Assembly (NCBI GenBank): GCA_964356415.1 | Contig: CAYHHK010000001.1 | Location: 38,057-102,056, forward strand | Reading direction: 5' to 3' | From: an uncultured Flavobacteriales bacterium | Lineage (GTDB): Bacteria > Bacteroidota > Bacteroidia > AKYH767-A > 2013-40CM-41-45 | Length of the DNA: 64,000 bases | Shown here: positions 1 to 64,000 of the stretch, piece after piece | How the letters are laid out: the number at the start of each line of letters is the position of its first letter | How positions within the stretch are numbered: the stretch's first letter is position 1 | Program-made: the position numbers and the translations under genes | Notes under the pieces: model-generated | Told to the model about the DNA's origin: nothing | The model's database searches: none | Seen by the model: only the letters and a program-made list of their open reading frames with translations

Positions 1-277
1 TCTGCAAGCCGGCATATTGCTTTCCGATTCCGTCAGGTGCACCGGGCAGATCCAGTGCTATAATTGGAATATCGAAAGGCAGCAACCTCGAGGCAAACTG
101 CATTACCTTACCGGCACCAACAATTCCGCTGGCACCTGAGATTACCATTGCTCCGCGTTCGCCTGGTTTTCCAAAAATTTTGGTAACCAGTGTTTCTGTA
201 TCAACGGGGAGTTTCCCGTTCTTAAATATTTCAAGCACTGTTCCCAAGCCAAGTGTTTCCAGTGTTGATTGTCTCAT
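1..277 (-). CDS. partial N-terminal fragment of an NAD(P)-binding Rossmann (SDR/NmrA-like) protein; the gene continues beyond the window start
   Basis: Reverse-strand ATG at 277 gives MRQSTLETLGLGTVLEIFKNGKLPVDTETLVTKIFGKPGERGAMVISGASGIVGAGK..., a glycine-rich dinucleotide-binding loop. The frame stays open to position 1. Confidence 0.4.
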   Translation of the reverse strand, partial: MRQSTLETLGLGTVLEIFKNGKLPVDTETLVTKIFGKPGERGAMVISGASGIVGAGKVMQFASRLLPFDIPIIALDLPGAPDGIGKQYAGLQ

Positions 278-298
278 TGAATTCATATCGTGTATTTA

Positions 299-1498
299 TT
301 ATTGTACATGAAAAATTGCTGCAATTCCCACATCACCGGCCGCGCATCCGAAAATAAGCACATACCCTCCTCCAAGTTCTACTGCCTCTTCCAGTGCCTC
401 CATTAACACTCTTGTTAAAGTTGGACCCTGCGGATGCCCGAATACAAGCGGGCTTCCGGTATTGTTCATTTTATGCCAGTCGTAATTGAGAACTTTTGTA
501 AAAATTGCATCATTCACTGCGAATGGATTGTGGTTTTTCACAACTTTCATATCATGCATCCTAAGTCCTGTTTTCTGAAGCAATTTTTGAACAGCTAATG
601 CCGGAGCTTCTGGCATCAATGATGGGTTGGTTCGCACTTCAGTTTTTGCCACAAATGAAATTTCCACTTCCGGTTTTTTACTGAGTTGTTTTGCTTTTTC
701 TCTCGTGGTTACCAGAAGTGTCGCCATTCCATCGGCAGCATGTGTTTGTGTCCCGCTTGTAACGCATGAATCAAGTTCCCTCATGGCACGCAAGCTCTCA
801 ATGGAAATTTTTTTCACACCTGAATCTTCATCGATCCATCCGGCAGATTTGCCCTGAACATTCAGAATCTCAATGGGAACAGCAACCCGGTCAGTAAATC
901 CGGAATCTTTGGCATTAAAATATTGCTCATACCTGAAACAGGTTAGTTCATCCACTTCTTTCTTTTCAATCTTATACTTTCTTGCAGCCAGTCCTGCAGC
1001 ACTCAACATGGCTTGTCCGGTGGAAGGATCGAAACCGAAGTTGTCCCATACATCGGCAATCACTTCGGTACGTTTGTAACTTCTCCTTTCCGGGAAAACG
1101 CCCACAGGTGAATCACTCGTTCGGTCAAATGTGAGTACACCAACAGTATCGCTAGCTCCACTCTGAACCTGAGCACCTGCAAGGATCACTGCCTGCAAGC
1201 CGGTAGCACACGCCTGCTCAACTTGAAATCCCGGTAATCTTTTTCCCATACAGCTTGCTACAACGGTTGCAGTCCAGAATTTAAAATGCCATGGTACCGT
1301 GGAGCCGATTACCATATAATCAAGGTGGCTTACCGGGACATTTCTTTTGTTCATAATGAGCGCCATGGCTTCGCCGGCGAACTGCCCGATATTGACTTCA
1401 GCCAGTGGGGAAGCCTGCCATGCCGGGAAATAGCTGCATCCCCAAGTACCATAGGGAATATATGCATCAGGGAACATTTTATGGATTTTATTTTTCAT
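299..1498 (-). CDS. thiolase-like protein (SCP-x/nonspecific-lipid-transfer type acetyl-CoA acetyltransferase family)
   Basis: 399 aa with a QACATGLQAV active-site Cys region and the C-terminal GHPQGPTL...GCAAGDVGIAAI thiolase motifs. ATG confirmed at 1498. Confidence 0.7.
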   Translation of the reverse strand: MKNKIHKMFPDAYIPYGTWGCSYFPAWQASPLAEVNIGQFAGEAMALIMNKRNVPVSHLDYMVIGSTVPWHFKFWTATVVASCMGKRLPGFQVEQACATGLQAVILAGAQVQSGASDTVGVLTFDRTSDSPVGVFPERRSYKRTEVIADVWDNFGFDPSTGQAMLSAAGLAARKYKIEKKEVDELTCFRYEQYFNAKDSGFTDRVAVPIEILNVQGKSAGWIDEDSGVKKISIESLRAMRELDSCVTSGTQTHAADGMATLLVTTREKAKQLSKKPEVEISFVAKTEVRTNPSLMPEAPALAVQKLLQKTGLRMHDMKVVKNHNPFAVNDAIFTKVLNYDWHKMNNTGSPLVFGHPQGPTLTRVLMEALEEAVELGGGYVLIFGCAAGDVGIAAIFHVQ

Positions 1499-1513
1499 GC
1501 TTGGTAAAAAGAT

Positions 1514-2644
1514 TTATAGACCGATTTCTTTTGCAATATTTATTTTCAAAATTTCTGATGTTCCTCCGCCAATGAGTGTGAACCGGGAATCGCGCAGGTA
1601 TCTTTCAATATTATATTCTGTCGCATATCCATAGGATGCCAATACCCGTGAGGCCTCATCGCAAATATTCACCGCACATTCTGATGCATATAGTTTTGCG
1701 ATCATCGCTTCTTTTTGCCGGGGAAGATTTTTATCACTCAAGGTAGCTGCATAGAATACATACTGTTTAGCAGTTTCAAGTTGTACAGCCATCGATGCAA
1801 ACTTCATTTGAATTGCCTGAAATTTGCCAATTGGTTTACCGAATTGCGTTCGATTATTGGCATATATTAGTGCATCTTCATAAGCTGCAACAGCAACGCC
1901 AATGGCAAGAGATGCAGTCATAATTCTAATTTCAGCGAGAATTTCTTTGAGACACTTAGTTCCCCCGCCAATCTCACCCAGCAAATATTTTTTTGGAAGT
2001 TCTACATCAATGAATCCTACTTCTGCTGTAAGTGAAGCACGCACTCCCATTTTTTCGATGCTTTTACCAACCACCACGCCTTTCAGATTTGATGGGACAA
2101 AGAATATGGAAAGTTGTTCGCTGTTGTTTGTTTTTGCAAGCACTGTGAAGAAATCCGCAACAGGCGCAGAAGTCACCCATGTTTTTTGTCCGTTTAAAAT
2201 GAATCCTTCATTGCTAATTTTTGCTATTGTTTTTATGGACATTAAATCACTTCCGGCATTCGGCTCGGTCATACAGATGCCGCCGATTTTATTGCCTTTC
2301 AATGCTTCAATGAAATAGTTCTCTGTTATTTCCTTATCTCCGAACCGGTATATGAAGTATGTCCCCATCAGCGATTGCATGGTACACGCCACTGCCAGAG
2401 AAAGAGAACCTCTTGCAAGTTCTATCACAGCCAGCGAGTAAGAAAGTATATCCAATCCACTTCCGCCGGCTTCTGTTGGATATCGCATTCCAAAAAAACC
2501 CATCTCACCGACTTTTTTGAAAAGGGCTTTTGGAAACTGTTTTTCTTCGTCCAGTTTTGCGGCTTCAGGTTTAACCTTCTTATCCGAAAACTCCCGGAAA
2601 GTTTGCTGAATCTGCTTTTGTATTTCGTTTAATTCAAAATCCAT
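1514..2644 (-). CDS. acyl-CoA dehydrogenase (possibly glutaryl-CoA dehydrogenase-type)
   Basis: 376 aa with ACAD fold motifs (GGSGLDILSYSLAVIELAR, C-terminal ...ERYLRDSR...IGGGTSEI). ATG at 2644. Confidence 0.85.
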   Translation of the reverse strand: MDFELNEIQKQIQQTFREFSDKKVKPEAAKLDEEKQFPKALFKKVGEMGFFGMRYPTEAGGSGLDILSYSLAVIELARGSLSLAVACTMQSLMGTYFIYRFGDKEITENYFIEALKGNKIGGICMTEPNAGSDLMSIKTIAKISNEGFILNGQKTWVTSAPVADFFTVLAKTNNSEQLSIFFVPSNLKGVVVGKSIEKMGVRASLTAEVGFIDVELPKKYLLGEIGGGTKCLKEILAEIRIMTASLAIGVAVAAYEDALIYANNRTQFGKPIGKFQAIQMKFASMAVQLETAKQYVFYAATLSDKNLPRQKEAMIAKLYASECAVNICDEASRVLASYGYATEYNIERYLRDSRFTLIGGGTSEILKINIAKEIGL

Positions 2645-2704
2645 TTACTTTTCAGAGGCATTTTTAATATTCAATCTTTATATTATGTATTGTATAATTC
2701 AATA

Positions 2705-3103
2705 CTAAGGAATAATTGCAATTGCTTCAATTTCAATAACTGCGGGGTGATCCAATAAATCACTCACGAAAATCATACTCATGCATGGAAAGTTTTTTCC
2801 TATGATTTTTTTCCAGATTATACCCAATTCCTTTCTTGATTCTAAATATTGATTTCTGTCTGTGCAGAAACAGGTCATTTTACAAATATCTTCTGGTTTT
2901 CCGCCCGCCTTTTCCACGACAGTTAAAATGTTTTTCAATGCCTGTTCGAATTGTGGAATTAATTTTTCACTTGTGAATATTTCATTTTCATTCCATCCAA
3001 CCTGACCGGCCATAAATAGAATTCTGCCATTTGCGGCTAGAATTCCGTTGGAATATCCTCTTGGCTGAGGCCAACCATCAGGCAGGATAATTTCATGCTT
3101 CAT
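2705..3103 (-). CDS. ridA: RidA/YjgF family reactive enamine-imine deaminase
   Basis: 132 aa with the characteristic RidA/YjgF/chorismate-mutase-like fold sequence. ATG at 3103. Confidence 0.75.
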   Translation of the reverse strand: MKHEIILPDGWPQPRGYSNGILAANGRILFMAGQVGWNENEIFTSEKLIPQFEQALKNILTVVEKAGGKPEDICKMTCFCTDRNQYLESRKELGIIWKKIIGKNFPCMSMIFVSDLLDHPAVIEIEAIAIIP

Positions 3104-3106
3104 TTC

Positions 3107-4780
3107 TCAGATATTTACATTGTATATTTTCTGTGCCGCTCCCTTACTTACCAATTCATTCTTTACATCCCTTATCACTTTTTTTCTCACCCGTTTTTTC
3201 GGACTTCCATATCCGCCGCCGCCGCCTGCAATCTGCCGATAAACAGTTCCATCAGGTATGCCATAAATTATATCCTTACTCAAGGGGACAATTTTTTTTC
3301 CGTTTTTGTATTTCAGCTCGATTTTATTCAGCACACTTCCCTTACCCCCGAAGAGCCCATAGTTCTGTTCCACATCACCATCTCCAAAGACAACCATTGT
3401 TGTATCACTCCCACGCAATAAAATTTTTGTTTCGGTTCCAAGGCCTCCCCTCCATTCTCCTGCTCCTCCGGAGTCGCATAAATATTCGTGATGCAGAATC
3501 AAATGAGGAGTTTGCTGTTCGTACATTTCATAATCCTGGTCCAGTACGCCGCCTGAAGCGTCAATCATTCCAATATGGTCATAGCCATCGTCTCCTTTTA
3601 GGGCGCCGCTTCCGCCTTTCATCCCAAAGAAACAGATGTCAACATATTTTTTTCCTGAGGTGCTATGAATTCCGGTAAAGAGAGAACACAGGAGATGGTT
3701 CCATCCTGCAGTGATTCTGTCAGGGATAGCCGGGCCCAATGCTTTAAAAATTGAGTCAGCTATTTGAGGGCAAAGATGATTTCCAAAAGTGGTTGCCGCC
3801 GGGTAGGAAGCATTCAAGATGGTTCCCTCAGGTACTATGTATTTCAATGGCTTCAGCATTCCTTCGTTATGGGGAATGTGTGGATTTACCATTTGTAGCA
3901 GGGTGAGCGTGATAGAAGAGCAAGTGGAAGTGTATGTTCCATTTACGAAACCTTTGGTTTGAGGAGACGATTTTGAAAAATCAAAAATGATTTCTTCATT
4001 TTTAACTGTAATATTTGCGCGTATAGGAAATTTGCTCCCCTTGTGTTTTCCATCGAAATAGACCATGCTTTTTCCTGCGTAGCTTCCATTTGGAATATTC
4101 CTGATTTCAGCACGCATCATTTTCTCTGTAGAGTCAAACAATGCCTGTTTGTGCATTTCAAATTTTTCTAACCCGTATTTTATGACAAGTGCCTGTAGCC
4201 GCCGTTCACCGAGTGTACAGGCACCAATCTGTGCTTTAATATCTTCCTGTACCATCTGCAGGCGGATGTTGGCGAAAATCAGATTCCAAACATCTTTGCG
4301 GAGGATACCTTTTTCAAACAGTTTGACTGCCGGTATGCGTAAAGCCTCCTGCCATACTTCTGTTGCATTCGGGTTATAACCGCCTTGTACTGCACCACCG
4401 ATATCAGCCTGATGACCTTTTGCTGCAGCCCATCCCACGAGGGTATTTTTAATAAATATCGGCTTGAAAATAGCCACATCATTATTCTGGTTACCCATGG
4501 AAAAAACATCGTTGTGAATAATTACATCACCCTCGTGAATGTCATTCCCGTACTGATCGAGTATTACTTTGCATACCGGTCCGAGTGAGAAAGAAAGGAT
4601 TGGAAGGTTTTCAGTTTGTTCCAGCATTTGTCCCTGAGCATCATACAGCCCGGTTACAAAGTCCTTTGCCTCACATAAAATGGGTGAGCGGGTTGTTTTA
4701 GTAAGCGAAATGCTCATCTCGTCCGTGATTGATTTGAAGGCACGCTGGAAAATAGAGACAAGTATTTTATCAATTTGCAT
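3107..4780 (-). CDS. hyuB: hydantoinase B / oxoprolinase family protein (HyuB-like)
   Basis: ~557 aa hydantoinase_B family protein. The ORF track's first codon at 4789 is TTG, and the first ATG is at 4780 (MQIDKIL...). Confidence 0.85.
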   Translation of the reverse strand: MQIDKILVSIFQRAFKSITDEMSISLTKTTRSPILCEAKDFVTGLYDAQGQMLEQTENLPILSFSLGPVCKVILDQYGNDIHEGDVIIHNDVFSMGNQNNDVAIFKPIFIKNTLVGWAAAKGHQADIGGAVQGGYNPNATEVWQEALRIPAVKLFEKGILRKDVWNLIFANIRLQMVQEDIKAQIGACTLGERRLQALVIKYGLEKFEMHKQALFDSTEKMMRAEIRNIPNGSYAGKSMVYFDGKHKGSKFPIRANITVKNEEIIFDFSKSSPQTKGFVNGTYTSTCSSITLTLLQMVNPHIPHNEGMLKPLKYIVPEGTILNASYPAATTFGNHLCPQIADSIFKALGPAIPDRITAGWNHLLCSLFTGIHSTSGKKYVDICFFGMKGGSGALKGDDGYDHIGMIDASGGVLDQDYEMYEQQTPHLILHHEYLCDSGGAGEWRGGLGTETKILLRGSDTTMVVFGDGDVEQNYGLFGGKGSVLNKIELKYKNGKKIVPLSKDIIYGIPDGTVYRQIAGGGGGYGSPKKRVRKKVIRDVKNELVSKGAAQKIYNVNI

Positions 4781-6902
4781 TTGTTTCAATATTTATTTTT
4801 CTAAATGGAAATCCATCTTGAAATTTTTCCCTTTCATAGACTATGAAAGAGCCAAAATCATCAACCACGCAATCATAGTTTGCACTTACAAAGATTGAAG
4901 TAGTTATTTTCTCAATTACACACGGGCCTTTCAAATGGCAACCATAAATGGGTTTATCCCCATCATACACAAGGATGTTTTGCAGTGTATCTAATTCAGG
5001 AATATATACTTCTCTATACCCTTTAATTGCAGATTCAATCGGTATAGATTTTGTATTTACAGAGAGAAATTCAGGTTTTTTTGTTTTGCCAATAACCCGC
5101 AAGCGAAGGTTGATCAGTTCCATTTCAGTTTTCTCTTCTCTGAGTGAGTAGCCAAATTGTCTGTTGTGTTCAGTGTGAAAAAGTTCAAAAATTTTAACAA
5201 GATTATAATTCAATACATCGTTCCAGGTGCATTCCAGCTGAACCTCGTGATACTGGCCAACATAACGCATGTCCAATGTGGGATGAAAAGAAATCCGTTC
5301 GTGCGGAATCCCTTCCTCTATATGCAGTGAATTGATTCCCTCTTCTTTCATTTCATTGAACAGGGAGAGAAATATTTTACGGTTTAGGTTCCCAAATAGG
5401 GAGTAGCAGGACCTGATATAATCATGTTTTAAATCCCCTAAAAGCATTCCTGCAGCACAGAAGATGGAAGAAACATTCGGAACGAGGAACATGGGTATTT
5501 CCAGTTCTTTACATATTTCAGCTGCGTGGATGGGACCTGCACCGCCGGCCACTATGAACAGGAATTCTCTTGGGTCATAACCCCGTTCAACAGAAATTTC
5601 ACGAACTCCCTGAGCCATGTTGCTGTTGATGATGCGATACATTCCAGCTGCGGTTTCCAGCATTGATAATTCAGTTTTTTTGGCAAGTTTCTCGCTGATT
5701 GCTTTCTCTGCTTTTGATTTATTCAGTTTCAATTCACCACCTGCAAAAAAATCCGGATTCAGATATCCAAGGACCAGGTCGGCATCAGTGCAGGCAGGCA
5801 GGTCTCCTCCGCGATCATAACAAACCGGGCCTGGCATTGCTCCGGCACTTTGCGGGCCCATCTGCAACAATCCTCCTTCGTTCATCCAGCCGATGCTTCC
5901 GCCTCCTGCGCCAATGGTAATAATGTCAAGTGAAGGCAGTGCAATACGGTAGCGGTTTATACTTCCATCGGTACTGGTAATACACTGATTATTGATCACG
6001 ATCGATGCATCAAAACTAGTTCCTCCCATGTCAACGGTGATGCAATTTTGGTGTCCCATCAATTGTGAATAAAACGCGCCTGCTGTAGGGGCAGCAGCGG
6101 GTCCTGATAACACTGTAACTGCCGGATTTTTTTTCACTTGTTCTGGAGCAACCACTCCTCCATTCGACTGCATAATGAGTAGTTTCCCTGAAAATTTTGT
6201 TTCTTTTAGTTTGTAGGTGAGATTGTCGAGGTATTTGGCAACAATCGGCCCTACAAATGCACTCACCACAGTTGTACTCACTCTTTCATAAAAGCGAATG
6301 GAAGGCAAGACTTCAAATGATGCCGTAATAAAAACACCGTGAAGTTTGTCTCTGAGAAACTTGACAGCCTGCATTTCATGTGACGGATTTTTGAAAGAAT
6401 TAATAAAGCAAATCGCAATGGATTCCACTTGTTCATCTTTGATTTTCTTAACAATGAGCAACAACTCTTTTTCCGAAATTTTTTTTAGTACTACTCCATT
6501 TGAGTCGATGCGTTCATCAACAGTAAATCTCAAATATCGTTCAACCAGCGGAGTGACATTTTTAAAGTGGTTGTTGTATTGTTCTTCCCGAATTCCTCTA
6601 CGCATTTCAAGGGCATCGCGAAACCCCTTGGTGGTTATTAGAGCGGTCTTCGCGCCTTTTAATGTTAGCAATGCATTGGTAGCAACAGTAGTTCCATGAA
6701 CAATAGTGTCAATTGAAGAAAGGAATTTTTCAAATTCCGTATAGCGCATTTGTGCTATTTCACGTAATCCGTTGATAAAGCCAATTGAGGGATCATGGGG
6801 AGTTGATAAGGTTTTATGTACAGTTGTACCGCCACTATCAGAAATAGCTATGAGGTCGGTAAATGTTCCACCGATGTCTATTCCTATATTCAGTTTTTCC
6901 AT
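4770..6902 (-). CDS. hyuA: hydantoinase A / oxoprolinase family protein (HyuA-like, ATP-binding)
   Basis: N-terminal MEKLNIGIDIGGTFTDL ASKHA-fold ATPase motif. ATG confirmed at 6902, and the longer ORF-track extension is unlikely. Confidence 0.85.
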   Translation of the reverse strand: MEKLNIGIDIGGTFTDLIAISDSGGTTVHKTLSTPHDPSIGFINGLREIAQMRYTEFEKFLSSIDTIVHGTTVATNALLTLKGAKTALITTKGFRDALEMRRGIREEQYNNHFKNVTPLVERYLRFTVDERIDSNGVVLKKISEKELLLIVKKIKDEQVESIAICFINSFKNPSHEMQAVKFLRDKLHGVFITASFEVLPSIRFYERVSTTVVSAFVGPIVAKYLDNLTYKLKETKFSGKLLIMQSNGGVVAPEQVKKNPAVTVLSGPAAAPTAGAFYSQLMGHQNCITVDMGGTSFDASIVINNQCITSTDGSINRYRIALPSLDIITIGAGGGSIGWMNEGGLLQMGPQSAGAMPGPVCYDRGGDLPACTDADLVLGYLNPDFFAGGELKLNKSKAEKAISEKLAKKTELSMLETAAGMYRIINSNMAQGVREISVERGYDPREFLFIVAGGAGPIHAAEICKELEIPMFLVPNVSSIFCAAGMLLGDLKHDYIRSCYSLFGNLNRKIFLSLFNEMKEEGINSLHIEEGIPHERISFHPTLDMRYVGQYHEVQLECTWNDVLNYNLVKIFELFHTEHNRQFGYSLREEKTEMELINLRLRVIGKTKKPEFLSVNTKSIPIESAIKGYREVYIPELDTLQNILVYDGDKPIYGCHLKGPCVIEKITTSIFVSANYDCVVDDFGSFIVYEREKFQDGFPFRKINIETNAN

Positions 6903-7049
6903 TTTAGGTCCTCTCGTTAATACAAATCTTTTTCCCGGTGGAATAATGTAATGCAAAAAGTTTTATAATGATGAGTGATGTTTTATTCATTCGTAGTTGC
7001 CCCTATCTATGTTCATATTTACTCAATGCGCTTTCTTGATAGTGAAATA

Positions 7050-7090
7050 TTCCCCACTTCTGACTTTAAACTTTTGTCAGAAGTGGGGAA
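7050..7090 (-). terminator. probable intrinsic (possibly bidirectional) terminator hairpin downstream of trpB2
   Basis: Perfect 15-bp inverted repeat ttccccacttctgac / gtcagaagtggggaa (7050-7064 and 7076-7090) with an 11-nt loop tttaaactttt. It lies 7 nt downstream of the trpB2 stop and is flanked by A/T-rich sequence. Confidence 0.6.
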
Positions 7091-7096
7091 TAATGA

Positions 7097-8464
7097 TTAC
7101 GGAATGACGGGCGTATTGAGTTCTCTCAGGTTTGTATAAAGTTGTTCATCAGTAAGTTCATGATCAACAAGCTTCCCTGTAAAATAATCCTGGTAAGCGC
7201 TCATGTCAAAATATCCATGGCCGCACAGGTTGAAGAGAATTGTTTTTGACTTCCCTTCAAGCTTTGCCTGATTTGCCTCCCTGATAGCTGCTGCGATACC
7301 ATGCGTTGCTTCAGGTGCGGGAAGTATCCCTTCGGTACGTGCAAACTTTATTCCTGCATCAAAGCATTCGAGCTGCTGCAGTGATTGTGCCTCTATCAAT
7401 TTATCATGTAATAATTTGCTCACAATTGCACCAGCTCCATGATAGCGCAAACCACCGGCGTGAATAGGAGCAGGAACAAAATTATGTCCAAGTGTGTACA
7501 TAGGAATTAACGGAGTCATTCCAATGGTATCGCCAAAATCATAGCGGTATTGGCCTTTGGTAAGCTTCGGACAAGAAGCCGGCTCTGCTGCAATGCAACG
7601 AACTTTTTTTCCGTTAACGAAATTGTGACGAAGAAATGGAAAAGCGATACCTGCGAAATTTGATCCGCCGCCAAATGGTGCAATTACTACGTCCGGGAAA
7701 TCACCTGCTATTTCAAATTGTTTTTCTGCTTCCAGCCCGATGATGGTTTGATGCATAAGCACATGATTTAAAACACTGCCGAGTGCATATTTTGTTGTTT
7801 CACTTTTAGCAGCCACTTCAACTGCTTCAGAGATAGCAATGCCTAAACTACCCGGTGAGTTCGGATCCATAGCAAGTATTTTTCTACCTGATTCTGTTGT
7901 ATTGCTTGGAGAAGAAATTACAGTAGCATTCCAGGTGTTCATTAAAAGTTTGCGATATGGTTTTTGATCATAACTGATTTTTACCATGTAAACTTCACAT
8001 TGTATGCCGAACAGATTGCATGCAAAACTAAGTGCACTGCCCCATTGGCCAGCGCCGGTTTCGGTGCTTATTTTTTTTACACCTTCCTTTTTGTTATAAT
8101 ACGCCTGTGGCACGGCCGTATTGGGCTTGTGTGAGCCTGCCGGGCTGTTGCCTTCATATTTGTAATAAATTTTTGCAGGTGTATCAAGTAATTTTTCCAA
8201 CCCGTAAGCGCGGTAAAGTGGTGATGGCCGCCAGATTTTATAGATTTCACGAACTTCGTCAGGGATATCAATCCATCGTTCCTGAGATACCTCCTGTTTG
8301 ATAAGTTCCATTGGAAACAAGGGAGCCAGGTCTTGCGGTCCAATGGGTTGCAATGTTCCGGGGTGAAGCGGAGGCGGACATGGATTCGGCATATCTGCCT
8401 GGATGTTGTACCATTGTTTCGGAATTTCTTTTTCCGTCAGGTAGATTTTTTTGATTTTTTCCAT
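7097..8464 (-). CDS. tryptophan synthase beta-chain-like PLP enzyme, TrpB2 (long/stand-alone) type
   Basis: 455 aa with the PLP lysine context (...SHKPNTA...), a long N-terminal extension typical of TrpB2, and a GGGSNFAG glycine loop. ATG at 8464. No trpA is adjacent. Confidence 0.8.
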
Positions 8465-8522
8465 TTTTTTGTTTTTTTTGGTTTGATGAATAAATAAATT
8501 TAAATCAACTTGTTTATGATGC

Positions 8523-9473
8523 TCATTTGTGGGTATCAGATTTTAGTAGCTTTTCAAAACTTCTTTTCATAAAAACACCAATCATTTCTTTGCGGTATGT
8601 GCGCGAATAAATATCGTTATCAATAATTCGCGGCATTTTTATCGCCCTAAGAATTAATTTATCTTTTTCTTCCAAGTTTCCTGATATTACAACAGGCTTT
8701 GGATCAACTCCACCGATTACAATATTTATTTTTCCGGATGCACTGATGGATACAGCGGTTGTTAATGAGGTGAAATCAATACTTTCTCTCAGACGCAATT
8801 TCATAAACACACATTTGTTTTCTTCGATTTGCGGGAGGAGAATACTTTTAATGATGGAGGTTGCAGAAAGATTTCTTGGCGTTAACCCGTCACCGGTATA
8901 AATATCTTCCAACTTTATTTTCTCTTCACCTTTTTCACTTTCAATGAGGAGTTCGGCATTGTAAGCAATCAGTACAGGAGCAGTGTCAGAAACAAATCTG
9001 GAAAAGCACTTTTTTTTTCCGCCCGTTGCGATGCAGATATCACCGTCACATTTCAAACAATAACCAACAGCTTGGCGCCACCATTCACTCTGATTGTAAA
9101 AACTGCACCTGTTCTCGCATAATATATTTCCACCGATGGTGGCTGTTTTTCTCAGCATTGGTGAAGCGGCAGCATGAGCCGCTTCACCTAACGAAGAAAA
9201 ATTAGCTGTGATAAATGAATTATTCTCTATCTCATTAAGTGTAACCAGGGAACCAATTCTGAAGTAATTGTCCTTTGATGTCGTGGTTTTTAATTCATTA
9301 ATTTCTGAAATATCAAGGATGCATACTGCGGTATCATTCCCTTGGAATTTATTTACCAGTATATCAGTGCCACCTGCAAGAAACCTGAAATTATTTGGGT
9401 ATTCTTTTGCAATACTAATTGCCTCAACGACTGATTTGGGCTTAAAATAAAGTGTTTCAGTTGTTACATCCAT
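8523..9473 (-). CDS. FAD-binding subunit of a xanthine-dehydrogenase-family molybdoenzyme (CoxM/XdhB/HcrB-like) with a Cys-rich insertion
   Basis: 316 aa. It has the FAD-binding FLAGGTDIL motif plus the unusual insert [44 protein letters not shown] (Cys at 119, 123, 139, 142, 147 and 156). Confidence 0.85.
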
Positions 9474-9505
9474 GCTGTATTAAATTTCATTGAATATCCA
9501 TTTTA

Positions 9506-12298
9506 TCATTTTTCATTCCTTTCATATTGACCTTTAAGCTGTGTAAGTATATCCTCCGGCAGGATAGGCAATTTGGTAATCCGAACGCCAACGGCATCAT
9601 AAACTGCATTTGCAATTGCAGGTATTACAGGATGTAAGGCACCTTCACCGCATTCTTTTGCACCAAATGGTCCTTCGGGGTCATTTGTTTCTATAATATT
9701 GGTAACGATATCAGGTGTATCGAGTGAAGTCGGAATTTTATAGTCGAGAAAATTGTTATTTACGATGAGGCCTTTGTAATATTTCATTTGTTCACTCATT
9801 GCCTGTCCAATTCCCATGTGCCACGAACCCTCCAGTTGCCCTTCAACCGCAAGGGGATTAATTGCCTTGCCACAATCATGTGCGCCCCATACTTTAAGTA
9901 TTTTAACATGGCCGGTTTCCGTATCCACTTTCACTTCTGCTACGCAGGCACCAAAGGAGTAGGAGGGACTCAAACCTGCTCCGGCTCCTTTGAAATCACC
10001 ACCCAGTTTTGGAGAGATATATTTTCCGCTGATAGTGACTGCTCCTCGTTTTGAAGTGAGTATATCAATTGCTTCCAGCCAGCTTAAATTAAGTTTTTTA
10101 TCGTTGCTAAAAATCCTTTCATTGGCCAGATTTAATTCACTAACAGCAATGCCATTTTGCAATGAAACAGATTCAAGGATTTCTTTTCTCAGATTTTCTG
10201 CAGCATTTTTTGCAGCATTTCCTGCCATGAATGTGACCCTGCTTGAGTAGCTTCCCAAATCAACCGGAGTTAAAAGTGTATCACCGGCCAGAACAAATAT
10301 TTTATCCATGGAAAGACTCAAAACTTCTGATACAATCATTGCAAGCATTGTATCGCTTCCTTGGCCGATATCACTTGCACCGCTGGTGATCAATACCCTT
10401 CCATCAAAATCAACTTTCAAGTGAACTGTTGATTGGGGTAATTCATTCCAGATGATTGGCAATGCACTTCCGCTGATAAAAAAACCACATGCTACACCAA
10501 GACCGTGGCCATGCTCTAGTTTGCCATGACGATTTTTCCAGTCACTTTGTTCGGCAACTTTCATCAGAGATTCGCGACTGCCATTTGAAGTTATTCTGTA
10601 TTCGCCAACTGTAAGTGTGTGGGGAGTTAAAAAATTTTTGATTCTTATTTCTACCGGATCAATTTTCAGTTTATGTGCGACATCATCAATAAGACTTTCT
10701 GTCGCAAACCGGGAATTCACAGCACCATGTCCGCGCATGGCACCGCATTGCGGCTTGTTGGTATAAACACGAAAAGTTTTAAATCCGAAATTGTCCAATT
10801 TGTAAGGTGCCTGCAGCAACACTCCGTTATAATAAGAAGTAACGACACCAAAACTTCCATATGCACCTCCATCAATGGCGATGTCAGCGTCCAAAACATT
10901 AAATGTTCCGTCATTTTTTACGCCTAATTGCAACGTCATTCGTGACGGGTGACGACCGTGATTACTAATGAACACTTCTTCGCGTGTGAATCGGATCTTA
11001 ACCGGTTTTCCGGTTTTGCGGGCAAGATGGGAAATGATCATTTCATGTGGAAAAGGATCACTCTTCCCGCCGAACCCGCCACCAACATAGGGTTTGATAA
11101 CGCGCACCCTGCTCAGTGGAACTTCCATCACTTTCGCCAGGGCCCTGTGAAGGTAATGTGGAACCTGGGTAGCGGTTATGATAGTCAATCCGTTCTCATC
11201 CCAGTAGGCAGTGGCTGCATGGGGTTCAGTGAATGCATGCGTCACCCCTTCAAATTCGAATGACATTTTTGAAACAATGTCTGATTCTTCCAGCCCTTTT
11301 TGCTGATCACCAAAACGCAACTCAGCTTTCTTGTGGACGTTGTTATTGAACTTTACGTGCCCATGTATTTTTTCATGGACTCCGACATCATTAAGCGATT
11401 CATCAATGGAGAGGAATTCTTTGATTGGTTTATAGGTTACCTTAATGCATTTCAGGGCTTCTATGGCAATGTCTTCGGTATCGGCTGCAACAGCAGCAAC
11501 TACTTCACCGATGTACCGTACTTTGTCAATTGCCATTGCGGTTTCATCATTCGAAATCGGAAGTACGCCGAATTTTACGGGTAGTTCTTTCCCTGTAATT
11601 ATTGCGCGTACACCGGGTATTTTTTCAGCCTCACTTGTATTAATGCTCTCTATTTTTGCATGAGGCAGGATACTGCGGAGAAATTTTGCATGCAGTGAAT
11701 TATTAATTCTAATGTCATCAGCATACGCTGCTGAACCACTTACTTTTTTGTTGGCTTCGATATAAGGCCTCCCGACACCGACTGTTTTGAATGTTGAATT
11801 ACTGATGCTGGCGGTTTCGGTTTTTGGATTTTGTCTATCATTAGCATATTCAGAAACCGCTTCGATGATTTTTTTGTATCCTGTGCATCGGCAAACATTT
11901 CCCGATAGCGACTCCTTTATTTCATCGATTGAAGGATTCGGGTTTTTATTTACAAAGTCAAGGGCCGTAATAACCATCCCGGGTGTGCAGAAACCACATT
12001 GAACTGCACCCTTCTCCACAAACTTATCCTGAAGTTTATGCAATGTGGCATGGGTTGAAATACCTTCAATGGTGGTTATGCTTGCTCCTTCAAAGCGCAA
12101 AGCCGGTGTAATGCAGCTTAATACGGGCTTATTATTTACCAATACAGTACAGGCACCGCAACTTCCCTGTTCGCAGCCGATTTTTGTACCTGTCAAGCCA
12201 GCTTTTTCACGAATGACCGTTGAAAGCATTTCATGAGCATTAACAACAAGATCGAAATGCTTTCCATTGATAATATAAGAAACAAGCTTATTGTTCAT
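9506..12298 (-). CDS. fused [2Fe-2S] ferredoxin-type small subunit and molybdopterin-binding large subunit of a xanthine dehydrogenase/aldehyde oxidase-family molybdenum hydroxylase
   Basis: 930 aa. The N-terminus carries CEQGSCGAC...C and CGFCTPGM...CRCTGY, the two [2Fe-2S] motifs, followed by the Mo-binding aldehyde-oxidase/XDH domains. The ATG at 12298 overlaps the ferredoxin stop (ATGA). Confidence 0.9.
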   Translation of the reverse strand: MNNKLVSYIINGKHFDLVVNAHEMLSTVIREKAGLTGTKIGCEQGSCGACTVLVNNKPVLSCITPALRFEGASITTIEGISTHATLHKLQDKFVEKGAVQCGFCTPGMVITALDFVNKNPNPSIDEIKESLSGNVCRCTGYKKIIEAVSEYANDRQNPKTETASISNSTFKTVGVGRPYIEANKKVSGSAAYADDIRINNSLHAKFLRSILPHAKIESINTSEAEKIPGVRAIITGKELPVKFGVLPISNDETAMAIDKVRYIGEVVAAVAADTEDIAIEALKCIKVTYKPIKEFLSIDESLNDVGVHEKIHGHVKFNNNVHKKAELRFGDQQKGLEESDIVSKMSFEFEGVTHAFTEPHAATAYWDENGLTIITATQVPHYLHRALAKVMEVPLSRVRVIKPYVGGGFGGKSDPFPHEMIISHLARKTGKPVKIRFTREEVFISNHGRHPSRMTLQLGVKNDGTFNVLDADIAIDGGAYGSFGVVTSYYNGVLLQAPYKLDNFGFKTFRVYTNKPQCGAMRGHGAVNSRFATESLIDDVAHKLKIDPVEIRIKNFLTPHTLTVGEYRITSNGSRESLMKVAEQSDWKNRHGKLEHGHGLGVACGFFISGSALPIIWNELPQSTVHLKVDFDGRVLITSGASDIGQGSDTMLAMIVSEVLSLSMDKIFVLAGDTLLTPVDLGSYSSRVTFMAGNAAKNAAENLRKEILESVSLQNGIAVSELNLANERIFSNDKKLNLSWLEAIDILTSKRGAVTISGKYISPKLGGDFKGAGAGLSPSYSFGACVAEVKVDTETGHVKILKVWGAHDCGKAINPLAVEGQLEGSWHMGIGQAMSEQMKYYKGLIVNNNFLDYKIPTSLDTPDIVTNIIETNDPEGPFGAKECGEGALHPVIPAIANAVYDAVGVRITKLPILPEDILTQLKGQYERNEK

Positions 12299-12528
12299 CT
12301 TGAGGTTCTTTCAACTTTAATAATTTTTGCAGGACAAATTATTGCTGCTTTTAAATTCAATTTGTATTCATCTTCATCGACATCCATTCTATATACTCCC
12401 CCTTTTTCTTTGCTCCCGATTAAGTTGCATTTTCCGTCTTTTCTTGATATTCGCCACCTGCTTTTGTTTGCTTCTGCGCATGCATTGCAGCCAATACACT
12501 TGCTGCGATGAAAGTATATCCTAACCAT
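12295..12528 (-). CDS. small [4Fe-4S] (single-cluster-type) ferredoxin
   Basis: 77 aa with CIGCNAC ... CP motifs. Its start overlaps the U32 stop by 1 nt (TAATG) and its stop overlaps the downstream start (ATGA). Confidence 0.75.
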   Translation of the reverse strand: MVRIYFHRSKCIGCNACAEANKSRWRISRKDGKCNLIGSKEKGGVYRMDVDEDEYKLNLKAAIICPAKIIKVERTSR

Positions 12529-13769
12529 TATGCATCAATGATTTTATACAATTTATCTGAAGGACGAATTTTGGCTTTTACCGGAAATGTAACAACATCA
12601 CCCTTTGAACATCTTTGGATGCTGTTGTCATTAACCCGAAATTCGTGCACATTTTCATTTATGACTCCTGTAGTAGGGCCACTGATTAGTATTTCATCTC
12701 CCACGTCAAGTGTTTGAGATTCAATTTTAAATTCTCCGATTCCGATTTTGTCAAAATACTTCACGACTTTTCCAATGTATATTTTTTTTTGGGTTGCCTT
12801 TGAGCCGTATTCATTATTCCATTCGCCAATTTTCTTTCCAAGATAATATCCGTCCCAGAAACCACGATTGAATACTGTAGATAATTTTATTTTCCATTGA
12901 TCTGCCTTCTCTTTTGAATAGGATTTTTCGTAAAATGAATCAATGGCTTCACGATAACATTTGGTAGTGGTGTAAACATAGTCTTCGCTCCTTCCTCTGC
13001 CTTCAATTTTTAAAACACAAACACCTGTATCAAGTATTTTGTCTATGAAATCAATGGTGCATAGGTCTTTAGCTGACATAATATATTCATTGTCAATTTC
13101 CAGTTCGGTTCCGGATTCTTTATCTATTACAACATAATTGCGTCTGCAATTCTGTATGCAGGCCCCGCGATTGGCAGACGAAAAATTGGTATGGAGACTC
13201 AGGTAACATTTGCCTGAAACGGCCATACACAATGCGCCATGTGCGAAAATTTCTATACGCACAGGTTTTCCGGAGGGCCCAACAATATTTTTCCGTTTGA
13301 TTTCACGCACAATGGATTTCACCTGATCAAGCGTGAGCTCCCGTGCCAGTACCATCACATCTGCAAACTGAGCGTAGAATTCTACAGTCTCAATATTTGT
13401 GATGTTGGCTTGTGTTGAAACATGAACGGGCATACCTGATTTTTTTGCAAAACTCATTGCGGCATGATCTGATGCAATAATCGCATTTATACCACAAGAT
13501 TTAGCCTTGTCAATTATGGTACGCATCAATACTAAATCGTGGTCGTACAGAATTGTGTTAAGTGTGATATATGTTTTGATTTTATTTTCCTTCGCGATTG
13601 AAGAAATATTTTCTAAATCTTCTAAAGTAAAATTGATGCTTGAACGCGCGCGCATATTCAGTTGCTCAACACCAAAATAAATAGCATTGCAGCCTGCTTG
13701 AATTGCGGCCATGAAGGATTCCCACGAACCGCAAGGAGACAAAAGTTCTATTTTGTGGTTCTTAACCAT
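12528..13769 (-). CDS. peptidase U32 family protein (TrhP/RlhA/UbiU-like, probable O2-independent Fe-S hydroxylase family)
   Basis: 413 aa with a conserved U32 core (MVKNHKIELLSPCGSWE...AGCNAIYFG...) and a C-terminal beta-barrel domain. ATG at 13769. Confidence 0.8.
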   Translation of the reverse strand: MVKNHKIELLSPCGSWESFMAAIQAGCNAIYFGVEQLNMRARSSINFTLEDLENISSIAKENKIKTYITLNTILYDHDLVLMRTIIDKAKSCGINAIIASDHAAMSFAKKSGMPVHVSTQANITNIETVEFYAQFADVMVLARELTLDQVKSIVREIKRKNIVGPSGKPVRIEIFAHGALCMAVSGKCYLSLHTNFSSANRGACIQNCRRNYVVIDKESGTELEIDNEYIMSAKDLCTIDFIDKILDTGVCVLKIEGRGRSEDYVYTTTKCYREAIDSFYEKSYSKEKADQWKIKLSTVFNRGFWDGYYLGKKIGEWNNEYGSKATQKKIYIGKVVKYFDKIGIGEFKIESQTLDVGDEILISGPTTGVINENVHEFRVNDNSIQRCSKGDVVTFPVKAKIRPSDKLYKIIDA

Positions 13770-13881
13770 TGTTCAGTGAGTTGACATCAATTTGAAATTC
13801 GAAAATATTATATGGAGGTATGACCTCCTATATCATTTTCAATAAATATTTTCAAAGATGATGAAACTACACAACTCAAAA

Positions 13882-13897
13882 TATGACTTAGGTCATA
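13882..13897. promoter_or_regulatory. candidate operator palindrome TATGAC-N4-GTCATA in the promoter region of the U32-fdx-Mo-enzyme operon
   Basis: Perfect 6-bp inverted arms with a 4-bp spacer inside a 343-bp AT-rich intergenic region. A related half-site (tatgacc) sits in the nearby GGAGGT-cat-ACCTCC hairpin at 13815-13829. Confidence 0.25.
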
Positions 13898-14112
13898 AAT
13901 AGGCGTATGGAATCCCACTATTTTAGATTACAATACCGAGGATGTGAGTTTTAAAGAAAATATTGTTTGGATGAGGGTGTTATATCAGTCATTGTTTTTT
14001 GAAAAGCTCAATGTTGAAATTTATTGTCCTTAAATGGCTTTCAACCACAAGATAATTTTAAAAAACAATCTTAATAACATTCGACAATCAGCGATTTAGC
14101 TGTTGTATTTAT

Positions 14113-15024
14113 TTAATCATGAGGAATATGTAGCATTACCTTAAAAATATGAAGTAGGTAAGGGAACAAGGCGTCCATACTTTCTGAAGCACCACGGGTA
14201 GAGCCCGGCAGCGCGAGAATGAGTGTATTTCCCTTCAGTCCTGCAATACTTCTGGAGAGCATGGCGTACGGCATTTGTTCCTGTCCGTAATTTCTGACGG
14301 CTTCAGCAATGCCCGGAATTTCTCTGTCGAGGAGTGGCCGGATGGCTTCCGGGGTAACATCACGAGGCGACAGCCCGGTTCCTCCTGTTAAGATTATCAG
14401 GTCAATTTGGTTTTTGCAAAACATCAAAACATTCTCCTGGATAATTTTGATTTCATCAGGGATGATAATGTATTCGCCAACCGGTATTTGTAATTTCTCT
14501 AGTTTTCCAATGATGGCTTTGCCTGCAGCGTCCTGTTTCTTTCCTGCTGAAACGCTGTCAGAACAAACAATCACTGCTGCTTTGATGTTGCTGTTTAGTT
14601 TATCCATGTATTGCGATTTGCCGCCTTTCTTCTTAATAAGTTTAAGATTTGTAATTTCTATTTCCTTATCAATCGGTTTGAGCATATCATATATAGTGAG
14701 TGCTACAACGGATGCTCCATGCATGGCTTCCACTTCAACTCCTGTCCGGTAAATGGAGTGTACTTCTGTTTCAATGATAATATTCAGGCCATCTATATGA
14801 TGACTTACTGAGGCAAATTCAATCGGCAATGGATGACAATCCGGAATCATATCACTTGTTCTTTTTATTCCGAATAAACCAGCAACCCGGCTTGCTTCCA
14901 GCACATCTCCTTTCGGAACAGTCTTGTTCCTTATTGCGTCAATGGTTTCCTGCCTGCTGACTTTTACGGTCGCCTGAGCTATTGCAAGGCGGTGTGTTTT
15001 TATTTTGTTTGTGATGTCAACCAT
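14113..15024 (-). CDS. moaC: bifunctional MoaC (cyclic pyranopterin monophosphate synthase) :: MogA/MoaB (molybdopterin adenylyltransferase) fusion
   Basis: The N-terminal ~150 aa form a MoaC fold and the C-terminal part is MogA-like with GGTG. The ORF-track first codon at 15054 is TTG, and the first ATG is at 15024 (MVDITNK...). Confidence 0.85.
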   Translation of the reverse strand: MVDITNKIKTHRLAIAQATVKVSRQETIDAIRNKTVPKGDVLEASRVAGLFGIKRTSDMIPDCHPLPIEFASVSHHIDGLNIIIETEVHSIYRTGVEVEAMHGASVVALTIYDMLKPIDKEIEITNLKLIKKKGGKSQYMDKLNSNIKAAVIVCSDSVSAGKKQDAAGKAIIGKLEKLQIPVGEYIIIPDEIKIIQENVLMFCKNQIDLIILTGGTGLSPRDVTPEAIRPLLDREIPGIAEAVRNYGQEQMPYAMLSRSIAGLKGNTLILALPGSTRGASESMDALFPYLLHIFKVMLHIPHD

Positions 15025-15149
15025 ATTATATTTTATTTTTATTTCCTTTTGCAATGTGACAATATTAGTCTTCTATTTTAATCGAAAGAATTCCTCGACT
15101 AGTCTTGCCTTAGGCGAGAACAGGCGGGGTGAATGATTTTTTTTCCAAT

Positions 15150-15593
15150 CTAGTGGTTCATTTTCCATGCATAGTTTTCATCATTGAATATTTCTTTACC
15201 CCATACAGGAACTTCTTTTTTAATTCTCTCAACAATTGCTGCACAGGCATCAATGGCATCTTTTCTATGCGCTGAAGAAGTAAATACAAAAAGACTGATC
15301 TCTCCGGCTTTCACTTTACCAAGACTGTGATAGATGTGAAGGCAGGTAAGAGAATATTTGATGATTTCTGATTCCCGTATTTCATGAAATTTCTCCATAG
15401 CCATTTCGTCATATGTTGAATAGTCAATTGCAACTACTTCTTTCCCATTGATCAAATCATTACGGACCTGGCCCAGGAAAATACTGTGTGCGCCGATTGT
15501 TTTTTTGGTGCTGTGTTTTGCAATGGAATCAGCAATGAAGGAAGGTTGTATTGATCCCTCAATAAATACTTTTTTAATTTTCTTTTCGTTCAT
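15150..15593 (-). CDS. moaE: molybdopterin synthase catalytic subunit MoaE
   Basis: ~147 aa MoaE. The ATG at 15593 lies immediately after the moeB stop (15595). The longer track ORF begins with GTG and would overlap moeB by 46 nt. Confidence 0.8.
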   Translation of the reverse strand: MNEKKIKKVFIEGSIQPSFIADSIAKHSTKKTIGAHSIFLGQVRNDLINGKEVVAIDYSTYDEMAMEKFHEIRESEIIKYSLTCLHIYHSLGKVKAGEISLFVFTSSAHRKDAIDACAAIVERIKKEVPVWGKEIFNDENYAWKMNH

Positions 15594-15594
15594 C

Positions 15595-16713
15595 TTAAAT
15601 TGAAATATTTTGATGATATTTTTTCCAGGCTTTGATTCCACCGGACAGGCTGTACACTGTGCAACCGGGGAAATTAGCTCTCAGCAGATTTGCAGCTTTC
15701 AGACTTCGAAGTCCGGTTTGACAAAATATTACAAGCTTGTTTTTATTTGCCATTGACTGCAGATTATTTTTAAAAATGCTCATTGGAATTCTCATATTTG
15801 TAAATTCATTAACTTCAGGGAATTCATCCATTTCACGTACATCAATAATTGTAATTATTTCATTTTTTAAAAGAGTATCAAAGTCCTCTAATGATATCTC
15901 TTCAATATTTTCTCCGGCTTTGCAGCCATATGAGTAGTTAAAATTTAAGAAATCGGCTTCGGTTTCAGGAAATGTTCCGGTTGACCTTTCTAAAGGTGAA
16001 ACGGCGACTTCATAAAATGAATTGTGCAGTGCATTATAGGTAAGGATCTTATTGCACAAAGGGCTTCCAAGTCCGGTAATAATTTTAATTGCCTCCGTAG
16101 CCTGCAGAATTCCAATTATACCCGGTAAGACACCGATAACTCCGGCTTCATTGCATGAAATTGCTGATGCATCATCAGGCGGAGTCGGAAATAAATCCCT
16201 GTAATTTGTTTTACGGTTGGATTTCTCTTCTGCAAGATTAAAGACAGCAACCTGTCCTTCAAAACGAAAAACAGCACCATATATCATTGGTTTGTCCAAC
16301 AGCACACATGCATCATTGATAAGGTACCGTGTGGAAAAATTGTCGGACCCGTCAATTACCAAATCATATCCGGAAATTATTCTAAGCGCATTTGAATTCT
16401 GAATTGAGAAGTTGAAGGGCTGAATGCTACAATCAGGATTTAATTTGTTGAGTCTTGATGCGGCTATATCAGCTTTTGATTTTCCAACATCTTCAGTTGT
16501 ATAAAGGATTTGTCTTTGTAAGTTGGAAATTTCAACGGTATCAAAATCTGCTATTCCAATGTTTCCGATGCCTGCTGCGGTAAGATATTGAAGCGCAGGA
16601 CAGCCTAAACCGCCCGCACCCACAACAAGAACCCTTGCATCCAACAATTTCTGCTGTGAAGCAATGCCAAATTCCTTCAATATGATTTGTTTTATGTATC
16701 TCTCAGTATTCAT
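15595..16713 (-). CDS. moeB: molybdopterin-synthase adenylyltransferase/sulfurtransferase MoeB (ThiF family) with a C-terminal rhodanese domain
   Basis: VLVVGAGGLGCPALQYL E1-like nucleotide-binding motif. The C-terminal rhodanese active-site loop is CQTGLRS. Confidence 0.9.
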   Translation of the reverse strand: MNTERYIKQIILKEFGIASQQKLLDARVLVVGAGGLGCPALQYLTAAGIGNIGIADFDTVEISNLQRQILYTTEDVGKSKADIAASRLNKLNPDCSIQPFNFSIQNSNALRIISGYDLVIDGSDNFSTRYLINDACVLLDKPMIYGAVFRFEGQVAVFNLAEEKSNRKTNYRDLFPTPPDDASAISCNEAGVIGVLPGIIGILQATEAIKIITGLGSPLCNKILTYNALHNSFYEVAVSPLERSTGTFPETEADFLNFNYSYGCKAGENIEEISLEDFDTLLKNEIITIIDVREMDEFPEVNEFTNMRIPMSIFKNNLQSMANKNKLVIFCQTGLRSLKAANLLRANFPGCTVYSLSGGIKAWKKYHQNISI

Positions 16714-16751
16714 TTAATGAATGCTTTCTTACTTTTAAAGTCAGAAAACTT

Positions 16752-16985
16752 TTATCCGCCTGAAAAGGGTGGAAGCAAGGCAACGGTATCACCATTATTC
16801 AACAACGTATTTTTCTGAACCAGGGTCTTATTAACCGCCATGGAATAGTCTATTGCTGCAATTCCATGATAAATTTCAGCCAGTTTTATTTGTAGTTCAT
16901 CCGTGTTGTTTATTCCTGAAAATATTATCTCAGGTTGGCCAACTATATCACCAATTTGTCCGAAAGCAAGTAGTCTGATTTCCAT
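16752..16985 (-). CDS. moaD: molybdopterin synthase sulfur-carrier subunit MoaD
   Basis: 77 aa ubiquitin-like protein ending in the ...FSGG di-glycine terminus. Confidence 0.85.
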   Translation of the reverse strand: MEIRLLAFGQIGDIVGQPEIIFSGINNTDELQIKLAEIYHGIAAIDYSMAVNKTLVQKNTLLNNGDTVALLPPFSGG

Positions 16986-16987
16986 TC

Positions 16988-17569
16988 TTATTTATTTTGG
17001 GTTGCATTTTCAAAGTCTTTCATGGTATTGATGTTTGAGAAGAAATAATTCTCAAATGATTTAATGTCGTTTACATTTATCTTAGTTAGCTTGAAATTTG
17101 AAATCATGTTGTGAAGTTTAATTTCGCCGCTCAGAATTAAGCTTTCCCATTTTGCAAGACACTCTTTTGAATAAACTCCAAACAGCGGCTCAATGGTTTT
17201 TTCATGTTCCGGCAATGTTATTTGGCTTTGCCCTGATGATTCTATAATATACCTGACTCCATTTGTAGTGATGAATGGCATGTCGCAGCTCACTATAAAG
17301 TTATGGTTTTTATCTGTATGGCTCAGTGCAGAGTGAATTCCTCCTGCAGGACCAATGCTCAATTTCAAATCTCCAATAACCTCCAAACCAAATTGCTGAT
17401 AGGAGGCATTGCCGGAAACAATTACCAGGTTCGCTACTGCCGGTTGAATTTGTTCAATCATTTGTTGAACAACGGCTTTCCCGTTTAATAGCATCAAACC
17501 TTTATCCATTCCCATGCGTGAGCTTTTGCCGCCTGCAAGAATATATCCGTTTACTTCAGATTTCTTCAT
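16988..17569 (-). CDS. mobA: molybdenum cofactor guanylyltransferase MobA
   Basis: LAGGKSSRMG nucleotidyltransferase motif. The track ORF's first codon is TTG at 17584, and the first ATG is at 17569. Confidence 0.85.
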   Translation of the reverse strand: MKKSEVNGYILAGGKSSRMGMDKGLMLLNGKAVVQQMIEQIQPAVANLVIVSGNASYQQFGLEVIGDLKLSIGPAGGIHSALSHTDKNHNFIVSCDMPFITTNGVRYIIESSGQSQITLPEHEKTIEPLFGVYSKECLAKWESLILSGEIKLHNMISNFKLTKINVNDIKSFENYFFSNINTMKDFENATQNK

Positions 17570-17580
17570 ACCGGATCTTT

Positions 17581-18312
17581 TCAAGTAGTAAATAGTTTTA
17601 CAGATGCAATCACCAGTACAGCGGCAAGCATTCTTTTAAGTAATTTATTTTCAATTATTTTCGCGCCAAAGTACGATCCTGCGACCCCTCCAACCAATGC
17701 AATCGCTATCATAGCACCCATTTGATTGTTAAAATGAAAGTCCTTCGTAAAGCACCCGGCAAGCCCCGCGATCGAATTCACGAAAATAAAAAGTGCGGAA
17801 ACTGCAGCTGATTGTTTCATGTTAGCCCAATGCAACAGTAAAATCACCGGGCTTAGAATAATGCCGCCGCCAATTCCGATCATGCCTGAAAAAAAACCTA
17901 TTACTGCTCCAATGACTAATGCTACATATACATTTATTGATTTTATAGGTTGTTCAGTGCTGACCTTCAATCCGGCGAGTTTTATTACAGGGAAAATTAA
18001 TAATAATGCCAAAATCTTCTTGTATATTCCTGCATCAACAGTGAACAGACCGCCAAAAAATGCCGCTGGAATAGAGGCAATGGCAAAGGGAATAAACAGG
18101 CTCCATTTAAAAAAACCACTTCGGTAATATTGAGAGAATGCTATCAGGGAAACAAAAATATTCAGCAGCAGCGCCGTTATACGCATGGTGTCCGTTGGAA
18201 AGGAAAAAAACGCCATCAATGCCAGGTAACCGCTGGCTCCACCATGCCCGACGGATGAATAAAGAAATGCTACGGCAAGAAGAAGAAAATAGAACAAATA
18301 CGATGAATGCAT
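17581..18312 (-). CDS. TSUP (TauE/SafE) family anion transporter embedded in the Moco operon
   Basis: 243 aa with 7-8 TM helices and the repeated GxGGG motifs of the TauE/SafE family. It is tightly packed between the modE-like gene and mobA. Confidence 0.8.
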   Translation of the reverse strand: MHSSYLFYFLLLAVAFLYSSVGHGGASGYLALMAFFSFPTDTMRITALLLNIFVSLIAFSQYYRSGFFKWSLFIPFAIASIPAAFFGGLFTVDAGIYKKILALLLIFPVIKLAGLKVSTEQPIKSINVYVALVIGAVIGFFSGMIGIGGGIILSPVILLLHWANMKQSAAVSALFIFVNSIAGLAGCFTKDFHFNNQMGAMIAIALVGGVAGSYFGAKIIENKLLKRMLAAVLVIASVKLFTT

Positions 18313-18318
18313 CAGTGT

Positions 18319-18651
18319 TTATATTGTTTTGTTGAGCTCATTCTTAAATTTTTCGAATTCTTTAAAAAGAATTTCATACATAGTAATTAATTTTTGTCCT
18401 TCTGTTGTTAGCCTTGTTCCGCCACCATTTACTCCACCGGCTGTTTTTTTAAAAAGTGGTTTCGCATAACATTTGCTCATGTTATTTGCCATTTCCCATG
18501 CATGACGGTACGACATTTTCATTTTCTTAGCCGCGGATTTTATTGATCCTGTTGACTGAATAGCTTCCAGAAGTTTTTTCCTCCCGGGCCCGATCAGCTG
18601 GCCTCGTTCATTCTCTACCCAAAGCGTTCCTTTAAGTTTTAATGATGACAT
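18319..18651 (-). CDS. ModE N-terminal-domain-like winged-helix regulator (molybdenum-pterin-binding regulator family, no TOBE domains)
   Basis: 110 aa. LLEAIQSTGSIKSAAKKMKMSYRHAWEM matches the ModE/LysR-type HTH. Confidence 0.65.
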   Translation of the reverse strand: MSSLKLKGTLWVENERGQLIGPGRKKLLEAIQSTGSIKSAAKKMKMSYRHAWEMANNMSKCYAKPLFKKTAGGVNGGGTRLTTEGQKLITMYEILFKEFEKFKNELNKTI

Positions 18652-18657
18652 GGCAAA

Positions 18658-19833
18658 TTAAATGATCATACTTAATTTAACAAGGTCGCCTTTTTCAAAA
18701 AAATCTTTTTCTTCGCTTAATTCAATGATGCAATCTGCCATGGCAAAGGAATTAAGCAGGTAACTTTCCTGGCTGTCCAAAATGCTTACGCCGGCCGGGT
18801 TTGTTTTTCCTTTAAGGAAAAAAGTAAGGCCGGTTTTTTTTCTGAATTCTCCTGTCAATGGCAGTTTTAACTTTCTGAAATATTCCTTCCTGGTAAAGCT
18901 GCTTATAGCGGGAATCACATATTCATAAAAGCAGGAGAGTACAGCCGCCGGATTTCCGGGCAATGCAAAAATCAGTGTTTGGTTGTATTTGCCGAAATAG
19001 AAAGGCTTTCCCGGCTTCTGCTTCACTTTGTGAAATATTTTTGTTACTCCGCATGCGGCCAGGGCGCCTGCTACAAAATCATAATCTCCGACTGATATCC
19101 CGCCTGTAACGATAATGATATCATTTGAAAGCTGATCCTGAATGGCATTTTTGATTTTACTTTCATCATCATCAACAATTGTTAGCGAAGCAGGAGAAAT
19201 ATTCAGCTGACTCAACGCGGCAACAAGTCCGTATGAATTTGACTCATATATTTTTCCATCCCCCATTGGAGTTCCGGGTTGCAACAATTCTTTTCCGGTA
19301 ACAATAATGCTGACTGATGGTTTTGAATACACATTCACTTTTTCAATTCCGGCCCCGGCAAGAAATGAAATTGCGGCGGGCGTTAACAGCGTATTCGGGT
19401 GCAGGATAATTTCATCTTTTTTCGTCTGGGACGCCTTAGGGCGAACATTGCTTCCGTGAAGAATTTCTGCATCACTGATTGAAATGCTGTTTTCCAAGGC
19501 AATTACCTTTTCCTGCATCACAACCGTGTCGGCACTATCGGGCAATGCAGCACCGGTAAAAATTCTTACCGCTTCCATTGGGTTCAGCCGCGTCCCAAAA
19601 ATATTTCCTGCCTGTATTTCACCCTTGAGCATTAAATTACTTTTTTTGTCCCAACCGGCATATGAAAATGCATAGCCATCCATTGCAGATTGATTGAAAG
19701 GTGGTGTGTCAATGAGGGAATAAGCCGGTTCCGCCAATACATAACCCTGTGCCTCTCTCAAAAAAAGATGTTCAACTTTAGTTGATGTGCAGTTTTCTTT
19801 GATGAGTGATTTTGCTTCAGTTACTTTAATCAT
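18658..19833 (-). CDS. moeA: molybdopterin molybdotransferase MoeA
   Basis: 391 aa with the MoeA fold and the SAMDGYAF motif. ATG at 19833. Confidence 0.9.
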   Translation of the reverse strand: MIKVTEAKSLIKENCTSTKVEHLFLREAQGYVLAEPAYSLIDTPPFNQSAMDGYAFSYAGWDKKSNLMLKGEIQAGNIFGTRLNPMEAVRIFTGAALPDSADTVVMQEKVIALENSISISDAEILHGSNVRPKASQTKKDEIILHPNTLLTPAAISFLAGAGIEKVNVYSKPSVSIIVTGKELLQPGTPMGDGKIYESNSYGLVAALSQLNISPASLTIVDDDESKIKNAIQDQLSNDIIIVTGGISVGDYDFVAGALAACGVTKIFHKVKQKPGKPFYFGKYNQTLIFALPGNPAAVLSCFYEYVIPAISSFTRKEYFRKLKLPLTGEFRKKTGLTFFLKGKTNPAGVSILDSQESYLLNSFAMADCIIELSEEKDFFEKGDLVKLSMII

Positions 19834-19916
19834 TTCCGATATGCCGTTTAAGGAATAACGATATTTATAAAAATACTACGTACTACTTTTTCCGGACAAC
19901 ACATTGTATTTTATAG

Positions 19917-19930
19917 TTGACATTTTTCAA
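19917..19930. promoter_or_regulatory. candidate CRP/FNR-family binding site TTGAC-N4-TTCAA upstream of moeA
   Basis: TTGACATTTTTCAA matches 9 of 10 positions of the TTGAT-N4-ATCAA FNR consensus. It lies ~85-95 bp upstream of the moeA start in the 159-bp moaA-moeA intergenic region. Confidence 0.3.
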
Positions 19931-19992
19931 CGTTTTTTATGAATGTATTTGATGTAATATTTTCCAATAATGAATTACGTGATACTTTACTA

Positions 19993-20976
19993 TTATCCTC
20001 CGATATTAATCATGCTCCGGTTCTTAATTGAGATTGCTTCAGAATTTTTTAACGATGATGTAAATTGTCCTCCCAATGCTTTTTCTTTGTCAGCTATACA
20101 TTGTTTAATCAATGGCAAGATATCTTCATTTCTCCTTAGCGCTCCAAGTATGTCAACTTCGCTTTTTGAGAAAAGGCAATTCTTCATTTTGCCGTCAGTT
20201 GTAAGCCGCATTCTGTTACATCCGCTACAGAATGGTTCACTCATGGTGCTGATAATTGCAAAGGTCCCTTTGTGACCCGGTATAAAATATTTTTTTGCGG
20301 TATCGTTTATTTTATTTGGTAATTTAATGAAGTTGTATTTAGAAGAAATTAATTCAAGAATTTCGCGGTGTGAAATGACTTTTTCTTTGTTCCATTGGTT
20401 GCCTTCAAATGGCATGAACTCGATGAACCTTACGTGTACGGGCTCATTTTGTGTCCATTCAACGAAGTCGGTGATCTCGTTGTCGTTCACACCTTTCATA
20501 ACAACCACATTTACTTTCAGGTGAAAATTATTTTCCAGCAGAACTTTAATATTTTTCCTGACCCTGTCGAATTCATTACGCTGTGTGATGGTGAAATTCT
20601 TATCCCGGTTTAGGGAATCAAGACTCACATTCACGGATTTTATTCCTGCAAAATTAAATGTTTCAATAAACTCGTCAACAAAAACGCCATTGGTTGTAAT
20701 TGAAAGTTCAATCGGATATTTTGAAAGACGCTGAATGATATCCCTTGCGTCTTTCCTGACCAGTGGTTCTCCCCCTGTAAGTCGGATTTTCTGTACACCT
20801 TCCTTTACAAATACAGAAGTGATGAAATCAATTTCATCTGCTGTCATTTGTGTTGCTCCTGAAAAATAGCCTCTCGGTAAATCTAGCGGACAACAATATG
20901 TACAGCGCAAATTGCACTTGTCGGTAAGTGAAATCCGAAGGTAATCATGAATACGGTTGAATTTATCCTTTAACAT
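19993..20976 (-). CDS. moaA: GTP 3',8-cyclase MoaA (radical SAM)
   Basis: CNLRCTYCCP radical-SAM motif and C-terminal second-cluster Cys residues. ATG at 20976. Confidence 0.92.
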   Translation of the reverse strand: MLKDKFNRIHDYLRISLTDKCNLRCTYCCPLDLPRGYFSGATQMTADEIDFITSVFVKEGVQKIRLTGGEPLVRKDARDIIQRLSKYPIELSITTNGVFVDEFIETFNFAGIKSVNVSLDSLNRDKNFTITQRNEFDRVRKNIKVLLENNFHLKVNVVVMKGVNDNEITDFVEWTQNEPVHVRFIEFMPFEGNQWNKEKVISHREILELISSKYNFIKLPNKINDTAKKYFIPGHKGTFAIISTMSEPFCSGCNRMRLTTDGKMKNCLFSKSEVDILGALRRNEDILPLIKQCIADKEKALGGQFTSSLKNSEAISIKNRSMINIGG

Positions 20977-21026
20977 CCGGTGTCAAAGTTTATGTAATAT
21001 AGTCAATTATCAAAGCTTTTGGAAAT

Positions 21027-22313
21027 TTAGTTTTTAAGTAATTGCGGTTTAAAGGTTAGCATCAGGTACATCCAATTATTGGTTTCCCCTTCACTTCCTC
21101 CTTTGATTGCTTTCATAGTTTCTGTTGCTATCATTTGGGAATACCCGTATTGAATTGAAACACCTTTTGCCGGGTTATAACCTAAGGTCAGATCTAACTC
21201 CGTTCCTAATGTTGCATTCATGGCTTCATATTTTCCCTGTTCAGTCAGTATTTTTATGTTTAGAATATCTGAGTTTGAACTAAACTGATGCAAATCCAAG
21301 CCAAGCCACCATTTTTCAACTTTGTACTTTATTTTGAAATAGAAATCATTCAAGCCGACGGTGTTGATATGATTTCCAACATAAAAGTAGTCCATGTATC
21401 CATTGAATTTATGCGCTGTACCATATAGCGGATTAAATGAATGATTAACATCAGTATAAGTTTTGGAGGTATCGGTTTGACTTTGGCCGGAAAGTATTTC
21501 TCCGCCAATACCAATGGTGAGCTTAGAATGAAAGGTAAATGAAATGTCCGCACCTGCAAAATATGCGGCAATATCCTTTTTGGTAGCACCATCAGTACCC
21601 ATTTGATAATACCCGCGCAGTGAAGCGAAGATTTTTTCCTTCTTGTATTCTAAATGTGGCCCCAACGTCTGGCTGAAACGCGTACTGGTGGCTGAGACTG
21701 GCGATTGAACTCCATTGTTGACAACAAGTAAGCTGATGCCAACTGAATTGATTTTTTTATTCAGCCAGAGATAGTGCATTTCCTTGTAATTGTTTGCGAC
21801 AGTATAGGCAGTTCCAATGGTTGTTTCTGCATTTTGATTATAGGCAATTCCCACATTAGCTGAAAAGGTACTGTCAGCGTATTTAAGCAATAGTAGGTCA
21901 TGACTGCGTCCCTGCTGCGTCCAGCTTACACCACCCAATATCCGTTCATCGTCATAAACGAGTTCCTGTCTTCCGAATTTTGCTGAAAATCCTTTTGTGA
22001 AAAAATATTCCCCCCATGCTTCGTGAATTGACGAGAGGCCATCGGTCTTATTTAACTGTGACTGACTTCCCCATATTCGCACATCCTGTAGTGAGATTCC
22101 GACTTTGTATTTTTCTGCATTGTAATTAAAATTCAGACGCGTCCGTTGCTCAGTGAAAACAGTTCCTGCTTGTCCGGTGTCTATTAGGGATTTATAACCG
22201 TGACGGAATTCAGTGCGTGGGCGAATCTCTCCTCCCAGTGTCATCTGAGCCAAAACTGAATCAACAGGTGAGCATAAAATAATAAATAAAAAACAGGGCC
22301 ATATGTTTTTCAT
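21027..22313 (-). CDS. outer-membrane beta-barrel porin (alginate-export/anion-porin-like)
   Basis: 428 aa with a signal peptide, alternating amphipathic beta-strand pattern and a C-terminal aromatic residue typical of OM barrels. Confidence 0.5.
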   Translation of the reverse strand: MKNIWPCFLFIILCSPVDSVLAQMTLGGEIRPRTEFRHGYKSLIDTGQAGTVFTEQRTRLNFNYNAEKYKVGISLQDVRIWGSQSQLNKTDGLSSIHEAWGEYFFTKGFSAKFGRQELVYDDERILGGVSWTQQGRSHDLLLLKYADSTFSANVGIAYNQNAETTIGTAYTVANNYKEMHYLWLNKKINSVGISLLVVNNGVQSPVSATSTRFSQTLGPHLEYKKEKIFASLRGYYQMGTDGATKKDIAAYFAGADISFTFHSKLTIGIGGEILSGQSQTDTSKTYTDVNHSFNPLYGTAHKFNGYMDYFYVGNHINTVGLNDFYFKIKYKVEKWWLGLDLHQFSSNSDILNIKILTEQGKYEAMNATLGTELDLTLGYNPAKGVSIQYGYSQMIATETMKAIKGGSEGETNNWMYLMLTFKPQLLKN

Positions 22314-22334
22314 AGTTATGGTTTTAAAATTGAA

Positions 22335-23012
22335 TTAGGATAATGTAATTGAAAAATATTTTTTCATTTGATTTTCCATTTCAGTAAATTCAACATCAGT
22401 AAGATGTTTCTGGGCGAGTGCAAATACTACATTATCTTCCCTGAAAATATGAAGGCGGATTAGCTCGACCAGAGATTTTCCTTGTTCTACTGCGGTATCA
22501 ATAAGTACAGCGCGAGAGGGGATATCAGTCAGTCTGGAGGCCATTCCCATCAAGCTAAACGAAAGAGTTGTTAGCTGCATTATTTTTATATGGTCATTTT
22601 CGAGCATGTCTACTGCAGTTTCAGGAATTGGCGCAGTGCTTTTCTCACCTTTGTCTAACAACCGATCGTGCAGGATAGGAAATAAAATTCGCTCTTCTTT
22701 CAGATTGTGCATCACGATTGTCTCATCCAGAAACTGAAAGAAGTTGCCTAATCTTATATTTCGTTCTTTGGTAATTCCTTCTTTCCTTACTTCAATAAGT
22801 GCCGCTTCAAATTTCTCCAATTCTTCTAAAATAATTTTATGCTCATCAGTAAGGTGACGGAGAAATAATGAAAGTTGCTCATAAGGCACCGGCTGTATGC
22901 TTGGTGGTTTATACGCATCAGGTGGATCCATCGGAGAAAATTCCTGTTGCCCGTTAGTATCCTTTTCCACATTTCTTTTTATGTAATCGGTTTCGGTAAA
23001 AATATTATTCAT
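22335..23012 (-). CDS. hemerythrin HHE cation-binding domain protein
   Basis: Repeated H..E / HHE-like motifs (DEHKII..ELE, MHNLKEERILFP, ENDHIKI, HIFREDNVVF). The track start at 23045 is TTG, and the first ATG is at 23012. Confidence 0.6.
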   Translation of the reverse strand: MNNIFTETDYIKRNVEKDTNGQQEFSPMDPPDAYKPPSIQPVPYEQLSLFLRHLTDEHKIILEELEKFEAALIEVRKEGITKERNIRLGNFFQFLDETIVMHNLKEERILFPILHDRLLDKGEKSTAPIPETAVDMLENDHIKIMQLTTLSFSLMGMASRLTDIPSRAVLIDTAVEQGKSLVELIRLHIFREDNVVFALAQKHLTDVEFTEMENQMKKYFSITLS

Positions 23013-23330
23013 GATAATTTTAATTTGGTTTTGTGTAAAAATCAATCCTTTGATTGAATCCCGCTATGACATTAGTCACCTTTAGAAACGTTATTTTGGG
23101 ATAAACCCGAATTCCCGGTTTGACTTATCGCTTCAACATAAAGCATTGCATATCAACGGAATATAGAAAGACCATAGCCAATGGTATTTGATGATTTCCC
23201 CTGGATTGAGGTAAAAGATGAGGCATTGTCAATTCGAACGAAAAATCGAAAGACAGGCGGCAGAGATTCCGGAGTAAATTGTGATTTAAATGCTGTTAAA
23301 AAGAAACATCTTAGAATTTCGAAAAGATGG

Positions 23331-25307
23331 TTAATGAAGAGGTTGTACGACAAGCCGTCCTGTTATCAAATCCGTTTCAGATCGTAATTCATAGATATAG
23401 GCTCCGGGGCTGATTATTGCATCAACCGAAATAATATTTCTGCCATTGATAATTTTATGCCTGGATGATAGAACTTGTTCGCCGGGAATATTTCTGATGG
23501 TTATTTCGATGTCTGAATTCCGGTTGGCATATATTTCGAAATAAAATTGCCCGTCTGTAGGGTTTGGAAAAACTGTTGCTGGTAGAAATTTCAGATTCAT
23601 TGATATCGAAAGAAGTGACGGTGCCAGGTAAACCGGTTTTATAGATTCAATGCTATCACCAAAGTTGTTTTTCACCAGCAGGCGAAGCAAATAATTGCCC
23701 GGTGTTAATCCGTTTGTATTCCATATTCCAATGCTTGCATTACGAACTTCATTCAGTGAATCCAGGACAATAGGTGTCCATTGGGCTGTGCCAACTTTTT
23801 GATAAAACAAACTGTAGGTTCCAAAATCCATCCAGCTTCCTGCCGGACCATTGTCGATCCAGACTGAACCGGTAACGACAACGCTCGAATCAACGATACC
23901 TGTATCAGGCAGTGCAATGTTTTGCATCCATGCGATGGCCTGATCGTAAGCAACCGGATCCAGTACCAGTTTATTCTGAGCACAAATCATTACACTGCTT
24001 CCAATTGCAGAAGGTGCAGCAAATGGTAGCCAACTATATGCCAATAGAAAAATCCCATTCCTTTCGCTCCGCGTTGTAGAATAAACAGTAGCGCCGGTAG
24101 ATACAATAAAACTTGTATCTGTGGCCCAAAAATAGCCACCACTTCCATCCAGGAGAAAGTCATTGGCATTACATGTGGAGTGTTGTTGTGTTCCGACTTC
24201 GCCCAACTCGCAGTTGGATATTGCAATCATTGATGAATCAAAAACATATAAACTCCATGTTTGGACAGAAGTATTGATGAGGTGTAAATTCCTGTCAGGC
24301 AAGGGTGCGATGAAATTCGAATAATAAGAATTATCAAACAAGCCTGTAACGTTTACCGTATCGCCATATTGAAACCATGCGCCGATTGTACGCATTACGG
24401 AATTTGAAATGGTTACATCAGAGCCATTGACAGGCATCATTCCCCACCAAACTGTATGGCAGGAGTCAGCGAAAACTGTATAGCCGATTCCTGAGATACC
24501 GGGTGTATTATTGTTTAATGAATAATTAGTTACAGTGTCACCATCTGGAAAATCGAAATTGATAATAGCGCTGTCAGGGAAGTGGTGCCATAGTAATAGC
24601 GTATCGCAATTAGTAAAATTTGTGGTACAGGATGATGTTAGGATGTATTCTCCTGTCAGGTTGCAATTATTAATTGACAAAGTAGGTGCACCAAATAAGC
24701 CGCAGGTAGTAAAATCATTTTGATGAATATTGTCGAATATAACAATTGAGGAATCGGCGAGTAGCAAGTTGTGCGAATAGCCACTGTAATTAAAGCTCGA
24801 GTTTGAAATTAAGGCATAACCATTTTGAAGAACAAAAAATGAGCGTTGATAAAAATATTCCTGAGGGAAAAAGAAGGAGGTGGAGTCTGCCAGTAATTGT
24901 CCATTCCCAAATACATAGATATCCCCGGTATCAATGACTGTTGCATTGTCAAATATTAAAACCCCGTCATTCAATACCCATATTGGTCCTGTATGTGTCC
25001 AAAGACCTGTAATGATGACCGTATCGCTAGGAACATCTCCAACAACTAAAGTATCATTATTAAGGACAGCATCTTGAGAATGGAGTTTTAACCCTTGAGT
25101 CTGATATTGAAGTACATGATTCAACATCTGATAAGGGCTGCTCAGCACTTGAGGCACTGAATTATTTATGGGAAGAGTTTTTACGAAAGGAATTTGTTTA
25201 GTTGAATTATTTAGCGCGGCATTTATTTTCTGTTGAGGAAAAATAGTCTGTGCTGATGATATCATTATAGTAAAAACTACAAATGAGAGAAGAATTAGGT
25301 TTTTCAT
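23331..25307 (-). CDS. secreted T9SS cargo protein with a C-terminal Por sorting domain (function unknown, beta-rich)
   Basis: ATG at 25307 gives the signal peptide MKNLILLSFVVFTIMISSAQT. The C-terminus VFPNPTDGQFYFEI...GAYIYEL...GRLVV is a type-A T9SS CTD. Confidence 0.75.
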   Translation of the reverse strand: MKNLILLSFVVFTIMISSAQTIFPQQKINAALNNSTKQIPFVKTLPINNSVPQVLSSPYQMLNHVLQYQTQGLKLHSQDAVLNNDTLVVGDVPSDTVIITGLWTHTGPIWVLNDGVLIFDNATVIDTGDIYVFGNGQLLADSTSFFFPQEYFYQRSFFVLQNGYALISNSSFNYSGYSHNLLLADSSIVIFDNIHQNDFTTCGLFGAPTLSINNCNLTGEYILTSSCTTNFTNCDTLLLWHHFPDSAIINFDFPDGDTVTNYSLNNNTPGISGIGYTVFADSCHTVWWGMMPVNGSDVTISNSVMRTIGAWFQYGDTVNVTGLFDNSYYSNFIAPLPDRNLHLINTSVQTWSLYVFDSSMIAISNCELGEVGTQQHSTCNANDFLLDGSGGYFWATDTSFIVSTGATVYSTTRSERNGIFLLAYSWLPFAAPSAIGSSVMICAQNKLVLDPVAYDQAIAWMQNIALPDTGIVDSSVVVTGSVWIDNGPAGSWMDFGTYSLFYQKVGTAQWTPIVLDSLNEVRNASIGIWNTNGLTPGNYLLRLLVKNNFGDSIESIKPVYLAPSLLSISMNLKFLPATVFPNPTDGQFYFEIYANRNSDIEITIRNIPGEQVLSSRHKIINGRNIISVDAIISPGAYIYELRSETDLITGRLVVQPLH

Positions 25308-25450
25308 GGGTCGAGGAATAAAGTTACAGAATGAACTAATCAATATTACCGGTGTAATAATAGTTTTCAACCCGCAATTAAGAAATAGGTCTAGTGCTTT
25401 TCAGTAAGCGCGATCTGGCACTTAATAAGTACAAATCTATTGATTGATAC

Positions 25451-26797
25451 TCAACTAGGTCTCTCGCACCCTTTGCATTGATAAAATTTCCAATTAATCC
25501 ATGTTGCAATAATTGCGAAAGCAATCAAGCCATAAAAAAAATTTGTGGCATTGCCGGTTGCTCCAATCACCGCACCTATTATTATTGAGAAAATAAACGG
25601 GCCGTATGCAGCAACAGCAGCAGTCCATCCGATAACTCCTGCTGCCTGCCTTGGGTTGTGCTGGAAGATAATAGGATACTGACGAAAAGTTGCAGCGTTT
25701 CCGATTCCGGTGAAGAAGAATAATCCGAGCATCACTGCAACAAACATTGGAAATTGTTCCATGCTTGTTGGAGCAACCAATCCCATCGTGATCAGCATTG
25801 TGCAACCTATTATCAATCCTATTCCTGTTATGGTTGTAAGTATAGCACCACCAGTTTTATCAGATATAAAACCAAACAGCACACGGCTGGCAGAGCCAAT
25901 AAGTGGTCCGTAAAAAGCATATTTCAATGGGTCGGGTGCGCCTTCAAAATTTCCGTAAAGTGTTTTCATCAGCATTGGAAATGCAGCTGATAAGCCGGCA
26001 AAGGAACCGAATGTCATCACATATGTAATTGTACAGAACCAGGTATGTTTCTCTTTAAAAATATCCAACTGTTCTTTAAAGGATGCCTTGAGCGGAACAC
26101 TCCGTAAAAACCACCAGCATAAAATTGTCATGATGATGATAAGCGGAACATACCACAGTGCAGCATTCTGTAAATAAATTTGTGATGTGCCAAGGACGTC
26201 TTTTGTTTTAGGATCTACTTTTGTAAAAGTTTCAGAAGCACCACAGATGGCTATCCCAAGCAAAGCCGGAGTCATGAATTGGGCGAGACTTACCCCGAAA
26301 TTTCCAATGCCTGCCTGTATGCCAAGCGCAGTTCCTTTTAACCGTTTTGGAAAAAATAAATTTGTGCTTGGCATATAAGATGAAAAATCTCCTCCGCCAA
26401 ATCCACAGGTGAAAGCAAGAACCATAAAAACCCAGAACGGAGTTTCAGGATCCATCACTGCCAAACCAATACCGATACATGGAATTAATTTTATCAGTGT
26501 TGCAAATGTGATTACATGTCGTGTTCCATAAACCGGCAAAAGAAAAGTGTGAATGATGCGCAATGTTCCCCCTGCCAAGCCGGGCATTGCAGCAAGCCAG
26601 AACAACTGATTCGTCGTAAACTTAAAACCGATCCCCGGAAGTTTCACCACAATTGCACTCATCATAAACCAGGTTGCGAAAGACAATGTAAGGCTTATGG
26701 TTGTTACCGTAAGGGTACGCCATGCGGTTTTTCTGCCTTCCGATTCCCAAAAATAATTATCTTCAGGTTCCCATTTTTTCAGCCATGTTGTTTTCAT
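25451..26797 (-). CDS. narK: MFS nitrate/nitrite transporter NarK
   Basis: 12-TM MFS protein with NarK/NNP-family glycine-rich signature segments. ATG at 26797 (MKTTWLKKW...) starts 16 nt after the narK2 stop. Confidence 0.85.
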   Translation of the reverse strand: MKTTWLKKWEPEDNYFWESEGRKTAWRTLTVTTISLTLSFATWFMMSAIVVKLPGIGFKFTTNQLFWLAAMPGLAGGTLRIIHTFLLPVYGTRHVITFATLIKLIPCIGIGLAVMDPETPFWVFMVLAFTCGFGGGDFSSYMPSTNLFFPKRLKGTALGIQAGIGNFGVSLAQFMTPALLGIAICGASETFTKVDPKTKDVLGTSQIYLQNAALWYVPLIIIMTILCWWFLRSVPLKASFKEQLDIFKEKHTWFCTITYVMTFGSFAGLSAAFPMLMKTLYGNFEGAPDPLKYAFYGPLIGSASRVLFGFISDKTGGAILTTITGIGLIIGCTMLITMGLVAPTSMEQFPMFVAVMLGLFFFTGIGNAATFRQYPIIFQHNPRQAAGVIGWTAAVAAYGPFIFSIIIGAVIGATGNATNFFYGLIAFAIIATWINWKFYQCKGCERPS

Positions 26798-26813
26798 AAT
26801 TTTTGTTTGAATT

Positions 26814-28313
26814 TTAATGCACGTCGGTTGCCTCAATTTTGCCTTTTGTATGCGGGGCTGCTTCATCCCTCATGTGTGTAATAATATGGTGCATCCACCA
26901 CAAGCATAATATGGAAATTCCCCAGAGGAAAACCCACATGCTTGTCCACAATCCTGTTCCTTTAAGCATATAGCCAAAGATGATTGGAGAGAAAAATCCA
27001 CCCAATCCTCCGAGCACACCTACCATTCCTCCAACAGCTCCAACGTCATTGGGGAAGTAATTTGGAATGTGTTTGTAAACTGCAGCTTTTCCTATTCCCC
27101 AAACAATGCCAACTAAAAAAATAAGTATGGTTGCAATCCAGATGTTCGCCTGAAAATAGATATGTGTTGTTCCCTTTGCAATTAGCTGTTTCTTTTTTAC
27201 GATGTCGCCTGATACTACTGTGGCTACCTGCCAGTTTTTTTTCATGGGGAATAATGAAAACTCATCCTCTGAATGATAACGTTCTGGCTTCATGATGAGC
27301 GGGTAATTCATTCCATCAATACTTATCAGGCTGTCGGTAACTAGTGTAACCTTACCGGCTCTTTTGGCAAGAACACCTTCTCCCGGAGATTCAATTTCCA
27401 TTTGGGGTACAATAAGCAGGAAACACATAATGCAAGACGCAATGAAGATCCAATACATCACTTTTCTGGCTCCAAGTTTATCCGACATCCATCCGCCCAA
27501 GGCGCGAATTAACCCTGACGGCATGCTGAAGAGTGAGGCAAGCAATCCGGCAGTGACCAATGAAACAGAGTACATGTTGAGATAATATGGTACGAGCCAT
27601 TGCGAGAGCGCAACAAAACAACCAAACACGAGATAATAATATAATCCGAAACGCCACACACGTACTTGTTTCAGCGGTGCCAGCATCTTAATAAAACTTT
27701 TCCCCCTTGCGGTTTCCGAAATTTTATTTTTTGTGAAAAGCAGAAAAATAATTCCCATTATGATGAGTGCGACAGAATAAATTTGCGGGAGTTGCCTCCA
27801 GCCTTCAAGATTTGTTCCGTTGCCTGTAAGATTTTTTAATAGTGTTGGGGCAATAAGCGTTGTAATTCCGGCACCGAAATTTCCCATGCCGAATATACCG
27901 AGTGCGCGCCCCTGCCATTCTTTGGGGTACCACAGTGATGTGTATGCAATGCCAATTGAAAATCCAACCCCTGCAATTCCAAACCCGAAACTACACAAAG
28001 CGAACGCGGCAAAGCTGTTGGCGTAACTCACAAAGTACATGGGTATTGCGCAGAGAAAAAGTAATCCACCCATCATCCATTTGCCCCCATATTTATCCGT
28101 CCATATTCCTCCATGCAAACGGAAGATAGAACCACTCAAAACAGGAATGGCAAGCAGCCAGCCGATTTCTACCGGACTCCATTTGAAAATCTGATTGTCG
28201 ACAAGAAATGCAACGAGCACTCCATTGAACATCCACACTGCAAAGCAAACAGTGAACGCTAGCGTGTTTAGAAATAAAATACGGTGTGAAGTAGATGTTG
28301 CTTTTTGTTCCAT
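26814..28313 (-). CDS. narK: MFS nitrate/nitrite transporter NarK-type (second copy) with an ~85-aa hydrophilic insertion between TM9 and TM10
   Basis: 499 aa with an NNP-family topology. The insertion ...PQMEIESPGEGVLAKRAGKVTLVTDSLISIDGMNYPLIMKPERYHSEDEFSLFPMKKNWQVATVVSGDIVKKKQLIAKGTTHIYFQAN... is visible in the sequence. Confidence 0.8.
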   Translation of the reverse strand: MEQKATSTSHRILFLNTLAFTVCFAVWMFNGVLVAFLVDNQIFKWSPVEIGWLLAIPVLSGSIFRLHGGIWTDKYGGKWMMGGLLFLCAIPMYFVSYANSFAAFALCSFGFGIAGVGFSIGIAYTSLWYPKEWQGRALGIFGMGNFGAGITTLIAPTLLKNLTGNGTNLEGWRQLPQIYSVALIIMGIIFLLFTKNKISETARGKSFIKMLAPLKQVRVWRFGLYYYLVFGCFVALSQWLVPYYLNMYSVSLVTAGLLASLFSMPSGLIRALGGWMSDKLGARKVMYWIFIASCIMCFLLIVPQMEIESPGEGVLAKRAGKVTLVTDSLISIDGMNYPLIMKPERYHSEDEFSLFPMKKNWQVATVVSGDIVKKKQLIAKGTTHIYFQANIWIATILIFLVGIVWGIGKAAVYKHIPNYFPNDVGAVGGMVGVLGGLGGFFSPIIFGYMLKGTGLWTSMWVFLWGISILCLWWMHHIITHMRDEAAPHTKGKIEATDVH

Positions 28314-28319
28314 GATGAT

Positions 28320-28904
28320 TTATTTTCCATTAGCAATACGATCAAGAGTTTTATAAGATGATTTATAGTTCATCCAGATATAAACGGCCCAAACAATACC
28401 AAGTATTTGAATACCTGAATAGGCAAGGGCATTTGAAATATTTTCAAAAGAGTAGGTGCCGTTTATGACATTATAGTAAATAAAGAAAAAGGGAATACAG
28501 ATTGTTGCCGACAAAATACGAACCCAAGCCGTAAAGAATCTCCCGATACTTATAAGGAATAATGCGGGCAATAATGGCAAAATAATGGTCGCCATTTTAT
28601 CTTCATTGATGGCATTGAAGGCACTGGAAGCAAAAGAAACACCGTAGGCAATTCCTAAAAGAACGAAACCCGAAGGTACGATGTGTAATCCTTTTGTGCC
28701 GATGTATCTGCTTGCCAGAATGCTTGCCATTATTGCAGATGCATCGCCTATCTGCCAGCAAGACATTTGCCAAAAGCTTTCGGGCGGAAAAAAAGAACCT
28801 GTTAAACCCATTGCCAGGTTCAAAGCAAAACCGATGCTCATTAAAATTAACAGCAAGCACATTTCAGGATGGCTTTTCACTGCCGGATTATTTTTTTCTT
28901 TCAT
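28320..28904 (-). CDS. hypothetical integral membrane protein (5-6 TM)
   Basis: 194 aa, hydrophobic, with no recognisable motif. It is tightly packed downstream of narK2. Confidence 0.5.
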   Translation of the reverse strand: MKEKNNPAVKSHPEMCLLLILMSIGFALNLAMGLTGSFFPPESFWQMSCWQIGDASAIMASILASRYIGTKGLHIVPSGFVLLGIAYGVSFASSAFNAINEDKMATIILPLLPALFLISIGRFFTAWVRILSATICIPFFFIYYNVINGTYSFENISNALAYSGIQILGIVWAVYIWMNYKSSYKTLDRIANGK

Positions 28905-28986
28905 TCAGAAACATTTAAAGCAGCACTATCTTAATTGCAAACTGATACCTTATATCTTTCAGCACATTCTTACTTTATATTTTCCA

Positions 28987-30723
28987 TTATTTATTATCGA
29001 TTTTCAATACCTTAAGTAATCTCCGGCTGTTTTTATGGTTAAATACGATGAAATACATCCCATTGTCAAGTCCGGGTATTTCAATTTTATGCTTTCCGGC
29101 TGTATTGAATTCGAGCGCACCGGTAAAAATTAGTTTTCCGGTTACATCGGAGAGTTCGCAGCTTATTTTTCCGGCCATCGGAGCAGAAACAGCGAATTCA
29201 AGAAAGTGATTGAAAGGATTGGTAAGTATGGAAATAGTATTCAGCAGACTGTTCATTTCGTTCACACCCACATTCAATATAAAGACGTCTGATAAATACG
29301 TGCAGCCCAAATCATCGGTAAGCTCAACGGTATAGGAGCCATTTAATAAAGGCACATAGGTGCTTGCTGTTGCTCCGGAAATGGCAGTGTCATTCAGAAA
29401 CCACTGATAAGTTCCCGTTCCGGTGGTTTGCAGCAGCGATGCATTGCCCGTTATGTGCGGAACATTTGATTGGGTGATGTAACGTTTCATATTGTTATCA
29501 ATATCGCCTCCGCCAAAAAGCAATCTGTTATTTGGCAATTCAATTGCATCACCCACATAGTCGGAGCCGCCGGGATAAAGATCAATGCTAAGATATCCGT
29601 TGGTTGCAAATGCCGAATCAATGGCTCCGCTTGCCAGCAGTTGGGCAACGCTACCCACAACATTATTTGTTTTACCCATTACCATTATCTTTCCGCTGCT
29701 TAATACTTTTATTCCCCTGCATTCCATTGCTGTAAAAGTCAGGTTTACATGTCCGTTAATTCCGAAAGTAGTATCCAAAATTCCCGATGAAGTGAAGCGG
29801 ATAACTTCAATTCCTTCTGTATCCGGTTCGCGCGTGCAAGCCATTACAATTTTCTCATCGGATTGCATATCCATATATGCATCAGCATAAATATACTTGA
29901 GATTTACCGTATCGGTAAAAACACCTGCAACCGCAAACGTTGTGTCTAAGACGCCGGTCGAGTCAAAGCATACAGCCACAAAATGGGCATTGCTTCCTGC
30001 ATCAAGATAGCGCCCGGCAACAATAATATTTCCGTTCTGAAGCAGCCGCGCCCTTGCAGGGCAGTAAGAAGTATTGATAGCATAGCGCGTTTTTCCATCG
30101 GTGTCGAAGGTGGTGTCTAACGAACCATCACTCATAAAACGCATAGCTCCCATCCCGTGTACACCTCCATTTGCGTTGGCTGAACTCGTTCCCCCGCAGA
30201 GAATTCTGCCGTTCGCCATCGGGATAACGGTGTAAAAAGTTCCGGATGACACCAGGTCAAAGCGCAGCGCATGGGTTCCCGCGTTTGCAAAATTTGTATC
30301 CACGCTTCCGTCAGGATTGTAGCGTGCCACAAACGGTATCTGCTGCGAACCGGCATTACCCGGTGCCTGAATTCCTGCGCACAGGAATTTTCCATCAGCC
30401 TGGAGCGCATAATTACGTCCCATATTGCGCTGGTCAAAACGGTGACCTACAATGCCATTCATTCCGAATGCTGAGTCAATAAGCCCACATTGGTCGAAGC
30501 GTATCATGATGTTATGATAATAATAACTCGAATCGCTGTCGTATCCTCCGGCTACGATTTTTCCATCGGACTGCCGAAGAAAATTGGAGAAATCTTCTGA
30601 ACCGCCTGCATTTACTATCAGCGATGAATTGTGGCCGAACAACGAATCGGGAATCCAGGTTTGTGCAATGGTATTGCTAAACAGACATATTGATGCAATT
30701 AGTATAAGGCACAATGTTTTCAT
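28987..30723 (-). CDS. secreted repeat (delta-60/beta-propeller-like) protein with a T9SS C-terminal sorting domain
   Basis: Signal peptide MKTLCLILIASICLFSNTIAQ, repeated G-x-I/V-xxxG / DxxFG units, and a C-terminal CTD (...GMYFIVF...KVLKI). Confidence 0.7.
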   Translation of the reverse strand: MKTLCLILIASICLFSNTIAQTWIPDSLFGHNSSLIVNAGGSEDFSNFLRQSDGKIVAGGYDSDSSYYYHNIMIRFDQCGLIDSAFGMNGIVGHRFDQRNMGRNYALQADGKFLCAGIQAPGNAGSQQIPFVARYNPDGSVDTNFANAGTHALRFDLVSSGTFYTVIPMANGRILCGGTSSANANGGVHGMGAMRFMSDGSLDTTFDTDGKTRYAINTSYCPARARLLQNGNIIVAGRYLDAGSNAHFVAVCFDSTGVLDTTFAVAGVFTDTVNLKYIYADAYMDMQSDEKIVMACTREPDTEGIEVIRFTSSGILDTTFGINGHVNLTFTAMECRGIKVLSSGKIMVMGKTNNVVGSVAQLLASGAIDSAFATNGYLSIDLYPGGSDYVGDAIELPNNRLLFGGGDIDNNMKRYITQSNVPHITGNASLLQTTGTGTYQWFLNDTAISGATASTYVPLLNGSYTVELTDDLGCTYLSDVFILNVGVNEMNSLLNTISILTNPFNHFLEFAVSAPMAGKISCELSDVTGKLIFTGALEFNTAGKHKIEIPGLDNGMYFIVFNHKNSRRLLKVLKIDNK

Positions 30724-30732
30724 AATGTTAAA

Positions 30733-31689
30733 TTATTTATCCTTTTTCACCATCTCATCTAAGTAGTCGAGCATTAATCTTGAAAGACGGGAAATAAAAA
30801 TTTCATATCCACCATAATTCTTGCTCACAAATTCTTCTTTTTTCCCCAATACAATAAATGGTGTGTTGGTGTAATAGGACTGCCCGTCATAAAGCAGTCC
30901 CGTGCAATATGCCCTGCCCGGATAAATGCCACCTTCAACTTTTGGAACCGGATTTTGTCCGTAGAGATTAAGATGAAGCTCCGTAAAATCGTATCCTTTT
31001 TTTCCTACCACTTGTGATTTATTTGTAACCAGCAAAACTGCATCCACACCCAATCCTTTGGTAAGTTCTCCCATGCTTTGCATAAATTTATACTCCATTG
31101 GAAGTTCTGCAGGAATAAATCGAAATCCACCTGCAACTGCCGATAAGTTTTCCGACTTATTCAATATGCCTTTGAATATCCCTGAAACCTCAGGTTCAAA
31201 ATCGTTGTAGAATTTTTGTTTCTCGGGGGTATCTAAAAACTGGTCGGGCAACAATAGCTGAACACCCCTGTCGGAAAATGTTTTTACCAAGGAGTCTTTA
31301 CACTGAACAAAAAAATCAGTTGCCACTTTGCTAGCACCATCCTTTGTGAGATTTTTTGTGTAAGTAGTTGCATGTTCCACTTCGTAAAGACCAACACCGC
31401 TCGAACCAACAGCATATTCCTGAGTGGTATATCGTTTTACTTCGGTGAATGGTTTGTCGTAAACATAAAAAGTTACGAGCGCAATCCGCTTGGGAATTTG
31501 TCCGTTGAACGCCGGCCAATACGGGCCTGTTTGCCCTTTCTTGTCTCCCTTTGGAGGATGATTTTGAACGGCTGCTTTGCCAAATGACTTGTCGCTTGAT
31601 TTGGCAATTTCATCAAATGCACCTTGAGCATTTACCTTAATCACAAAGGCAAATGATATTGAAAATAACAATAAAAACCTGTGCAGCAT
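30733..31689 (-). CDS. hypothetical secreted/periplasmic protein
   Basis: 318 aa with signal peptide MLHRFLLLFSISFAFVIKVNAQ and no recognisable domain. Confidence 0.5.
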   Translation of the reverse strand: MLHRFLLLFSISFAFVIKVNAQGAFDEIAKSSDKSFGKAAVQNHPPKGDKKGQTGPYWPAFNGQIPKRIALVTFYVYDKPFTEVKRYTTQEYAVGSSGVGLYEVEHATTYTKNLTKDGASKVATDFFVQCKDSLVKTFSDRGVQLLLPDQFLDTPEKQKFYNDFEPEVSGIFKGILNKSENLSAVAGGFRFIPAELPMEYKFMQSMGELTKGLGVDAVLLVTNKSQVVGKKGYDFTELHLNLYGQNPVPKVEGGIYPGRAYCTGLLYDGQSYYTNTPFIVLGKKEEFVSKNYGGYEIFISRLSRLMLDYLDEMVKKDK

Positions 31690-31787
31690 TTTGAAGTATT
31701 TTTTAATTCTTATCGTTTAATTCTTATCGATTGATTTTATTTTCATGCTGTTACACAATGAATGATATTGACCTTTCGTTTTAGCAT

Positions 31788-32420
31788 CTACAAGTCATAT
31801 CGAAATATCGGATCAATGTCGTCAGCTGAGTTTAGTCTGTAGTCAAGGTCTTTGATCAGGCCGGTGGTGCAGTCAAAAACCCAGGAATGAATCTGAAGGG
31901 AGCTGTTTTTCCATGCCCGCTGCACAATCCGCGTTTTCGCAAGGTTGTTAGTCTGTTCTATTACGTTCAACTCGACCAGTCGATTTTCCCTTTTTTTAAT
32001 ATCCTTTATTTTCTCAAGCAATTTTCGATGTTTCGCATATACCTCTTTAATGCTTCTGAGCCAGTTATTCACAAAACCAAAATCTTTATTTTGCATGGCT
32101 GCATTTACTCCGCCACAAGCATAATGGCCACAAACAATCACATGCTTTATATGCAGGATATCCACTGCGAAATATAGTACACTGAGCAAATTCATATCCG
32201 TTTGTATTACCACGTTGGCAATGTTACGATGAACAAAAATTTCTCCCGGACGGGTTTTTGTAACTTCATTCGCTGGCACCCGGCTATCAGAACAACCAAT
32301 CCAAAGGTATTCCGGTGATTGTCCTTTTGAGAGTTTGTTGAAGAAGTCAGCATCCTCTTTTCGCTTTAGGGCAGACCACTCACGATTGTTTCTTAATAGT
32401 TTTTGTGAACTGTCATTCAT
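31788..32420 (-). CDS. beta-class carbonic anhydrase
   Basis: Zinc-ligand motifs CSDSR and HxxCGG (HYACGG) at the expected spacing. Confidence 0.85.
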   Translation of the reverse strand: MNDSSQKLLRNNREWSALKRKEDADFFNKLSKGQSPEYLWIGCSDSRVPANEVTKTRPGEIFVHRNIANVVIQTDMNLLSVLYFAVDILHIKHVIVCGHYACGGVNAAMQNKDFGFVNNWLRSIKEVYAKHRKLLEKIKDIKKRENRLVELNVIEQTNNLAKTRIVQRAWKNSSLQIHSWVFDCTTGLIKDLDYRLNSADDIDPIFRYDL

Positions 32421-32445
32421 CTATTGTAATATTGAAGTTGCCTGC

Positions 32446-32895
32446 TCATGGGGCAGGTCTTTTAAAATCAATCCTGCCTTTATCCGGATGTTGTTTTGAA
32501 TAGCGCACAAAATATTTTCCTCCGGGAACAACAATACTATCCTTTGAGATGGGATGAAAAGTATTGCAATTGCTATAGCTGACACCGTCTGCTTCATATT
32601 GAAATTCAACGCCTTCACCTCGAGCAAATGCATCGCAATAGCCTGATGTAATTCCGGTGGTGTATTGAGGATTTTTCAGCAGTGATGCTTCCTCACGGTA
32701 TTCATTGAAAACAAGAATTAATGCAGAAGAAAGGAGCAGGAGAAGGGAAGAGTTGATTGCGAGCCTTATTTTTGACTCACTGCGGAAAATTCTGAATGCA
32801 TTGTAAATAATTCCTGCGCTTAAGACAACGAGAAGAATTGTTTTTACGATTTGACTTGTGAGCAATTCTTCATCGGTAACAATCTTCAGCAACAT
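32446..32895 (-). CDS. hypothetical membrane-anchored protein tightly coupled to narI
   Basis: 149 aa with two N-terminal TM helices and a soluble C-terminal domain. Its start is 3 nt after the narI stop. Confidence 0.5.
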   Translation of the reverse strand: MLLKIVTDEELLTSQIVKTILLVVLSAGIIYNAFRIFRSESKIRLAINSSLLLLLSSALILVFNEYREEASLLKNPQYTTGITSGYCDAFARGEGVEFQYEADGVSYSNCNTFHPISKDSIVVPGGKYFVRYSKQHPDKGRIDFKRPAP

Positions 32896-32898
32896 GGA

Positions 32899-33627
32899 TT
32901 AGTTATTTTTTGGACGATGTAAAGACCATGGAGTGCGGGGACTGCGTACTTTTCTTCTGTCCCAATACCAACGAACCTGCTGAAATGGACGCCAGATGTA
33001 ATTGAATGGCGGTACCAGAAAGTGAACCATTCGGGAGAAAGGAATGAGACCAATAATTGCAAATGCGCCAATGATGTGCAGTTTTACTGTCCATGGTAAT
33101 GGCACAATGGCTGCAATTTCAGGCTGAAGGGTAAAAATGGAGTAGAGGTAAGGAGTAAGCAGTGATGAAAACCATGATGAACCCCAGCGGAAATTATACG
33201 CAATCCACAAGCCAATCACGGTTTGAAAAATCAACAGCAGGTACACTACCAAGTCCATCCTGTTGGTAACGAATTTCAAGCGGGGAGTGGTATAGCGTCT
33301 GATTAAAAGGTTGACCAAACCAGTCAGCATGCTGATTCCGAAAATGAATGCCGTAATTTCCAGAATCATTAAACGGATTGGCTGACTGTTCCAGGCAAGC
33401 ACTCCATGCGGAAACATGAATGCAATAAGATGGCCGCAGAATAGCACAATCACTCCCCAGTGGAAAGGTACTGAACCGTAAAATAGTTTTCTTCCTTCAA
33501 GAAACTGTGAAGAGAGTGATGAGAACTGAAATCCTTTGTAAGTGTAGCGGTAGATTGAACCAACTAAAAAAACAGCGAGCGCCATGTATGGCAGCGCAAT
33601 AAGGAAGAAGTTGTCAAGTGCATTCAT
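32899..33627 (-). CDS. narI: respiratory nitrate reductase gamma subunit NarI (di-heme cytochrome b)
   Basis: 242 aa with 5 TM helices and conserved heme-ligand His residues (HWGVIVLFCGH; HIIGAF..HFLVPPF). Confidence 0.9.
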   Translation of the reverse strand: MNALDNFFLIALPYMALAVFLVGSIYRYTYKGFQFSSLSSQFLEGRKLFYGSVPFHWGVIVLFCGHLIAFMFPHGVLAWNSQPIRLMILEITAFIFGISMLTGLVNLLIRRYTTPRLKFVTNRMDLVVYLLLIFQTVIGLWIAYNFRWGSSWFSSLLTPYLYSIFTLQPEIAAIVPLPWTVKLHIIGAFAIIGLIPFSRMVHFLVPPFNYIWRPFQQVRWYWDRRKVRSPRTPWSLHRPKNN

Positions 33628-33652
33628 AGCTCAATTTTTATTTTGGTTTAAT

Positions 33653-34450
33653 TTATTTTTCCTTTTCAATGATTAATTCTATTTCAATATTTTGTTTAAA
33701 ATCTTTATCGGAAGTTATTCCGGAAGGTGCCTGATCAGTCTGGCAAGAGCATGGATCTTGAGAATCCTCGCAGCCGGTTACATGAACGTTGTCAGTAACA
33801 ACTGTATCGTAACCAAAGTCCTCTTTCATTACAATTAGTAAGGCCTGCAGCAAGGTGAAATATACAGCCCTGTATTGTTGTGAGAATTCCAATAGCACTT
33901 TATGATGCTTTTTGTAGATCTCATCTTTCTTTTTAATCTTTTCCTCTGCGAACTCACTTGTCATCTTAATAATGGCCGACATTACCAAACGGGTGGCAAT
34001 TTCATTGCGCATTGCTTCATCTTTCATTTTCGGAAGGAGCCGGAGCACATTGGGTAAATGATCCGATAATTCAGTGTGGCAAATATTTCCTGCTTCACGG
34101 TGCTCGCGGTTGAGATTTACAAGTAGTTGTCCGCGCTTGTAATCTTCTCCAAAAAGAATAAAGCCAATGTCAAGGGTAGTGATAGCCTGCACATCAAATG
34201 AACGAAGATAAAGCTCCTGCATATCAGTCAATGTTGCCGCATCAAGGAACTCCATAAATAAGTTCATGGCATCCGATGCCTTGGGCGAGTGAACTGATAG
34301 ATATTGATGAATTGCCTTGATTTTTTCTTTGTGAGAGTCTGCTTCAGGATAAATAAAAAGATCAGCAAGCAATTCATAATTGCTAATGGCAACAGGATGG
34401 GGTTCTGTATGCGTTGATTTATTATCCTCTTTGTCCAATACTGATTCCAT
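33653..34450 (-). CDS. narJ: nitrate reductase Moco-assembly chaperone NarJ (TorD family)
   Basis: 265 aa acidic helical TorD/NarJ-like protein in the narH-narI interval. Confidence 0.7.
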   Translation of the reverse strand: MESVLDKEDNKSTHTEPHPVAISNYELLADLFIYPEADSHKEKIKAIHQYLSVHSPKASDAMNLFMEFLDAATLTDMQELYLRSFDVQAITTLDIGFILFGEDYKRGQLLVNLNREHREAGNICHTELSDHLPNVLRLLPKMKDEAMRNEIATRLVMSAIIKMTSEFAEEKIKKKDEIYKKHHKVLLEFSQQYRAVYFTLLQALLIVMKEDFGYDTVVTDNVHVTGCEDSQDPCSCQTDQAPSGITSDKDFKQNIEIELIIEKEK

Positions 34451-34461
34451 ATTTATTATTT

Positions 34462-35184
34462 TTAATTGTTCATTGCCAATTCCATCTCAATTGCTTTCGG
34501 AAACAGGATATTGTTTTCCAGGTGTATATGCTGGTGTAAATCATTTTCAAACTCCTGCAATTTTGCATACGAATATCTGAAGCTATTACATGCATCTTCA
34601 GGAACAGTATAGTTGTTGGTTATTTTTCTTATTTCATTCATTAGAAGCCCAACCATCTCATGCTCATCTTCCATCATGCTTACCGGATTGGCCACTGTGC
34701 CGAATGGCGATTGTATTACCTGACCTGTTTTTTTTGATTCAGCTAGTTTTTTAATGTACGGAAAAAGAACCTGCTCCTCTTTCATCATGTGTTGATTTAA
34801 TTCATCCATTACCTTCACAAACAGACTTGCAGCTTCAATAACTTCAGGATGCTGATGTCCATGAACTCGGGCAACTTTTTGTGTGTATTCAAAAATTGGA
34901 GCCATTGCCTGCACCACATATTTGTGATGAGTCTGGATTATGTAATCTGCTAAAAAATTTAAATCCCATGTATTAAAATCTTGTGACGGAAGTTTGGTGG
35001 AAATTTCTGCCTGATGTAATTCTTTCTCTAATTGTTCCTGGCTGATTCCTTTTTCACGGCAGACTTTGGACAACGATTTCTTTCCTCCGCAACAGAAATC
35101 AATTCCATACTTTTTAAATACTTCTACTTTACGGTAATCCTTGGCTGCTATTTCTCCTACCGAAATTTCTTTTATCATGTTCAT
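34462..35184 (-). CDS. ytfE: iron-sulfur cluster repair di-iron protein RIC (YtfE/ScdA family)
   Basis: N-terminal ScdA_N motif (YGIDFCCGG) followed by a hemerythrin-like di-iron domain with H..E/HxxxE motifs. Confidence 0.85.
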   Translation of the reverse strand: MNMIKEISVGEIAAKDYRKVEVFKKYGIDFCCGGKKSLSKVCREKGISQEQLEKELHQAEISTKLPSQDFNTWDLNFLADYIIQTHHKYVVQAMAPIFEYTQKVARVHGHQHPEVIEAASLFVKVMDELNQHMMKEEQVLFPYIKKLAESKKTGQVIQSPFGTVANPVSMMEDEHEMVGLLMNEIRKITNNYTVPEDACNSFRYSYAKLQEFENDLHQHIHLENNILFPKAIEMELAMNN

Positions 35185-35204
35185 TATTTCAATTTTTAAA
35201 ATGA

Positions 35205-36755
35205 TTATATACCTCTTCTTACTTTACTTTTAATTCCAAATCCGATTTCACCTTTGGCATCACCTGTGAAGTCCATCATTTCAATGGCTTGCTCGCGGTG
35301 CGCGGGCGGGATTACAAAACGGTCTTCAAACTTAGCCAGTGCAGTAAGATAGAATATGCCATCGGCCATTTCAGCAGTAATGCCAGCTTCCCGCAATGCT
35401 TCATCAGCTTTCTCATCGCTTACATCTCCGACAGTTACTCTTCTTCTGTGAATGCGGACAGCCATCAGTTTTTTCCATTTGTCTTTGATTTTTTCTTCAT
35501 CGCCTGCGCTTAATAAGTTTGCGAGGTATTTCAATGGAAAGCGAACCTGGTCGAGTGTTCCCCATAAATCCTTTGTACTTGTATCATAGAGCCAGTTATC
35601 GTCCCAGTATTTTGCGATCGGGTTCATCTTTCCGGCTTGTGCAGAGTTGTCAACTTGTTTAACTGTAGCCATCACAGGTAACAGAGGTGGTACATAAAAA
35701 AGCATTGGCAGCGTACGGAATTCGGCATGTAGTGGTAGTGCAAGTTTCCATTGTTTGACGTACTTGTATACCGGTGAGAATTGAGCCGCATGAATTGTTG
35801 AATCTGCAACGCCATTCATTTTTGCGGCGCGAATAACTTTTTCATCAAACGGATCAAGAATAATATCAAGATGGCGGTCAATCAGATTTTTCTCATCATC
35901 ATTAATTGCAGATTCAATTTTTGATGCATCATAGAGGAGTACACCAAGGTAGCGGATACGACCAACGCACGAGTGCATGCATGCCGGTGCCAGCCCTGCT
36001 TCAAGGCGCGGAAAGCAAAGGATACATTTCTCGGATTTTCCTGTATGCCAATTGTAATAAGATTTTTTATAAGGGCATGCAGTCACACACATTCTCCATG
36101 CACGGCAAACTTCCTGATTGATAAGCACAACACCATCTTCACCGCGTTTATAGAGCGCACCTGATGGACAAGAAGCAACACAGGCCGGATTCAGGCAATG
36201 ATTGCAGATTCTTGGTAAATAGAAGAATGCCATTCTTTCCAGCTGAAACATTACCTCCTGTTCAGCAGCAGAAAGATTTTTTAGATTTGGGTCGTTGCGG
36301 CCAAAATCCGGTGTTCCGCTCAAGTCATCATCCCAGTTTGGTCCCATTTTAATATCAATAGGTTCCCCGGTGATAAGAGATACAGGCCGTGCCGTCGGCT
36401 GATCATTGCCTTCAGGCGCTTCAATAAGATCAAGATACTTGTAAGTAAACGGCTCGTAATAGTCGTCAATTACCGGCATACTCGGATTGTAAAAGATATT
36501 TGTAAGTCCTCGTCTCTTGCCGGCTCCTTTTAGGGATACTTTCCCATTCTCCTTTTGCCATCCGCCCCTATAAATGCTTTGGTCTTCCCATTTTGTAGGG
36601 TAGCCGGTACCGGGCTTTGTTTCGACATTGTTCCACCACATATATTCTGCGCCTTTCCTGTCAGTCCAGATATTCTTACATGCTACTGAGCAAGTGTGAC
36701 AGCCAATACATTTATCGAGGTGAAATACCATTGATATTTGTGAACGAACATCCAT
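35205..36755 (-). CDS. narH: respiratory nitrate reductase beta subunit NarH
   Basis: 516 aa with four Cys clusters (CIGCHTCSVAC; CNHCLNPACVASC; CRAWRMCVTACPY; CILCFPR...) that are diagnostic of NarH. Confidence 0.95.
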   Translation of the reverse strand: MDVRSQISMVFHLDKCIGCHTCSVACKNIWTDRKGAEYMWWNNVETKPGTGYPTKWEDQSIYRGGWQKENGKVSLKGAGKRRGLTNIFYNPSMPVIDDYYEPFTYKYLDLIEAPEGNDQPTARPVSLITGEPIDIKMGPNWDDDLSGTPDFGRNDPNLKNLSAAEQEVMFQLERMAFFYLPRICNHCLNPACVASCPSGALYKRGEDGVVLINQEVCRAWRMCVTACPYKKSYYNWHTGKSEKCILCFPRLEAGLAPACMHSCVGRIRYLGVLLYDASKIESAINDDEKNLIDRHLDIILDPFDEKVIRAAKMNGVADSTIHAAQFSPVYKYVKQWKLALPLHAEFRTLPMLFYVPPLLPVMATVKQVDNSAQAGKMNPIAKYWDDNWLYDTSTKDLWGTLDQVRFPLKYLANLLSAGDEEKIKDKWKKLMAVRIHRRRVTVGDVSDEKADEALREAGITAEMADGIFYLTALAKFEDRFVIPPAHREQAIEMMDFTGDAKGEIGFGIKSKVRRGI

Positions 36756-36794
36756 ATCGTATTGATTTAGTTTAGTTTTTAGTTTGAACGATTT

Positions 36795-39700
36795 CTACCA
36801 AACAAGTTTTTCCATTTTCTTGACAATTACGTGGGTATCACGCTGTGGTGCAATTGGTCCCCAATAATTGAAATGGTAGGAGAACTGACCATAGCCGCCA
36901 CTCAGGTAATTTGGTTTTAGATGTGTACGGGTTACACTGTTATGACCACCACCGCGACGGTTTCCTCTTAACTGAGATTTTGGAATTCCAACCGTTCTCT
37001 CCGGCACGTGATAAACGATGCAACTTCCGGGTGCAATCCTTGAACTTACACATGCACGTGTAACATACACACCGTGGTCATTGTGAACTTCTACCCAGTC
37101 ATTATCCTTAATGCCAAGAATTTCGGCATCTTTCTCACTAAGCCAGCAAGGTTCGCAGCCGCGTGATAGTGTCAACATACGAATATTTTCCATATAGGTA
37201 GAGTGGATGTGCCATTTACCGTGCGGAGTCAGGTAATTAAGTGCAAGGGCTTTTCCGTTCTTCCAGGTTTCACGTAAATCGCCATAAACTTCAGGCCGCG
37301 GTGCCGGTTTGTATGTTGGCAGATGCTCGCCATGAGCAATATATAATTCATGGTCAAGGTAAAAATGCTGCCTGCCGGTAAGTGTTCTCCATGGAACCAA
37401 TCTTTCCACATTGTAAGTATATGCTGAATATGCTCTGCCATCATTCATGAGCCCTGACCACAGAGGAGAAGTGTTATACCTGCGTGGCTGAGCTGCCAAA
37501 TCCTGATATCGAAGTTTCACATCTTTGCTTCCTTCACCGAGGTCGGCAAGCTGAAGACCTGTTTTCTTCTCCATGTTTTTATACGCCTGAACATTCAGTT
37601 TTCCATTAGTAAGTGTGGAAAGGTGCAGCACTGCATTTGCGGCCCATTCATCTTCCTGAATAGAAGGAAGTGTTTTACCATTGTATTTTCTCTGATGGAA
37701 ATGATTGGAAGAACACATTTCATCATATTCCTCCTTGCAGAAGTAGTGATTGCCATGAGCACCTAACCCTTTTTCACGTATGCCTTCTCCGAGTGTAATG
37801 AACTTCTCGTAGATTTGGGTATAATCCCTTTCAATAACTGTGAATTTTGGCATTGTTTTTCCAGGAATCGCTTCACATTCACCTTTATACCAGTCCTTAA
37901 TTGAAGGCTGCGAAATTTCGTCTGCTGAGTCATGAGAGAGTGGAGTCATAACGACATCTTTATGCACTCCCGGAAAATACTTTTTAGCCATTTCGCTTGT
38001 GGCTTTTGCAAGGTGCTTAAAAATATCCCAATCTGTTTTTGATTCCCAAACCGGAGCAACTGCCTGACCAAGCGGATGAATAAAGGAATGCATATCCGTG
38101 CTGTTCAGATCAGTTTTTTCATACCATGATGCAGCCGGAAGCACGATATCTGAATAAAGCGCCGATGAGTCCATGCGGAAATTTAAATCCACAACCAAAT
38201 CCATTTTCCCTTCAGGTGCAATTTCATGCCACACAACTTCCTCTGTATGCTCATCAGAATCCTTTCCTATTGAATTGTGGTGGGTGCCTAGATAATGCTT
38301 GAATGCATACTCATGTCCTTTCATACTTCCTGTAATGGCATTACCACGCCATATATACCAAACGCGCGGGAAATTTTCTTCGGCATCAGGGTCATTGATT
38401 GCAAATTTTAATTTTCGTGACTTGAGGTCATCAACAATTCGCTTGATTACATCGGCGTCGGTTTGGGCACCGTCTGCTTCAGCCTCTTTTACAACATCAA
38501 GCGGGTTTTTGTTGAACTGTGGGTAATATGGCATCCATCCATTTCTGACAGAGGTGAAAATACTGTCTGCCGTATGTTTACGGGTAAGTTCATTATCAGG
38601 AACAGCATTGTAATGTGAATGGCGGCCATCATAACGATATTGGCAGGTATTGATATAATGCCAGAGCGGAGCCTGCTGCAGTCTGGCTTGCGGAACCCAA
38701 TCCTTTGCAAAGGTGATTCCACCCCAGGAATCAACCGGTGCAAGTTTTTCTTGTCCAACGTAGTGATTGAGACCCCCGCCATTTTTTCCAAAGCAACCTG
38801 TTAGTGCAATGGTCATGGCTGCTGAACGATAAATTAAATTTGCATGGTACCAGTGGTTGATACCGGCACCAACAATCACCATGCATTTGCCTTTGGTTGT
38901 CTCGGCCGTGTTTCCCCATTCATGAGCAAACTGGATAACTGTTTTTGAATCAATCCCTGTAAAAACTTCCTGCCAGGCAGGAGTATAGGAAGAGTCTTTG
39001 TCTGTATAATCTTTTGGATAATTTCCAACTAGTCCACGGTCAACTCCATATTGACCCATTAACAAATCATAAATGGTTGCTACAGGAACTTTTCCATTTA
39101 CAGTATCAAGGTATTTTACCGGAACACCTCGCAAAAACTTATTATCCAAACCATATTCGATAAATTCTGTCTGCAAAACACCATCATTCTTTTTCAGGTT
39201 GGTGAGAACAGGGTCGTAATTCTTTTCAGTCTCCCCACATTCATATTTCATATTCCATTTTCCACCTGCTTTGTCCCAACGGTATCCCATGGTACCTTTT
39301 GGCACAATGAGTTCTCCTGTTTTTTCATCGATATTCAGGAATTTCCAGTCCCCATTTTCAATATCTTTCCATTTTGAAATTTCATTGGCTCGAACCAATC
39401 TTCCGGGCTTGAAATGATCTCCGTCTTTTTCAAGATGTACGAGGAACGGACTATCAGTATACTGTTTTGTATATTCAATGAAATATGGAACCTGTTTTTC
39501 GTGATGGAACTCTTTTAAAATGATGTGTGTGACTGCCATCCAGAAAGCATTGTCAGTGCCGGGATGTACTGGCACCCACTGGTCAGCATATTTACAAACC
39601 TGGCTGAAGTCAGGAGAGAACACAACTGCTTTTGTTCCATTATGGCGCGACTCTGCAAAGAAGTGACAATCGGGTGTGCGGGTCATATTGAGGCACGCAC

Positions 39701-40412
39701 CCATGTCTGCAATCAGTTTTGAATTATACCAATCGGCGCTCTCACATACATCAGTTTGTTCTCCCCACATTTCAGGGAAATGGGTTGGTAAATCGCAATA
39801 CCAATCATAGAAACTTAGATTAAATCCACCGAATAATTGCAGGAATCGGGCACCGGCTGCATAACTCAGCATTGACATTGCGGGGATAGGGGAGAATCCG
39901 GCAACGCGATCCGGTCCATGTTTTTTTGCAGTATAAATATTTGCTGCTGCCATTATTTCCAGTACTTCATCCCACGAAGTCCTTCTGAAGCCGCCTTTGC
40001 CTCTCGATTTTTGATAGCGCTTGCGTTTCTCTTTATTGTTCTGAAGATTTTCCCAAGCCTTCACCGGGTCGCCGCCGGTTTTTTCTTTTTCCTCTCTGAA
40101 TAAATCCAGAAGCGTACCGCGAATGAGCGGATATTTAATGCGTAGTGGGCTGTACAAATACCAGGAATATGAAATTCCGCGTTGACACCCACGGGGTTCA
40201 TAAGGTGGGAGAGATTCCTCCAGTAAAGGATAATCAAGTTGTTGTGTCTCCCAAACAACGATTCCATCCTTCACATGAATTTGCCAAGAGCAACCACCAG
40301 TGCAGTTTACACCGTGTGTACTCCTGACAATGCGGTCGTGCTGGAAACGGTTGCGATAAAACTCCTCCCACTGGCGTGTTTTTGGCGAAATAATGTCTTC
40401 AATCCAACTCAT
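36795..40412 (-). CDS. narG: respiratory nitrate reductase alpha subunit NarG (cytoplasm-facing, no Tat signal)
   Basis: 1205 aa with the FS0 ligand motif [18 protein letters not shown] (H-x3-C-x3-C). The N-terminus [11 protein letters not shown] has no RR motif. Confidence 0.95.
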
Positions 40413-40433
40413 ATATTAGATGTTTTTAAGGGT

Positions 40434-41300
40434 TTAGTACATTGATTTAGTTTGTCTTTCATAGATGGCATGATTCACAGTTCGCTGTTTTCTTTTTATC
40501 CAGAAGAATGAGAACAAAGTCAGAAGCACGGCAACTCCACCGATTCCGCCCATCAGCATTTTATTTCCAACAGTACTTGTTGCTTGTGTTGCTGCAACTT
40601 CATCAGCATGCTTCAAAAAAGCGGTAACATCTGCAATCTCTGTTTCTGTCAGAGGCCTTGCTTCATATGATTGCCGCATCTGAGGAAATGGCAATCCTGC
40701 GATCACTCCTTTCACACCATCAACAGTTAGTCTTGAAACCGACTGGCTGAGGTCTTTTGCCAGCGCACCACCACTCATGAAGCCTTCCAGATTAACATTA
40801 TGACATGCATTGCAGGTAGGACCGTTATTGGCAAAGCGAATTTTTCCGACAAATAAATCTTGTCCGCGTTGCACATTGCCTGTAGCGGAAGTCATTGTTT
40901 TTAAACTATCAGTGGCAGACTGTGTAACAGACGCTATGGAAGAAGCAGCCGGACTGTTGGTTTTGATATACCTAATTACCTCCCTGATCTGGGCGTCACT
41001 CAAAGCCGGCTGATCCGGCATAGGTACCTGATTGTAGGCTTTGAAAAGTGAATCGGCATATTTATCTCCGCTCTTTATTACTGATTGGGAGGATTTCACA
41101 AACTTAATTATCCAATCCTCTGACTGGCGCAGGTCAATATTTGCCAGATCAGGTCCAACGAGGCGTCCACTGCCAATACTATGACAGGCTGCACAAGTTT
41201 GCTTAAAAGTTGATTCACCTCCATTTTGAGAAGAAGCGGTAAATGTTGCAGTGCAGCATATTAATAAAAATGAAATAGATTTGAGCGTGTGTAATTTCAT
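40434..41300 (-). CDS. di-heme c-type cytochrome, periplasmic, with a C-terminal TM anchor (NarC-like)
   Basis: Signal peptide, two CxxCH motifs (CAACH and CNACH) and a C-terminal hydrophobic helix GGIGGVAVLLTLFSFFWI. It sits 21 bp upstream of narG. Confidence 0.85.
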   Translation of the reverse strand: MKLHTLKSISFLLICCTATFTASSQNGGESTFKQTCAACHSIGSGRLVGPDLANIDLRQSEDWIIKFVKSSQSVIKSGDKYADSLFKAYNQVPMPDQPALSDAQIREVIRYIKTNSPAASSIASVTQSATDSLKTMTSATGNVQRGQDLFVGKIRFANNGPTCNACHNVNLEGFMSGGALAKDLSQSVSRLTVDGVKGVIAGLPFPQMRQSYEARPLTETEIADVTAFLKHADEVAATQATSTVGNKMLMGGIGGVAVLLTLFSFFWIKRKQRTVNHAIYERQTKSMY

Positions 41301-41361
41301 TTGATTACTATTTTGTAATTAATGGTTGAGGATAATTATTCTAGGCCGAACTAATTGATTT

Positions 41362-41934
41362 TTATTTTTTATAAAATGCTCTTTCATTTTCATACATATC
41401 CCCAATTTCATCAGCCCACCTTGCAATCCTTCTGGAAATTGCATAAACAGCAATCAACAATATGGCGGCAATACTGAAAAAGAAATAATCGAATACAGAA
41501 AACTTAAAAGCAACTTTCTTGATTGCCGGCGCATCCGCGGCTGCTGCAGGCGTTGTTACTGAAGCGGATGCTGTCTTGCCTTCAGTATCAATATAACTGA
41601 GAATTGACTTGATCTCATCATCTTTAAGGAATGCGAAATCAGTCATTACTATTTTATTGTAGTCATTAAATAATGCAATGGCGTCTTTGTCACCTGATTT
41701 TACCATGGATTGTGATGACTTAATCCAATTTATCAGCCATTTTTCGTCACGCCTTTGCTGAATGCCAGCTAAGTCAGGTCCAACCAGCTTACCGCTGCCA
41801 ATGCTATGGCAGGCTGCACAGTTGCTTTTATACAGCTGCTTGCCTGATGAAGCATCCGGTATTTGGGCAAATGATTCAGATGAGTAAACGGTAAGAAATA
41901 GTAATACTGTGACAATGAAGGATATCTTATGCAT
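41362..41934 (-). CDS. mono-heme c-type cytochrome, periplasmic, with a C-terminal TM anchor (paralog of the first domain of the downstream di-heme protein)
   Basis: Signal peptide, a CAACH motif and a C-terminal TM helix. The N-terminal ~90 aa are highly similar to 40434..41300 (GKQLYKSNCAACHSIGSGKLVGPDLAGI...WIKSSQSMVKSGDK). Confidence 0.85.
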   Translation of the reverse strand: MHKISFIVTVLLFLTVYSSESFAQIPDASSGKQLYKSNCAACHSIGSGKLVGPDLAGIQQRRDEKWLINWIKSSQSMVKSGDKDAIALFNDYNKIVMTDFAFLKDDEIKSILSYIDTEGKTASASVTTPAAAADAPAIKKVAFKFSVFDYFFFSIAAILLIAVYAISRRIARWADEIGDMYENERAFYKK

Positions 41935-42135
41935 CCAGGTTGTTTTTTATTACGGGTAATAATACATTAGACTTTTCGGAAAATAATATGACAAAAGTCA
42001 ATTCATTTTCAGGTTTGTGTCAGAATAATTATTACGAAATAATATTTTTTAGTACCCAAACACCCATTCAGTGATATTTTTTTCAATCAGGCAGATTATC
42101 CGTATTTTTAGAAATTATATCAATTACAAAAAAAT

Positions 42136-43587
42136 ATGCGGATTTTACTCACCGGAGCGAATGGCTATATCGGAATGCGTCTTTTACCGGTTTTGGTTGA
42201 AGCAGGACATGATGTTACCTGTATCGTAAGAGACAGTAGCCGCTTTAGGCATAATCCTGATGTGCACAGGAAAATTTCTATTATTGATTTTGATTTTTTG
42301 AGCAATGGAAAATTGAATGAATATTTTTCAGGTATGCAATTTGACGTTGCATACTACCTTATCCATTCTCTCAAGGACACTTTCGTTGCGCTTGAGGAAC
42401 ATGAAAAAAAATCTGCGTTATGTTTTGTTGAAGTAGCCCGCATCACCGGAGTAAAGCAAATCATTTACCTTGGAGGTATCAGCAATGCAAGTGCCCTTTC
42501 GACTCACCTCAATGCGCGAAAAATTGTTAAGGATATTTTACAGAACTCCGGCATTGCGTATACAATTTATGAGGCAGGAATAATCGTTGGATCAGGCAGT
42601 GCTTCGTTTGAAATCATTCGTGATCTGGTAGAAAAAATGCCGGTAATGATAGCTCCAAGATTAATCAATTCTAAATGTCAGCCGATTGCAATCCGAAACG
42701 TTATTCGGTATCTTCTTGATTCAGTCATGAATGATAGATTATTTAATAAAACTTTTGAAATAGGAGGACCTGATGTATTAACCTATAAAGAAATGATGCT
42801 GCAATTTGCAGAAGTTCGTGGTTACAGGCGCTATATTTTTACCATCCCTTTTCTTACGCCCCGGATTTCCTCCTACTGGTTATTCATTGCAACTTCAACT
42901 AATTTTACCATTGCCCGGCAGCTGATGGAGAGTTTGAAAAATGATGTCGTTTGTAAGGATAATTCTATTCGGGAAATTATATCACAGGAATTGATACCAT
43001 ACCGGGAAGCTATTCAAATGGCATTTCAGATGATAAACCAAAATATGGTTTTGTCTTCATGGAAAGATGCTTCATCCAGTACATTGCATCATCTTGAGAT
43101 AAATAATTATGTGCAGGTTCCTGTTAATGGTTGTTTCAGGGATCGTAAGTGGAAGGAGATTCCGGAAGATAGTGTTGAAGAAGTTGCAGACCGATTTTTT
43201 GGAATTGGCGGTATTCATGGATGGTATTACGCCGATATTTTATGGAGGATGCGCGGCATCATTGATAGAATGTTCGGAGGTGTAGGCTTAAGAAGAGGCA
43301 GAAGAAATGAAAACGACTTGCAGCCCGGAGATGCGCTTGATTTCTGGCGGGTAATCCTTGCTGACCGTAAGAATCGCCGCCTGCTTTTATTCGCAGAAAT
43401 GAAAATACCGGGTGAGGCCTGGTTGGAATTTTCAATTGTAAAATTTCATGACCATTATATTTTGAAGCAAACAGCAACCTTCCGGCCGCATGGTATTGCA
43501 GGTCGGAACTACTGGTATGCAATGCTGCCGTTTCATTTTTTTATCTTTAGGAATATGCTTAAGAAAATTGCAAAAAGATCAAACTAA
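42136..43587 (+). CDS. NAD(P)-binding (NmrA/SDR-type) domain protein with a C-terminal DUF2867-like domain
   Basis: It is the only confidently plus-strand gene. The N-terminus is MRILLTGANGYIGMRL, a Rossmann motif. 483 aa. Confidence 0.7.
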   Translation: MRILLTGANGYIGMRLLPVLVEAGHDVTCIVRDSSRFRHNPDVHRKISIIDFDFLSNGKLNEYFSGMQFDVAYYLIHSLKDTFVALEEHEKKSALCFVEVARITGVKQIIYLGGISNASALSTHLNARKIVKDILQNSGIAYTIYEAGIIVGSGSASFEIIRDLVEKMPVMIAPRLINSKCQPIAIRNVIRYLLDSVMNDRLFNKTFEIGGPDVLTYKEMMLQFAEVRGYRRYIFTIPFLTPRISSYWLFIATSTNFTIARQLMESLKNDVVCKDNSIREIISQELIPYREAIQMAFQMINQNMVLSSWKDASSSTLHHLEINNYVQVPVNGCFRDRKWKEIPEDSVEEVADRFFGIGGIHGWYYADILWRMRGIIDRMFGGVGLRRGRRNENDLQPGDALDFWRVILADRKNRRLLLFAEMKIPGEAWLEFSIVKFHDHYILKQTATFRPHGIAGRNYWYAMLPFHFFIFRNMLKKIAKRSN

Positions 43588-44321
43588 ATTCCGGCTCCGA
43601 TACTTTTCCCGCCGTCAACATAAATTGTCTGCCCTGTAATAAACTGATTTTGCACCGAGACAAGAAAGGAAACCAGGTTTGCAATATCTTCAGGCTTACC
43701 CATTGTTTTGGTCGGTTGTGCCTCTATCAGTTTACCAAGAACAGCAGGATTCAATTTTTGTGTCAGGGGTGTATCAATCAATCCCGGTGCAATTGCATTG
43801 ACCAGCACATTGTGTCTTCCGAGTTCCAAAGCAAGTACTCTTGTAAGGGCAACAATCCCGGCTTTTGATGCTGAGTAGTTTGATTGGCCGGCATTTCCCA
43901 GCCATGCACGTGAAGAAATATTTACGATTCGCCCGCTCTTTTGTTCTTTCATGATCCGTGAGGCTTCACGGCACATCAACCAAGTTCCTTTCAGGTTTAC
44001 GTTCAGTACCGAATCAAAATCTTCCATGCTCATGTTCCAGATCATTTTATCTCTGATAATTCCCGCATTGTTAATGAGTACGTCAAGTCTTTTATACTCT
44101 ATCATTATTTTTTCAAAGAGAGATTTCACAATTAGTTCTTTGGTGATATCGGCTTTTGCAAAACTGAGTTTGCTTTTACCGAATTTTGTAAGCAATTTTT
44201 TTCCGTTTGCGGCATCCATATCTACAGCAATTACAAAGTAATCTTCGTCAATCAGTTTTTTCGTAATTGCCTTGCCAATTCCATTGGCCGCTCCGGTGAC
44301 GATGGCTATTTTAGGCTCCAT
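43584..44321 (-). CDS. SDR family oxidoreductase (FabG-like 3-oxoacyl reductase family)
   Basis: TGAANGIGKA cofactor motif, NNAG and catalytic YxxxK (YSASKAG). Confidence 0.85.
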   Translation of the reverse strand: MEPKIAIVTGAANGIGKAITKKLIDEDYFVIAVDMDAANGKKLLTKFGKSKLSFAKADITKELIVKSLFEKIMIEYKRLDVLINNAGIIRDKMIWNMSMEDFDSVLNVNLKGTWLMCREASRIMKEQKSGRIVNISSRAWLGNAGQSNYSASKAGIVALTRVLALELGRHNVLVNAIAPGLIDTPLTQKLNPAVLGKLIEAQPTKTMGKPEDIANLVSFLVSVQNQFITGQTIYVDGGKSIGAGI

Positions 44322-45162
44322 GTAATAGTGGTAGAGTTAAGCATGTTTCCATTTTTATATCCGCTTCATGTGTGTGATTGCTATCTGATCCTGCTTGACC
44401 CGGGTATTTGTCATTTGAACGCGCGACAATTTTCGCAACAATGCCCAAAGCAATTTCGGCCGGTGAATGCTGCCCGATGTCATATCCCATTGGCATGTCA
44501 ACTTCATTTAGTTGGCCCTGCGTTGTGATATTTTGTTGAAGAAATAATTTTCGTGTGACTAAAACTTTTCTCAAGCTTCCAATCATTCCAAGATATGCAT
44601 GCGGCTGATTTATGCTCAGGGCGAGGATTTCCCTGTCGTAGTCATGGGAATGGGTACAGATAACAATGTATGTATTGCTATCAAATGTAATTTTTGAAAA
44701 TGCCTGTTGATGGGGCAGATTGAATTTTGTCACCTCAGAGAGCTGGATTTTCCTGATATATTCCTTCCTTTCATCAACAATAACTATTTCGAAGTCTAAT
44801 TTATCTGCGAAATAGGAAATGTTGCTTCCTATGTGTCCTGCACCGAAAATAATTAGCTGCTTCCTCGGCTTCATGGGTTCAATAAATATTTTCATGCTTC
44901 CGCCGCAACACATCTTCTCTTTAAGAAGTGCATATTCTTCTAGCTTTGGACGGCCCGATTGATATGTTGCAATTGCAATTTCAATCACTTTCTTTTCGAT
45001 ATTTCCTCCTCCGATGGTTCCTGCGCATCTGCCATTTTCCCAAACAAGCATTTTGGCACCTGCCTTCAAAGGTGTGCTGCCACTGGTTTCAACAACTGTG
45101 CAGAGGGTTATGTGCTCTCTTTGTGCCGATGCATTATTGAGTATTTCAGTGAATCGGATCAT
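44311..45162 (-). CDS. xdhC: XdhC/CoxI family molybdoenzyme maturation factor
   Basis: 283 aa with an XdhC N-terminal domain and a Rossmann-like C-terminal domain (LIIFGAGHIG). Confidence 0.8.
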   Translation of the reverse strand: MIRFTEILNNASAQREHITLCTVVETSGSTPLKAGAKMLVWENGRCAGTIGGGNIEKKVIEIAIATYQSGRPKLEEYALLKEKMCCGGSMKIFIEPMKPRKQLIIFGAGHIGSNISYFADKLDFEIVIVDERKEYIRKIQLSEVTKFNLPHQQAFSKITFDSNTYIVICTHSHDYDREILALSINQPHAYLGMIGSLRKVLVTRKLFLQQNITTQGQLNEVDMPMGYDIGQHSPAEIALGIVAKIVARSNDKYPGQAGSDSNHTHEADIKMETCLTLPLLHGA

Positions 45163-45769
45163 GGGTAAAATATTTCCTGTATTCCTCTTTTGTATTGATG
45201 TTTGCGTGTATGTTGCTGTCGTTTGTTTTCAACTGCTCAAAAGGATATTTCTCTAGGATAGCCCTTAGATTGGTTTCCGGCTGTGTTGCTTTTTTGATGT
45301 CCTGTAAAATTTCAGCTGACACCAATACAGGGTGCCCATGTTTGTTATTGTTTTCCGGAACTACATATTTCCCTACCAAAAGTCTCTTCATCATTTGTTC
45401 AAGGAGTGCAGTGGTTGTAAAAGGATTGTCAATGTTCTGAATAAAGGCACTGTTTTTTGTATTGATTGCATTTACTCCAAGTTTTACACTAAAAAATCTG
45501 CCGTCTTCAGGATGTTCATTGATTATAGTGGTAATATTCGTTTTATTCTTAAGCGGTTTGATCAATTCTTTTGCCTTCTTCGCGGTTTCAGTATTTAAGA
45601 CGATCACAATGTCCGGAATATTTGCATCAATATAAACCATTGTCAGTCTTTCAAGAAACGAAATGGATGAATTAAATTTCAGGAAACATTTTGGACTACC
45701 GAAGCGTTCCGATTTGCCTGCTGAGAGTATGATTGCAGAAACAAAGCCGCTGCCGGGTTGTTTATTCAT
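45146..45769 (-). CDS. mocA: MobA-like NTP transferase, MocA-type molybdenum cofactor cytidylyltransferase candidate
   Basis: AIILSAGKSERFGSPK nucleotidyltransferase motif. Adjacency to xdhC suggests MCD-cofactor synthesis for the XDH-family enzyme. Confidence 0.65.
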   Translation of the reverse strand: MNKQPGSGFVSAIILSAGKSERFGSPKCFLKFNSSISFLERLTMVYIDANIPDIVIVLNTETAKKAKELIKPLKNKTNITTIINEHPEDGRFFSVKLGVNAINTKNSAFIQNIDNPFTTTALLEQMMKRLLVGKYVVPENNNKHGHPVLVSAEILQDIKKATQPETNLRAILEKYPFEQLKTNDSNIHANINTKEEYRKYFTHDPIH

Positions 45770-47772
45770 GTTCCTTTATATTCAACATTTCTGCCAAGAG
45801 AACTAAGCCCAATCAAGGCATCTTTGGAAATAAAGATGTTTTTTAAATCATCCAATTCTGAAATATTAAGATCACAACCATTAATCAGTTTTTCAGAAAC
45901 ATATAGGGCAAGAGGAGCATTCCCTTTGACCTTATTGATAATTCTTTCTGCATCTTCTTTGTCGAGATGATCAAGGCTGTATTCCAGGTGGAGCAGGTGG
46001 TCAAGTGAATTGGCCTCGAAAAATGTTTTTATAGCAAGACATCGCTCTTCAATATTCTTAACGCCCAACGGTATGGAATCAATGGCCATCTCTCCCGATA
46101 AAATTTTAGGAATATCTTCTTTCTGAATGATGCTGTCGATAAGACCGATTTCAGAAGCATGGGTTGCAGTTACTTTTTTTCCTGTATATATCAGATACTT
46201 CGCGAGCCCTTTGCCGACTCTTCTTGCTGTGCGTTTGGCACCACCCAGTCCTGGATAGATTCCGATGCCTGTTTCCGGAAATGCCAGTTTGGCGCCCTGA
46301 ACGGAGAGTATGAGATCGGCACACAATGCAAGTTCTAATCCACCGCCAAGCGCCATTCCATTTAATATTACCACAACTTTCTTTTTTGATTTGTCAATTT
46401 TTTCAAAAAGTTGCTGCCCGAAACTTGTGAAGTCAACAATTCTGTCAACTGAATGATTCTTTATGTTGTTTACGAAGAAATTGATATCTGCTCCTGCTAC
46501 AAAAGCTTTTCCTGTACCTGTGATAAAAATGGTTTTGACGGAGGAATAATTTTCTGCCTGCGAGAATTTCTCATTCAATTGATTTATTACTTCTTCATTC
46601 AAGGCATTCAGTTCTTCAGGTCGGTTTATTGTTATGATGGCTATGTCATCTTTATTTTCCAGAAGGACATAATCCATATGCCAGGAAGAAGAGGATACGA
46701 TGGGGATAGCTTCATTGTAGTGTCTTGCATAATTATTCACCAGACGCTTTACTTCTTCTTCTCCGGTTCTTTTCATTAAATCTACGGGACCATATTTCCA
46801 ACGAAGGCCGATTTTGGCACCCTTGTTTAAATCTACTGCAGAGCATACTCCGTCGTTAAGAATCTGAGTGCAGATAAAAAATACACAACCAAGCAGCCGT
46901 TCATTGATTACTTTGTTTGAGACTGGATTCAGTTCTGCTGAATTTAGCTCCGCAATTTTCCAGTTTTCTTTTTTTGCTGCAAGCTGTTCGAGCATGGGTG
47001 CAATTTTGTAGGATGGTCCAAAAAACTCAAGTGTTCGCTGGGCATGCATTGCAATGGAAACTCCGGTAGCATTCATCAATGCGAAAGGCCCCATTCCGAT
47101 TTTGAAAATTTTCATGCAGGCAGAATCAATACTTTCAATTGTTCCAATGTTTTCAGACAATAGCTTTACGGATTCATTCAGCCATGGAACAAAAAAACGA
47201 TTCACCGCAAATCCATAAACGTCTTTGCAGATAATTGCATCCTTACCCGATAGCATACAGAATGTTTTTGCATTCTCTATTGTTGTTGCTGAAGTTTGGG
47301 TTCCGGGAATAATTTCAACGAGGCGGTTTTTTGCTGCGTGATAAAAATAATGCAGGCCGATAAACCGTTCAGGATGTTTCACTGTGGCAGAAAGTTCAGA
47401 TACCGAAAACGAAGAAGTGTTTGTTGCAATGATCGTTTCTTCAGGTACAATTTCTGAAAGCGCTTTAAACAGATCGCTTTTTGCCTTGAAATCTTCGAAT
47501 ATAGCTTCAATGATAATATTGCAGATTTTTAATTCCTGCAGGTCAGCTGTTCCTTTAAGATTGGATAAGGAGTTAATAACTTCCTCCTCTTTAAAAATAT
47601 TTTTTGCCACCCCTTCGTTCAGCATCGTTTTGATACCGCCCAGGCCTTTCTCTACAAACTTCATTTCCTTGTCGGCAAGAATAACTGTAAAGCCTTCCTG
47701 AACAAATTTTTGAGCCAGGGCAGAGCCCATTGTTCCTGCCCCAATTACGCCGACAGTTTTGATATTTTTCAT
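45766..47772 (-). CDS. bifunctional 3-hydroxyacyl-CoA dehydrogenase (N-terminal) / enoyl-CoA hydratase (C-terminal)
   Basis: 668 aa. The N-terminus carries VGVIGAGTMGSALAQ (HADH NAD site) and the C-terminus has a crotonase fold. Its stop overlaps the mocA start (ATGA). Confidence 0.85.
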   Translation of the reverse strand: MKNIKTVGVIGAGTMGSALAQKFVQEGFTVILADKEMKFVEKGLGGIKTMLNEGVAKNIFKEEEVINSLSNLKGTADLQELKICNIIIEAIFEDFKAKSDLFKALSEIVPEETIIATNTSSFSVSELSATVKHPERFIGLHYFYHAAKNRLVEIIPGTQTSATTIENAKTFCMLSGKDAIICKDVYGFAVNRFFVPWLNESVKLLSENIGTIESIDSACMKIFKIGMGPFALMNATGVSIAMHAQRTLEFFGPSYKIAPMLEQLAAKKENWKIAELNSAELNPVSNKVINERLLGCVFFICTQILNDGVCSAVDLNKGAKIGLRWKYGPVDLMKRTGEEEVKRLVNNYARHYNEAIPIVSSSSWHMDYVLLENKDDIAIITINRPEELNALNEEVINQLNEKFSQAENYSSVKTIFITGTGKAFVAGADINFFVNNIKNHSVDRIVDFTSFGQQLFEKIDKSKKKVVVILNGMALGGGLELALCADLILSVQGAKLAFPETGIGIYPGLGGAKRTARRVGKGLAKYLIYTGKKVTATHASEIGLIDSIIQKEDIPKILSGEMAIDSIPLGVKNIEERCLAIKTFFEANSLDHLLHLEYSLDHLDKEDAERIINKVKGNAPLALYVSEKLINGCDLNISELDDLKNIFISKDALIGLSSLGRNVEYKGT

Positions 47773-48557
47773 TTTGAAAGTGCTTTATTATTTTCCCAGA
47801 CGGGTTTTCTTTTCTCTAAAAATGAATTGATGCCTTCATTCGCGTCATGGGTTTCCATCAGTTGCCTTACATACATGCTTTCAAGTTGCTGAAGAAAATT
47901 GGTTAAGACATGATTGAATTTAGCCCGTGATGCTCTTACTGCAAAGCGGAGTGAGGTGGCGCTTTTTGGAATAATTTGATCTGCAATCCATTTTTCAATA
48001 CCTGTATCCATTGTGGCCTTGTCATCAAACAGTTCATTCACCAATCCTATTTGTCTGGCTTCTTCTGCATGAAAGGTCCTTCCGGTAAGAAGTATTTCTT
48101 CTGCCCTTGCCAAGCCGATTTTTTCAGGAAGGATAACTGAAGCAGGAGGGGGGAAGACCCCAAGTACAATTTCGGGCTGCCCGAATCTGGCTGTTTTGTC
48201 GGCAAAAATAAAATTGCACATAATCGCAAGTTCCATTCCGCCACCAAGACATTGTCCTGAAACTTTTGCCAGAGTTGGGATGGACAGATCTCTTAGCGTA
48301 TAAAACAATGCATGAAAATTCTGAAGCATGGTTGAAGCAAATTCTTTTTTATGTTCTTCTACACTTGCCCCAAAGGAAAAATGCTTCCCTGCGCCTTCAA
48401 GAATAATCAGCTTAACCTGGGAATTAGCACGAAATGTATTTAATACAGACTGCAATTCTTCAATCATCACGTGGTCAAGTACATTTCCTTTGCCGTCATC
48501 AAGAATCACATTGATAACAGTATCATTATGGCTGTAAATAATTTTAACTTTTTCCAT
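47769..48557 (-). CDS. enoyl-CoA hydratase/isomerase (crotonase) family; dienoyl-CoA hydratase (Dch)-like candidate
   Basis: 262 aa with crotonase oxyanion-hole segments (LEGAGKHFSFGAS; CLGGGMELA). Function inferred from size and context with had/oah-like genes. Confidence 0.8.
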   Translation of the reverse strand: MEKVKIIYSHNDTVINVILDDGKGNVLDHVMIEELQSVLNTFRANSQVKLIILEGAGKHFSFGASVEEHKKEFASTMLQNFHALFYTLRDLSIPTLAKVSGQCLGGGMELAIMCNFIFADKTARFGQPEIVLGVFPPPASVILPEKIGLARAEEILLTGRTFHAEEARQIGLVNELFDDKATMDTGIEKWIADQIIPKSATSLRFAVRASRAKFNHVLTNFLQQLESMYVRQLMETHDANEGINSFLEKRKPVWENNKALSK

Positions 48558-48559
48558 TG

Positions 48560-49660
48560 TCAGGTATTAACTTTTTGGTATTGTGGCGAGATCGTTCTGT
48601 GCATTTCATCATTCCATTCATTTCCCTGCGCCAGGAGTTGACGCAGTTTGATGAAATCTACTTCACGGTCCTCTTTTGGTCCGTCATTAAAGGCTTTGAA
48701 TCCAGCCTTCGCTTCTGTCATCATATTTAGTGCAAGCCACTCGCGGCTGCCTTCCTTGTTTTTATCCCAGTGTTCGAGTTTGAATTTGCGAACTTCACTG
48801 ATGGTTTTTGTCATGCAGTTGGGGAATGTGTAAAGTAGTTTGGTGATCAGGTTATTTACCGCCTTGTCCAGCATCGATAAATCTGTTTCGGCAGTTGCTA
48901 AAATCTCTTTTGCTTTTTTCAATTCATCGCCTGATTTGGAAGTTCCGAAAATGACACGTCCGAATTCATTAGTGATTTTATCTGTTACCACCATTGGATT
49001 TGGAGTAAACTGACCATTCACTTTTAGCACAGGAACTATTTCTGTAATAACCCCAAAATAATATGCCTGATGTGCGGTCCACGGTTCACAAAGCGTGAGA
49101 GACATCATTGCCCGCTCAACGCCTACAAAAAGCGGAAGGAAATCAGTGGCGCCTCCAATGGGTGCACTCCCGTGTTTTGGACCTGCCTGGCCGAATCTTG
49201 CCATGTCACTGGCTATGCTGAAGTCGCAGGCCATTCCTATTTCCTGGCCACCGCCAATACGCATTCCGTTAACACGATTGATTACAGGTTTTTCGCATTT
49301 CAATATTGCACTTACCATGTCATTGAACAACCGCATATATTGTGAGTACTCCTGCGGGTTTCCGGCATAATACTCGGCATACTCTTTTGTGTTTCCGCCT
49401 GTACAAAATGCTTTGTCACCAACTGCAGTAAAAACAACTGCAACTACACTCCTGTCGTTTGATGCTTCTCCAAATGCCAGAATGATTTCTTTTACTGCCG
49501 AAGTCGTGTATGAATTATATTGTTTTGGATTATTAAGATAAATCCAGGCATTGTATAACCCATCTATGGGATTGCCATTTTTGTCAAGGCAGTTCTTTTT
49601 CTCAAAAATGATTTCTTTATATACTGCTGTGACGATGTTGTGATTTTTTAGGTTGCTCAT
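48560..49660 (-). CDS. crotonase-superfamily protein with a C-terminal extension; 6-oxocyclohex-1-ene-1-carbonyl-CoA hydrolase (Oah/BamA)-like candidate
   Basis: ~366 aa from the ATG at 49660 (MSNLKNH...). Crotonase core (AFCTGGNTKEY; GMRIGGGQEIGMACDF) plus a ~100 aa C-terminal extension. The longer track ORF would overlap the upstream T9SS gene. Confidence 0.7.
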   Translation of the reverse strand: MSNLKNHNIVTAVYKEIIFEKKNCLDKNGNPIDGLYNAWIYLNNPKQYNSYTTSAVKEIILAFGEASNDRSVVAVVFTAVGDKAFCTGGNTKEYAEYYAGNPQEYSQYMRLFNDMVSAILKCEKPVINRVNGMRIGGGQEIGMACDFSIASDMARFGQAGPKHGSAPIGGATDFLPLFVGVERAMMSLTLCEPWTAHQAYYFGVITEIVPVLKVNGQFTPNPMVVTDKITNEFGRVIFGTSKSGDELKKAKEILATAETDLSMLDKAVNNLITKLLYTFPNCMTKTISEVRKFKLEHWDKNKEGSREWLALNMMTEAKAGFKAFNDGPKEDREVDFIKLRQLLAQGNEWNDEMHRTISPQYQKVNT

Positions 49661-49664
49661 TGTT

Positions 49665-50852
49665 CTAGTTTGTAATTTGTAATTTAAATAAATATTGTTT
49701 TTGGCCTCTCGTTGCTGAAAGTAAATACAACCCCGGTGATAATTCAGAAACATCAATTTGCTTGGAATTCTTTGCTGTCACAACAGGGATTCCTCCAAAT
49801 GAATAAATTTTAATATCTGAGATGCAGTTGTCGGGAGAGTTGATAAATACACAGTTTGTGGATGGGTTCGGATAAATACTTAATTGTTCATTCTGATTTT
49901 CATTTATTGCATCAAGTATGCACCAGGTGATTCCGGAAGATATTGTTCCAAAATTGAAGTCAATGAATGGTGTGGATATTGGCGGGGTTGAGTCGCAAAA
50001 ATCAAAATCTCCCTTCATCCAGCCCCAATTGACCGAGCTGTCGGACACTTGAAAGCTTCCTGTTGCTGTTCCTTTAACGGTATCTGCATTATACCAGCTG
50101 TCGTTCACAATTATTCTTCCGTTGTTATCAAGCGTTGCATTGTGTTGAACTGAATCAGCATTCAGCAGGCTTTTATATAGGATGAAATACCCTGAAGAAA
50201 GGTTCTTAAATATTTCAGTATTCCAGGAACTGTGCAAACAAGTAATGCTATCTGAATTGGTAAAGGTTCCAAGATTTGTAAGATCGGTAAATGTGAGGGT
50301 ATTATTATTTGTGTATTCCCCGGTATTTGTAAATTGATTGTATGTGCAAATCCCATTATTTGTAAAAGTTCCGCCGGTAGTGATACTGTCAATATCCAGG
50401 AAACTGCCGTCGTTGATTATAGCGCCTGTGCTGTATAGACTGTCAATGTTTTGAATGGTTCCTGTATTGGTGAAGTTCACATAGCTCATCAGCGAACGGG
50501 CTGTAAGTGTCCCACTATTCGAAAATGAGCCTGCCTGTACAAACAAGTAGCGTATATCAAGTGTACCATGATTTGTCAGTGTTCCTCCATTTACCAGTAT
50601 GTCCCGTGAAGAATTGTTTTCTATTAGTGATCCTCCTGCATTAATGGTGATTCCTCCGGAAGGGAGATACCAGCCGGTGTCAAGTGCGACAGCGTGGTTG
50701 ATGGTAACTGTAAAGCCGGGCAATGGTATGCAGGTACAACTCCATGTCAACGGGTTCATCCAATTTCCATTTTGAACAGAAGTTGCATTCTGCGAAACAC
50801 CGGAAAAACAAATGGAGAATAAAGCCAGAAGGGTGCTAAGAAATTTGCGCAT
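49665..50852 (-). CDS. secreted beta-helix-like repeat protein with a T9SS C-terminal sorting domain, embedded in the catabolic operon
   Basis: Signal peptide MRKFLSTLLALFSICFSGVSQ, many FTNxGT-type repeats, and C-terminal SIYPNPSTNCVFIN...GLYLLS...LFKLQI. Confidence 0.75.
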   Translation of the reverse strand: MRKFLSTLLALFSICFSGVSQNATSVQNGNWMNPLTWSCTCIPLPGFTVTINHAVALDTGWYLPSGGITINAGGSLIENNSSRDILVNGGTLTNHGTLDIRYLFVQAGSFSNSGTLTARSLMSYVNFTNTGTIQNIDSLYSTGAIINDGSFLDIDSITTGGTFTNNGICTYNQFTNTGEYTNNNTLTFTDLTNLGTFTNSDSITCLHSSWNTEIFKNLSSGYFILYKSLLNADSVQHNATLDNNGRIIVNDSWYNADTVKGTATGSFQVSDSSVNWGWMKGDFDFCDSTPPISTPFIDFNFGTISSGITWCILDAINENQNEQLSIYPNPSTNCVFINSPDNCISDIKIYSFGGIPVVTAKNSKQIDVSELSPGLYLLSATRGQKQYLFKLQITN

Positions 50853-50858
50853 GAAGGT

Positions 50859-51968
50859 TTATTTGAAATCGGGAATAAGAACTGATCGTTTTGAATATTT
50901 ATGCTCAAGAGTATTTCTAAATACTTCATTTATTTTCGACATAGGAAAAGTTTGCACAAACTGTGATATGTTCAGTTTGCCATTGGATATCAGGTCTAAA
51001 ACCTCGGGATATAGTTCTGCCCTGCATCCCCATGTGCCGATGAGTTTGGCGTCATATGCCATCAGGTTGCTTAGCCGGACTTCTGTTTTATCCATTGTGA
51101 AGCCAACAATTGAAAGCGTTGAAGCGTACGTGATAAGGTTAAAAGCCAGATCCTGACCTGCTTTTGTTCCGCTGAATTCAAATATTTTCCATCTGAATTT
51201 TGGCGCATTGATTTCCTTAGCAAGCGCTTTTACTTTTTCTTTGATTGTTTTCTGATCAAGGCTTTTGATATTCAAAACCGCATCTATGCCATTTTCTTTT
51301 GCAGTGGTCAGCTTCGCATCATTGATATCCAGCGCAATTACTTTAGCTCCGAATATTTTTGCGATCAGTGCTCCATAAACTCCTACGCCTCCAACACCGA
51401 TAACAATGGCAAGATCACCCGGTTCCAGTTCTGATTTTTTAATGACCTGATAAGGTGTTGAAATTGCATCAGCAATAACCGCGAGATGTTCGAGTGGATA
51501 TTTATTCAAAACACTTTTTGGAACTTCACATAGAAATTTAGAGGGTACTATTATATGTGAGGAAAATCCTCCCTGGAAATCGTTTCCGGGCATTAATTGA
51601 TTTCTGCAAATATTGCTTCTCCCATTTTTACAGAACTCGCAATCACCACAAGGCAACACGGCAGGAATGATTACTGCTTTATCAAGCCATTTATTATCAC
51701 CGGTAATTACTGTCCCGCTGATCTCATGACCTAACGTCAGAGGAAGTGCATGCTTCGTCTGTACTCCTGCATGCCAAAAGCTGATGTCTGTATGACACAC
51801 ACCGCATCCTGCAATTTTCACAATGACCTCTCCGTCTTTTAATACCGGTAGTGGGTTTTCAATAAGTTGAAATTCCTTGTTGAGTTCAACCATTTGCCAT
51901 TGATGCATTTTTTCGGTTGAAGTAACTTTTGCAGAAGCAAGCTTGATTTTATCAAATGTTTCAGGCAT
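50859..51968 (-). CDS. zinc-dependent medium-chain alcohol dehydrogenase family; 6-hydroxycyclohex-1-ene-1-carbonyl-CoA dehydrogenase (Had/BamQ)-like candidate
   Basis: 369 aa with a catalytic Zn motif (GCGVCHTD), a structural Zn Cys4 (CGDCEFCKNGRSNIC) and a GxGxxG Rossmann motif (IGVGGVGVYG). Confidence 0.8.
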   Translation of the reverse strand: MPETFDKIKLASAKVTSTEKMHQWQMVELNKEFQLIENPLPVLKDGEVIVKIAGCGVCHTDISFWHAGVQTKHALPLTLGHEISGTVITGDNKWLDKAVIIPAVLPCGDCEFCKNGRSNICRNQLMPGNDFQGGFSSHIIVPSKFLCEVPKSVLNKYPLEHLAVIADAISTPYQVIKKSELEPGDLAIVIGVGGVGVYGALIAKIFGAKVIALDINDAKLTTAKENGIDAVLNIKSLDQKTIKEKVKALAKEINAPKFRWKIFEFSGTKAGQDLAFNLITYASTLSIVGFTMDKTEVRLSNLMAYDAKLIGTWGCRAELYPEVLDLISNGKLNISQFVQTFPMSKINEVFRNTLEHKYSKRSVLIPDFK

Positions 51969-51970
51969 AA

Positions 51971-53233
51971 CTATAGGTTTTTGTTTTCAAAAAGGATAGC
52001 TGTTCCCTGTCCGCCGCCAATGCATGCAGATGCGATCCCATATTTTACTTTTCTGCGTATCATTTCTTTAGAGATGGTGAGAGACAACCGCAATCCTGTG
52101 GCGGCAAGCGGATGCCCTATTGCAATGGCTCCTCCGTTTACATTCAGTTTGGTTCTGTCAATTCCCAGTTCCTTTTCGCAACCGATTACCTGCGCCGAGA
52201 ATGCTTCGTTAATTTCAAGCAGACCAATATCGGAGATATTCAATCCAGTCATTTCAAGCAAAAGTCTGATTGCCGGAACCGGGCCCAATCCCATGTATTT
52301 CGGATCGATGCCACAACTTGCGCCTCCGATTATTTTTGATATTGGTTTTAAATTCTTTTGTGAAACAGTTTGCAAATTTGCAATAACTGCAGCGGCTGCG
52401 CCATCAACAATTCCACTGCAATTTCCTGCCGTAAGAACTCCCACTTTGTCAAACACTGTAGGCAGTTTACCCAGCGCATCCAGCGTTGTGGCACGGATAT
52501 GTTCATCAATTGAAAAGGAGCTTGTTCCTTTTGGGAGAAAAGCTTTTCTTGATTTAAGGCCTTCAATATTAAACGTGGCGGACTGCAACGATGCGATTTC
52601 CTCAGAGAAGATTTTATTTGTTGTGGCATCAATTGCTCTTTGAAAAGAGGTCATTGCATATTCATCGCAGTCATTTCTTGAGATATCATATTTCTTTGCA
52701 ACATTTTCGGCTGTATATCCCATCGGATATCCGGCGGCAGTATCGTCCAGAGCTTCCCAAAGCATATCCTTAAATACAGGCCTGCCTAAGGGATATCCCA
52801 TTCTGTTTCCAAAACTCACAGTAGGGGAGAGTGACATATTTTCTGTGCCAACACAGAGAACTGTGTCTGCTTTTCCCAGAGTGATTTGTTCTGCACCTGT
52901 AATAATTGTTTCAAAGCCTGATCCGCAAATCCTTTGCACCATTAATGCCGGAACTTCAGCCGGGATTCCGCTAAAGAGAGATATGTGGCGTGGAAGAAAA
53001 TAGGAGTCTGTTGAACTTTGTCCGATATTGGCTGCAATCACCTGATCAATTTCATTAGGTTTCACTCCTGATTTTTGCAGCGTGGATATTGCGGCAAAAA
53101 TCCCTAAATCGGTAGGAGAGATTTGGGAAAGCGAACCACAGTATTTTCCAAAAGGTGTCCTTGTTCCGTCGACGAGATAAATGTCGTCGAATATTATTCC
53201 TATTCCTTTATTTATATGATGGTAGGCTTTCAC
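51971..53233 (-). CDS. acetyl-CoA C-acyltransferase (degradative thiolase)
   Basis: RTPFGKY, catalytic Cys (VQRICGSGFE), NVNGGAIAIGHPLAATG and C-terminal CIGGGQG. Apparent GTG start at 53233 overlaps the upstream stop (GTGA). Confidence 0.85.
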   Translation of the reverse strand: MKAYHHINKGIGIIFDDIYLVDGTRTPFGKYCGSLSQISPTDLGIFAAISTLQKSGVKPNEIDQVIAANIGQSSTDSYFLPRHISLFSGIPAEVPALMVQRICGSGFETIITGAEQITLGKADTVLCVGTENMSLSPTVSFGNRMGYPLGRPVFKDMLWEALDDTAAGYPMGYTAENVAKKYDISRNDCDEYAMTSFQRAIDATTNKIFSEEIASLQSATFNIEGLKSRKAFLPKGTSSFSIDEHIRATTLDALGKLPTVFDKVGVLTAGNCSGIVDGAAAAVIANLQTVSQKNLKPISKIIGGASCGIDPKYMGLGPVPAIRLLLEMTGLNISDIGLLEINEAFSAQVIGCEKELGIDRTKLNVNGGAIAIGHPLAATGLRLSLTISKEMIRRKVKYGIASACIGGGQGTAILFENKNL

Positions 53234-55131
53234 TGAATTTCAGTTTTATTTGAAACGGAAGTTTCCGTTTTTAGAAAATGCTGTTTGGCAATGAGCGCTG
53301 CTCCCAATGATGCCATGAATTGTGGATTTTCAACCGATTCAACTTCTTGCTTAAGTTTTAATCCAAGAATATCTCTCAGGTATGGATGGTAGGCGATCAC
53401 TCCTCCAATGAGATAAATGGGGATTCCGGACATGATGCGCAGTTTGGCAACCCGGTTAACAATGGAGAGATAGACGCCTTTTGAAATATCTTCAACACTC
53501 ATGCCTTCTATGAGCCATTTCATGATTTCTGTCTTGGCGAATACGGTACAAAAACTGTTCAGCTCAGTTTTATTGTTGCTGCGGGCAGCAAGAAGGCTCA
53601 TTTCACTGATGTTGAGGTCGGCCCGTTCTGCAATTTCAGTAATGAATGACCCTGTTCCTGCAGCACATTTGTCATTGAGAAAGAAATTCTCTACCTCACT
53701 GTTGATGCCGCAATGGATCACCTTGATGTCTTCTCCTCCTATGTCTATAATGTTCTTTGCACCGGGATAAGAAAAGGAGACCCCTTCTGCCGCACAATTA
53801 ATTTCTGTTTTTACAATATCTGCGTCAGGAAAATTTTTGCGTCCATAACCGGTGGCGCAGCTGGCCTTAATATTAAACTCACTACGGATTGCACTCATTA
53901 CATGCCGCACTCCAATCTTATCGCGGTTGAGTGTTTTAAGTGCTAATTTGAATGCCACTTTCGAATTGCTGTCGAGGACGATAAATTTTGTGTAAGATGA
54001 GCCGAGGTCAACACCCAAAAAATATTCTCCTGAACCTGATTTCTCTCCTTTAATGACTAATCCATTCCTAGCTTTTTGGCCACCGGCACCGCTAAATGAC
54101 TTGCCGATCAATGATGGATCAAGTGATTTCATAAATGCACTGTTGCTGCGAGAGGTCATTGCCTTTACCATATTTGTAACAGCAAGATTGATGGGAGTGC
54201 GGATATAGTGCTTGCGGCCGTACTCAACTATTTTTCCATTCATGAAATCAATTTCAGTTTGCCTGTTGTTTATCAGGTCAACTGCAAGTGAAGGGAAATG
54301 GTCCCCTGCTTTTTTAAGGTAACGCAAACATTTGCGAATGAATTCATCTTCAAATATTATTTTTTCCGCTTTTGCTACTTCCAGTGCCTCTTCAATTACC
54401 AGTTCGATAAGTTCTACGGTATCGGGTATCTCCATTGCTTCCTTTATGGTGAGCTTACCGATTCCGCACAGTGCTGACAAGGAGGAATTCAGGATTGTTT
54501 TTTCCCAGATCTGTTTCAGTAATTCAAAGGATGAGATGAATTTGGTATTCAGATTGACTTTGTTCAGCAAGTCACTTATTTGCTGAGCAGCGCCGGCTTT
54601 TGAATCATCGAGGGAAGCGATGTAATTGGGCGGATTAAAAAATGTGACTTTTACAATATTCGGGGCATTCAGGTTGCCGGCAAAGTTGATCACAAGGCGT
54701 AATGTTTTACTTTCACCAATTCCTGAGGCAAGAATCTGCTCGACATCAATGCCGTTTTGTGCACTTACAAAAATGGTTTTATCAAAATTAAGATTCATCA
54801 CCTGTTCGACGAATGCTGATGTTTGATATCCTTTTATACTCGCTATAATGATGTCAGGGTTGAAATTTCGTAATTCGGTGAGGCTGCTGTAGATGTTATC
54901 AACGAAAATATGTTTCTGTATTGCTCCGTCCAGTTTTATTCCTTCTTTCCTGATTAAATTAATTTTAATTTTATCAAAATCGCATACCGCCACATTACAT
55001 CCGGCTTCTTTCAGATGAGCAGAAAGAATGAGCCCGACAGGTCCCAGGCCTACCACAGCTACTTTTTGTTCTGCCTTTTCATTTCCTGAAGGATCTGGAG
55101 TTTGTGATCTGATATTATTTTCTTCACTCAT
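53230..55131 (-). CDS. fusion protein: N-terminal 2-dehydropantoate-2-reductase (ApbA/PanE)-like NAD(P)H oxidoreductase domain :: C-terminal BadF/BadG/BcrA/BcrD (HgdC-type) ATPase/activase domain
   Basis: 633 aa. The N-terminus carries VAVVGLGPVGLILSAHL plus KPR-like motifs (~aa 20-330). The C-terminus has YFLGVDLGSSYTKFIVLD and CAAGTGSFITEIAE, the acetate/sugar-kinase-fold activase signatures. Confidence 0.75.
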   Translation of the reverse strand: MSEENNIRSQTPDPSGNEKAEQKVAVVGLGPVGLILSAHLKEAGCNVAVCDFDKIKINLIRKEGIKLDGAIQKHIFVDNIYSSLTELRNFNPDIIIASIKGYQTSAFVEQVMNLNFDKTIFVSAQNGIDVEQILASGIGESKTLRLVINFAGNLNAPNIVKVTFFNPPNYIASLDDSKAGAAQQISDLLNKVNLNTKFISSFELLKQIWEKTILNSSLSALCGIGKLTIKEAMEIPDTVELIELVIEEALEVAKAEKIIFEDEFIRKCLRYLKKAGDHFPSLAVDLINNRQTEIDFMNGKIVEYGRKHYIRTPINLAVTNMVKAMTSRSNSAFMKSLDPSLIGKSFSGAGGQKARNGLVIKGEKSGSGEYFLGVDLGSSYTKFIVLDSNSKVAFKLALKTLNRDKIGVRHVMSAIRSEFNIKASCATGYGRKNFPDADIVKTEINCAAEGVSFSYPGAKNIIDIGGEDIKVIHCGINSEVENFFLNDKCAAGTGSFITEIAERADLNISEMSLLAARSNNKTELNSFCTVFAKTEIMKWLIEGMSVEDISKGVYLSIVNRVAKLRIMSGIPIYLIGGVIAYHPYLRDILGLKLKQEVESVENPQFMASLGAALIAKQHFLKTETSVSNKTEIQ

Positions 55132-55148
55132 TTTATTTTCTTCAAAGG

Positions 55149-56399
55149 CTATTTAACATTGATCTGTGCTCGCTGCGCTTGTGGATTTCGATGCGAAGCG
55201 TGTTGAATTTGTTCAATAAAGGCTTCAATCTTTGTAATGCTTTGTCCTTCCGAGAAAAATCTCAGGTCACACAAGTCACCTTCAATTACAAGATACGGAA
55301 TCCCTGTTTCGTCTTTTAACCTTTTTGGCAAGCCGAACTTCGCATTTGAATTGTTGAAGCAGGTTTTTGAATCATGAAATATGATGCCATCACAAGAGAA
55401 TTCCTTCAGCCATTTTGCCAACATTTTCATTTTAGCTTTTTCACTCCTGTTGATGAAAATATTTGTATAGGCAAGCGCCGATGATTTAAATGGATCTTTT
55501 TCATCAAACTCATCAAATATCCAGCTGTTGCAATACGTAGATGCAACTACACCGGTGTTGTTCTGAATGAATAAATCAGAAAGCATTCTGTTCTTTCCCC
55601 AGATGGGCATACCATCCCAGAAGATGCGTGATTGTTCTTTTTCAACAACTCCGGTTTTCTTCAAAATATTTTCCTGTAGCTCTTTTAAAAGTGTCTGGTA
55701 ATATTGTTTTGCTGTTTCTGTACCCCGCAACACCACAATGGGCCCCATATGTATGGTTGCATCAAAAAAACTGAGTGGTGCAGGTGATGCTTTAGACGTC
55801 CTTAAAACCTGTTGCCAAAGGAGGGTGGCCTCTTTGCTGAGCAATAAGGTTTCCCTGAAGGAATCAATGTCAAATTGTTTCCCACTGGCTTTTTCACATG
55901 CAGGAATAATATTTTTATGCTGCTGAACACCTGTGGTAATTATTTCCTCTGAAACATCATCCACGTATCTTGGCGGGGTTATACCTGTAATAGGGCAGTT
56001 AAATTCTTTGGCATAAAAGTTAAACCAATCCTGAACTTCCCTGCATTGATTGGTATTGTAAACTATCAGGTCGGGTTTAGGAACGCCTTTCATTCCATAG
56101 TGAGATTGTAAAGGCGTTTTGCCGCTGAGGTAAGAACCGATGTCACTCGTCGTGTATGAGCATATGTGGTTTGAGAAGCCAAGTTTACCCGCTTCAGGAA
56201 TGAAATCGGTAGCGGTACGTGTGGCACCAAGGAGTGCACCGTGATTTTCAGGAAAATATACATTGAACCCAAAAGATCTTAGCAGTTCGGCTGGCCCAAC
56301 GCTTGTACACCATGCGATTTTTCGTTCACCGGTTTCCAATGATCGAAAATATTCGCTCATCACTGCTTTTAATAACTGTGTTGATTTGATTTCGTACAT
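55149..56399 (-). CDS. 2-hydroxyacyl-CoA dehydratase / benzoyl-CoA reductase B/C family subunit (HgdB/BcrC-like), stand-alone
   Basis: HGD-D family features (conserved Cys and C-terminal ...CDLRFF...). The track start at 56471 is TTG. ATGs lie at 56441 and 56399; the latter abuts the ligase stop (TGAtATG) without overlap. Confidence 0.7.
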   Translation of the reverse strand: MYEIKSTQLLKAVMSEYFRSLETGERKIAWCTSVGPAELLRSFGFNVYFPENHGALLGATRTATDFIPEAGKLGFSNHICSYTTSDIGSYLSGKTPLQSHYGMKGVPKPDLIVYNTNQCREVQDWFNFYAKEFNCPITGITPPRYVDDVSEEIITTGVQQHKNIIPACEKASGKQFDIDSFRETLLLSKEATLLWQQVLRTSKASPAPLSFFDATIHMGPIVVLRGTETAKQYYQTLLKELQENILKKTGVVEKEQSRIFWDGMPIWGKNRMLSDLFIQNNTGVVASTYCNSWIFDEFDEKDPFKSSALAYTNIFINRSEKAKMKMLAKWLKEFSCDGIIFHDSKTCFNNSNAKFGLPKRLKDETGIPYLVIEGDLCDLRFFSEGQSITKIEAFIEQIQHASHRNPQAQRAQINVK

Positions 56400-56400
56400 A

Positions 56401-58149
56401 TCAGGTTGCAAATATTCTTCCAACAGTATTTTGAAGTTCATCCAGACGGATGATATAAATTTCTTCTTCAACAGGGTTTTCGTCTCCGTATAAATTTTCC
56501 AGATGCGCTTTGTATGCGCTCACCACATTTCGCGGAGCTACTTTCATGGATGGAGTCAATGTTCCTTTCTCCAGAGAAAGCTCATCATCGATAATCATAG
56601 CAGCTCTTATTTGTGCAAACTTTTGTCCGATGCCACAATTTGCATCATGTAAGCAACCGTGTAAGCATTTGCTGAGTTCATTCAGGTCGCGGGGACAGAA
56701 GCAACCTTCCTCAGGAGAAATGTTGTAGTCAGGATGATTTAAAAGTTTTTTATTTGGGAATAATATGGCAACAGGATAGTCTTGTCCGCTGCCTACTACC
56801 ATGGCGAATGAGATGTAGTGGCATTTCATCTCGATGAGTTTTTCAAGGTCTGACGGAACAACTTTTTCTCCGTTTGACAATTTAAAGATGCGGTCTTTGC
56901 GGGTGATAAGTTTCAGACCATTTTCTGTAATTTCTCCAATATCACCGGTGCAAAACCAGCCATCATCAGTAAATATTCCTGAATTCGCTTCGTCATTTTT
57001 ATAATACCCTTTCATTACGTTGGGACCTTTCACCTGAATTTCTCCGTCATCTGCGAGTCTGATGCTTACTCCGGGCAAAGGACTTCCTACAATACCATGA
57101 TGGCGTTTCTTATTTGGATTTGTGAGCGTACAGCATGGGGAAGTCTCAGTGAGACCCCATCCTTCTATGACTGGTACATGTCTTTTTTCAAATTCGTCGG
57201 AGAGATTTTTAGGAAGCGAAGCCGCTGCAGTGAAAATGAATTTCAATTGGGGATGAAAAAAGAGTTCTTCTGCTTCCTGATCATTTCTTGTAAGATCAAT
57301 AAGTGACTGGTAAACTTTTGGAACGCTGAAAAAGACTGTTGGCTGAATAATTTTCCAGTTTTCCATGAGCACTTTAGGATCTTTTCCATAGCCGGATTCA
57401 AGAGAGATGGTAGCGCCATTGTAAAGTGCCGTGAATAATTCAAAAATACCTCCGAAACTGTGATGCCACGGGAGATAGGAAAGGAAGCGATCAGTGGATG
57501 TTATTTTCAAGACCTTGGATAGCCCTGCTTGTTGTGATAAAATATTTTCATGTGTAAGTTGAACACATTTGGGAATACCCATCGTTCCTGATGTATACAT
57601 GTTCAGACAAATTTCATCAGGTGAAGCATTAGGATCAATTGAAAAACTTGTATCAGAATTAGTTTTTAGCAACTCATCAAAATGGTGCTGATTGTCAAAA
57701 TATTTTTTTTCAATGTTGTCAAAAACAAAAAGATGCCTGACATGAATGTTATTACTGAGTCTGCCTAATTGCAGTTCTCCGGCTACGCTAAGGAATTTTG
57801 CATCAGAATGATTGATGAGTAGTTCTGCCGTTTCCTGATGAAAATAGGCGAAGATGGGAACACTGATTCCACCTGAAACCATCACAGCAAGTTCAAGTTC
57901 AAGCATTTCAAGGCGATTCGGAGAATAAATTACCATCTTATCCCCGGCGATAAAGCCGAATCGCTTGAGGTTAAAAGCAATCTTTAAAATGTCATTGTAG
58001 AAATTGTGCCAGGTGATGCCTTCGAAAATTCCGTTTCTCTTCTCTTGAAAAACAATATTATCCCGAAACGCCCTTACATTGTGATGCAATAACATAGAAA
58101 TGTTAGGAATCATTTTATCCGGCTTAAATTCAGATTCAAGAGTTTTCAT
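56401..58149 (-). CDS. AMP-forming acyl-CoA synthetase/ligase
   Basis: 582 aa with the AMP-binding motif YTSGTMGIPKCV and C-terminal ligase motifs. ATG at 58149. Confidence 0.85.
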   Translation of the reverse strand: MKTLESEFKPDKMIPNISMLLHHNVRAFRDNIVFQEKRNGIFEGITWHNFYNDILKIAFNLKRFGFIAGDKMVIYSPNRLEMLELELAVMVSGGISVPIFAYFHQETAELLINHSDAKFLSVAGELQLGRLSNNIHVRHLFVFDNIEKKYFDNQHHFDELLKTNSDTSFSIDPNASPDEICLNMYTSGTMGIPKCVQLTHENILSQQAGLSKVLKITSTDRFLSYLPWHHSFGGIFELFTALYNGATISLESGYGKDPKVLMENWKIIQPTVFFSVPKVYQSLIDLTRNDQEAEELFFHPQLKFIFTAAASLPKNLSDEFEKRHVPVIEGWGLTETSPCCTLTNPNKKRHHGIVGSPLPGVSIRLADDGEIQVKGPNVMKGYYKNDEANSGIFTDDGWFCTGDIGEITENGLKLITRKDRIFKLSNGEKVVPSDLEKLIEMKCHYISFAMVVGSGQDYPVAILFPNKKLLNHPDYNISPEEGCFCPRDLNELSKCLHGCLHDANCGIGQKFAQIRAAMIIDDELSLEKGTLTPSMKVAPRNVVSAYKAHLENLYGDENPVEEEIYIIRLDELQNTVGRIFAT

Positions 58150-58160
58150 TTTGATTATTA

Positions 58161-59021
58161 TTAAACAGCCAGTGCCTGTTTTTCCAATAACTTTTTATGG
58201 CGATAGCCTCCCCACAAGGCTGCTCCAAGGGCGCCGGCATAAATGGCATCGGGATGCGTTTTTATTTCAAATTTTTTTCCTGTTTCTATTAATTGCTCTT
58301 CAATTGCCTGAATCATTCCTGTGTTTAGTGCCATGCCACCTGTAAGAAAAATAGGGGATGCTGCCTTTAATGAACTCATAAGTTTGATAATTCGGGAGGC
58401 GATGGAAAGATGAATTCCTTTGATGATGTCCGGTGTAGAAATCCCCCTTGATACCATGTTGATTACATCCGTTTCTGCCAATACAGCACATATCCCTGAG
58501 GAAATTTCGGGTTGGTTTGCCTTCATTGACACCTCTCCCACTTCCTCAATGGACAATCCTAAATAGCGCGAAATATTTTCAAGAAACTGGCCTGAACCGG
58601 AAGCGCATTGTCCTGTCATTTTGTAATCTTCCACACGCGCATTCTCACTGATGCGGATTGCCCGCACGTATAAAGCACCAAGATCAACAACGGTTCTTGC
58701 TTCAGGAAAAAAATAATTGGCTCCTCTCGCATGGGTAGTCATTCCATAAAAGTGGCCCCGCTTTTTTTTAACTAAATCGCCTTCTCCTGTGGAGGCAAGG
58801 TATGCAATGTCTTCATATTGAAGATTGTGTTTTGTAAGCATTGCCTGCACCATCTCATCAGCGACTTGTGTAGGGTTGCGTTTCCTTATTTTTTCTGTGT
58901 GCTTGTCATTGATGATGGGATGGTCAGAATAGTCCATTAGTACTAACTTTATGAAGTTGCTTCCGACGTCTATTCCCATTGTGAAATAGGATTTTGACAT
59001 ATTTGAATTATTTTTTATCAT
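58161..59021 (-). CDS. BadF/BadG/BcrA/BcrD-family ATPase, short form (BcrD/BadG-like subunit)
   Basis: 286 aa with the MGIDVGSNFIKLVL ATPase phosphate-1 motif and CASGSGQFLE. It is the last gene of the four-gene reductase cluster. Confidence 0.8.
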   Translation of the reverse strand: MIKNNSNMSKSYFTMGIDVGSNFIKLVLMDYSDHPIINDKHTEKIRKRNPTQVADEMVQAMLTKHNLQYEDIAYLASTGEGDLVKKKRGHFYGMTTHARGANYFFPEARTVVDLGALYVRAIRISENARVEDYKMTGQCASGSGQFLENISRYLGLSIEEVGEVSMKANQPEISSGICAVLAETDVINMVSRGISTPDIIKGIHLSIASRIIKLMSSLKAASPIFLTGGMALNTGMIQAIEEQLIETGKKFEIKTHPDAIYAGALGAALWGGYRHKKLLEKQALAV

Positions 59022-59106
59022 TATTGTTCGCTTATCTTCTGTTAGAAAATCATTAGGTGGCTTTTTTGGGAAAGTACAATATTGTGATTAAATTAATATA
59101 TGATAT

Positions 59107-59910
59107 TTATGATGATTGCTGTGTGCTGAAGACGAACTTCTTATTTTTAATTTTATTTTCTTTTGTTTCAATTTTCTCAAGTGGGGCATTTATAATGGAG
59201 TAAACACGGTTTTTTAATTCGTCAACACGGTCTTTGGTATAACCCTTTGTATCAATGGGTGCATGGATAATAATCTCTGACATTCCGGGGCCTGATTTCC
59301 CGGTTAATATTCCTTTGCGCTGAATTCTTTTCCAATTGGTTAAAAAAGTAATTGGTAAAATGGGAACTTGCTTCTGAATTGCCAGAGCAAATGCACCGGC
59401 TTTGAATTCACCCATGAGAGGAGCATTTTTCGATACTGTTCCCTCAGGAAAAATTGCCAAAGGATTTCCATTGGCTAATTCTCTTGACATTCTTTTTAGT
59501 GCTTTTATTGATCCACTGGCGTTTTGCCTGTCAACAAGTATATTCATACCTGAGGTGTAAAATATTTTAAACAGTGGCCATTTTTCAATTTCTTTCTTTC
59601 CGGTAAAAACAAAATACCTGTTAAAAGTAGTGTATAGGCAGGGAATGTCAATGAAAGAGGAATGGTTGGGACAAATAATATATCCTCCCTTTTTTGGTAT
59701 GTTATTTCGGCCTTTTACGTATGGAATAATGCCTCCGAGCAGTAAAAGAATCCATCCGAATATGCGCATTAATTTAAATGCATAAGGGTAGCGATCAGGA
59801 CTGTGCAGGAAGTACGAGAATGCAGGATATAAGATAATTAAAGTTACGGTGAACAGTAAAAAATAGTAAATCCTGTATGCTACTTTGAAGGGAAGCAGAA
59901 TGTACCCCAT
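59107..59910 (-). CDS. lysophospholipid (PlsC-type) acyl-CoA-dependent acyltransferase family membrane protein
   Basis: 267 aa with two N-terminal TM helices, an HxxxxD motif (NHSSFID) and FPEGT. Its start lies 3 nt after the stop of the BcrA-like gene. Confidence 0.75.
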   Translation of the reverse strand: MGYILLPFKVAYRIYYFLLFTVTLIILYPAFSYFLHSPDRYPYAFKLMRIFGWILLLLGGIIPYVKGRNNIPKKGGYIICPNHSSFIDIPCLYTTFNRYFVFTGKKEIEKWPLFKIFYTSGMNILVDRQNASGSIKALKRMSRELANGNPLAIFPEGTVSKNAPLMGEFKAGAFALAIQKQVPILPITFLTNWKRIQRKGILTGKSGPGMSEIIIHAPIDTKGYTKDRVDELKNRVYSIINAPLEKIETKENKIKNKKFVFSTQQSS

Positions 59911-59913
59911 TGG

Positions 59914-61323
59914 TTAGTTCTTTGCGGAAACCGGCAATTCCATGTCAACATTTCTTCTTGCAAACATGGCACCCCCAAGCGCTCCCATAAATATTGAATC
60001 GGTATGAATGTTTATTTTGATGTTATCGCCATAGTTTTCTTTTACCAGTTGCGTGAGATATTTAATTACTGCCTGGTTGCGTGCAACACCTCCTGTGAAA
60101 GTGAATTCATTGTAAACGCCTCCTGAACGCGCGATGAGAGACATGGCCCGCATAATTATGGCTTTGTGCAAGCCGCCAAGAATGTCAGCTCGCTTTTCAC
60201 CAAGATTGGTCAGTTCGCGCAATTCAGCTCCAGCAAATACTGTACATGTGGAGCAAATAGTTACTTCTTTCTCTGCCTCTAATGCCAGGGGACCTAATTC
60301 ATTTAATGAAATGCTCATTTCATCAGCAATATAACCGAGGTAGCGTCCACATCCGGCTGCACATCGATCATTCATTTGAAAACTGGTTACAAGACCGTAT
60401 TTATCCACTTGTATCGCTTTGGTGTCTTGTCCGCCGATGTCAAGTACTGTTCTTGTATCAGGAAAAACAGCATGGGCTCCAAATGCATGACATAAAATCT
60501 CTGAGCGAATGCATTCTTGCGGAAACGGAAGCAAGGCGCGACCATATCCTGTCCCTGTCATATTTTCTATTTCAAATTCAATATCTGCAATTTCGTCAAT
60601 GTGTTCACGTAGAGATTCGGATACGTGGTCAAAATTTCCTTTAAGTAAATTCAGTTCAGCATCAAAATTCACACTTGTATTTTCCGCGGATGTGTCAGGA
60701 AGGTTTTTGTATTTTTCTTTAAGCTCATCCATTGCTTTGTGCACAAGCTCTTTGAAGTCAAATTGAACTCGTTGGTTTTCTGATGGACTTATGCTCTTGT
60801 CCCAGACTGTCATCAATGGCTCAAAAAGTGAAATGTCGAGTTTGTTTACTTCCTCGTTGTAACGTTCAGAAACGGTATCGCGAAAGAATTGATTTTTTGC
60901 TCCAAGGTTATTATACAAATATTCATGTTTGATTTTTGGCTTAAAGGCCCTGCGTATATTCCTCAGGTGATTCAATATTTCTTCCCTCTTTTTTTCATCA
61001 GTAAAGAAGACATGACAGGTTTTTACAAGTTCATCTCCAAGTTTATCTAAACGAATTCTGAATTGCTCGTACTGAAATACACTTTCAAGGTCAGTAATAT
61101 ATTTGTTGTATTCAGGCTTTGCTTTTAGTTCTGCTTCCAGTTTTTTCTTGAGTACAGAAAATCGTGCATTGTAAATTGCTTCATCCTTCGCAATGTCAGC
61201 TGCCACTGAATAGTTTGCACGGGTATTTGTGATACCACGGCCTATGATTTCATCTTGTTCATTAATGATGACTGCTTTTGATGTTGTTGAGCCAAGGTCA
61301 ACGCCGAGATAATACTTGTTCAT
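59914..61323 (-). CDS. BadF/BadG/BcrA/BcrD-family ATPase, long form with an internal insertion (BcrA/BadF-like subunit)
   Basis: 469 aa. The N-terminal YYLGVDLGSTTSKAVII and C-terminal CAAGCGRYLGYIADE are separated by a ~200-aa helical insert, as in the larger ATP-binding BCR subunit. Confidence 0.8.
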   Translation of the reverse strand: MNKYYLGVDLGSTTSKAVIINEQDEIIGRGITNTRANYSVAADIAKDEAIYNARFSVLKKKLEAELKAKPEYNKYITDLESVFQYEQFRIRLDKLGDELVKTCHVFFTDEKKREEILNHLRNIRRAFKPKIKHEYLYNNLGAKNQFFRDTVSERYNEEVNKLDISLFEPLMTVWDKSISPSENQRVQFDFKELVHKAMDELKEKYKNLPDTSAENTSVNFDAELNLLKGNFDHVSESLREHIDEIADIEFEIENMTGTGYGRALLPFPQECIRSEILCHAFGAHAVFPDTRTVLDIGGQDTKAIQVDKYGLVTSFQMNDRCAAGCGRYLGYIADEMSISLNELGPLALEAEKEVTICSTCTVFAGAELRELTNLGEKRADILGGLHKAIIMRAMSLIARSGGVYNEFTFTGGVARNQAVIKYLTQLVKENYGDNIKINIHTDSIFMGALGGAMFARRNVDMELPVSAKN

Positions 61324-61347
61324 TTATTGTTTCCTTTTTAAAAGTGT

Positions 61348-62649
61348 TTAAGCCGAAACTACTCCCTGTGACATAATTATTTTTCGTTGCTCCAGCATCT
61401 GAAAATATGATTCAAGCCGGTTCTTAATATTTGCATATGAAAAATAGCGGGGATCAACCAAATCACTTTCGATGAAACCAACAGGAACACCACATCTTTG
61501 TTCGATTTCCCGCATCATTAATAATTGTCCTGCTGAAAATGAATTGCAGCTTTTGATTGAGTTGATTAAAAATCCGTCCGCTTTATACTCTTTAATATAG
61601 TGTTCAATTAAATCTACCCGTTGTGGCAAATTCAGGTTGGTGTAGCAGCCCATACAATATTTTGCAAGGCTCTCAAGGGGATTTTCAGGATCATGACGGA
61701 AACCTCGGTCATAAACACCACCGACTTTTGTATAAGTCGATGCGACAATCACAGCACCCATGTCATAAAATATTTTCCAAAACTCACGGAAGTTTGTCCA
61801 GTTTGGGGGACCTTCAACTACAAGTCGATATTTTTCTTCTTTTAATTCTCCTTCCGGGTTAATCGGAAGTAATCCCTTTTTAAGACGGTCATCCACTTCG
61901 TTGTATAATTCCTGATAGTATTCAAGTGCAATATCAGTTCCCCTGAACGCTGTGTTTAGAGGGCCCATATAGTACACGCCGGCGAAATATGAATCTATTG
62001 GCGAGGGTTTGTTTTTTGCGGATTCAAGAACCTTTACCCACAAATCTTCTGACTTGGCTGAGTTCTCAAGCATTTTTGAAAGGCGGTCGTAATCCAGTTT
62101 CTTTCCAGCAACTTTTTCCATCTTCGGAATCACTTCTTCTTTCAGCTGCTTCACCATATAGGTGACTTGATCGTCTGTTATTTTTCCATCTTCCTGATAT
62201 GGCGTATGCAGCATTGCAATCTCAACTCCGGGATATAATTTTTCGAGATTTTCAAACCACTTCATGAATGTGAAGCAACCAGTGTAGCTTAATAATAATA
62301 AGTCTGGCTCAGGAAGTTTTTCACCGGTAGGGCCAATATTGCCGTTGAGCATCATGCCAATGTCACACTTAACATAGGTGCATACGTCTTCGCTGAATCC
62401 GATTTTTTCAGCATCTTTAATGTATGAACCGGATTTTTTTCTCATGCCGGACTGAAGTGCATTTATTTCAGGGTAAACAGGCAGCATATCCAGTGCGAGA
62501 ATCAGTTCTGTTATGTTTCCCGGCACAAATGTGTACACGACCTTTTTACCATTCTCTTTTGCAGTACTAAGTTCAGTAAAAAGATTGCCAAGCATCTCTT
62601 TCTGAATGACCATGCTTTTTTCCTTTATTGCTTCCTTTGGATTGCTCAT
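61348..62649 (-). CDS. benzoyl-CoA reductase B / 2-hydroxyacyl-CoA dehydratase alpha-type subunit (BcrB/BadE/HgdA-like)
   Basis: 433 aa with HGD-D family features (GKKVVYTFVPGNITELILALDMLPVYPE) and conserved Cys. Confidence 0.8.
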   Translation of the reverse strand: MSNPKEAIKEKSMVIQKEMLGNLFTELSTAKENGKKVVYTFVPGNITELILALDMLPVYPEINALQSGMRKKSGSYIKDAEKIGFSEDVCTYVKCDIGMMLNGNIGPTGEKLPEPDLLLLSYTGCFTFMKWFENLEKLYPGVEIAMLHTPYQEDGKITDDQVTYMVKQLKEEVIPKMEKVAGKKLDYDRLSKMLENSAKSEDLWVKVLESAKNKPSPIDSYFAGVYYMGPLNTAFRGTDIALEYYQELYNEVDDRLKKGLLPINPEGELKEEKYRLVVEGPPNWTNFREFWKIFYDMGAVIVASTYTKVGGVYDRGFRHDPENPLESLAKYCMGCYTNLNLPQRVDLIEHYIKEYKADGFLINSIKSCNSFSAGQLLMMREIEQRCGVPVGFIESDLVDPRYFSYANIKNRLESYFQMLEQRKIIMSQGVVSA

Positions 62650-62704
62650 TTTGTAGTTTTTTCTGTGACTTAATATTTGTGAGATATCATCTTGATATTA
62701 TTAT

Positions 62705-63868
62705 TTATGCCCATAATTTTATTGAATCCGAAAACGTACCGGCCTGTTCTTTTATTACCTTGAATTGTCCCGTGTTTTCATGAAACTGGAAGTTGATATG
62801 ATTAAGACCTGCTTTATCACATGCCTTTTGTAGTTCCGGGCGATCAAGCAATGCCGGGTCACAAAAACTTGCTGCACAGAAAATGACTCCGTCTGCTTTT
62901 CTACTTATTGCTAAATCAACCAGGCGTTTCCCTTTGGGATTGCCAACGTCATATATTGCAGACGAGAAAACACTTTTTTGAAGAAAGGCATTGACTATTT
63001 CATTGACCGGATTTTCGGTAGTCGAATCAATATCACCCTGAATCCACCTTGATCCGAGCATAAAATCATCATCAATGATGTAGCATCCTGACATTTCAAT
63101 GGATTTAATTAATCCGATTGGTGGTTGTTCACAGAATGAACCTGAAATGATTACTCTTATATTATCCATTGGCTCACCTGATTCATGACGAATCAGGTTA
63201 AGCACTTCTTCAAGAACTTCATTGTGTCTTTCAACCGGAATTACCATTCCTGCACGAACGATATGGTAAACGTCAACAGCAGATAAACGCCATGGATATT
63301 CCTGGCGGATATCATAGATTGCTTCAATCAGTTTCCGGTTTCTGTTGTAGAGAGAAATGGAATGATTGAGTTTTTCGGGAGTAACTTTCACTCCATTTAG
63401 TTGGAACATATCATCCATTACTGTTTCAATCAGCTCGCGATAAAAAACCCCGCCGATGAGTGCATCAAAATTCTGCGGGTAATCAAAGTAGCGTGTAAAT
63501 TTCCCCTTCTTCACAATTTTAAACATTCCGGAAAGATTTCGTACGCAATCGCAGATTGCAGGAAAAAGAAAGCCATCAAAGTCATCAAGATTATGATCGA
63601 GCGCCATTTCTATGATGCCGCGGGGCAAATGACATATGTAGGATTGGTAATAGGCATCTCCTTTAATGATTTGTTTGCGGTCTCCAACTCCCATAATTCC
63701 TACCGGTAATGCATTTGCTGCATGAATGATTTCGCGCGGAACATAAATAGGAAGGTAACCAACAAGCAAGCGGTTAGGAGATTCCTTCTTCCATTCCTTT
63801 GCTGATGAAAAATTCAGGTCGAAAGCCAGTTCGCGACACATTTTCGTTATTTCTTCAATTGACCCCAT
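62705..63868 (-). CDS. benzoyl-CoA reductase C / 2-hydroxyacyl-CoA dehydratase beta-type subunit (BcrC/BadD/HgdB-like)
   Basis: 387 aa with HGD-D family features and conserved Cys (AICDCVRNL; GVIFCAASFCDP). It is the first gene of the cluster. Confidence 0.8.
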   Translation of the reverse strand: MGSIEEITKMCRELAFDLNFSSAKEWKKESPNRLLVGYLPIYVPREIIHAANALPVGIMGVGDRKQIIKGDAYYQSYICHLPRGIIEMALDHNLDDFDGFLFPAICDCVRNLSGMFKIVKKGKFTRYFDYPQNFDALIGGVFYRELIETVMDDMFQLNGVKVTPEKLNHSISLYNRNRKLIEAIYDIRQEYPWRLSAVDVYHIVRAGMVIPVERHNEVLEEVLNLIRHESGEPMDNIRVIISGSFCEQPPIGLIKSIEMSGCYIIDDDFMLGSRWIQGDIDSTTENPVNEIVNAFLQKSVFSSAIYDVGNPKGKRLVDLAISRKADGVIFCAASFCDPALLDRPELQKACDKAGLNHINFQFHENTGQFKVIKEQAGTFSDSIKLWA

Positions 63869-64000
63869 ATGGCATTATATTTTTACGAAGAAAGTTATTA
63901 ATCATAAGATTGAATATGATGCCGGTCAAATAAAAAAATACGAAAAAATACTTTCTGTGATATTCTGAATTTATGGAGCAATCTTGAATTAAATTGAAGT

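Follow-up and report, generated by a model that had tools for sequence, protein, structure and literature searches.

In Thermus thermophilus, the respiratory nitrate reductase (Nar) operon narCGHJIK(T) begins with narC, located directly before narG. Its product, a periplasmic di-haem cytochrome c bound to the membrane, makes up a fourth subunit of NarGHI and has a signal peptide, two class I haem domains, a C-terminal transmembrane (TM) helix and a basic tail. In Thermus narC mutants NarG is soluble, immature and inactive, and NarC interacts with NarI in two-hybrid assays (PMC7694296; PMC10609526). Growth of Thermus on nitrite and nitric oxide (NO) also requires NarC, with the distal haem being the more important of the two (PMC7694296). 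Thermus NarG is devoid of the N-terminal segment that binds NarJ and contacts NarI (PMC10609526). By description, the cytochrome c gene of the Nitrobacter nxr cluster likewise accompanies the genes of a NarG-type enzyme that faces the cytoplasm and of a NarI homologue; the cytochrome is proposed to exchange electrons with the latter, and the enzyme runs oxidatively (PMC7694296). A 2020 review stated that NarC is absent from the nar operons of mesophiles (PMC7694296), and the protein has so far been treated as a Thermus peculiarity. Our literature searches on NarC in Bacteroidota, Chitinophagaceae and Ignavibacteria, whose coverage was incomplete, returned nothing specific, and the 'narCGHJI' papers found all concerned Thermus.

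We analyzed a 64-kb stretch of DNA, hereafter the window, from an uncultured Flavobacteriales bacterium (GCA_964356415.1, contig CAYHHK010000001.1). A pair of cytochrome genes on the minus strand, at 40434-41934, precedes a set of nar genes in the order cytA, cytB, narG, narH, ric, narJ, narI and u149. Both cytochrome open reading frames (ORFs) were found where an earlier note on this DNA had placed them, cytA at 41362..41934 and cytB at 40434..41300. The catalytic subunit NarG (36795..40412, minus strand) scored 1436 bits against TIGR01580 (cut-off 1084), and the iron-sulfur subunit NarH (35205..36755, minus strand) 645 bits against TIGR01660 (cut-off 524). NarI, the di-haem b quinol-oxidizing membrane subunit (32899..33627, minus strand), matched PF02665 (E 7e-59) and TIGR00351 (120 bits, cut-off 106), and its translation contains both pairs of haem b ligands, His56/His66 and His184/His202. 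With all three subunits above their equivalog cut-offs, the enzyme is classified as a respiratory nitrate reductase (nNar). The NarJ-like chaperone (33653..34450, minus strand) scored 51.8 bits against TIGR00684, under the cut-off of 59, but its position is conserved in related loci.

The locus is more than the plain narGHJI operon of the earlier description. A gene for a RIC/YtfE-like di-iron iron-sulfur repair protein (34462..35184, minus strand; TIGR03652, 252 bits) lies between narH and narJ, an insertion seen only in the window; the related loci L001-L050 have no such gene at this position. Three nucleotides past narI, u149 (32446..32895, minus strand) codes for a conserved 149-residue membrane protein without Pfam or NCBIfam match. 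A homologue follows narI in 39 loci, and u149 may represent a further Bacteroidota-specific partner. Two NarK-type transporter genes are found downstream of the operon, and molybdenum cofactor (Moco) biosynthesis genes adjoin.

The genes are co-oriented, with 61 nt between cytA and cytB and 21 nt between the stop codon of cytB and the ATG of narG, the distance previously reported, and a terminator scan revealed no terminator-like hairpin in either gap. Upstream of cytA, a search for the FNR/CRP box TTGAT-N4-ATCAA with up to two mismatches found no site within 200 nt, and counts over the whole window were below chance. Alignment of the upstream intergenic region with those of two loci sharing the same divergent DUF2867 gene yielded no conserved motif. 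Sigma-70-type promoter-like sites were fewer than in shuffled sequences, in a scan whose model does not cover Bacteroidota promoters.

The N-terminus of NarG has neither a twin-arginine motif nor a hydrophobic signal region, and the protein is therefore predicted to face the cytoplasm, as the earlier note had proposed. It resembles Thermus NarG in being equally short: the TIGR01580 match starts at profile position 27 in both proteins, and their N-termini are collinear, with 71 % identity in the first 80 residues. Both are thus devoid of the N-terminal segment that binds NarJ and contacts NarI in E. coli-type enzymes. We considered a longer N-terminus from an upstream start but rejected it, because the ORF opens just 21 nt past the cytB stop codon. 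Overall identities to the Thermus subunits are 58 % for NarG, 57 % for NarH, 39 % for NarI and 33 % for NarJ.

CytB is a di-haem cytochrome c of 288 residues matching the Pfam Cytochrom_C family over two stretches (E 6.9e-17). It is composed of a signal peptide, haem domain 1, a flexible linker, haem domain 2, a TM helix and a conserved cytoplasmic tail. The haem-binding motifs, read directly from the sequence, are CAACH (residues 36 to 40; 41181..41195, minus strand) and CNACH (residues 163 to 167; 40800..40814, minus strand). The presumed axial ligands, Met94 followed by Pro95 for haem 1 and Met208 in PFPQM for haem 2, are invariant. Cleavage of the signal-like N-terminus is predicted at an invariant Gln. 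Assignment as a lipoprotein was rejected, since LLICC does not constitute a lipobox and cleavage in homologues falls at a plain A|Q site. The TM helix (residues 248 to 266, Kyte-Doolittle mean 2.05) and the tail (residues 267 to 288, KRKQRTVNHAIYERQTKSMY) are encoded at 40437..40559 on the minus strand, with KRKQR directly after the helix. Residues F266, W267, R270, K271, V275, N276, R282, Q283 and S286 are invariant in 19 sequences, and the tail consensus of the family, FWIKRKxRTVNxxIYxRQIKS, compares with LWQLRPRSLAERIRAQLRR in Thermus NarC. An AlphaFold2 monomer model based on the 19-sequence alignment had a pLDDT of 61.5 and a pTM of 0.36, with domain 2 mostly below 50, and was too unreliable for structural comparison.

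Several lines of evidence relate CytB to NarC. Its best plasmid matches are Thermus megaplasmids (E 2e-14 to 3e-13), and the gene matched there codes for a 262-residue cytochrome directly ahead of narGHJI-narK, i.e., narC. Direct comparison with T. thermophilus NarC by blastp gave E 3e-22 and 28 % identity over 223 residues, and alignment of the CytB family profile with NarC by hhalign gave 99.8 % and E 5.8e-29 over 228 columns encompassing both haem domains and the TM helix, domain 2 being the part of CytB best conserved with Thermus NarC. In a neighbor-joining tree of haem domains, haem 1 of Thermus NarC clusters with all domain-1 sequences, including that of CytA, and haem 2 with all domain-2 sequences. 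CytB also shares with NarC two CXXCH sites with Met ligands, a signal peptide, a C-terminal TM anchor and the position before narG. Judged by this homology, CytB is the Bacteroidota version of NarC, and the likeness to Thermus NarC that had been noticed earlier reflects true homology. The settings differ, as the window comes from a mesophilic, low-GC (about 40 %) Bacteroidota-type genome, and its operon has, in addition, the RIC gene, u149 and the gene for CytA, an extra domain 1 on an anchor of its own that has no counterpart in Thermus.

CytA is a mono-haem class I cytochrome c of 190 residues (Pfam PF00034 Cytochrom_C, E 1.9e-10). Its signal-like N-terminal segment ends in SFA|Q, and the haem domain is followed by a linker rich in Ala, Ser, Thr and Pro, a C-terminal TM helix (residues 145 to 163, Kyte-Doolittle mean 2.24; 41446..41502, minus strand) and a basic cytoplasmic tail. 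The haem-binding motif is CAACH (residues 39 to 43; 41806..41820, minus strand), and the presumed sixth ligand, Met96 in VMTDF, is invariant in an alignment of 21 orthologues. Motifs, Pfam matches, signal-like N-termini and hydropathy thus agree with the previous description of the pair as secreted, C-terminally anchored mono- and di-haem cytochromes. The tail of CytA, ISRRIARWADEIGDMYENERAFYKK, carries the motif D-x-Y-x-x-[DE]-[RK]-[AS]-F-[FY], which is kept in the 21 nar-linked orthologues. CytA is 44 % identical to the N-terminal haem domain of CytB over 123 residues (E 3e-34), as expected from the domain duplication suggested in the earlier note, and its haem domain groups in the domain-1 clade. 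In contrast, CytA matches Thermus NarC only weakly (E 9e-7), and it has a single, domain-1-type haem domain, with an anchor and a tail of its own that differ from those of NarC. From these comparisons, CytA is an extra, separately anchored copy of the first, distal haem domain of NarC, i.e., a paralogue of part of NarC rather than a NarC.

Neither Pfam nor NCBIfam has a NarC-specific model that is matched by CytB or Thermus NarC, the latter giving weak QcrC and CcoP matches, and the database label of these proteins is only 'c-type cytochrome'. JGI labels many NarC relatives as a QcrC-type subunit. QcrC of the actinobacterial bcc complex (PDB 6hwh_M, 7rh5_O, 6adq_C) is itself a C-terminally anchored di-haem cytochrome c, which acts as an electron relay between a quinol-oxidizing membrane module and a partner enzyme, and domain 2 of CytB with its anchor can be aligned to it (PDB profile E 3e-8; NF050122 E 8e-9). 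However, CytB reached only 35.1 bits against NF050122 (cut-off 200), and 28.4 bits against the CcoP model TIGR00782 (cut-off 180). No qcrA, qcrB, ccoN or ccoO was detected among the Pfam-scanned ORFs of the window, a scan that ended before 43584..64000. In contrast to the situation of QcrC, Rieske and cytochrome b genes are missing from the immediate vicinity, and the presumed partner here is NarI. Identification of CytB as a cbb3 or bc1 subunit was rejected, given scores far under the cut-offs and the absence of partner genes among the scanned ORFs. The possibility that the cytochromes belong to a cbb3 or other oxidase system, which had been named as the alternative to a link with nar, is likewise unsupported in light of these results and of the synteny with narG described below. 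Nrc-type and DnrST/DrpAB genes were not recognized among the scanned ORFs either.

Domain 1 of both cytochromes is also related (PDB profile E about 1e-16) to the class I domain of ActA in the Flavobacterium Alternative Complex III (6btm_A) and to Sco1-cytochrome c fusions (2l4d), with which it shares the motif CxxCHxxGxGxxVGPDL. The suspension of a class I domain from a single membrane helix by a flexible low-complexity linker is reminiscent of cytochrome cy-type carriers. In cytochrome cy the anchor is an N-terminal helix that escapes cleavage, whereas that of CytA is C-terminal and followed by the nar-specific cytoplasmic motif.

The CytB family is large and tightly linked to nar. A word-indexed search returned 799 clusters at 90 % identity, and 632 representatives at 50 % identity had E<=1e-30. 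Members come from many families of Bacteroidota and from metagenome-assembled genomes labelled Ignavibacteria and Rhodothermia, and a search with NarC as the query returned relatives with Acidimicrobiia names. In all 47 loci with sufficient flanking sequence, mostly from Bacteroidota, a homologue in the same orientation ends 22 to 149 nt ahead of narG; as loci were collected by searching with the cytochrome, this means that nar accompanies the cytochrome, and leaves room for Bacteroidota nar operons that lack it. In the genomes found of Chitinophagaceae, Saprospiraceae, Sphingobacteriales and Flavobacteriales, narG is regularly accompanied by a NarC-type subunit in one of several modular forms. 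In the cultured Maribellus sp. CM-23 the gene, here of the di-haem form, is likewise directly ahead of narG, and a separate, fused tri-haem form has this position as well.

The arrangement of the haem domains varies among 46 informative related loci, L016 being left out because it is cut at the locus edge. The di-haem protein occurs alone in 22 loci and with a mono-haem protein, as in the window, in 8; two split mono-haem proteins are found in 12 loci, and domain 2 only in 4. Fused forms with three to four haems also occur. The core that remains invariant across arrangements consists of domain 2, the helix and the conserved tail; the distal domain is thus not obligatory, as the four loci with domain 2 only illustrate. 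CytA orthologues are present in 20 nar loci; 26 of the 46 loci have no cytA, although in L050 a cytA-like gene separates narJ from narI. Neither the CXXCH motifs nor the Met ligands vary among more than 45 species. The 'split or duplicated' arrangement surmised in the earlier note is therefore real, with duplicated, split and fused versions among related loci, while its statement that such cytochromes are rare outside Thermus-like systems is contradicted by the size and spread of the family. By these surveys of homologues, the NarC-type subunit is common and modular in mesophilic Bacteroidota, and no oddity of thermophiles.

Clustering of ORFs within 10 kb on either side of 50 related operons revealed recurrent neighbors that, from their representative sequences, look like FNR/CRP-type and Rrf2-type regulators, a TehA/TDT-type transporter, and hemerythrin/RIC proteins. 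FNR/CRP-type regulator genes, identified in the same manner, are located ahead of the operon in 13 related loci. No nitrite, NO or N2O reductase genes were found in the 64-kb window, and none were recurrent within 10 kb of the 50 operons.

By analogy with Thermus NarC, CytB and CytA most likely function as extra Nar subunits that help anchor NarGH to NarI and pass electrons from NarI to periplasmic acceptors, although the identity behind this transfer of mechanism is only 28 %. As read from the sequences, both proteins would be exported and their signal peptides cleaved before the invariant Gln. Haem would presumably be attached in the periplasm, one C-terminal helix keeping each protein tethered while the basic tail reaches into the cytoplasm. 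NarI is the presumed docking partner of both. The helix may pack on NarI and the conserved tail touch the cytoplasmic face of NarI or NarGH, and we speculate that the tail does the anchoring otherwise provided by the N-terminal segment of NarG, which is absent here and in Thermus. Such a substitution would explain why Thermus requires NarC for maturation and membrane attachment of NarG. Following the Thermus genetics, quinol would be oxidized at NarI, and its electrons would travel inward via NarH and NarG for the reduction of nitrate. They may also exit from the periplasm-side haem b to the proximal, constant haem of domain 2, and from there to the distal, mobile haem of domain 1 on its flexible Ala/Ser/Thr-rich linker, which would deliver them to periplasmic acceptors, e.g., nitrite, NO and N2O reductases or an oxidase. 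If electrons leave through the c haems, NarI and NarC would act together as a small quinol:cytochrome c oxidoreductase. Comparison of the loci indicates that the distal domain may be provided in cis, in trans on its own anchor, in multiple copies, or not at all. With one cis and one trans copy, the complex of the window would contain three c haems. Overall, we favor this combination of NarC identity, electron output and an extra distal haem domain in CytA as the probable explanation, even though the reductase genes expected to receive the electrons are neither present in the window nor recurrent near the 50 related operons.

Other readings differ in the direction of electron flow or in the need for the haems. 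The earlier note had suggested two roles for the cytochromes, electron input from a cytochrome c pool and assembly of Nar; the second is retained in our proposal, whereas the first appears to be the less likely direction. According to that scenario, the cytochromes would draw electrons from the pool, e.g., downstream of Alternative Complex III, and feed NarGH via NarI, such that nitrate reduction would not proceed solely by direct quinol oxidation. Nar1 of Streptomyces coelicolor needs the bcc-aa3 supercomplex, with its di-haem QcrC, in order to reduce nitrate (PMC7931247), and the reverse-running Nitrobacter enzyme is said to pass electrons between its NarI and NarC homologues (PMC7694296). 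The resemblance of CytB domain 2 to QcrC is in line with such input, and the architecture would permit transfer both ways. Nevertheless, NarI still has its two His pairs and its scores are those of an ordinary quinol-oxidizing NarI, and transfer from high-potential c haems to lower-potential b haems and the NarH clusters is uphill. In addition, the requirement for NarC in nitrite and NO respiration in Thermus points to electron output, and thus favors delivery to nitrite and NO reductases (PMC7694296). Input is therefore quite unlikely in our view. A cluster of similar genes noted in Nitrobacter hamburgensis (PMC7694296) raises the question of whether the enzyme could work in reverse as a nitrite oxidoreductase, with the cytochromes linking NarI to an oxidase in the way proposed for Nitrobacter. 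This is extremely improbable, as NarG is well above the narG equivalog cut-off, NarK-type transporter and Moco biosynthesis genes accompany the operon, FNR/CRP-type regulators precede it in the 13 loci mentioned above, and the host lineages are heterotrophic Bacteroidota.

The soluble, inactive NarG of Thermus narC mutants (PMC7694296; PMC10609526) could also mean that the cytochromes are subunits for assembly and anchoring only, which fasten NarGH to NarI with their helices and tails while the haems remain outside the physiological electron path. The short N-termini of both NarG proteins agree with this, as does the conservation of the cytoplasmic tails, which are among the best conserved parts and belong to the invariant core. 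It is difficult to reconcile, however, with the invariance of every haem motif and Met ligand, with the duplication, splitting and multiplication of distal haem domains, to four per protein, which fits an electron relay rather than a scaffold, and with the importance of the distal haem for nitrite and NO respiration in Thermus (PMC7694296). A solely structural role is thus unlikely. As for CytA, it might be a general membrane-tethered carrier of the cytochrome cy kind that serves oxidases or other reductases and is merely a neighbor in the operon. Its absence from more than half of the related loci would be compatible with this, and related anchored mono-haem cytochromes of 185 residues do exist in non-nar settings: P0146 adjoins a haem-A synthase gene and a NorC/NorB-like pair, and P0143 is beside a RIC-like gene with no nar nearby. 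Yet the tail motif of CytA is missing in these two relatives, the nar-linked members forming a subgroup with a motif of their own. Furthermore, in 12 loci a CytA-type protein is the sole source of domain 1, since the partner has lost it, and in the fused forms this domain is part of the NarC polypeptide itself. Together with the short, terminator-free gap between cytA and cytB, these observations make a general carrier decidedly unlikely.

The preferred reading, a NarC-type Nar subunit with electron output, can be extended to the physiology of these bacteria, albeit tentatively. NarI and NarC might constitute a previously unrecognized quinol:cytochrome c oxidoreductase that replaces complex III in the denitrification of abundant mesophilic Bacteroidota in sludge, soil and sediment. 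How many distal haem domains are tethered to it, whether in cis, in trans or as fusions, would set its output capacity or its choice of partner. CytA would then be a second outlet, e.g., to N2O reductase or a cbb3 oxidase, and the tails of CytB and CytA would clamp NarGH on NarI in place of the missing NarG segment.

The occurrence of NarC in Bacteroidota widens a family hitherto associated with Thermus, and the loci, with their di-haem, duplicated, split and fused proteins, represent a natural series for the gain and loss of electron-relay domains. The cultured Maribellus sp. CM-23 offers an experimental host in which this arrangement can be studied. If NarI and NarC do divert quinol electrons to periplasmic reductases, this would alter how energy yield, nitrite accumulation and N2O turnover are modelled in common wastewater and soil bacteria.

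The cytochrome c genes cytA (41934..41362, 190 aa) and cytB (41300..40434, 288 aa) open an operon on the minus strand, in which they are followed by narG (40412..36795; TIGR01580, 1436 bits), narH (36755..35205; TIGR01660, 645 bits), a RIC/YtfE-type di-iron iron-sulfur repair gene (35184..34462; TIGR03652, 252 bits), a gene for a NarJ-like chaperone (34450..33653; TIGR00684, 51.8 bits, slightly below the cut-off), narI (33627..32899; PF02665, E 7e-59) and u149, coding for an unannotated 149-aa membrane protein (32895..32446). A beta-carbonic anhydrase gene (32420..31788; PF00484) and, farther downstream, genes for two NarK-like MFS transporters (28313..25451) and a molybdenum-cofactor (Moco) biosynthesis block (20976..14113) share this orientation. 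Every detail that the earlier note gave of the cytochromes and NarG was borne out, but the operon reads narG-narH-ric-narJ-narI-u149 rather than plain narGHJI. A terminator scan detected no terminator-like hairpin in the cytA-cytB (61 nt) or cytB-narG (21 nt) gap, GC content is uniform over the region (0.40-0.43), and neither an FNR-box search nor an alignment of upstream regions revealed a regulatory motif upstream of cytA. As the NarG N-terminus (26 residues) lacks a twin-arginine signal, NarG faces the cytoplasm. NarI carries two His pairs, His56/His66 and His184/His202, in keeping with binding of two b haems.

Direct reading of the haem motifs gave one CAACH in cytA and CAACH plus CNACH in cytB, and both proteins matched Pfam Cytochrom_C (cytA, E 1.9e-10; cytB, E 6.9e-17 with two matched stretches). 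Both begin with a signal-like hydrophobic segment, with predicted cleavage between SFA and Q in cytA and between ASS and Q in cytB, the latter Gln being invariant among 19 cytB homologues. A Gln right after the cleavage site is a habit of Bacteroidota signal peptidase I substrates, which both proteins fit. Near the C terminus, a single strongly hydrophobic helix (aa 145-163 in cytA, aa 248-266 in cytB) precedes a basic tail. This topology places the haem domains in the periplasm and the tails in the cytoplasm. cytA is 44% identical to domain 1 of cytB, the distal haem domain, over 123 aa (E 3e-34).

The likeness to Thermus thermophilus NarC, the di-haem subunit of NarGHI, that the earlier note had proposed was upheld by alignment. 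Pairwise blastp of cytB gave E 3e-22, and a 19-sequence cytB family profile matched NarC with 99.8% probability (E 5.8e-29, 228 columns) across both haem domains and the membrane helix. The top matches of cytB in a translated search of 72,556 plasmids were Thermus megaplasmids (E 2e-14 to 3e-13, 28% identity, residues 28-246), and 28% is also the identity of cytB to the sole studied NarC; in T. thermophilus JL-18, the matched gene codes for a 262-aa 'c-type cytochrome' directly 5' of narG-narH-narJ-narI-MFS and thus is narC. No curated NarC model was matched by Thermus NarC (NCBIfam) or cytB (Pfam and NCBIfam), which gave only generic or weak QcrC/CcoP matches. When all haem domains were entered singly into a neighbour-joining tree, Thermus domain 1 grouped with Bacteroidota domain 1 and domain 2 with domain 2, and every cytA-type domain fell in the first-domain clade, indicating that the two-domain plan is common to both groups and that cytA is a copy of domain 1. 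The other operon proteins are also related to those of Thermus (identities of 58% for NarG, 57% for NarH, 39% for NarI and 33% for NarJ). Both NarG proteins have a short N-terminus starting at TIGR01580 profile position 27, and these N-termini are collinear, with 71% identity over the first 80 residues. According to Magalon's review (PMC10609526), two features of Escherichia coli NarG, an N-terminal end that binds NarJ and a beta-hairpin in contact with NarI, are missing in Thermus, which may be why assembly there depends on NarC and NarI. cytB is a new NarC family member, in which every testable defining feature was found, and cytA is not a NarC, being a separately anchored paralogue of the NarC distal domain with its own nar-specific tail.

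A word-indexed search returned 799 cytB relatives, the named ones all from Bacteroidota or Ignavibacteria and labelled only 'c-type cytochrome', and an exhaustive profile search, covering 1.84 billion representatives at 50% identity, returned 632 at E<=1e-30. Scanning one genome per species yielded 50 related nar loci (L001-L050), 47 of them informative and 3 cut by contig ends. Their hosts belong to Chitinophagaceae, Saprospiraceae, Sphingobacteriales, Flavobacteriales, Cytophagales, Bacteroidales and Lentimicrobiaceae, plus one Ignavibacteria and one Rhodothermia MAG. These relatives, mostly from Bacteroidota, do not support the view that cytochromes of this kind are a rarity beyond Thermus-like systems. 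A gene for a CXXCH protein ends 22-149 nt 5' of narG on the same strand, with narH-narJ-narI following, in 47/47 informative loci; because the loci were found via the cytochrome, this describes its specificity for nar and not its presence in every Bacteroidota nar operon. The cultured Maribellus sp. CM-23 likewise has a di-haem form ahead of narGHJI.

Arrangements were counted leaving out L016, which is cut at the locus edge. The di-haem protein stands alone in 22 loci and is accompanied by a cytA-type mono-haem protein, as in the window, in 8. Twelve loci have a split form, in which a cytA-type protein is followed by a 174-212-aa protein with its own signal peptide and only domain 2, helix and tail; these parts occur alone in 4 loci, one of which has narJ and narI separated by a cytA-like gene. 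The earlier suggestion of a split or duplicated arrangement thus holds in both senses, and fused forms exist as well: in P0242, P0289, P0241 and P0243 of the representative library, three or four class I haem domains precede the NarC core within one polypeptide. The gene for tri-haem P0242 (L059:6001-7269) is directly 5' of narGHJI; it also lies just after a ccoNOQP-ccoGH-ccoI cbb3 oxidase cluster. This series identifies domain 2, helix and tail as the constant core, with domain 1 a module that can occur in zero to three copies, in cis or in trans.

The 20-residue tail after the cytB helix is among its best conserved parts (consensus FWIKRKxRTVNxxIYxRQIKS, 9 invariant positions in 19 sequences). 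The nar-linked cytA-type proteins (n=21) share a tail unlike that of cytB, with the consensus end D-[YF]-Y-S-S-D-R-S-F-F. This motif is present in the nar-linked P0135 and P0125 and missing from two anchored mono-haem relatives, P0146, whose gene adjoins a haem-A synthase gene and has a Crp regulator plus a NorC/NorB-like pair nearby, and P0143, whose gene adjoins a DUF2249-ScdA-hemerythrin gene. Such a distribution speaks for cytA as a partner dedicated to Nar, not a general carrier in passing, and for specific contacts of both tails on the cytoplasmic side. At L054:11566-13361, genes for a 141-aa cytochrome c and a 457-aa COX1-family protein, a NorC/NorB-like pair, follow a Crp-type regulator gene, near a cytA-like anchored cytochrome without the nar tail motif that is itself beside a CtaA/COX15 gene. 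This neighbourhood shows related tethered cytochromes in the service of other respiratory enzymes.

Two-hybrid and genetic data from Thermus show that NarC binds NarI, that NarG depends on it to mature and to attach to the membrane, and that respiration of nitrite and NO requires it while complex III is repressed, with the distal haem mattering more for these two acceptors (PMC7694296; PMC10609526). By analogy, the cytB and cytA helices would pack against NarI and the tails would help to clamp NarGH, making up for the shorter N-terminus of NarG. Quinol oxidation at NarI would supply electrons that could exit via the domain-2 haem to the domain-1 haem, and a domain 1 on a flexible linker could pass them to periplasmic acceptors; each complex in the window would hold three c haems, with one distal domain in cis and one in trans. 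Domain 1 is carried on Ala/Ser/Thr/Pro-rich linkers (cytB aa 116-140, cytA aa 118-145), that of cytB with pLDDT below 50 in an AlphaFold2 monomer model that is poor overall. Domain 2 and the anchor of cytB resemble the actinobacterial bcc subunit QcrC (E 3e-8; NF050122 match), which fits a relay role. Homology, topology logic, synteny and modularity are shown by these comparisons; binding to NarI, what the tails do, which way electrons flow and which acceptors take them are inferred. As to acceptors, the ORFs of the 64-kb window scanned up to position 43584 included no nitrite, NO or N2O reductase gene, and no such gene is a recurrent neighbour of the related operons within 10 kb. The neighbours that recur there, judged from representative sequences alone, are apparent FNR/CRP-type and Rrf2-type regulators, a TehA-type transporter and hemerythrin/RIC genes.

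Electron input, in which a cytochrome c pool feeds Nar via the cytochromes, is possible in principle. By general redox knowledge this path would be uphill, and NarI has the look of a normal quinol oxidase. Input is echoed by the dependence of Streptomyces Nar1 on the bcc-aa3 supercomplex (PMC7931247). A purely structural role would account for the tails and leave the invariant haem sites and multiplied distal domains without explanation. That cytA is an unrelated general carrier is contradicted by its nar-specific tail and by the split and fused forms. The score for the narG equivalog, the presence of NarK transporters and the heterotrophy of the hosts make a reverse-running nitrite oxidoreductase unlikely. 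Electron exit from NarI through a NarC-type relay that also helps to hold NarGH is the reading that we prefer.

Several neighbouring genes were also observed. u149 starts 3 nt after narI, and its product combines hydrophobic helices at the N-terminal end with a conserved motif at the C-terminal one (G.T.GyC..fa.G.GieFeYe..G.....CntfP...vpggky.VR...GRm.F); the gene comes after narI in 39 related loci, is not in the Thermus operon and has no Pfam or NCBIfam match. It may encode a further Bacteroidota-specific Nar partner or assembly factor. The RIC gene is between narH and narJ in 0/50 of L001-L050, three of which have an upstream copy on the opposite strand; in L056, narG and narH are separated by a gene for a 137-aa hemerythrin, DUF2249-ScdA-hemerythrin genes recur around related operons, and DUF2249 genes follow narK in Thermus. 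These neighbours suggest nitrosative-stress repair or sensing linked to Nar. The NarK-like genes (26814..28313 and 25451..26866) overlap by 53 nt, and just upstream, in a conserved position, lies a gene for a 194-aa membrane protein without family match (28320..28904). In 10 loci (L010, L021, L022, L025, L029, L032, L037, L040, L042, L043), the narK gene is followed by one for a ~360-aa multi-helix membrane protein, absent from the window, that by eye has a TehA/TDT (SLAC1-like) anion channel look (e.g., L037:20052-21143) and may be a nitrate or nitrite channel. The Moco region (14113..23045) comprises a moaC-mog fusion, ThiF/rhodanese MoeB-like, MobA-like, TauE, moeA and moaA genes, beside genes for an Alginate_exp-type outer-membrane porin (21027..22313) and a hemerythrin-domain protein (22335..23045); with nar and narK, it looks like a self-contained nitrate-respiration island. 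CRP/FNR-like regulator genes, assigned by eye and in one group with an N-terminal Cys cluster, adjoin the cytochrome gene in 13 loci (L003, L012, L017, L020, L026, L029, L045, L046, L050; L015, L019, L023, L042). Their place in the window is taken by a divergent DUF2867/NAD-binding gene (42136..43587), with no recognisable FNR box.

A 2020 Thermus review gives NarC as absent from mesophile nar operons (PMC7694296). We found no description in the literature of the duplicated, split and fused NarC series, of domain 2, helix and tail as its constant core, or of wide NarC occurrence in mesophilic Bacteroidota. The finding is not a new principle; its value lies in annotation and in understanding denitrification in common environmental bacteria.

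Follow-up and report, generated by a model that had tools for sequence, protein, structure and literature searches.

The 64,000-nt stretch of DNA analysed here (the window), from an uncultured Flavobacteriales bacterium, carries a minus-strand operon that very probably encodes the ring hydration, oxidation and hydrolytic ring-opening part of a Thauera-type anaerobic benzoyl-CoA pathway. At the level of sequence, the family membership of Oah and Had, the clade membership of Dch, and the conserved gene order are established; the genes are presumably co-transcribed, and the spacing at most junctions is −4 to +6 nt. The pathway is already familiar; its host, an uncultured member of the Bacteroidota, is little studied. 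The window also carries narGHI and cytochrome c genes, which fit a nitrate respirer with an ATP-dependent class I benzoyl-CoA reductase (BCR), and a Flavobacteriales MAG from a nitrate-reducing benzene culture reportedly expressed enzymes of anaerobic benzoyl-CoA degradation (PMC8099898). The operon, from its upstream end, comprises:

62705-63868, minus strand: bcrC, Thauera-type class I benzoyl-CoA reductase
61348-62649, minus strand: bcrB, same reductase type
59914-61323, minus strand: bcrA, same reductase type
59107-59910, minus strand: PlsC-like acyltransferase gene, inserted between bcrA and bcrD
58161-59021, minus strand: bcrD, Thauera-type class I benzoyl-CoA reductase
56401-58149, minus strand: AMP-forming CoA ligase
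55149-56441, minus strand: single HGD-D radical-enzyme subunit
53230-55131, minus strand: ketopantoate-reductase-like (ApbA)::activase fusion
51971-53233, minus strand: thiolase, 420 aa, putative 3-oxopimelyl-CoA/acetoacetyl-CoA thiolase (TIGR01930)
50859-51968, minus strand: had, 6-hydroxycyclohex-1-ene-1-carbonyl-CoA dehydrogenase, 369 aa, Zn-MDR (TIGR03201; PDB 7QUL/7QUY)
49665-50852, minus strand: protein with signal peptide and T9SS C-terminal sorting domain, 395 aa (Por_Secre_tail, 42.1 bits in Pfam; TIGR04183, 36.8 bits)
48560-49660, minus strand: oah/bamA, 6-oxocyclohex-1-ene-1-carbonyl-CoA hydrolase, 366 aa, with C-terminal extension (TIGR03200; bamA motifs)
47769-48557, minus strand: dch, cyclohexa-1,5-diene-1-carbonyl-CoA hydratase-like crotonase, 262 aa (TIGR03189 best match; synteny)
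45766-47772, minus strand: fused 3-hydroxyacyl-CoA dehydrogenase (N-terminal)::enoyl-CoA hydratase (C-terminal), HADH::ECH, 668 aa (Pfam 3HCDH_N, 3HCDH, ECH_1)
45146-45769, minus strand: MocA-like cytidylyltransferase, operon tail
44311-45162, minus strand: XdhC-like maturation factor, operon tail
43584-44321, minus strand: FabG-like SDR, operon tail

NCBIfam curated equivalog cut-offs served as thresholds for family membership, and the family matches of the pathway proteins (E = 3.9e-177, 4.5e-136, 1.4e-67 and 7.7e-115) lie far beyond chance. Oah scored 588.7 on TIGR03200 (cut-off 464.45) over residues 4–354, against 122.9 for BadI (TIGR03210) and 119.9 for MenB, and is 63–65% identical to orthologs adjoining bcrCBAD in Proteobacteria MAGs. 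Its second catalytic Glu, as read from the sequence, is replaced in a MenB/BadI-like manner (GQAGPKHGS). Oah contains both peptide motifs underlying the bamA marker primers, QYNSYTT and GQEIGM, spaced as expected (292 bp); the corresponding DNA sites mismatch the primers at 4/22 and 2/18 positions because of AT-rich codons. A 398-aa oah ORF starting at TTG was discarded as an over-extension, public gene calls beginning at MSNLKNH (366 aa). Had scored 453.5 on TIGR03201 (cut-off 338.65) and matched the solved 6-hydroxycyclohex-1-ene-1-carbonyl-CoA dehydrogenase (PDB 7QUL/7QUY) at 372 bits (352 aligned columns, 47% identical), compared with 134 bits for the best ordinary alcohol dehydrogenase (ADH); the Zn-ligand Cys/His motifs are kept in the alignment.

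Dch gave its best match, 227.7, to TIGR03189, which is under the cut-off of 292.5 and 78 bits above the next family (149). With a syntenic ortholog from Proteobacteria, which itself scores 395.6 on this model, it shares 43–44% identity. The two proteins have in common a family-specific deletion and the motif FSFGASVEEH, and both retain the two catalytic Glu residues (GGGMELA, GQPEI); dch also follows oah, the position that it has in proteobacterial had-oah-dch-bcrCBAD clusters. Synteny, deletion and motif together place the protein with bona fide Dch despite the sub-cut-off score.

The reductase genes bcrCBAD (58161-63868) lie upstream of the thiolase-had-oah-dch genes. BcrC, BcrB and BcrD exceed the Thauera-type equivalog cut-offs (TIGR02263, 455.8 against 421; TIGR02260, 692.3 against 487 for BcrB; TIGR02261, 317 against 313 for BcrD), and BcrA falls under its own (TIGR02259, 439 against 578). 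Bzd-type models scored much lower than Bcr-type models (BzdO 100.8 versus BcrB 692.3; BzdQ 117 versus BcrD 317). No ferredoxin gene was found within the operon. A tryptophanase/tyrosine phenol-lyase gene precedes bcrC.

The five ORFs from which the initial annotation had drawn a lower benzoyl-CoA pathway are all present on the minus strand at the sizes it gave, and profile scores favour its Oah-, Had- and Dch-like reading of the crotonases and the Zn-ADH over MenB, fatty-acid and ordinary ADH families. Its interval for the set, 47769-53233, holds four of the genes, HADH::ECH lying just outside; its description of the set as adjacent to the reductase genes was loose, three genes (ApbA::activase fusion, HGD-D and AMP-ligase) standing between the thiolase gene and bcrD.

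In the predicted route, BcrCBAD would reduce benzoyl-CoA to cyclohexa-1,5-diene-1-carbonyl-CoA, which Dch would hydrate to 6-hydroxycyclohex-1-ene-1-carbonyl-CoA; Had would oxidise the 6-hydroxy to the 6-oxo compound with NAD+, and Oah would add water and cleave the ring, giving 3-hydroxypimelyl-CoA. The HADH domain of the fusion and the thiolase would then most likely form glutaryl-CoA and acetyl-CoA. Glutaryl-CoA would be oxidised and decarboxylated by a further enzyme, and the ECH and HADH domains with the thiolase could convert crotonyl-CoA to acetyl-CoA. Thus, of the complete route from dienoyl-CoA to glutaryl-CoA proposed earlier, the part to 3-hydroxypimelyl-CoA is documented by the predicted enzymes and the remainder is plausible.

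The thiolase exceeds the cut-off of TIGR01930 (383.9 against 240.55), a subfamily-level model; neither it nor HADH::ECH matched a specific equivalog model, and both are placed at generic family level. Gene context suggests that the thiolase acts in 3-hydroxypimelyl-CoA oxidation, and that HADH::ECH acts on 3-hydroxypimelyl-CoA and later on crotonyl-CoA/3-hydroxybutyryl-CoA. The HADH::ECH gene overlaps the end of dch by 4 nt, and the same arrangement recurs in at least 28 related loci. No gene could be named for glutaryl-CoA dehydrogenase: the acyl-CoA dehydrogenase at 1514-2644, put forward for this role in the initial annotation, resembles short-chain acyl-CoA dehydrogenases, stands 45 kb from the set and lacks synteny in other loci.

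Synteny was counted in the 80 best related species-representative loci, all from MAGs or uncultured bins. Had, Oah and Dch occur together in 55 of the 80, with the thiolase as well in 38 and the fusion protein as well in 28. The thiolase gene is directly upstream of had in 38 loci, nine of which keep Thl-Had-Oah with no BCR or HGD-D genes nearby. Dozens of uncultured Bacteroidota/FCB genomes show the order Thl-Had-Oah-Dch-HADH::ECH, and conserved synteny with BCR genes extends over several phyla.

The operon is interrupted twice, by a secreted-protein gene and by the acyltransferase gene. The former, the 395-aa T9SS gene between had and oah, was absent from the initial annotation; it is an inserted passenger outside the pathway. 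Among the 80 loci, only L009 has a homolog at this site (52% identity), and the had-oah gap is 10–40 nt in most. The MocA/XdhC/SDR trio also trails the operon in L007, L008, L010, L012, L026, L029 and L030, and MocA and SDR genes stand behind it in L035. An SDR gene also occurs within the had-oah-dch clusters of Gemmatimonadota and at the Myxococcales locus L082.

The more unusual item of the locus is the ligase/HGD-D/ApbA::activase module (53230-58149), a conserved module confined to FCB genomes. Its parts are separate genes in L056, and the ApbA::activase fusion family has 819 relatives; the named ones within the best 120 include FCB MAGs. HGD-D is most similar to the (R)-2-hydroxyisocaproyl-CoA dehydratase alpha subunit, and the ApbA domain, aligned with 2EW2, keeps the Lys/Asn/Glu motifs of the KPR family. 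A second set of genes, displaced about 30 kb from the operon, is functionally linked to it; in L091 its genes directly flank the same operon:

12528-13769, minus strand: U32-family protein
12295-12528, minus strand: 77-aa ferredoxin-like ORF
9506-12298, minus strand: 4-hydroxybenzoyl-CoA-reductase-like Mo enzyme, fused gamma-alpha
8523-9473, minus strand: 4-hydroxybenzoyl-CoA-reductase-like Mo enzyme, FAD/beta subunit

The Mo enzyme scored 827.7 on TIGR03194 (cut-off 994.55; next family 567.7) and 200.1 on TIGR03195 (cut-off 404.55; next 119); its beta subunit has a Cys-rich insertion.

These features invite a different reading of the thiolase and HADH::ECH, compatible with the identities assigned to Dch, Had and Oah, which we consider possible but rather unlikely: that, instead of or besides serving the lower pathway, they act with the module in an upper feeder route. 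Reduction of phenylpyruvate or 4-hydroxyphenylpyruvate would yield the (R)-2-hydroxy acid, which would be esterified to CoA; radical dehydration would give cinnamoyl- or 4-coumaroyl-CoA, and beta-oxidation benzoyl- or 4-hydroxybenzoyl-CoA. The module's three genes adjoin or overlap each other and the thiolase gene and are conserved in FCB clusters, and their occurrence as separate genes in L056, the HadB-like affinity of HGD-D and the KPR-family motifs agree with such a route. So do the 4-hydroxybenzoyl-CoA-reductase-like enzyme and the MocA/XdhC maturation genes in the same gene set, the lyase gene before bcrC, and the aminotransferase flanking the operon in L092. A Bacteroidota MAG, moreover, expressed peptidases and peptide uptake systems together with benzoyl-CoA degradation enzymes (PMC8099898). 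The ECH domain is superfluous for 3-hydroxypimelyl-CoA oxidation and required for an enoyl-CoA, but crotonyl-CoA hydration also accounts for it, and the ligase may simply be a benzoate-CoA ligase. The nine loci that keep Thl-Had-Oah lack the module within 10 kb, an association that links the thiolase with ring cleavage. The HGD-D gene is also single, whereas the characterised 2-hydroxyacyl-CoA dehydratases are, to our knowledge, all alpha-beta heterodimers.

Three further readings concern the ring-processing genes themselves. It is improbable that the set is adapted to a substituted analogue (methyl-, hydroxy- or halobenzoyl-CoA) and not to benzoyl-CoA itself. A paralogous W/X/Y set of this kind is known from the Azoarcus mbd cluster, MbdO is among the HGD-D family relatives, Dch and BcrA are divergent and under their cut-offs, and sequence cannot fix substrate range between benzoyl-CoA and its methyl-, hydroxy- and fluoro-analogues; Dch and Oah are reported to be promiscuous toward fluoro-analogues (PMC5742626). 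However, Oah and Had lie well over cut-offs built on benzoyl-CoA enzymes, and the window shows just one dch-had-oah set, which is the norm in related loci. A Rhodopseudomonas-type pathway on cyclohex-1-ene-1-carboxyl-CoA, with BadK hydratase, BadH SDR dehydrogenase and BadI 2-ketocyclohexanecarboxyl-CoA hydrolase, could draw on the placement of Oah in the MenB/BadI branch of crotonases and on the SDR gene ending the operon; it is effectively refuted by the family scores, notably the low BadI score of Oah; the neighbouring dehydrogenase is the Zn-MDR Had and not an SDR, and the BCR is Thauera-type. Least credible is a chance association of ordinary beta-oxidation, MenB and ADH genes with BCR-like genes. 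Pfam gives generic ECH_1, ADH_N, ADH_zinc_N and thiolase domains only, and the PDB holds no close relative of Oah or Dch (MenB 106 bits, ECH 117 bits), but this reading is refuted by equivalog scores far above those for the MenB, ECH and ADH families, by the match to the Had crystal structure, and by BCR synteny across phyla.

Among the closest known systems, Thauera aromatica has the same three enzyme families (had, oah, dch) and, likewise, an ATP-dependent class I reductase of the BcrCBAD type. Proteobacterial loci L084 and L086 share the internal order had-oah-dch, and the respiratory nitrate reductase of the host is a further likeness. Unlike in Thauera, the lower-pathway genes here lie downstream rather than upstream of bcrCBAD, and the operon includes the thiolase and HADH::ECH fusion, the extra module and two unrelated inserted genes (T9SS protein, PlsC-like), with no fdx gene after bcrD; Dch and BcrA, both under their cut-offs, are divergent, and the host phylum is Bacteroidota.

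The obligate anaerobes Geobacter metallireducens and Syntrophus use an ATP-independent class II BamB-I reductase. Their BamR-BamQ-BamA enzymes belong to the same hydratase, dehydrogenase and hydrolase families, and the bamA primer peptide motifs are conserved here; the reductase here is class I, and the primer DNA sites mismatch. With the bzd system of Azoarcus/Aromatoleum (BzdNOPQ, BzdW/X/Y) the locus shares a single catabolic operon holding reductase, trio, CoA ligase and SDR-type gene, but its reductase is Bcr-type. In the Rhodopseudomonas palustris BadK/BadH/BadI system the ring is likewise opened by a crotonase-family hydrolase from the MenB/BadI branch; the system differs in hydrolase family and in its SDR dehydrogenase. 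For the extra module only, the clostridial (R)-2-hydroxyacyl-CoA dehydratases (HadBC+HadI, FldBC+FldI) offer a comparison: HGD-D is nearest HadB, the activase is of the BcrAD/BadFG family, and a D-2-hydroxyacid-dehydrogenase-type domain is present. In contrast to those systems, the module has one HGD-D subunit, joins activase and reductase domain in one protein, has a CoA ligase in place of the CoA transferase, and forms part of a respiratory operon for aromatic degradation.

The predicted ring-degradation genes belong to an extended minus-strand series separated by very short intergenic gaps, which downstream of the reductase genes and their neighbors reads as follows.

51971-53233, minus strand: thiolase, 420 aa (ORF)
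50859-51968, minus strand: predicted Had, a Zn-MDR dehydrogenase of 369 aa (ORF and TIGR03201)
49665-50852, minus strand: T9SS-sorted protein, 395 aa (ORF)
48560-49660, minus strand: predicted Oah, a crotonase with a C-terminal extension, 366 aa (ORF and TIGR03200)
47769-48557, minus strand: predicted Dch, a crotonase of 262 aa (ORF; best model TIGR03189)
45766-47772, minus strand: 3-hydroxyacyl-CoA dehydrogenase::enoyl-CoA hydratase fusion (HADH::ECH), 668 aa, overlapping dch by 4 nt

The initial annotation had described a lower benzoyl-CoA-pathway gene set at 47769-53233, and this observation is confirmed: both crotonases, the Zn-MDR dehydrogenase, the thiolase, and the HADH/ECH protein are present as ORFs. 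Four of the five lie inside that range; HADH::ECH falls just outside it, and the T9SS-sorted protein had gone unmentioned. The start of Oah was placed at MSNLKNH (366 aa), where public gene calls and the alignment to the family begin; starting from a TTG, the mechanical ORF spans 398 aa. Identical proteins occur on metagenome contigs ERZ4201063/4, in several Logan runs, and in one NCBI record. Promoter and terminator scans of 44001-64000 returned counts at shuffle expectation (60 vs 52±7.4 and 15 vs 18.5±4.4, respectively), so that they do not inform the operon boundaries, and no matches came from Rfam or tRNA scans across the window.

A Pfam search assigned these proteins generic domains only. 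Against NCBIfam, the 366-aa crotonase matched the 6-oxocyclohex-1-ene-1-carbonyl-CoA hydrolase model TIGR03200 over residues 4-354 with 588.7 bits, above the curated cut-off of 464.45, with the competing BadI and MenB models at 122.9 and 119.9. Had likewise exceeded its cut-off (TIGR03201, 453.5 bits vs 338.65; next family 141), and its best PDB matches were 7QUL and 7QUY, entries named 6-hydroxycyclohex-1-ene-1-carbonyl-CoA dehydrogenase (372 bits, 47% identity over 352 aligned columns), with the best ordinary alcohol dehydrogenase at 134. The Zn-ligand motifs GCGVCHTD, GHE, and CxxCxxC...C align between Had and the solved enzyme. In the same PDB sequence search, Oah and Dch retrieved generic MenB/ECH relatives only and no close solved relative. 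The family scores rule out both a BadK/H/I reading of the set and a MenB/fatty-acid one, and support the 366-aa protein as a predicted Oah/BamA that would cleave 6-oxocyclohex-1-ene-1-carbonyl-CoA hydrolytically to 3-hydroxypimelyl-CoA.

The regions under the bamA marker primers SP9/ASP1 (sites about 300 bp apart; sequences from PMC3794298), which the initial annotation had named as diagnostic, are present as well: the peptides QYNSYTT and GQEIGM both occur in Oah, at a spacing of 292 bp. The corresponding DNA sites (49231-49248 and 49501-49522) carry mismatches at 2 of 18 and 4 of 22 positions despite the conserved peptides, because of AT-rich codon use. This Bacteroidota lineage may therefore escape standard bamA PCR, and surveys based on it may under-count such organisms.

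Scanning GTDB species representatives with Oah yielded 595 relatives, and the loci around the best 80 were compared with the window. All 80 come from MAGs or uncultured bins, mostly of Bacteroidota (Sphingobacteriales, Chitinophagales, Flavobacteriales, Saprospiraceae, Bacteroidales) and Ignavibacteria, and further of Marinimicrobia/Fidelibacterota, Gemmatimonadota, and a few Proteobacteria. Synteny counts over these loci are lower bounds, many contigs ending early: Had, Oah, and Dch occur together in at least 55, with the thiolase upstream in at least 38, and with HADH::ECH downstream as well in at least 28.

The assignment of Dch draws on this comparison. TIGR03189 was the best model for the 262-aa crotonase, with the next family 78 bits lower, but the score of 227.7 bits falls below the curated cut-off of 292.5. 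The protein in the Dch position of a proteobacterial locus (L084) scored 395.6, whereas all five syntenic orthologs tested from outside the Proteobacteria scored 199.6-265.6, below the cut-off; the threshold therefore appears to be tuned to Proteobacteria. A gene in the dch position, directly downstream of oah, occurs in at least 63 of the best 80 loci, and the window protein and all aligned orthologs have in common a seven-residue deletion, the motif FSFGASVEEH, and both catalytic Glu residues. Given these shared features, and an identity of 43% to the L084 protein vs 22% to the ECH domain of the neighboring HADH::ECH, we accept the crotonase as a divergent Dch ortholog below the curated threshold.

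The predicted conversion of benzoyl-CoA to 3-hydroxypimelyl-CoA (steps 1-4) rests on tested family membership. For the steps beyond, gene order suggests that the HADH domain and the thiolase would carry out the oxidation and thiolysis leading to glutaryl-CoA. The ECH domain, in which both catalytic Glu residues are present, would be dispensable between 3-hydroxypimelyl-CoA and glutaryl-CoA and may instead hydrate crotonyl-CoA after glutaryl-CoA decarboxylation. The role given to these two proteins is one of synteny: the thiolase passed the cut-off of a subfamily model only (TIGR01930, 383.9 vs 240.55), and the FadB, FadJ, and PaaH equivalogs were all far below theirs. In nine of the 80 loci, Thl-Had-Oah occur with no BCR or HGD-D gene inside 10 kb, which links the thiolase with ring cleavage and not with the reductase. 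Three further genes, also found in several relatives, close the operon.

43584-45769, minus strand: MocA-like cytidylyltransferase, XdhC-like maturation factor, and FabG-like SDR

The SDR is an alternative candidate for the 3-hydroxypimelyl-CoA dehydrogenase, and the MocA-like and XdhC-like genes imply an MCD-cofactor enzyme in the pathway.

The acyl-CoA dehydrogenase (ACAD) at 1514-2644, which the initial annotation had put forward as glutaryl-CoA dehydrogenase, is not supported in that role. Its best NCBIfam match is acryloyl-CoA reductase AcrC (305.4), and it scores 272.7 against a cut-off of 470 for the Desulfococcus-type non-decarboxylating glutaryl-CoA dehydrogenase model; in the PDB, the short-chain ACAD 1JQI is best at 269 bits, with 3MPI at 222. 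The gene lies 45 kb from the cluster and is syntenic in one of the 80 loci, at 31% identity. The ACAD beside the cluster in a Bacteroidales locus (L056) is equally ambiguous. The earlier claim of a complete route therefore stands as far as 3-hydroxypimelyl-CoA, where tested families support the pathway interpretation; completeness and the glutaryl-CoA dehydrogenase are unsupported. Adjoining the ACAD is a divergent thiolase-like protein (299-1498, minus strand; TIGR01930 163.5, below 240.55). Its homologs, at 68-76% identity, lie directly beside had-oah-dch in five loci (L029, L038, L043, L070, L073), and in L029 the homolog occupies the position of the regular thiolase.

The 395-aa protein between had and oah is set within a cytoplasmic catabolic operon, with gaps of 4-6 nt, and has a signal peptide, GT(L/F)TN-like repeats, and a C-terminal T9SS sorting domain. 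Only one of the 80 loci (L009) has a homolog at this junction, at 52% identity; in most the had-oah gap is 10-40 nt. Five other loci have unrelated inserts at the same junction, which lies at about 8.7-10.0 kb in each: L024 has a different T9SS-tailed protein, L016 one with a signal peptide, L057 and L062 similar proteins of ~210 aa with no assigned function, and L064 an unrelated protein of 411 aa. Such inserts in several lineages suggest that the junction is a hot spot for repeated insertion into the operon, with the T9SS gene a passenger.

Upstream of the lower-pathway genes lie Thauera-type bcrC, bcrB, bcrA, and bcrD, for which Bzd-type models scored far lower. BcrC (455.8, cut-off 421.15), BcrB (692.3, cut-off 486.55), and BcrD (317, cut-off 312.85) passed their equivalog thresholds; BcrA, at 439.3, is below its cut-off of 578 but is still the best match and syntenic. 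Other genes of this neighborhood and of the respiratory block are listed here.

Locus L087 8406-9782 (just outside the window, past its right end), same strand as bcrC: beta-eliminating lyase, 458 aa, tryptophanase/tyrosine phenol-lyase family
59107-59910, minus strand: PlsC-like 1-acylglycerol-3-phosphate acyltransferase, inserted between bcrA and bcrD
14113-41934, minus strand: block with Moco genes (moaA, moaC/B, moaE, moeA, moeB, mobA), two MFS transporters, and narGHI
Within 14113-41934, minus strand: YtfE/ScdA-like gene beside narGHI, beta-class carbonic anhydrase, and two cytochrome c genes

The bcrA-bcrD spacing in most related loci is about 5-45 nt or a slight overlap. The lyase gene is 218 nt upstream of bcrC; its product scored 672.8 with the tryptophanase subfamily model, and the TnaA and TPL equivalogs were below cut-off. 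The window holds a full molybdenum-cofactor biosynthesis set, and narGHI, encoding respiratory nitrate reductase, together with the cytochrome c, MFS, and Moco genes marks the host as a nitrate respirer, consistent with a class I reductase that depends on ATP.

A further molybdoenzyme set lies left of this block.

8523-12298, minus strand: xanthine-dehydrogenase-family molybdoenzyme, a fused gamma-alpha protein of 930 aa plus an FAD subunit of 316 aa
12295-13769, minus strand: U32-family protein of 413 aa, then a 77-aa ferredoxin-like ORF (CIGCNAC...CP)

The molybdoenzyme matched the 4-hydroxybenzoyl-CoA reductase models best by wide margins, with both scores below cut-off (alpha 827.7 vs 994.55; beta 200.1 vs 404.55), and its FAD subunit has a Cys-rich insertion (C119...C156) resembling the [4Fe-4S] loop of HcrB. 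The ferredoxin-like ORF, a possible electron donor for the reductases, overlaps the molybdoenzyme gene start. In the related locus L091, the operon is preceded, just before bcrC, by a PFOR gene and the same pair of U32 protein and small ferredoxin, and the same 4-hydroxybenzoyl-CoA-reductase-like molybdoenzyme follows downstream, after the SDR. Compared with that contiguous arrangement, the window looks like the compact FCB gene set with 8523-13769 split off by the nar/Moco block. Further left are hydantoinase A/B-family subunits (3107-6956, minus strand), for which caprolactamase CapA/CapB gave the best scores and acetophenone carboxylase the next, none reaching a cut-off, and next to them a TrpB-like (TrpB2) PLP enzyme (7097-8464, minus strand; 736.6 bits).

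A conserved module confined to FCB loci separates bcrD from the thiolase.

53230-58149, minus strand: AMP-forming ligase, HGD-D protein, and fusion protein

The HGD-D protein is single, with no beta partner, and most resembles the (R)-2-hydroxyisocaproyl-CoA dehydratase alpha subunit. The fusion joins a ketopantoate-reductase-family domain, its catalytic motifs kept, to a BcrAD/BadFG activase; its family numbers 819 relatives, and the named ones among the best 120 are nearly all '2-dehydropantoate 2-reductase'. The ligase found no relative in the PDB at E<=1e-40. Among the best 80 loci, HGD-D is present in at least 44, with the fusion in at least 26, and with the ligase also in at least 19; the proteobacterial and Gemmatimonadota loci lack the module. 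In L056 its parts are encoded separately, with an ADP-forming acyl-CoA synthetase in place of the ligase.

A reverse hydroxyglutarate role for the module (glutaconyl-CoA to 2-oxoglutarate) is disfavored because the partner ligase is AMP-forming and hence works toward CoA-ester synthesis. The extras of the region—the module, the displaced molybdoenzyme set, and the lyase upstream of bcrC—suggest a feeder route, internally coherent as an idea, that we consider doubtful: a 2-oxo acid would be converted to an (R)-2-hydroxy acid, its CoA ester, an enoyl-CoA, and finally benzoyl- or 4-hydroxybenzoyl-CoA. The FCB operon would then encode a hypothetical, undescribed ATP-driven radical system, itself rather unlikely, made up of a presumably homodimeric HGD-D, its own activase with a D-2-hydroxyacid-dehydrogenase-like domain as fusion partner, and a CoA ligase. 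Aromatic 2-oxo acids from amino acids would pass through aryl-lactyl-CoA to cinnamoyl- or coumaroyl-CoA, which HADH::ECH and the thiolase would shorten to benzoyl- or 4-hydroxybenzoyl-CoA. This route must, however, account for a dehydratase with one subunit type only. If true, respiratory degradation of Phe and Tyr would follow a path other than the one through phenylacetate/phenylglyoxylate, and the thiolase and HADH::ECH would have either two functions or a different one. The predicted identity of Dch, Had, and Oah is unaffected by it, and the operon offers a concrete, testable setting for the HGD-D/activase module.

The biochemistry of ring degradation via class I benzoyl-CoA reductase has been worked out in a few Proteobacteria. 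Two proteobacterial loci in our set, L084 and L086, have the gene order had-oah-dch-bcrCBAD. A 2024 survey treated the trait as rare in the FCB superphylum, having detected neither bcr nor bam genes among 37 representative genomes (PMC10936416). A 2021 study remarked in passing that a Flavobacteriales MAG from a nitrate-reducing benzene culture expresses anaerobic benzoyl-CoA degradation enzymes together with peptidases and peptide uptake systems (PMC8099898). The pathway is thus already known and its presence in Bacteroidota previously glimpsed; its breadth and the conserved architecture of the FCB operon appear under-described. The window and its relatives carry the predicted Dch-Had-Oah chemistry as a conserved operon, which is found across numerous uncultured members of Bacteroidota, Ignavibacteria, and further FCB lineages.

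What the first reader, a model, noticed from the sequence alone, without database searches (positions are those of the whole stretch)
53230..55131. Unusual fusion of a ketopantoate-reductase-like NAD(P)H oxidoreductase domain to an HgdC/BcrAD-type activase ATPase
A single 633-aa ORF joins an ApbA/PanE-like 2-oxoacid reductase fold (VAVVGLGPVGL...) to a complete radical-enzyme activase domain (DLGSSYTKF ... CAAGTGSF). Two readings are possible. The KPR domain may make the (R)-2-hydroxyacid substrate for a dehydratase, giving a fused pathway step. Alternatively it may be a new NAD(P)H-linked way to feed electrons to an activase, which normally depends on ferredoxin or flavodoxin. I do not know of this architecture being described.
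Basis: seen in the sequence. Interest (0 to 1): 0.75.

Follow-up and report, generated by a model that had tools for sequence, protein, structure and literature searches.

The report
Dehydrogenase fused to radical-enzyme activator ATPase
A real and widely conserved gene fuses an NADH-type 2-oxoacid reductase to the ATP-driven electron injector of an unusual five-cysteine iron-sulfur enzyme, all inside an anaerobic benzoyl-CoA operon; no paper found describes this three-part module, and its reaction is still unknown.

Summary
Window 53230..55131 (-) is one 633-aa ORF: a KPR/ApbA domain (aa 22-327), a disordered non-conserved linker, and a complete HadI/HgdC-type activase (aa 370-621).

It is not an assembly artefact. 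More than 120 full-length homologues exist in Bacteroidota, Ignavibacteria, Calditrichaeota and Marinimicrobia. Split versions exist, and a Myxococcota MAG carries an alternative KPR::HGD-D fusion.

The KPR catalytic residues are invariant. The pantoate and NADPH determinants are replaced, and the nearest solved relatives are the NADH-dependent D-mandelate/D-2-hydroxyacid dehydrogenases.

The fusion always follows a single HadB/BcrB-like protein. That protein carries five invariant Cys, matching 5 of the 6 double-cubane [8Fe-9S] ligand positions. A CoA ligase lies upstream. The whole unit sits in the operon BcrCBAD-ligase-HGD-D-fusion-thiolase-Had-Oah-Dch, with 4-hydroxybenzoyl-CoA-reductase-like genes nearby.

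Best reading (about 0.4): a 2-hydroxyacyl-CoA-dehydratase-like side-chain module, in which the KPR domain makes the (R)-2-hydroxy acid and so feeds (4-hydroxy)benzoyl-CoA.

Main rival (about 0.3): the five-Cys protein is an ATP-dependent aryl-CoA reductase.

NADH-to-activase electron feeding is unlikely.

Novelty: a new variant of a known kind.

The parts
53230..55131 (-). Fusion ORF, 633 aa: KPR-like dehydrogenase, linker, HadI-type activase
54151..55068 (-). N-terminal KPR/ApbA-family domain (aa 22-327). GxGxxG motif at G28/G30/G33. Catalytic K211, N126, E293, S281, N215 and D285 are invariant. D51 replaces the NADPH-binding arginine region, which points to NADH.
54025..54150 (-). Linker (aa 328-369). 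Not conserved; aa 344-359 have pLDDT below 50.
53269..54024 (-). C-terminal activase ('archerase') domain (aa 370-621). Motifs: DLGSSYTK; IDIGGED (E467 where HgdC/HadI have Q); cluster cysteines C489 (NDKCAAGTG) and C528 (SFCTVFAKTE).
55149..56399 (-). Partner gene: single HadB/BcrB-like HGD-D protein, 416 aa from the conserved ATG at 56399. Five invariant Cys (C31, C80, C119, C290, C347) and E51.
56401..58149 (-). AMP-forming acyl-CoA ligase (FadD-like, AMP-binding_C_3). It is replaced by an ADP-forming acyl-CoA synthetase in other lineages.
51971..53233 (-). Thiolase. Its GTG start overlaps the fusion's stop codon.
62705..63868 (-). BcrC (benzoyl-CoA reductase subunit C, Thauera type)
   Evidence: TIGR02263 455.8 bits, cut-off 421
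61348..62649 (-). BcrB
   Evidence: TIGR02260 692.3 bits, cut-off 486.55
59914..61323 (-). BcrA-like ATPase subunit
   Evidence: TIGR02259 439.3 bits, below cut-off 578
58161..59021 (-). BcrD
   Evidence: TIGR02261 317 bits, cut-off 312.85
50859..51968 (-). [quoted passage not shown]
   Evidence: TIGR03201 453.5 bits, cut-off 338.65
48560..49756 (-). Oah, 6-oxocyclohex-1-ene-1-carbonyl-CoA hydrolase. The true start is probably internal, near 49660.
   Evidence: TIGR03200 588.3 bits, cut-off 464.45
47769..48557 (-). Dch-like dienoyl-CoA hydratase
   Evidence: TIGR03189 227.7 bits, below cut-off 292.5
45766..47772 (-). FadB-like 3-hydroxyacyl-CoA dehydrogenase plus enoyl-CoA hydratase
43584..45769 (-). 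SDR, XdhC and MocA/MobA-like genes. These accompany the operon in most loci.
8523..12298 (-). 4-hydroxybenzoyl-CoA-reductase-like genes: a fused gamma/alpha subunit (930 aa) and a beta subunit (316 aa)
   Evidence: TIGR03194 827.7 bits, best hit but below cut-off 994.55; TIGR03195 200 bits

Best explanation
The ORF encodes a bifunctional protein that works with the gene directly upstream of it.

Shown by sequence:
- The C-terminal domain is a complete HadI/HgdC-type ATPase. Such proteins are homodimers that share one [4Fe-4S] cluster and use ATP hydrolysis to push a low-potential electron into a partner enzyme.
- The N-terminal domain is a catalytically intact, NADH-type member of the ketopantoate-reductase family. 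It lacks the pantoate-specific residues and lies closest to D-mandelate/D-2-hydroxyacid dehydrogenases.
- The two domains are joined by a flexible tether.

Inferred from gene context:
- The activase's target is the adjacent single HadB/BcrB-like iron-sulfur protein.
- KPR, that protein and the activase form one functional unit. They are found fused in different combinations, or split into separate genes.

Inferred mechanism:
1. A 2-oxo acid is reduced with NADH to the (R)-2-hydroxy acid by the KPR domain. The most likely substrates are arylpyruvates from phenylalanine or tyrosine transamination.
2. The adjacent ligase makes the CoA thioester. The order of steps 1 and 2 is open.
3. The HadB-like enzyme, primed by the activase domain, dehydrates it by ketyl-radical chemistry to the enoyl-CoA (cinnamoyl- or 4-coumaroyl-CoA).
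4. Hydratase, dehydrogenase and the translationally coupled thiolase shorten this to (4-hydroxy)benzoyl-CoA.
5. The Hcr-like reductase, BcrCBAD, Dch, Had and Oah of the same island degrade that product.
For: Domain completeness and residues:
- Both domains are complete and score well.
- The E. coli PanE residues K176, N98, E256, S244, N180, D248 and K72 map to invariant K211, N126, E293, S281, N215, D285 and K100.
- N184, N194 and N241 are replaced by S, I/M and H. R31 is replaced by V/I, and D51 is nearly invariant.
- The closest solved relatives are 2EW2, 8WL1 and 3WFI. They share the G-x-H-[YF]-P-S motif.
- Published work describes this branch as NADH-dependent D-2-hydroxyacid dehydrogenases (PMC4230899; bioRxiv 2024.01.05.573888).
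- The activase is closer to HadI (146 bits) and HgdC (134 bits) than to the operon's own BcrA/BcrD. It keeps both cluster Cys.
- The AlphaFold2 model shows two folded domains, a disordered linker and pTM 0.53.

The three-part unit:
- HGD-D followed by the fusion is found in every locus with enough sequence.
- Split KPR and activase genes occur in L027 and L028.
- A KPR::HGD-D fusion followed by an activase occurs in a Myxococcota MAG.
- A CoA ligase is always adjacent, and AMP-forming and ADP-forming types substitute for each other.

The partner resembles HadB:
- It is HadB-like (163 bits against 3O3M_A; NF052455 212.7 bits) and keeps the three cluster Cys and the Glu of HadB/BzdO.
- Its W-C-T-S-V-G-P...F-P-E-N motif is nearly that of HadB.

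Entry of amino-acid-derived substrates:
- A HisC-family aminotransferase heads the Marinimicrobia cluster.
- A HisC-like aminotransferase lies between two KPR genes in L061.
- An aminotransferase lies next to the Ignavibacteriae operon.
- A Flavobacteriales MAG that expresses peptidases also expresses the anaerobic benzoyl-CoA pathway (PMC8099898).
- The chemical route phenylpyruvate to phenyllactyl-CoA to cinnamoyl-CoA to benzoyl-CoA has been proposed elsewhere, with the dehydratase unassigned (PMC13416013).

A pattern this reading explains: clusters without KPR instead carry a solute importer (SSF) next to the ligase, as would fit uptake of a ready-made 2-hydroxy acid.
Against: - All characterised 2-hydroxyacyl-CoA dehydratases are alpha/beta heterodimers (PMC7317905). 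Here no dedicated beta subunit exists in any of the roughly 110 loci examined.
- The partner has two extra invariant Cys at positions that bind the distal half of the [8Fe-9S] double cubane in BzdN/DCCP. That cluster is known only from reductases, not from dehydratases.
- The HGD-D/activase pair is widespread without KPR. In Aminicenantes it occupies the position where a benzoyl-CoA reductase would be expected.
- No substrate was tested. The aryl-lactate assignment rests on gene context alone.
- The order of ligase and reductase is unknown. A related KPR fused to a crotonase in Asgard archaea hints that this KPR subfamily may act on CoA esters.
Confidence: 0.42

Rival explanations
1. The five-Cys HGD-D protein plus the activase domain is an ATP-consuming reductase, like benzoyl-CoA reductase or DCCP. 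It would act on benzoyl-CoA or on a substituted or hydroxylated aryl-CoA made by the adjacent ligase. The KPR domain would then reduce, or oxidise, a keto/hydroxy group on its substrate or product with NAD(H).
For: - Five invariant Cys match 5 of the 6 [8Fe-9S] ligand positions of BzdN/DCCP.
- A single HGD-D gene paired with a single activase gene is the arrangement of the homodimeric DCCP/DCCP-R reductase system (PMC7317905).
- In Aminicenantes and other clusters, HGD-D-activase-ACD-SSF sits with Dch, Had, Oah, beta-oxidation genes and sometimes Hcr. No BcrCBAD lies within 10 kb, so this pair is the only candidate ring reductase in view.
- Metagenomic studies report 'class I bcr' genes in Aminicenantes MAGs; whether these are this gene pair was not checked (bioRxiv 400804).
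- The unit is constantly linked with 4-hydroxybenzoyl-CoA-reductase-like genes.
Against: - In the window's type of operon a canonical BcrCBAD is already present. A second reductase for benzoyl-CoA itself would be redundant.
- This model gives the KPR domain no defined role. That domain keeps the carboxylate-binding Ser and the motif of free 2-oxoacid reductases.
- The sixth double-cubane Cys is missing in all 81 sequences.
- NF040772 (double_cubane) scores only 64 bits against a cut-off of 350.
- Flanks of 10 kb cannot exclude a class II reductase elsewhere in the genome.
Confidence: 0.28
2. The KPR domain is a new NAD(P)H-linked input that reduces the activase [4Fe-4S] cluster, replacing ferredoxin or flavodoxin.
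For: - No ferredoxin gene and no 2-oxoglutarate:ferredoxin oxidoreductase genes were detected in the operon.
- The fusion always lies near enzymes that need low-potential electrons, namely BCR and Hcr-like reductase.
Against: - KPR-family enzymes transfer a hydride to a carbonyl. No flavin or metal site was detected in the ORF that could split the hydride into single electrons (established enzymology of the family).
- All residues for 2-oxoacid binding and catalysis are invariant.
- The linker is long, disordered and not conserved, so no fixed electron path is suggested.
- The domains also occur as separate genes, or with KPR fused to the HGD-D protein instead.
- Many HGD-D/activase pairs lack KPR altogether.
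- Some related clusters carry a separate 850-aa NAD(P)H:ferredoxin-oxidoreductase-like protein.
Confidence: 0.05
3. The N-terminal domain is a genuine ketopantoate reductase for pantothenate and CoA synthesis, as public annotation says. On this view it is fused only for co-expression with a CoA-consuming pathway and is not mechanistically linked to the activase.
For: - NCBI names the family '2-dehydropantoate 2-reductase'.
- TIGR00745 passes its subfamily cut-off.
Against: - All PanE equivalog models fall far below their cut-offs, for example NF005088 at 152 bits against 371.
- The pantoate-contacting Asn184, Asn194 and Asn241 and the NADPH-binding Arg31 are replaced.
- Repeated independent fusions of this KPR subfamily to HGD-D, activase or crotonase point to acyl-CoA metabolism.
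Confidence: 0.04
4. The ORF is an artefact in which two genes were joined by a sequencing or assembly error.
For: None found.
Against: - The identical protein occurs on three independent contigs, and all 120 listed homologues carry both domains.
- The operon position is conserved across phyla.
- Genuine split versions differ from the fusion. They have their own stop and start codons and a 57-nt spacer.
Confidence: 0.005

Closest known systems
(R)-2-hydroxyisocaproyl-CoA dehydratase system of Clostridioides difficile (LdhA, HadA, HadI, HadBC) and phenyllactate dehydratase of Clostridium sporogenes (FldH, FldA, FldI, FldBC)
   Same: - The same four functions are clustered: an NADH-dependent D-2-hydroxyacid dehydrogenase, CoA activation, an ATP-dependent activator with a bridging [4Fe-4S] cluster, and a HadB-type catalytic protein with three Cys and a Glu.
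- The activase domain's best PDB match is HadI (E 1.2e-41). The partner's best PDB match is HadB (E 8.7e-47).
   Different: - The dehydrogenase belongs to the KPR family, not the 2HADH family, and is fused to the activator.
- CoA activation is by a ligase (AMP- or ADP-forming) instead of a CoA transferase.
- There is no beta subunit.
- The catalytic protein has two additional invariant Cys.
- The module is embedded in a benzoyl-CoA degradation operon of nitrate-respiring Bacteroidota, not in a clostridial fermentation cluster.
Double-cubane cluster protein DCCP and its reductase DCCP-R (Carboxydothermus hydrogenoformans; PDB 6ENO, 7YYL)
   Same: - One HGD-D-family gene is paired with one activase gene.
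- The partner here has Cys at 5 of the 6 positions that bind the [8Fe-9S] cluster.
   Different: - The sixth Cys is absent, and so is the seventh Cys of the DCCP motif.
- NF040772 scores 64 bits against a cut-off of 350.
- Overall sequence is nearer to HadB/BcrB.
- No KPR or CoA ligase is mentioned for DCCP in the paper read.
Class I benzoyl-CoA reductases (BcrCBAD of Thauera; BzdNOPQ, PDB 8S02; MbdONQP, PDB 9GAI)
   Same: - Same enzyme superfamily and the same operon.
- The partner aligns with the catalytic subunits MbdO and BzdO (E 3e-33 and 3e-19). The activase domain aligns with MbdQ (E 2.3e-38).
   Different: - A canonical BcrCBAD is encoded separately upstream.
- The fusion's activase scores far below the BcrA, BcrD and BzdQ cut-offs.
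- The partner lacks the His131 and Trp46 equivalents of BzdO.
- No BzdN/BcrC-type partner is dedicated to it.
KPR-family D-mandelate / D-2-hydroxyacid dehydrogenases (Enterococcus; PDB 2EW2, 3WFI)
   Same: - Same fold and the same catalytic Lys/Asn/Glu.
- An acidic residue marks NADH preference.
- The G-x-H-[YF]-P-S motif is shared.
   Different: - Alignment scores are modest (phmmer E 2.3e-26 for 2EW2 and 2.5e-20 for 3WFI).
- The domain belongs to a distinct 'FFNPPNY' subfamily whose members are fused to an activase, an HGD-D protein or a crotonase.
- Its substrate is unknown.

Membership tests
Ketopantoate reductase PanE/ApbA (true 2-dehydropantoate 2-reductase) | Rossmann GxGxxG motif and catalytic Lys176, Asn98 and Glu256 (E. 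coli numbering) | tested here: met
   G28/G30/G33, K211, N126 and E293 are invariant. The E. coli sequence used was verified against 1YJQ.
Ketopantoate reductase PanE/ApbA (true 2-dehydropantoate 2-reductase) | Pantoate-contacting Asn184, Asn194 and Asn241, and NADPH 2'-phosphate-binding Arg31 | tested here: not met
   These positions are S219, I/M229, H278 and V/I49. D51 is nearly invariant.
Ketopantoate reductase PanE/ApbA (true 2-dehydropantoate 2-reductase) | Score above the NCBIfam equivalog cut-offs | tested here: not met
   The best scores among the PanE-named NCBIfam models with higher cut-offs are 152 bits against 371 (NF005088, listed as 'subfamily') and 112 against 252 (NF005091, equivalog). 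Only the broad subfamily model TIGR00745 passes, at 152.4 against 141.35.
KPR-related NADH-dependent D-2-hydroxyacid dehydrogenases (D-mandelate dehydrogenase type) | Closest solved relatives, shared G-x-H-[YF]-P-S motif, and an acidic residue after beta-2 for NADH | tested here: met
   2EW2 E 2.3e-26; 8WL1 and 3WFI E about 1e-20 to 1e-21; the motif is visible in the alignments; D51.
KPR-related NADH-dependent D-2-hydroxyacid dehydrogenases (D-mandelate dehydrogenase type) | NADH-dependent reduction of bulky 2-oxo acids to D-2-hydroxy acids | not testable with these tools
   Requires an enzyme assay.
Acyl-CoA dehydratase activase / archerase (HgdC, HadI; TIGR00241) | Full-length match above the curated cut-off | tested here: met
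   168.3 bits against 125.4, covering model positions 2-248 of 248. The Pfam model is covered 1-271 of 271.
Acyl-CoA dehydratase activase / archerase (HgdC, HadI; TIGR00241) | Two cysteines per monomer that ligate the inter-subunit [4Fe-4S] cluster, and the ASKHA ATP-binding motifs | tested here: met
   C489 and C528 are invariant and align with the NDKCAAGTG and S-x-CTVFAE motifs of 1HUX and 4EHT. D375, G377, S378, K382 and DIGGED are invariant, with E467 in place of Q.
Acyl-CoA dehydratase activase / archerase (HgdC, HadI; TIGR00241) | Homodimer with a bridging cluster, and ATP-dependent electron transfer to a partner | not testable with these tools
   Only a monomer model could be made.
Benzoyl-CoA reductase ATPase subunits BcrA/BcrD/BzdQ | Score above the equivalog cut-offs | tested here: not met
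   TIGR02259 104.8 against 578; TIGR02261 57.5 against 312.85; TIGR03192 87.9 against 380.2. Separate BcrA and BcrD genes lie upstream.
2-Hydroxyacyl-CoA dehydratase system (activator plus alpha/beta dehydratase) | Catalytic alpha subunit with three cluster Cys and the active-site Glu | tested here: met
   The neighbour at 55149-56399 has C80, C119, C347 and E51, aligned to HadB and to BzdO C95/C128/C380/E65.
2-Hydroxyacyl-CoA dehydratase system (activator plus alpha/beta dehydratase) | A dedicated beta subunit (HadC/HgdB/FldC type) | tested here: not met
   Only one HGD-D gene accompanies the activase in all loci. The only beta-type gene nearby is BcrC of the separate reductase, and it is absent from split and type-2 clusters.
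2-Hydroxyacyl-CoA dehydratase system (activator plus alpha/beta dehydratase) | Dehydration of (R)-2-hydroxyacyl-CoA with catalytic use of ATP | not testable with these tools
   Requires anaerobic biochemistry.
Double-cubane cluster protein system (DCCP/DCCP-R) | Six cluster-binding Cys of the 7-Cys motif | tested here: not met
   Five of six positions are Cys (the equivalents of BzdN C36, C73, C100, C263 and C327). The C293 position is F-I-(N/V)-R in 81 sequences.
Double-cubane cluster protein system (DCCP/DCCP-R) | NF040772 score above cut-off | tested here: not met
   64.3 bits against 350.

The most novel reading that the evidence does not exclude
The fusion's partner defines a third, undescribed branch of the BCR/HAD/DCCP radical-enzyme family. 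It would be a single-subunit, probably homodimeric, five-Cys protein. Its cluster would resemble a double cubane with one iron left without a cysteine ligand, forming the active site.

With its own activase, this would be a two-gene ATP-dependent aryl-CoA reductase. It may stand in for BcrCBAD in Aminicenantes and other uncultured sediment phyla. In the FCB lineages a KPR-type dehydrogenase has been recruited, fused either to the activase or to the iron-sulfur protein. This would couple an NADH-dependent keto/hydroxy step directly to the radical step, forming a three-part enzyme complex with no described counterpart.
Probability: 0.25. Interest if true: 0.85.

Novelty: new variant of a known kind. 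Interest (0 to 1): 0.62.

Why it matters
- If the module is a dehydratase, it would be the first single-subunit member of the 2-hydroxyacyl-CoA dehydratases. It would also define an anaerobic route from phenylalanine or tyrosine (or aryl-lactates) to benzoyl-CoA in abundant uncultured Bacteroidota, Ignavibacteria and marine Marinimicrobia. That route has so far only been hypothesised.
- If it is a reductase, it would be a minimal two-gene ATP-dependent ring or aryl-CoA reductase with a new iron-sulfur cluster variant. Such genes may be among those counted as 'class I bcr' in metagenomic surveys.
- Either way, thousands of public proteins named '2-dehydropantoate 2-reductase' or '2-hydroxyacyl-CoA dehydratase' are mis-described or under-described.
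- The natural fusions (KPR::activase and KPR::HGD-D) offer a convenient handle for expression and structural work.

Tried and rejected
1. Assembly or frameshift artefact: rejected.
2. Loss of the KPR catalytic residues: rejected.
3. L012 (Ignavibacteriaceae MAG) as a natural stand-alone KPR. The operon breaks right after the KPR into restriction-modification-like genes on the other strand. I treat it as a truncation or rearrangement, not as evidence. Genuine split forms were later found in L027 and L028.
4. Literature searches for the fusion, or for KPR together with BCR or HAD, found nothing relevant.
5. A Foldseek search of the model against AFDB50, meant to find cultured hosts, failed because the library is not installed.
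6. I wanted the distances between the five Cys in a model, but no coordinates are exposed to scripts. I used hhalign and motif mapping to BzdN/DCCP instead.
7. BzdO His131 as a marker to separate reductases from dehydratases is not informative. BcrB and MbdO also lack it.
8. The closest PDB relatives of the ligase (oxalate-, malonyl-, feruloyl- and OSB-CoA ligases) do not reveal its substrate.
9. The P0123 fusion (39% identity) sits without an HGD-D gene in view, next to NifU/NifS. It gives no functional clue.
10. The correlation of KPR with BcrCBAD in the same cluster (13 loci with both, 13 with neither, 3 exceptions) may reflect phylogeny rather than function. I did not use it to choose between models.

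Full report
**1. The observation**

Window 53230..55131 (minus strand) is one open reading frame of 633 aa with an ATG start.

- Pfam finds ApbA (aa 24-164), ApbA_C (aa 204-325) and a complete BcrAD_BadFG domain (aa 372-615, model positions 1-271 of 271), with E-values from 5e-17 to 8.7e-36.
- NCBIfam gives TIGR00241 'acyl-CoA dehydratase activase' at 168 bits (cut-off 125) and the broad TIGR00745 apbA_panE model at 152 bits (cut-off 141). All PanE, BcrA, BcrD and BzdQ equivalog models fall far below their cut-offs.
- The best solved relatives are the HadI activator 4EHT (E 1.2e-41), MbdQ, and HgdC 1HUX for the C-terminal half. For the N-terminal half they are the KPR-family proteins 2EW2, 8WL1 and 3WFI.

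**2. It is not an artefact**

- The identical protein is on three public contigs. All 120 listed homologues (57-81% identity, about 590-650 aa) carry both domains. They come from Bacteroidetes, Ignavibacteria, Calditrichaeota, Saprospiraceae, Cytophagales and Chitinophagaceae MAGs, where NCBI names them '2-dehydropantoate 2-reductase'.
- A second fusion cluster (48% identity, 569 aa) belongs to marine Marinimicrobia and is seen on about 100 contigs.
- Genuine split versions exist, with separate KPR (321-326 aa) and activase (254-267 aa) genes (L027 and L028).
- A Myxococcota MAG carries KPR fused to the HGD-D protein instead, followed by a separate activase (P0141, L030).
- An AlphaFold2 model built on 59 sequences shows two well-folded domains joined by a disordered linker (aa 344-359, pLDDT below 50; pTM 0.53). 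The linker is also the least conserved stretch of the family.

**3. The two domains in detail**

*KPR domain.* I aligned it with E. coli PanE; my recalled PanE sequence proved identical to 1YJQ.

| E. coli PanE residue | Role | In the fusion family |
|---|---|---|
| K176 | catalytic | K211, invariant |
| N98 | catalytic | N126, invariant |
| E256 | catalytic | E293, invariant |
| S244, N180, D248, K72 | catalytic/binding | S281, N215, D285, K100, invariant |
| N184, N194, N241 | pantoate contacts | S, I/M, H |
| R31 | NADPH 2'-phosphate | V/I; D51 nearly invariant |

The domain shares the G-x-H-[YF]-P-S motif with the enterococcal relatives. Published work describes those relatives as NADH-dependent D-mandelate/D-2-hydroxyacid dehydrogenases, a branch separate from true ketopantoate reductases (PMC4230899). 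I conclude that the domain is a catalytically competent NADH-type 2-oxoacid reductase and not a PanE.

It belongs to a distinct KPR subfamily marked by QNGID, FFNPPNY and G-x-H-x-P-S. Members of this subfamily are found fused to an activase, to an HGD-D protein, or, in Asgard archaea, to a crotonase next to an ETF gene. This points to acyl-CoA metabolism.

*Activase domain.* It keeps both cluster cysteines (C489, C528) and the ATP-binding motifs. The family-specific motif is DIGGED, where HgdC and HadI have DIGGQD.

**4. Gene context in the window**

Reading along the minus strand, the order is:

1. BcrC, BcrB, BcrA
2. an inserted acyltransferase
3. BcrD
4. AMP-forming CoA ligase
5. a single HGD-D protein
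6. the fusion
7. thiolase, then Had
8. an inserted type-9-secretion-tail ORF
9. Oah, Dch, a FadB-like protein
10. MocA-like, XdhC and SDR genes

. BcrB, BcrC, BcrD, Had and Oah pass their NCBIfam equivalog cut-offs. The ligase, HGD-D, fusion and thiolase genes are separated by 1 nt, 17 nt and a 4-nt overlap respectively.

Further along, the window holds:
- 4-hydroxybenzoyl-CoA-reductase-like genes (TIGR03194 is the best hit at 828 bits, but below its cut-off);
- a TrpB-like PLP enzyme;
- hydantoinase A/B-type genes;
- molybdenum-cofactor synthesis genes;
- NarK, NarGHI and c-type cytochromes.

The host is therefore a nitrate-respiring member of the Bacteroidota with an anaerobic aromatic-degradation island.

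**5. Conservation of the context**

- The order BcrC-BcrB-BcrA-BcrD-ligase-HGD-D-fusion-thiolase-Had-Oah-Dch-FadB recurs in 11 GTDB species loci, down to 53% identity. It also recurs in Ignavibacteriae, with small changes in Marinimicrobia, and in many metagenome contigs.
- The ligase can be replaced by an ADP-forming acyl-CoA synthetase at the same position.
- Hcr-like, XdhC, MocA and SDR genes flank the operon in most long loci. In the Myxococcota locus they directly follow the KPR::HGD-D and activase genes.
- A HisC-family aminotransferase heads the Marinimicrobia cluster. A HisC-like aminotransferase lies between two KPR genes in L061. Another aminotransferase lies next to the Ignavibacteriae operon.

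**6. The partner protein is unusual**

The real start of the HGD-D gene is the conserved ATG at 56399, giving 416 aa.

- Overall it resembles the catalytic alpha-type subunits: HadB 163 bits, MbdO 119 bits, BzdO 73 bits. It keeps the three cluster Cys and the Glu of HadB and BzdO.
- Its W-C-T-S-V-G-P...F-P-E-N stretch is almost that of HadB.
- No beta-type subunit is dedicated to it in any locus.
- It has two further invariant cysteines. In 81 sequences C31, C80, C119 and C347 are invariant, and C290 is Cys in 80 of 81.
- By hhalign (probability 92.9%) and by motif, these five match BzdN C36, C73, C100, C263 and C327. That is five of the six ligands of the [8Fe-9S] double cubane and of the DCCP motif. 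HadB, BcrB and BzdO have only three.
- The sixth position is F-I-(N/V)-R.

The review read here describes three-Cys and seven-Cys groups and mentions no five-Cys group. The family is large: at least 541 relatives were found in the metagenome scan, and 7844 proteins score E <= 1e-60 to an Aminicenantes member.

**7. Two types of cluster**

I labelled genes in 80 metagenome loci by phmmer against the window's proteins.

- *Type 1*, as in the window, has BcrCBAD, a ligase, HGD-D, KPR (fused or split) with the activase, thiolase, and Had/Oah/Dch.
- *Type 2* is HGD-D-activase-ADP-forming synthetase-SSF transporter, without KPR and without BcrCBAD. It often sits next to Dch, Had, Oah, beta-oxidation and Hcr-like genes (L083, L102, L115 from Aminicenantes, and others).

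Among 29 loci with at least 6.5 kb of upstream sequence:

| | BcrC/B in cluster | no BcrC/B in cluster |
|---|---|---|
| KPR adjacent | 13 | 2 |
| no KPR adjacent | 1 | 13 |

. This correlation may simply reflect phylogeny.

**8. Mechanism**

*What the sequence shows.* The C-terminal domain is an intact ATP-dependent electron-transfer activator. The N-terminal domain is an intact NADH-type 2-oxoacid reductase. The tether between them is flexible.

*What follows from context.* The activator's client is the adjacent five-Cys protein. KPR, that protein and the activase form one unit, because they are fused in different pairings in different lineages.

*Best-supported reaction (confidence about 0.4).* This is a 2-hydroxyacyl-CoA-dehydratase-like module. 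All four functions of the clostridial had and fld clusters are present: dehydrogenase, CoA activation, activator and HadB-type enzyme. The downstream hydratase/dehydrogenase and the coupled thiolase would convert the enoyl-CoA to an aroyl-CoA. The Hcr-like reductase and BcrCBAD would then take over.

Several points fit arylpyruvates from tyrosine or phenylalanine as the entry:
- the aminotransferase neighbours;
- the peptide-scavenging lifestyle reported for a related Flavobacteriales MAG that expresses the benzoyl-CoA pathway (PMC8099898);
- the presence of an importer, rather than KPR, in type-2 clusters.

The same chemical route has been postulated elsewhere, with the dehydratase unassigned (PMC13416013).

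*Main rival (about 0.3).* The five-Cys protein is an ATP-consuming reductase. The arguments for it are the double-cubane-like Cys pattern, the DCCP-like two-gene arrangement, and type-2 clusters that contain every step of benzoate degradation except a recognisable reductase. Metagenomic studies report 'class I bcr' genes in Aminicenantes MAGs; whether those are this gene pair was not checked. This model leaves the KPR domain unexplained. It also makes the window's operon redundant for benzoyl-CoA itself, although a substituted substrate would remove that objection.

- KPR enzymes transfer hydrides, and no flavin-binding or other one-electron-carrier family was detected in the ORF.
- The domains are loosely tethered.
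- They occur as separate genes.
- Most relatives of the pair have no KPR.

**9. Novelty and verdict**

The fusion is common in sequence databases but is annotated as a ketopantoate reductase. I found no paper that describes it, the three-part unit, or the five-Cys clade. All parts belong to known superfamilies, so I rate it a new variant of a known kind.

Limits of this analysis:
- All functional statements beyond domain integrity are inferences from gene context.
- Flanks were at most 10 kb.
- Gene labels in the surveys are best phmmer hits to the window's proteins.
- No multimer model or model coordinates were available.

Interest is moderate to high. A specialist in radical iron-sulfur enzymes or anaerobic aromatic degradation would want to test it, and the experiments that decide between the models are straightforward.

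Noticed in passing
window 55149-56399 (-); L035-L114: The fusion's partner has five invariant Cys (C31, C80, C119, C290, C347). These match 5 of the 6 [8Fe-9S] double-cubane ligand positions of BzdN/DCCP. HadB, BcrB and BzdO have only three. The sixth position is F-I-(N/V)-R in 81 sequences. This clade is not mentioned in the review read here.
   Followed up: partly
L083, L102, L115 (Aminicenantes), L075, L076, L112: These are 'type 2' clusters: HGD-D(5-Cys)-activase-ADP-forming acyl-CoA synthetase-SSF transporter, next to Dch, Had, Oah, beta-oxidation and sometimes Hcr-like genes. No BcrCBAD and no KPR lie within 10 kb. The pair sits where a benzoyl-CoA reductase would be expected.
   Followed up: partly
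window 59107-59910 (-) and 49665-50852 (-): Two genes interrupt the otherwise conserved operon in this window only. One is a PlsC-type acyltransferase between BcrA and BcrD. The other is an ORF with a type-9-secretion C-terminal sorting domain between Had and Oah. Similar Por_Secre_tail ORFs are inserted in the clusters of L008, L009 and L061.
   Followed up: no
window 7097-8464 (-); L032 1-839: A TrpB-like PLP enzyme (NF009057, 737 bits) lies beside the Hcr-like genes here. It also lies at the edge of the Marinimicrobia cluster, a distant lineage. Its role next to an aromatic-degradation island is unexplained.
   Followed up: no
window 3107-6956 (-); L028 6827-10583: Hydantoinase A/B-type genes, with best hits to caprolactamase and acetophenone carboxylase models (all below cut-off), occur in the window's island. 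Close orthologues directly follow the split HGD-D-KPR-activase unit in L028.
   Followed up: no
window 8523-12298 (-): The 4-hydroxybenzoyl-CoA-reductase-like enzyme has its gamma and alpha subunits fused into one 930-aa protein. The same fusion is seen in L027 and L011. It scores best against TIGR03194 but below that model's cut-off, so it may act on a different aryl-CoA.
   Followed up: partly
window 14113-20976 and 25451-41934: This part of the window holds molybdenum-cofactor biosynthesis genes, two NarK-type MFS transporters, respiratory nitrate reductase NarGHI and c-type cytochromes. The host looks like a nitrate-respiring member of the Bacteroidota.
   Followed up: no
L012 9974-10960: In an Ignavibacteriaceae MAG the KPR gene ends after 328 aa. 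The operon then breaks off into methyltransferase and restriction-like genes on the opposite strand. This is probably a truncation or rearrangement.
   Followed up: partly
L031 1341-3200 (P0136); L030 10001-12187 (P0141): The same KPR subfamily is fused to a crotonase domain in Asgard archaea, next to an ETF alpha gene. In a Myxococcota MAG it is fused to the HGD-D protein, followed by an activase and by Hcr-like, XdhC and MocA genes.
   Followed up: partly
L026 1164-2993 (P0123): A divergent KPR::activase fusion (39% identity) stands alone near NifU and a cysteine desulfurase. No HGD-D gene is in view, so its client is unknown.
   Followed up: no
L061 5080-7632; L079 12183-14729: An 850-aa protein with 2Fe-2S, 4Fe-4S and pyridine-nucleotide-disulphide-oxidoreductase domains lies beside the activase genes in some clusters. 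It may be an NAD(P)H:ferredoxin oxidoreductase that supplies the low-potential electrons.
   Followed up: no
window 53731-53733 (aa 467 of the fusion): The phosphate-2 motif reads DIGGED in the FCB-group fusions and in the split activases of L027 and L028. HgdC, HadI, BcrA and the Myxococcota homologue have DIGGQD. The effect on ATP hydrolysis is unknown.
   Followed up: partly
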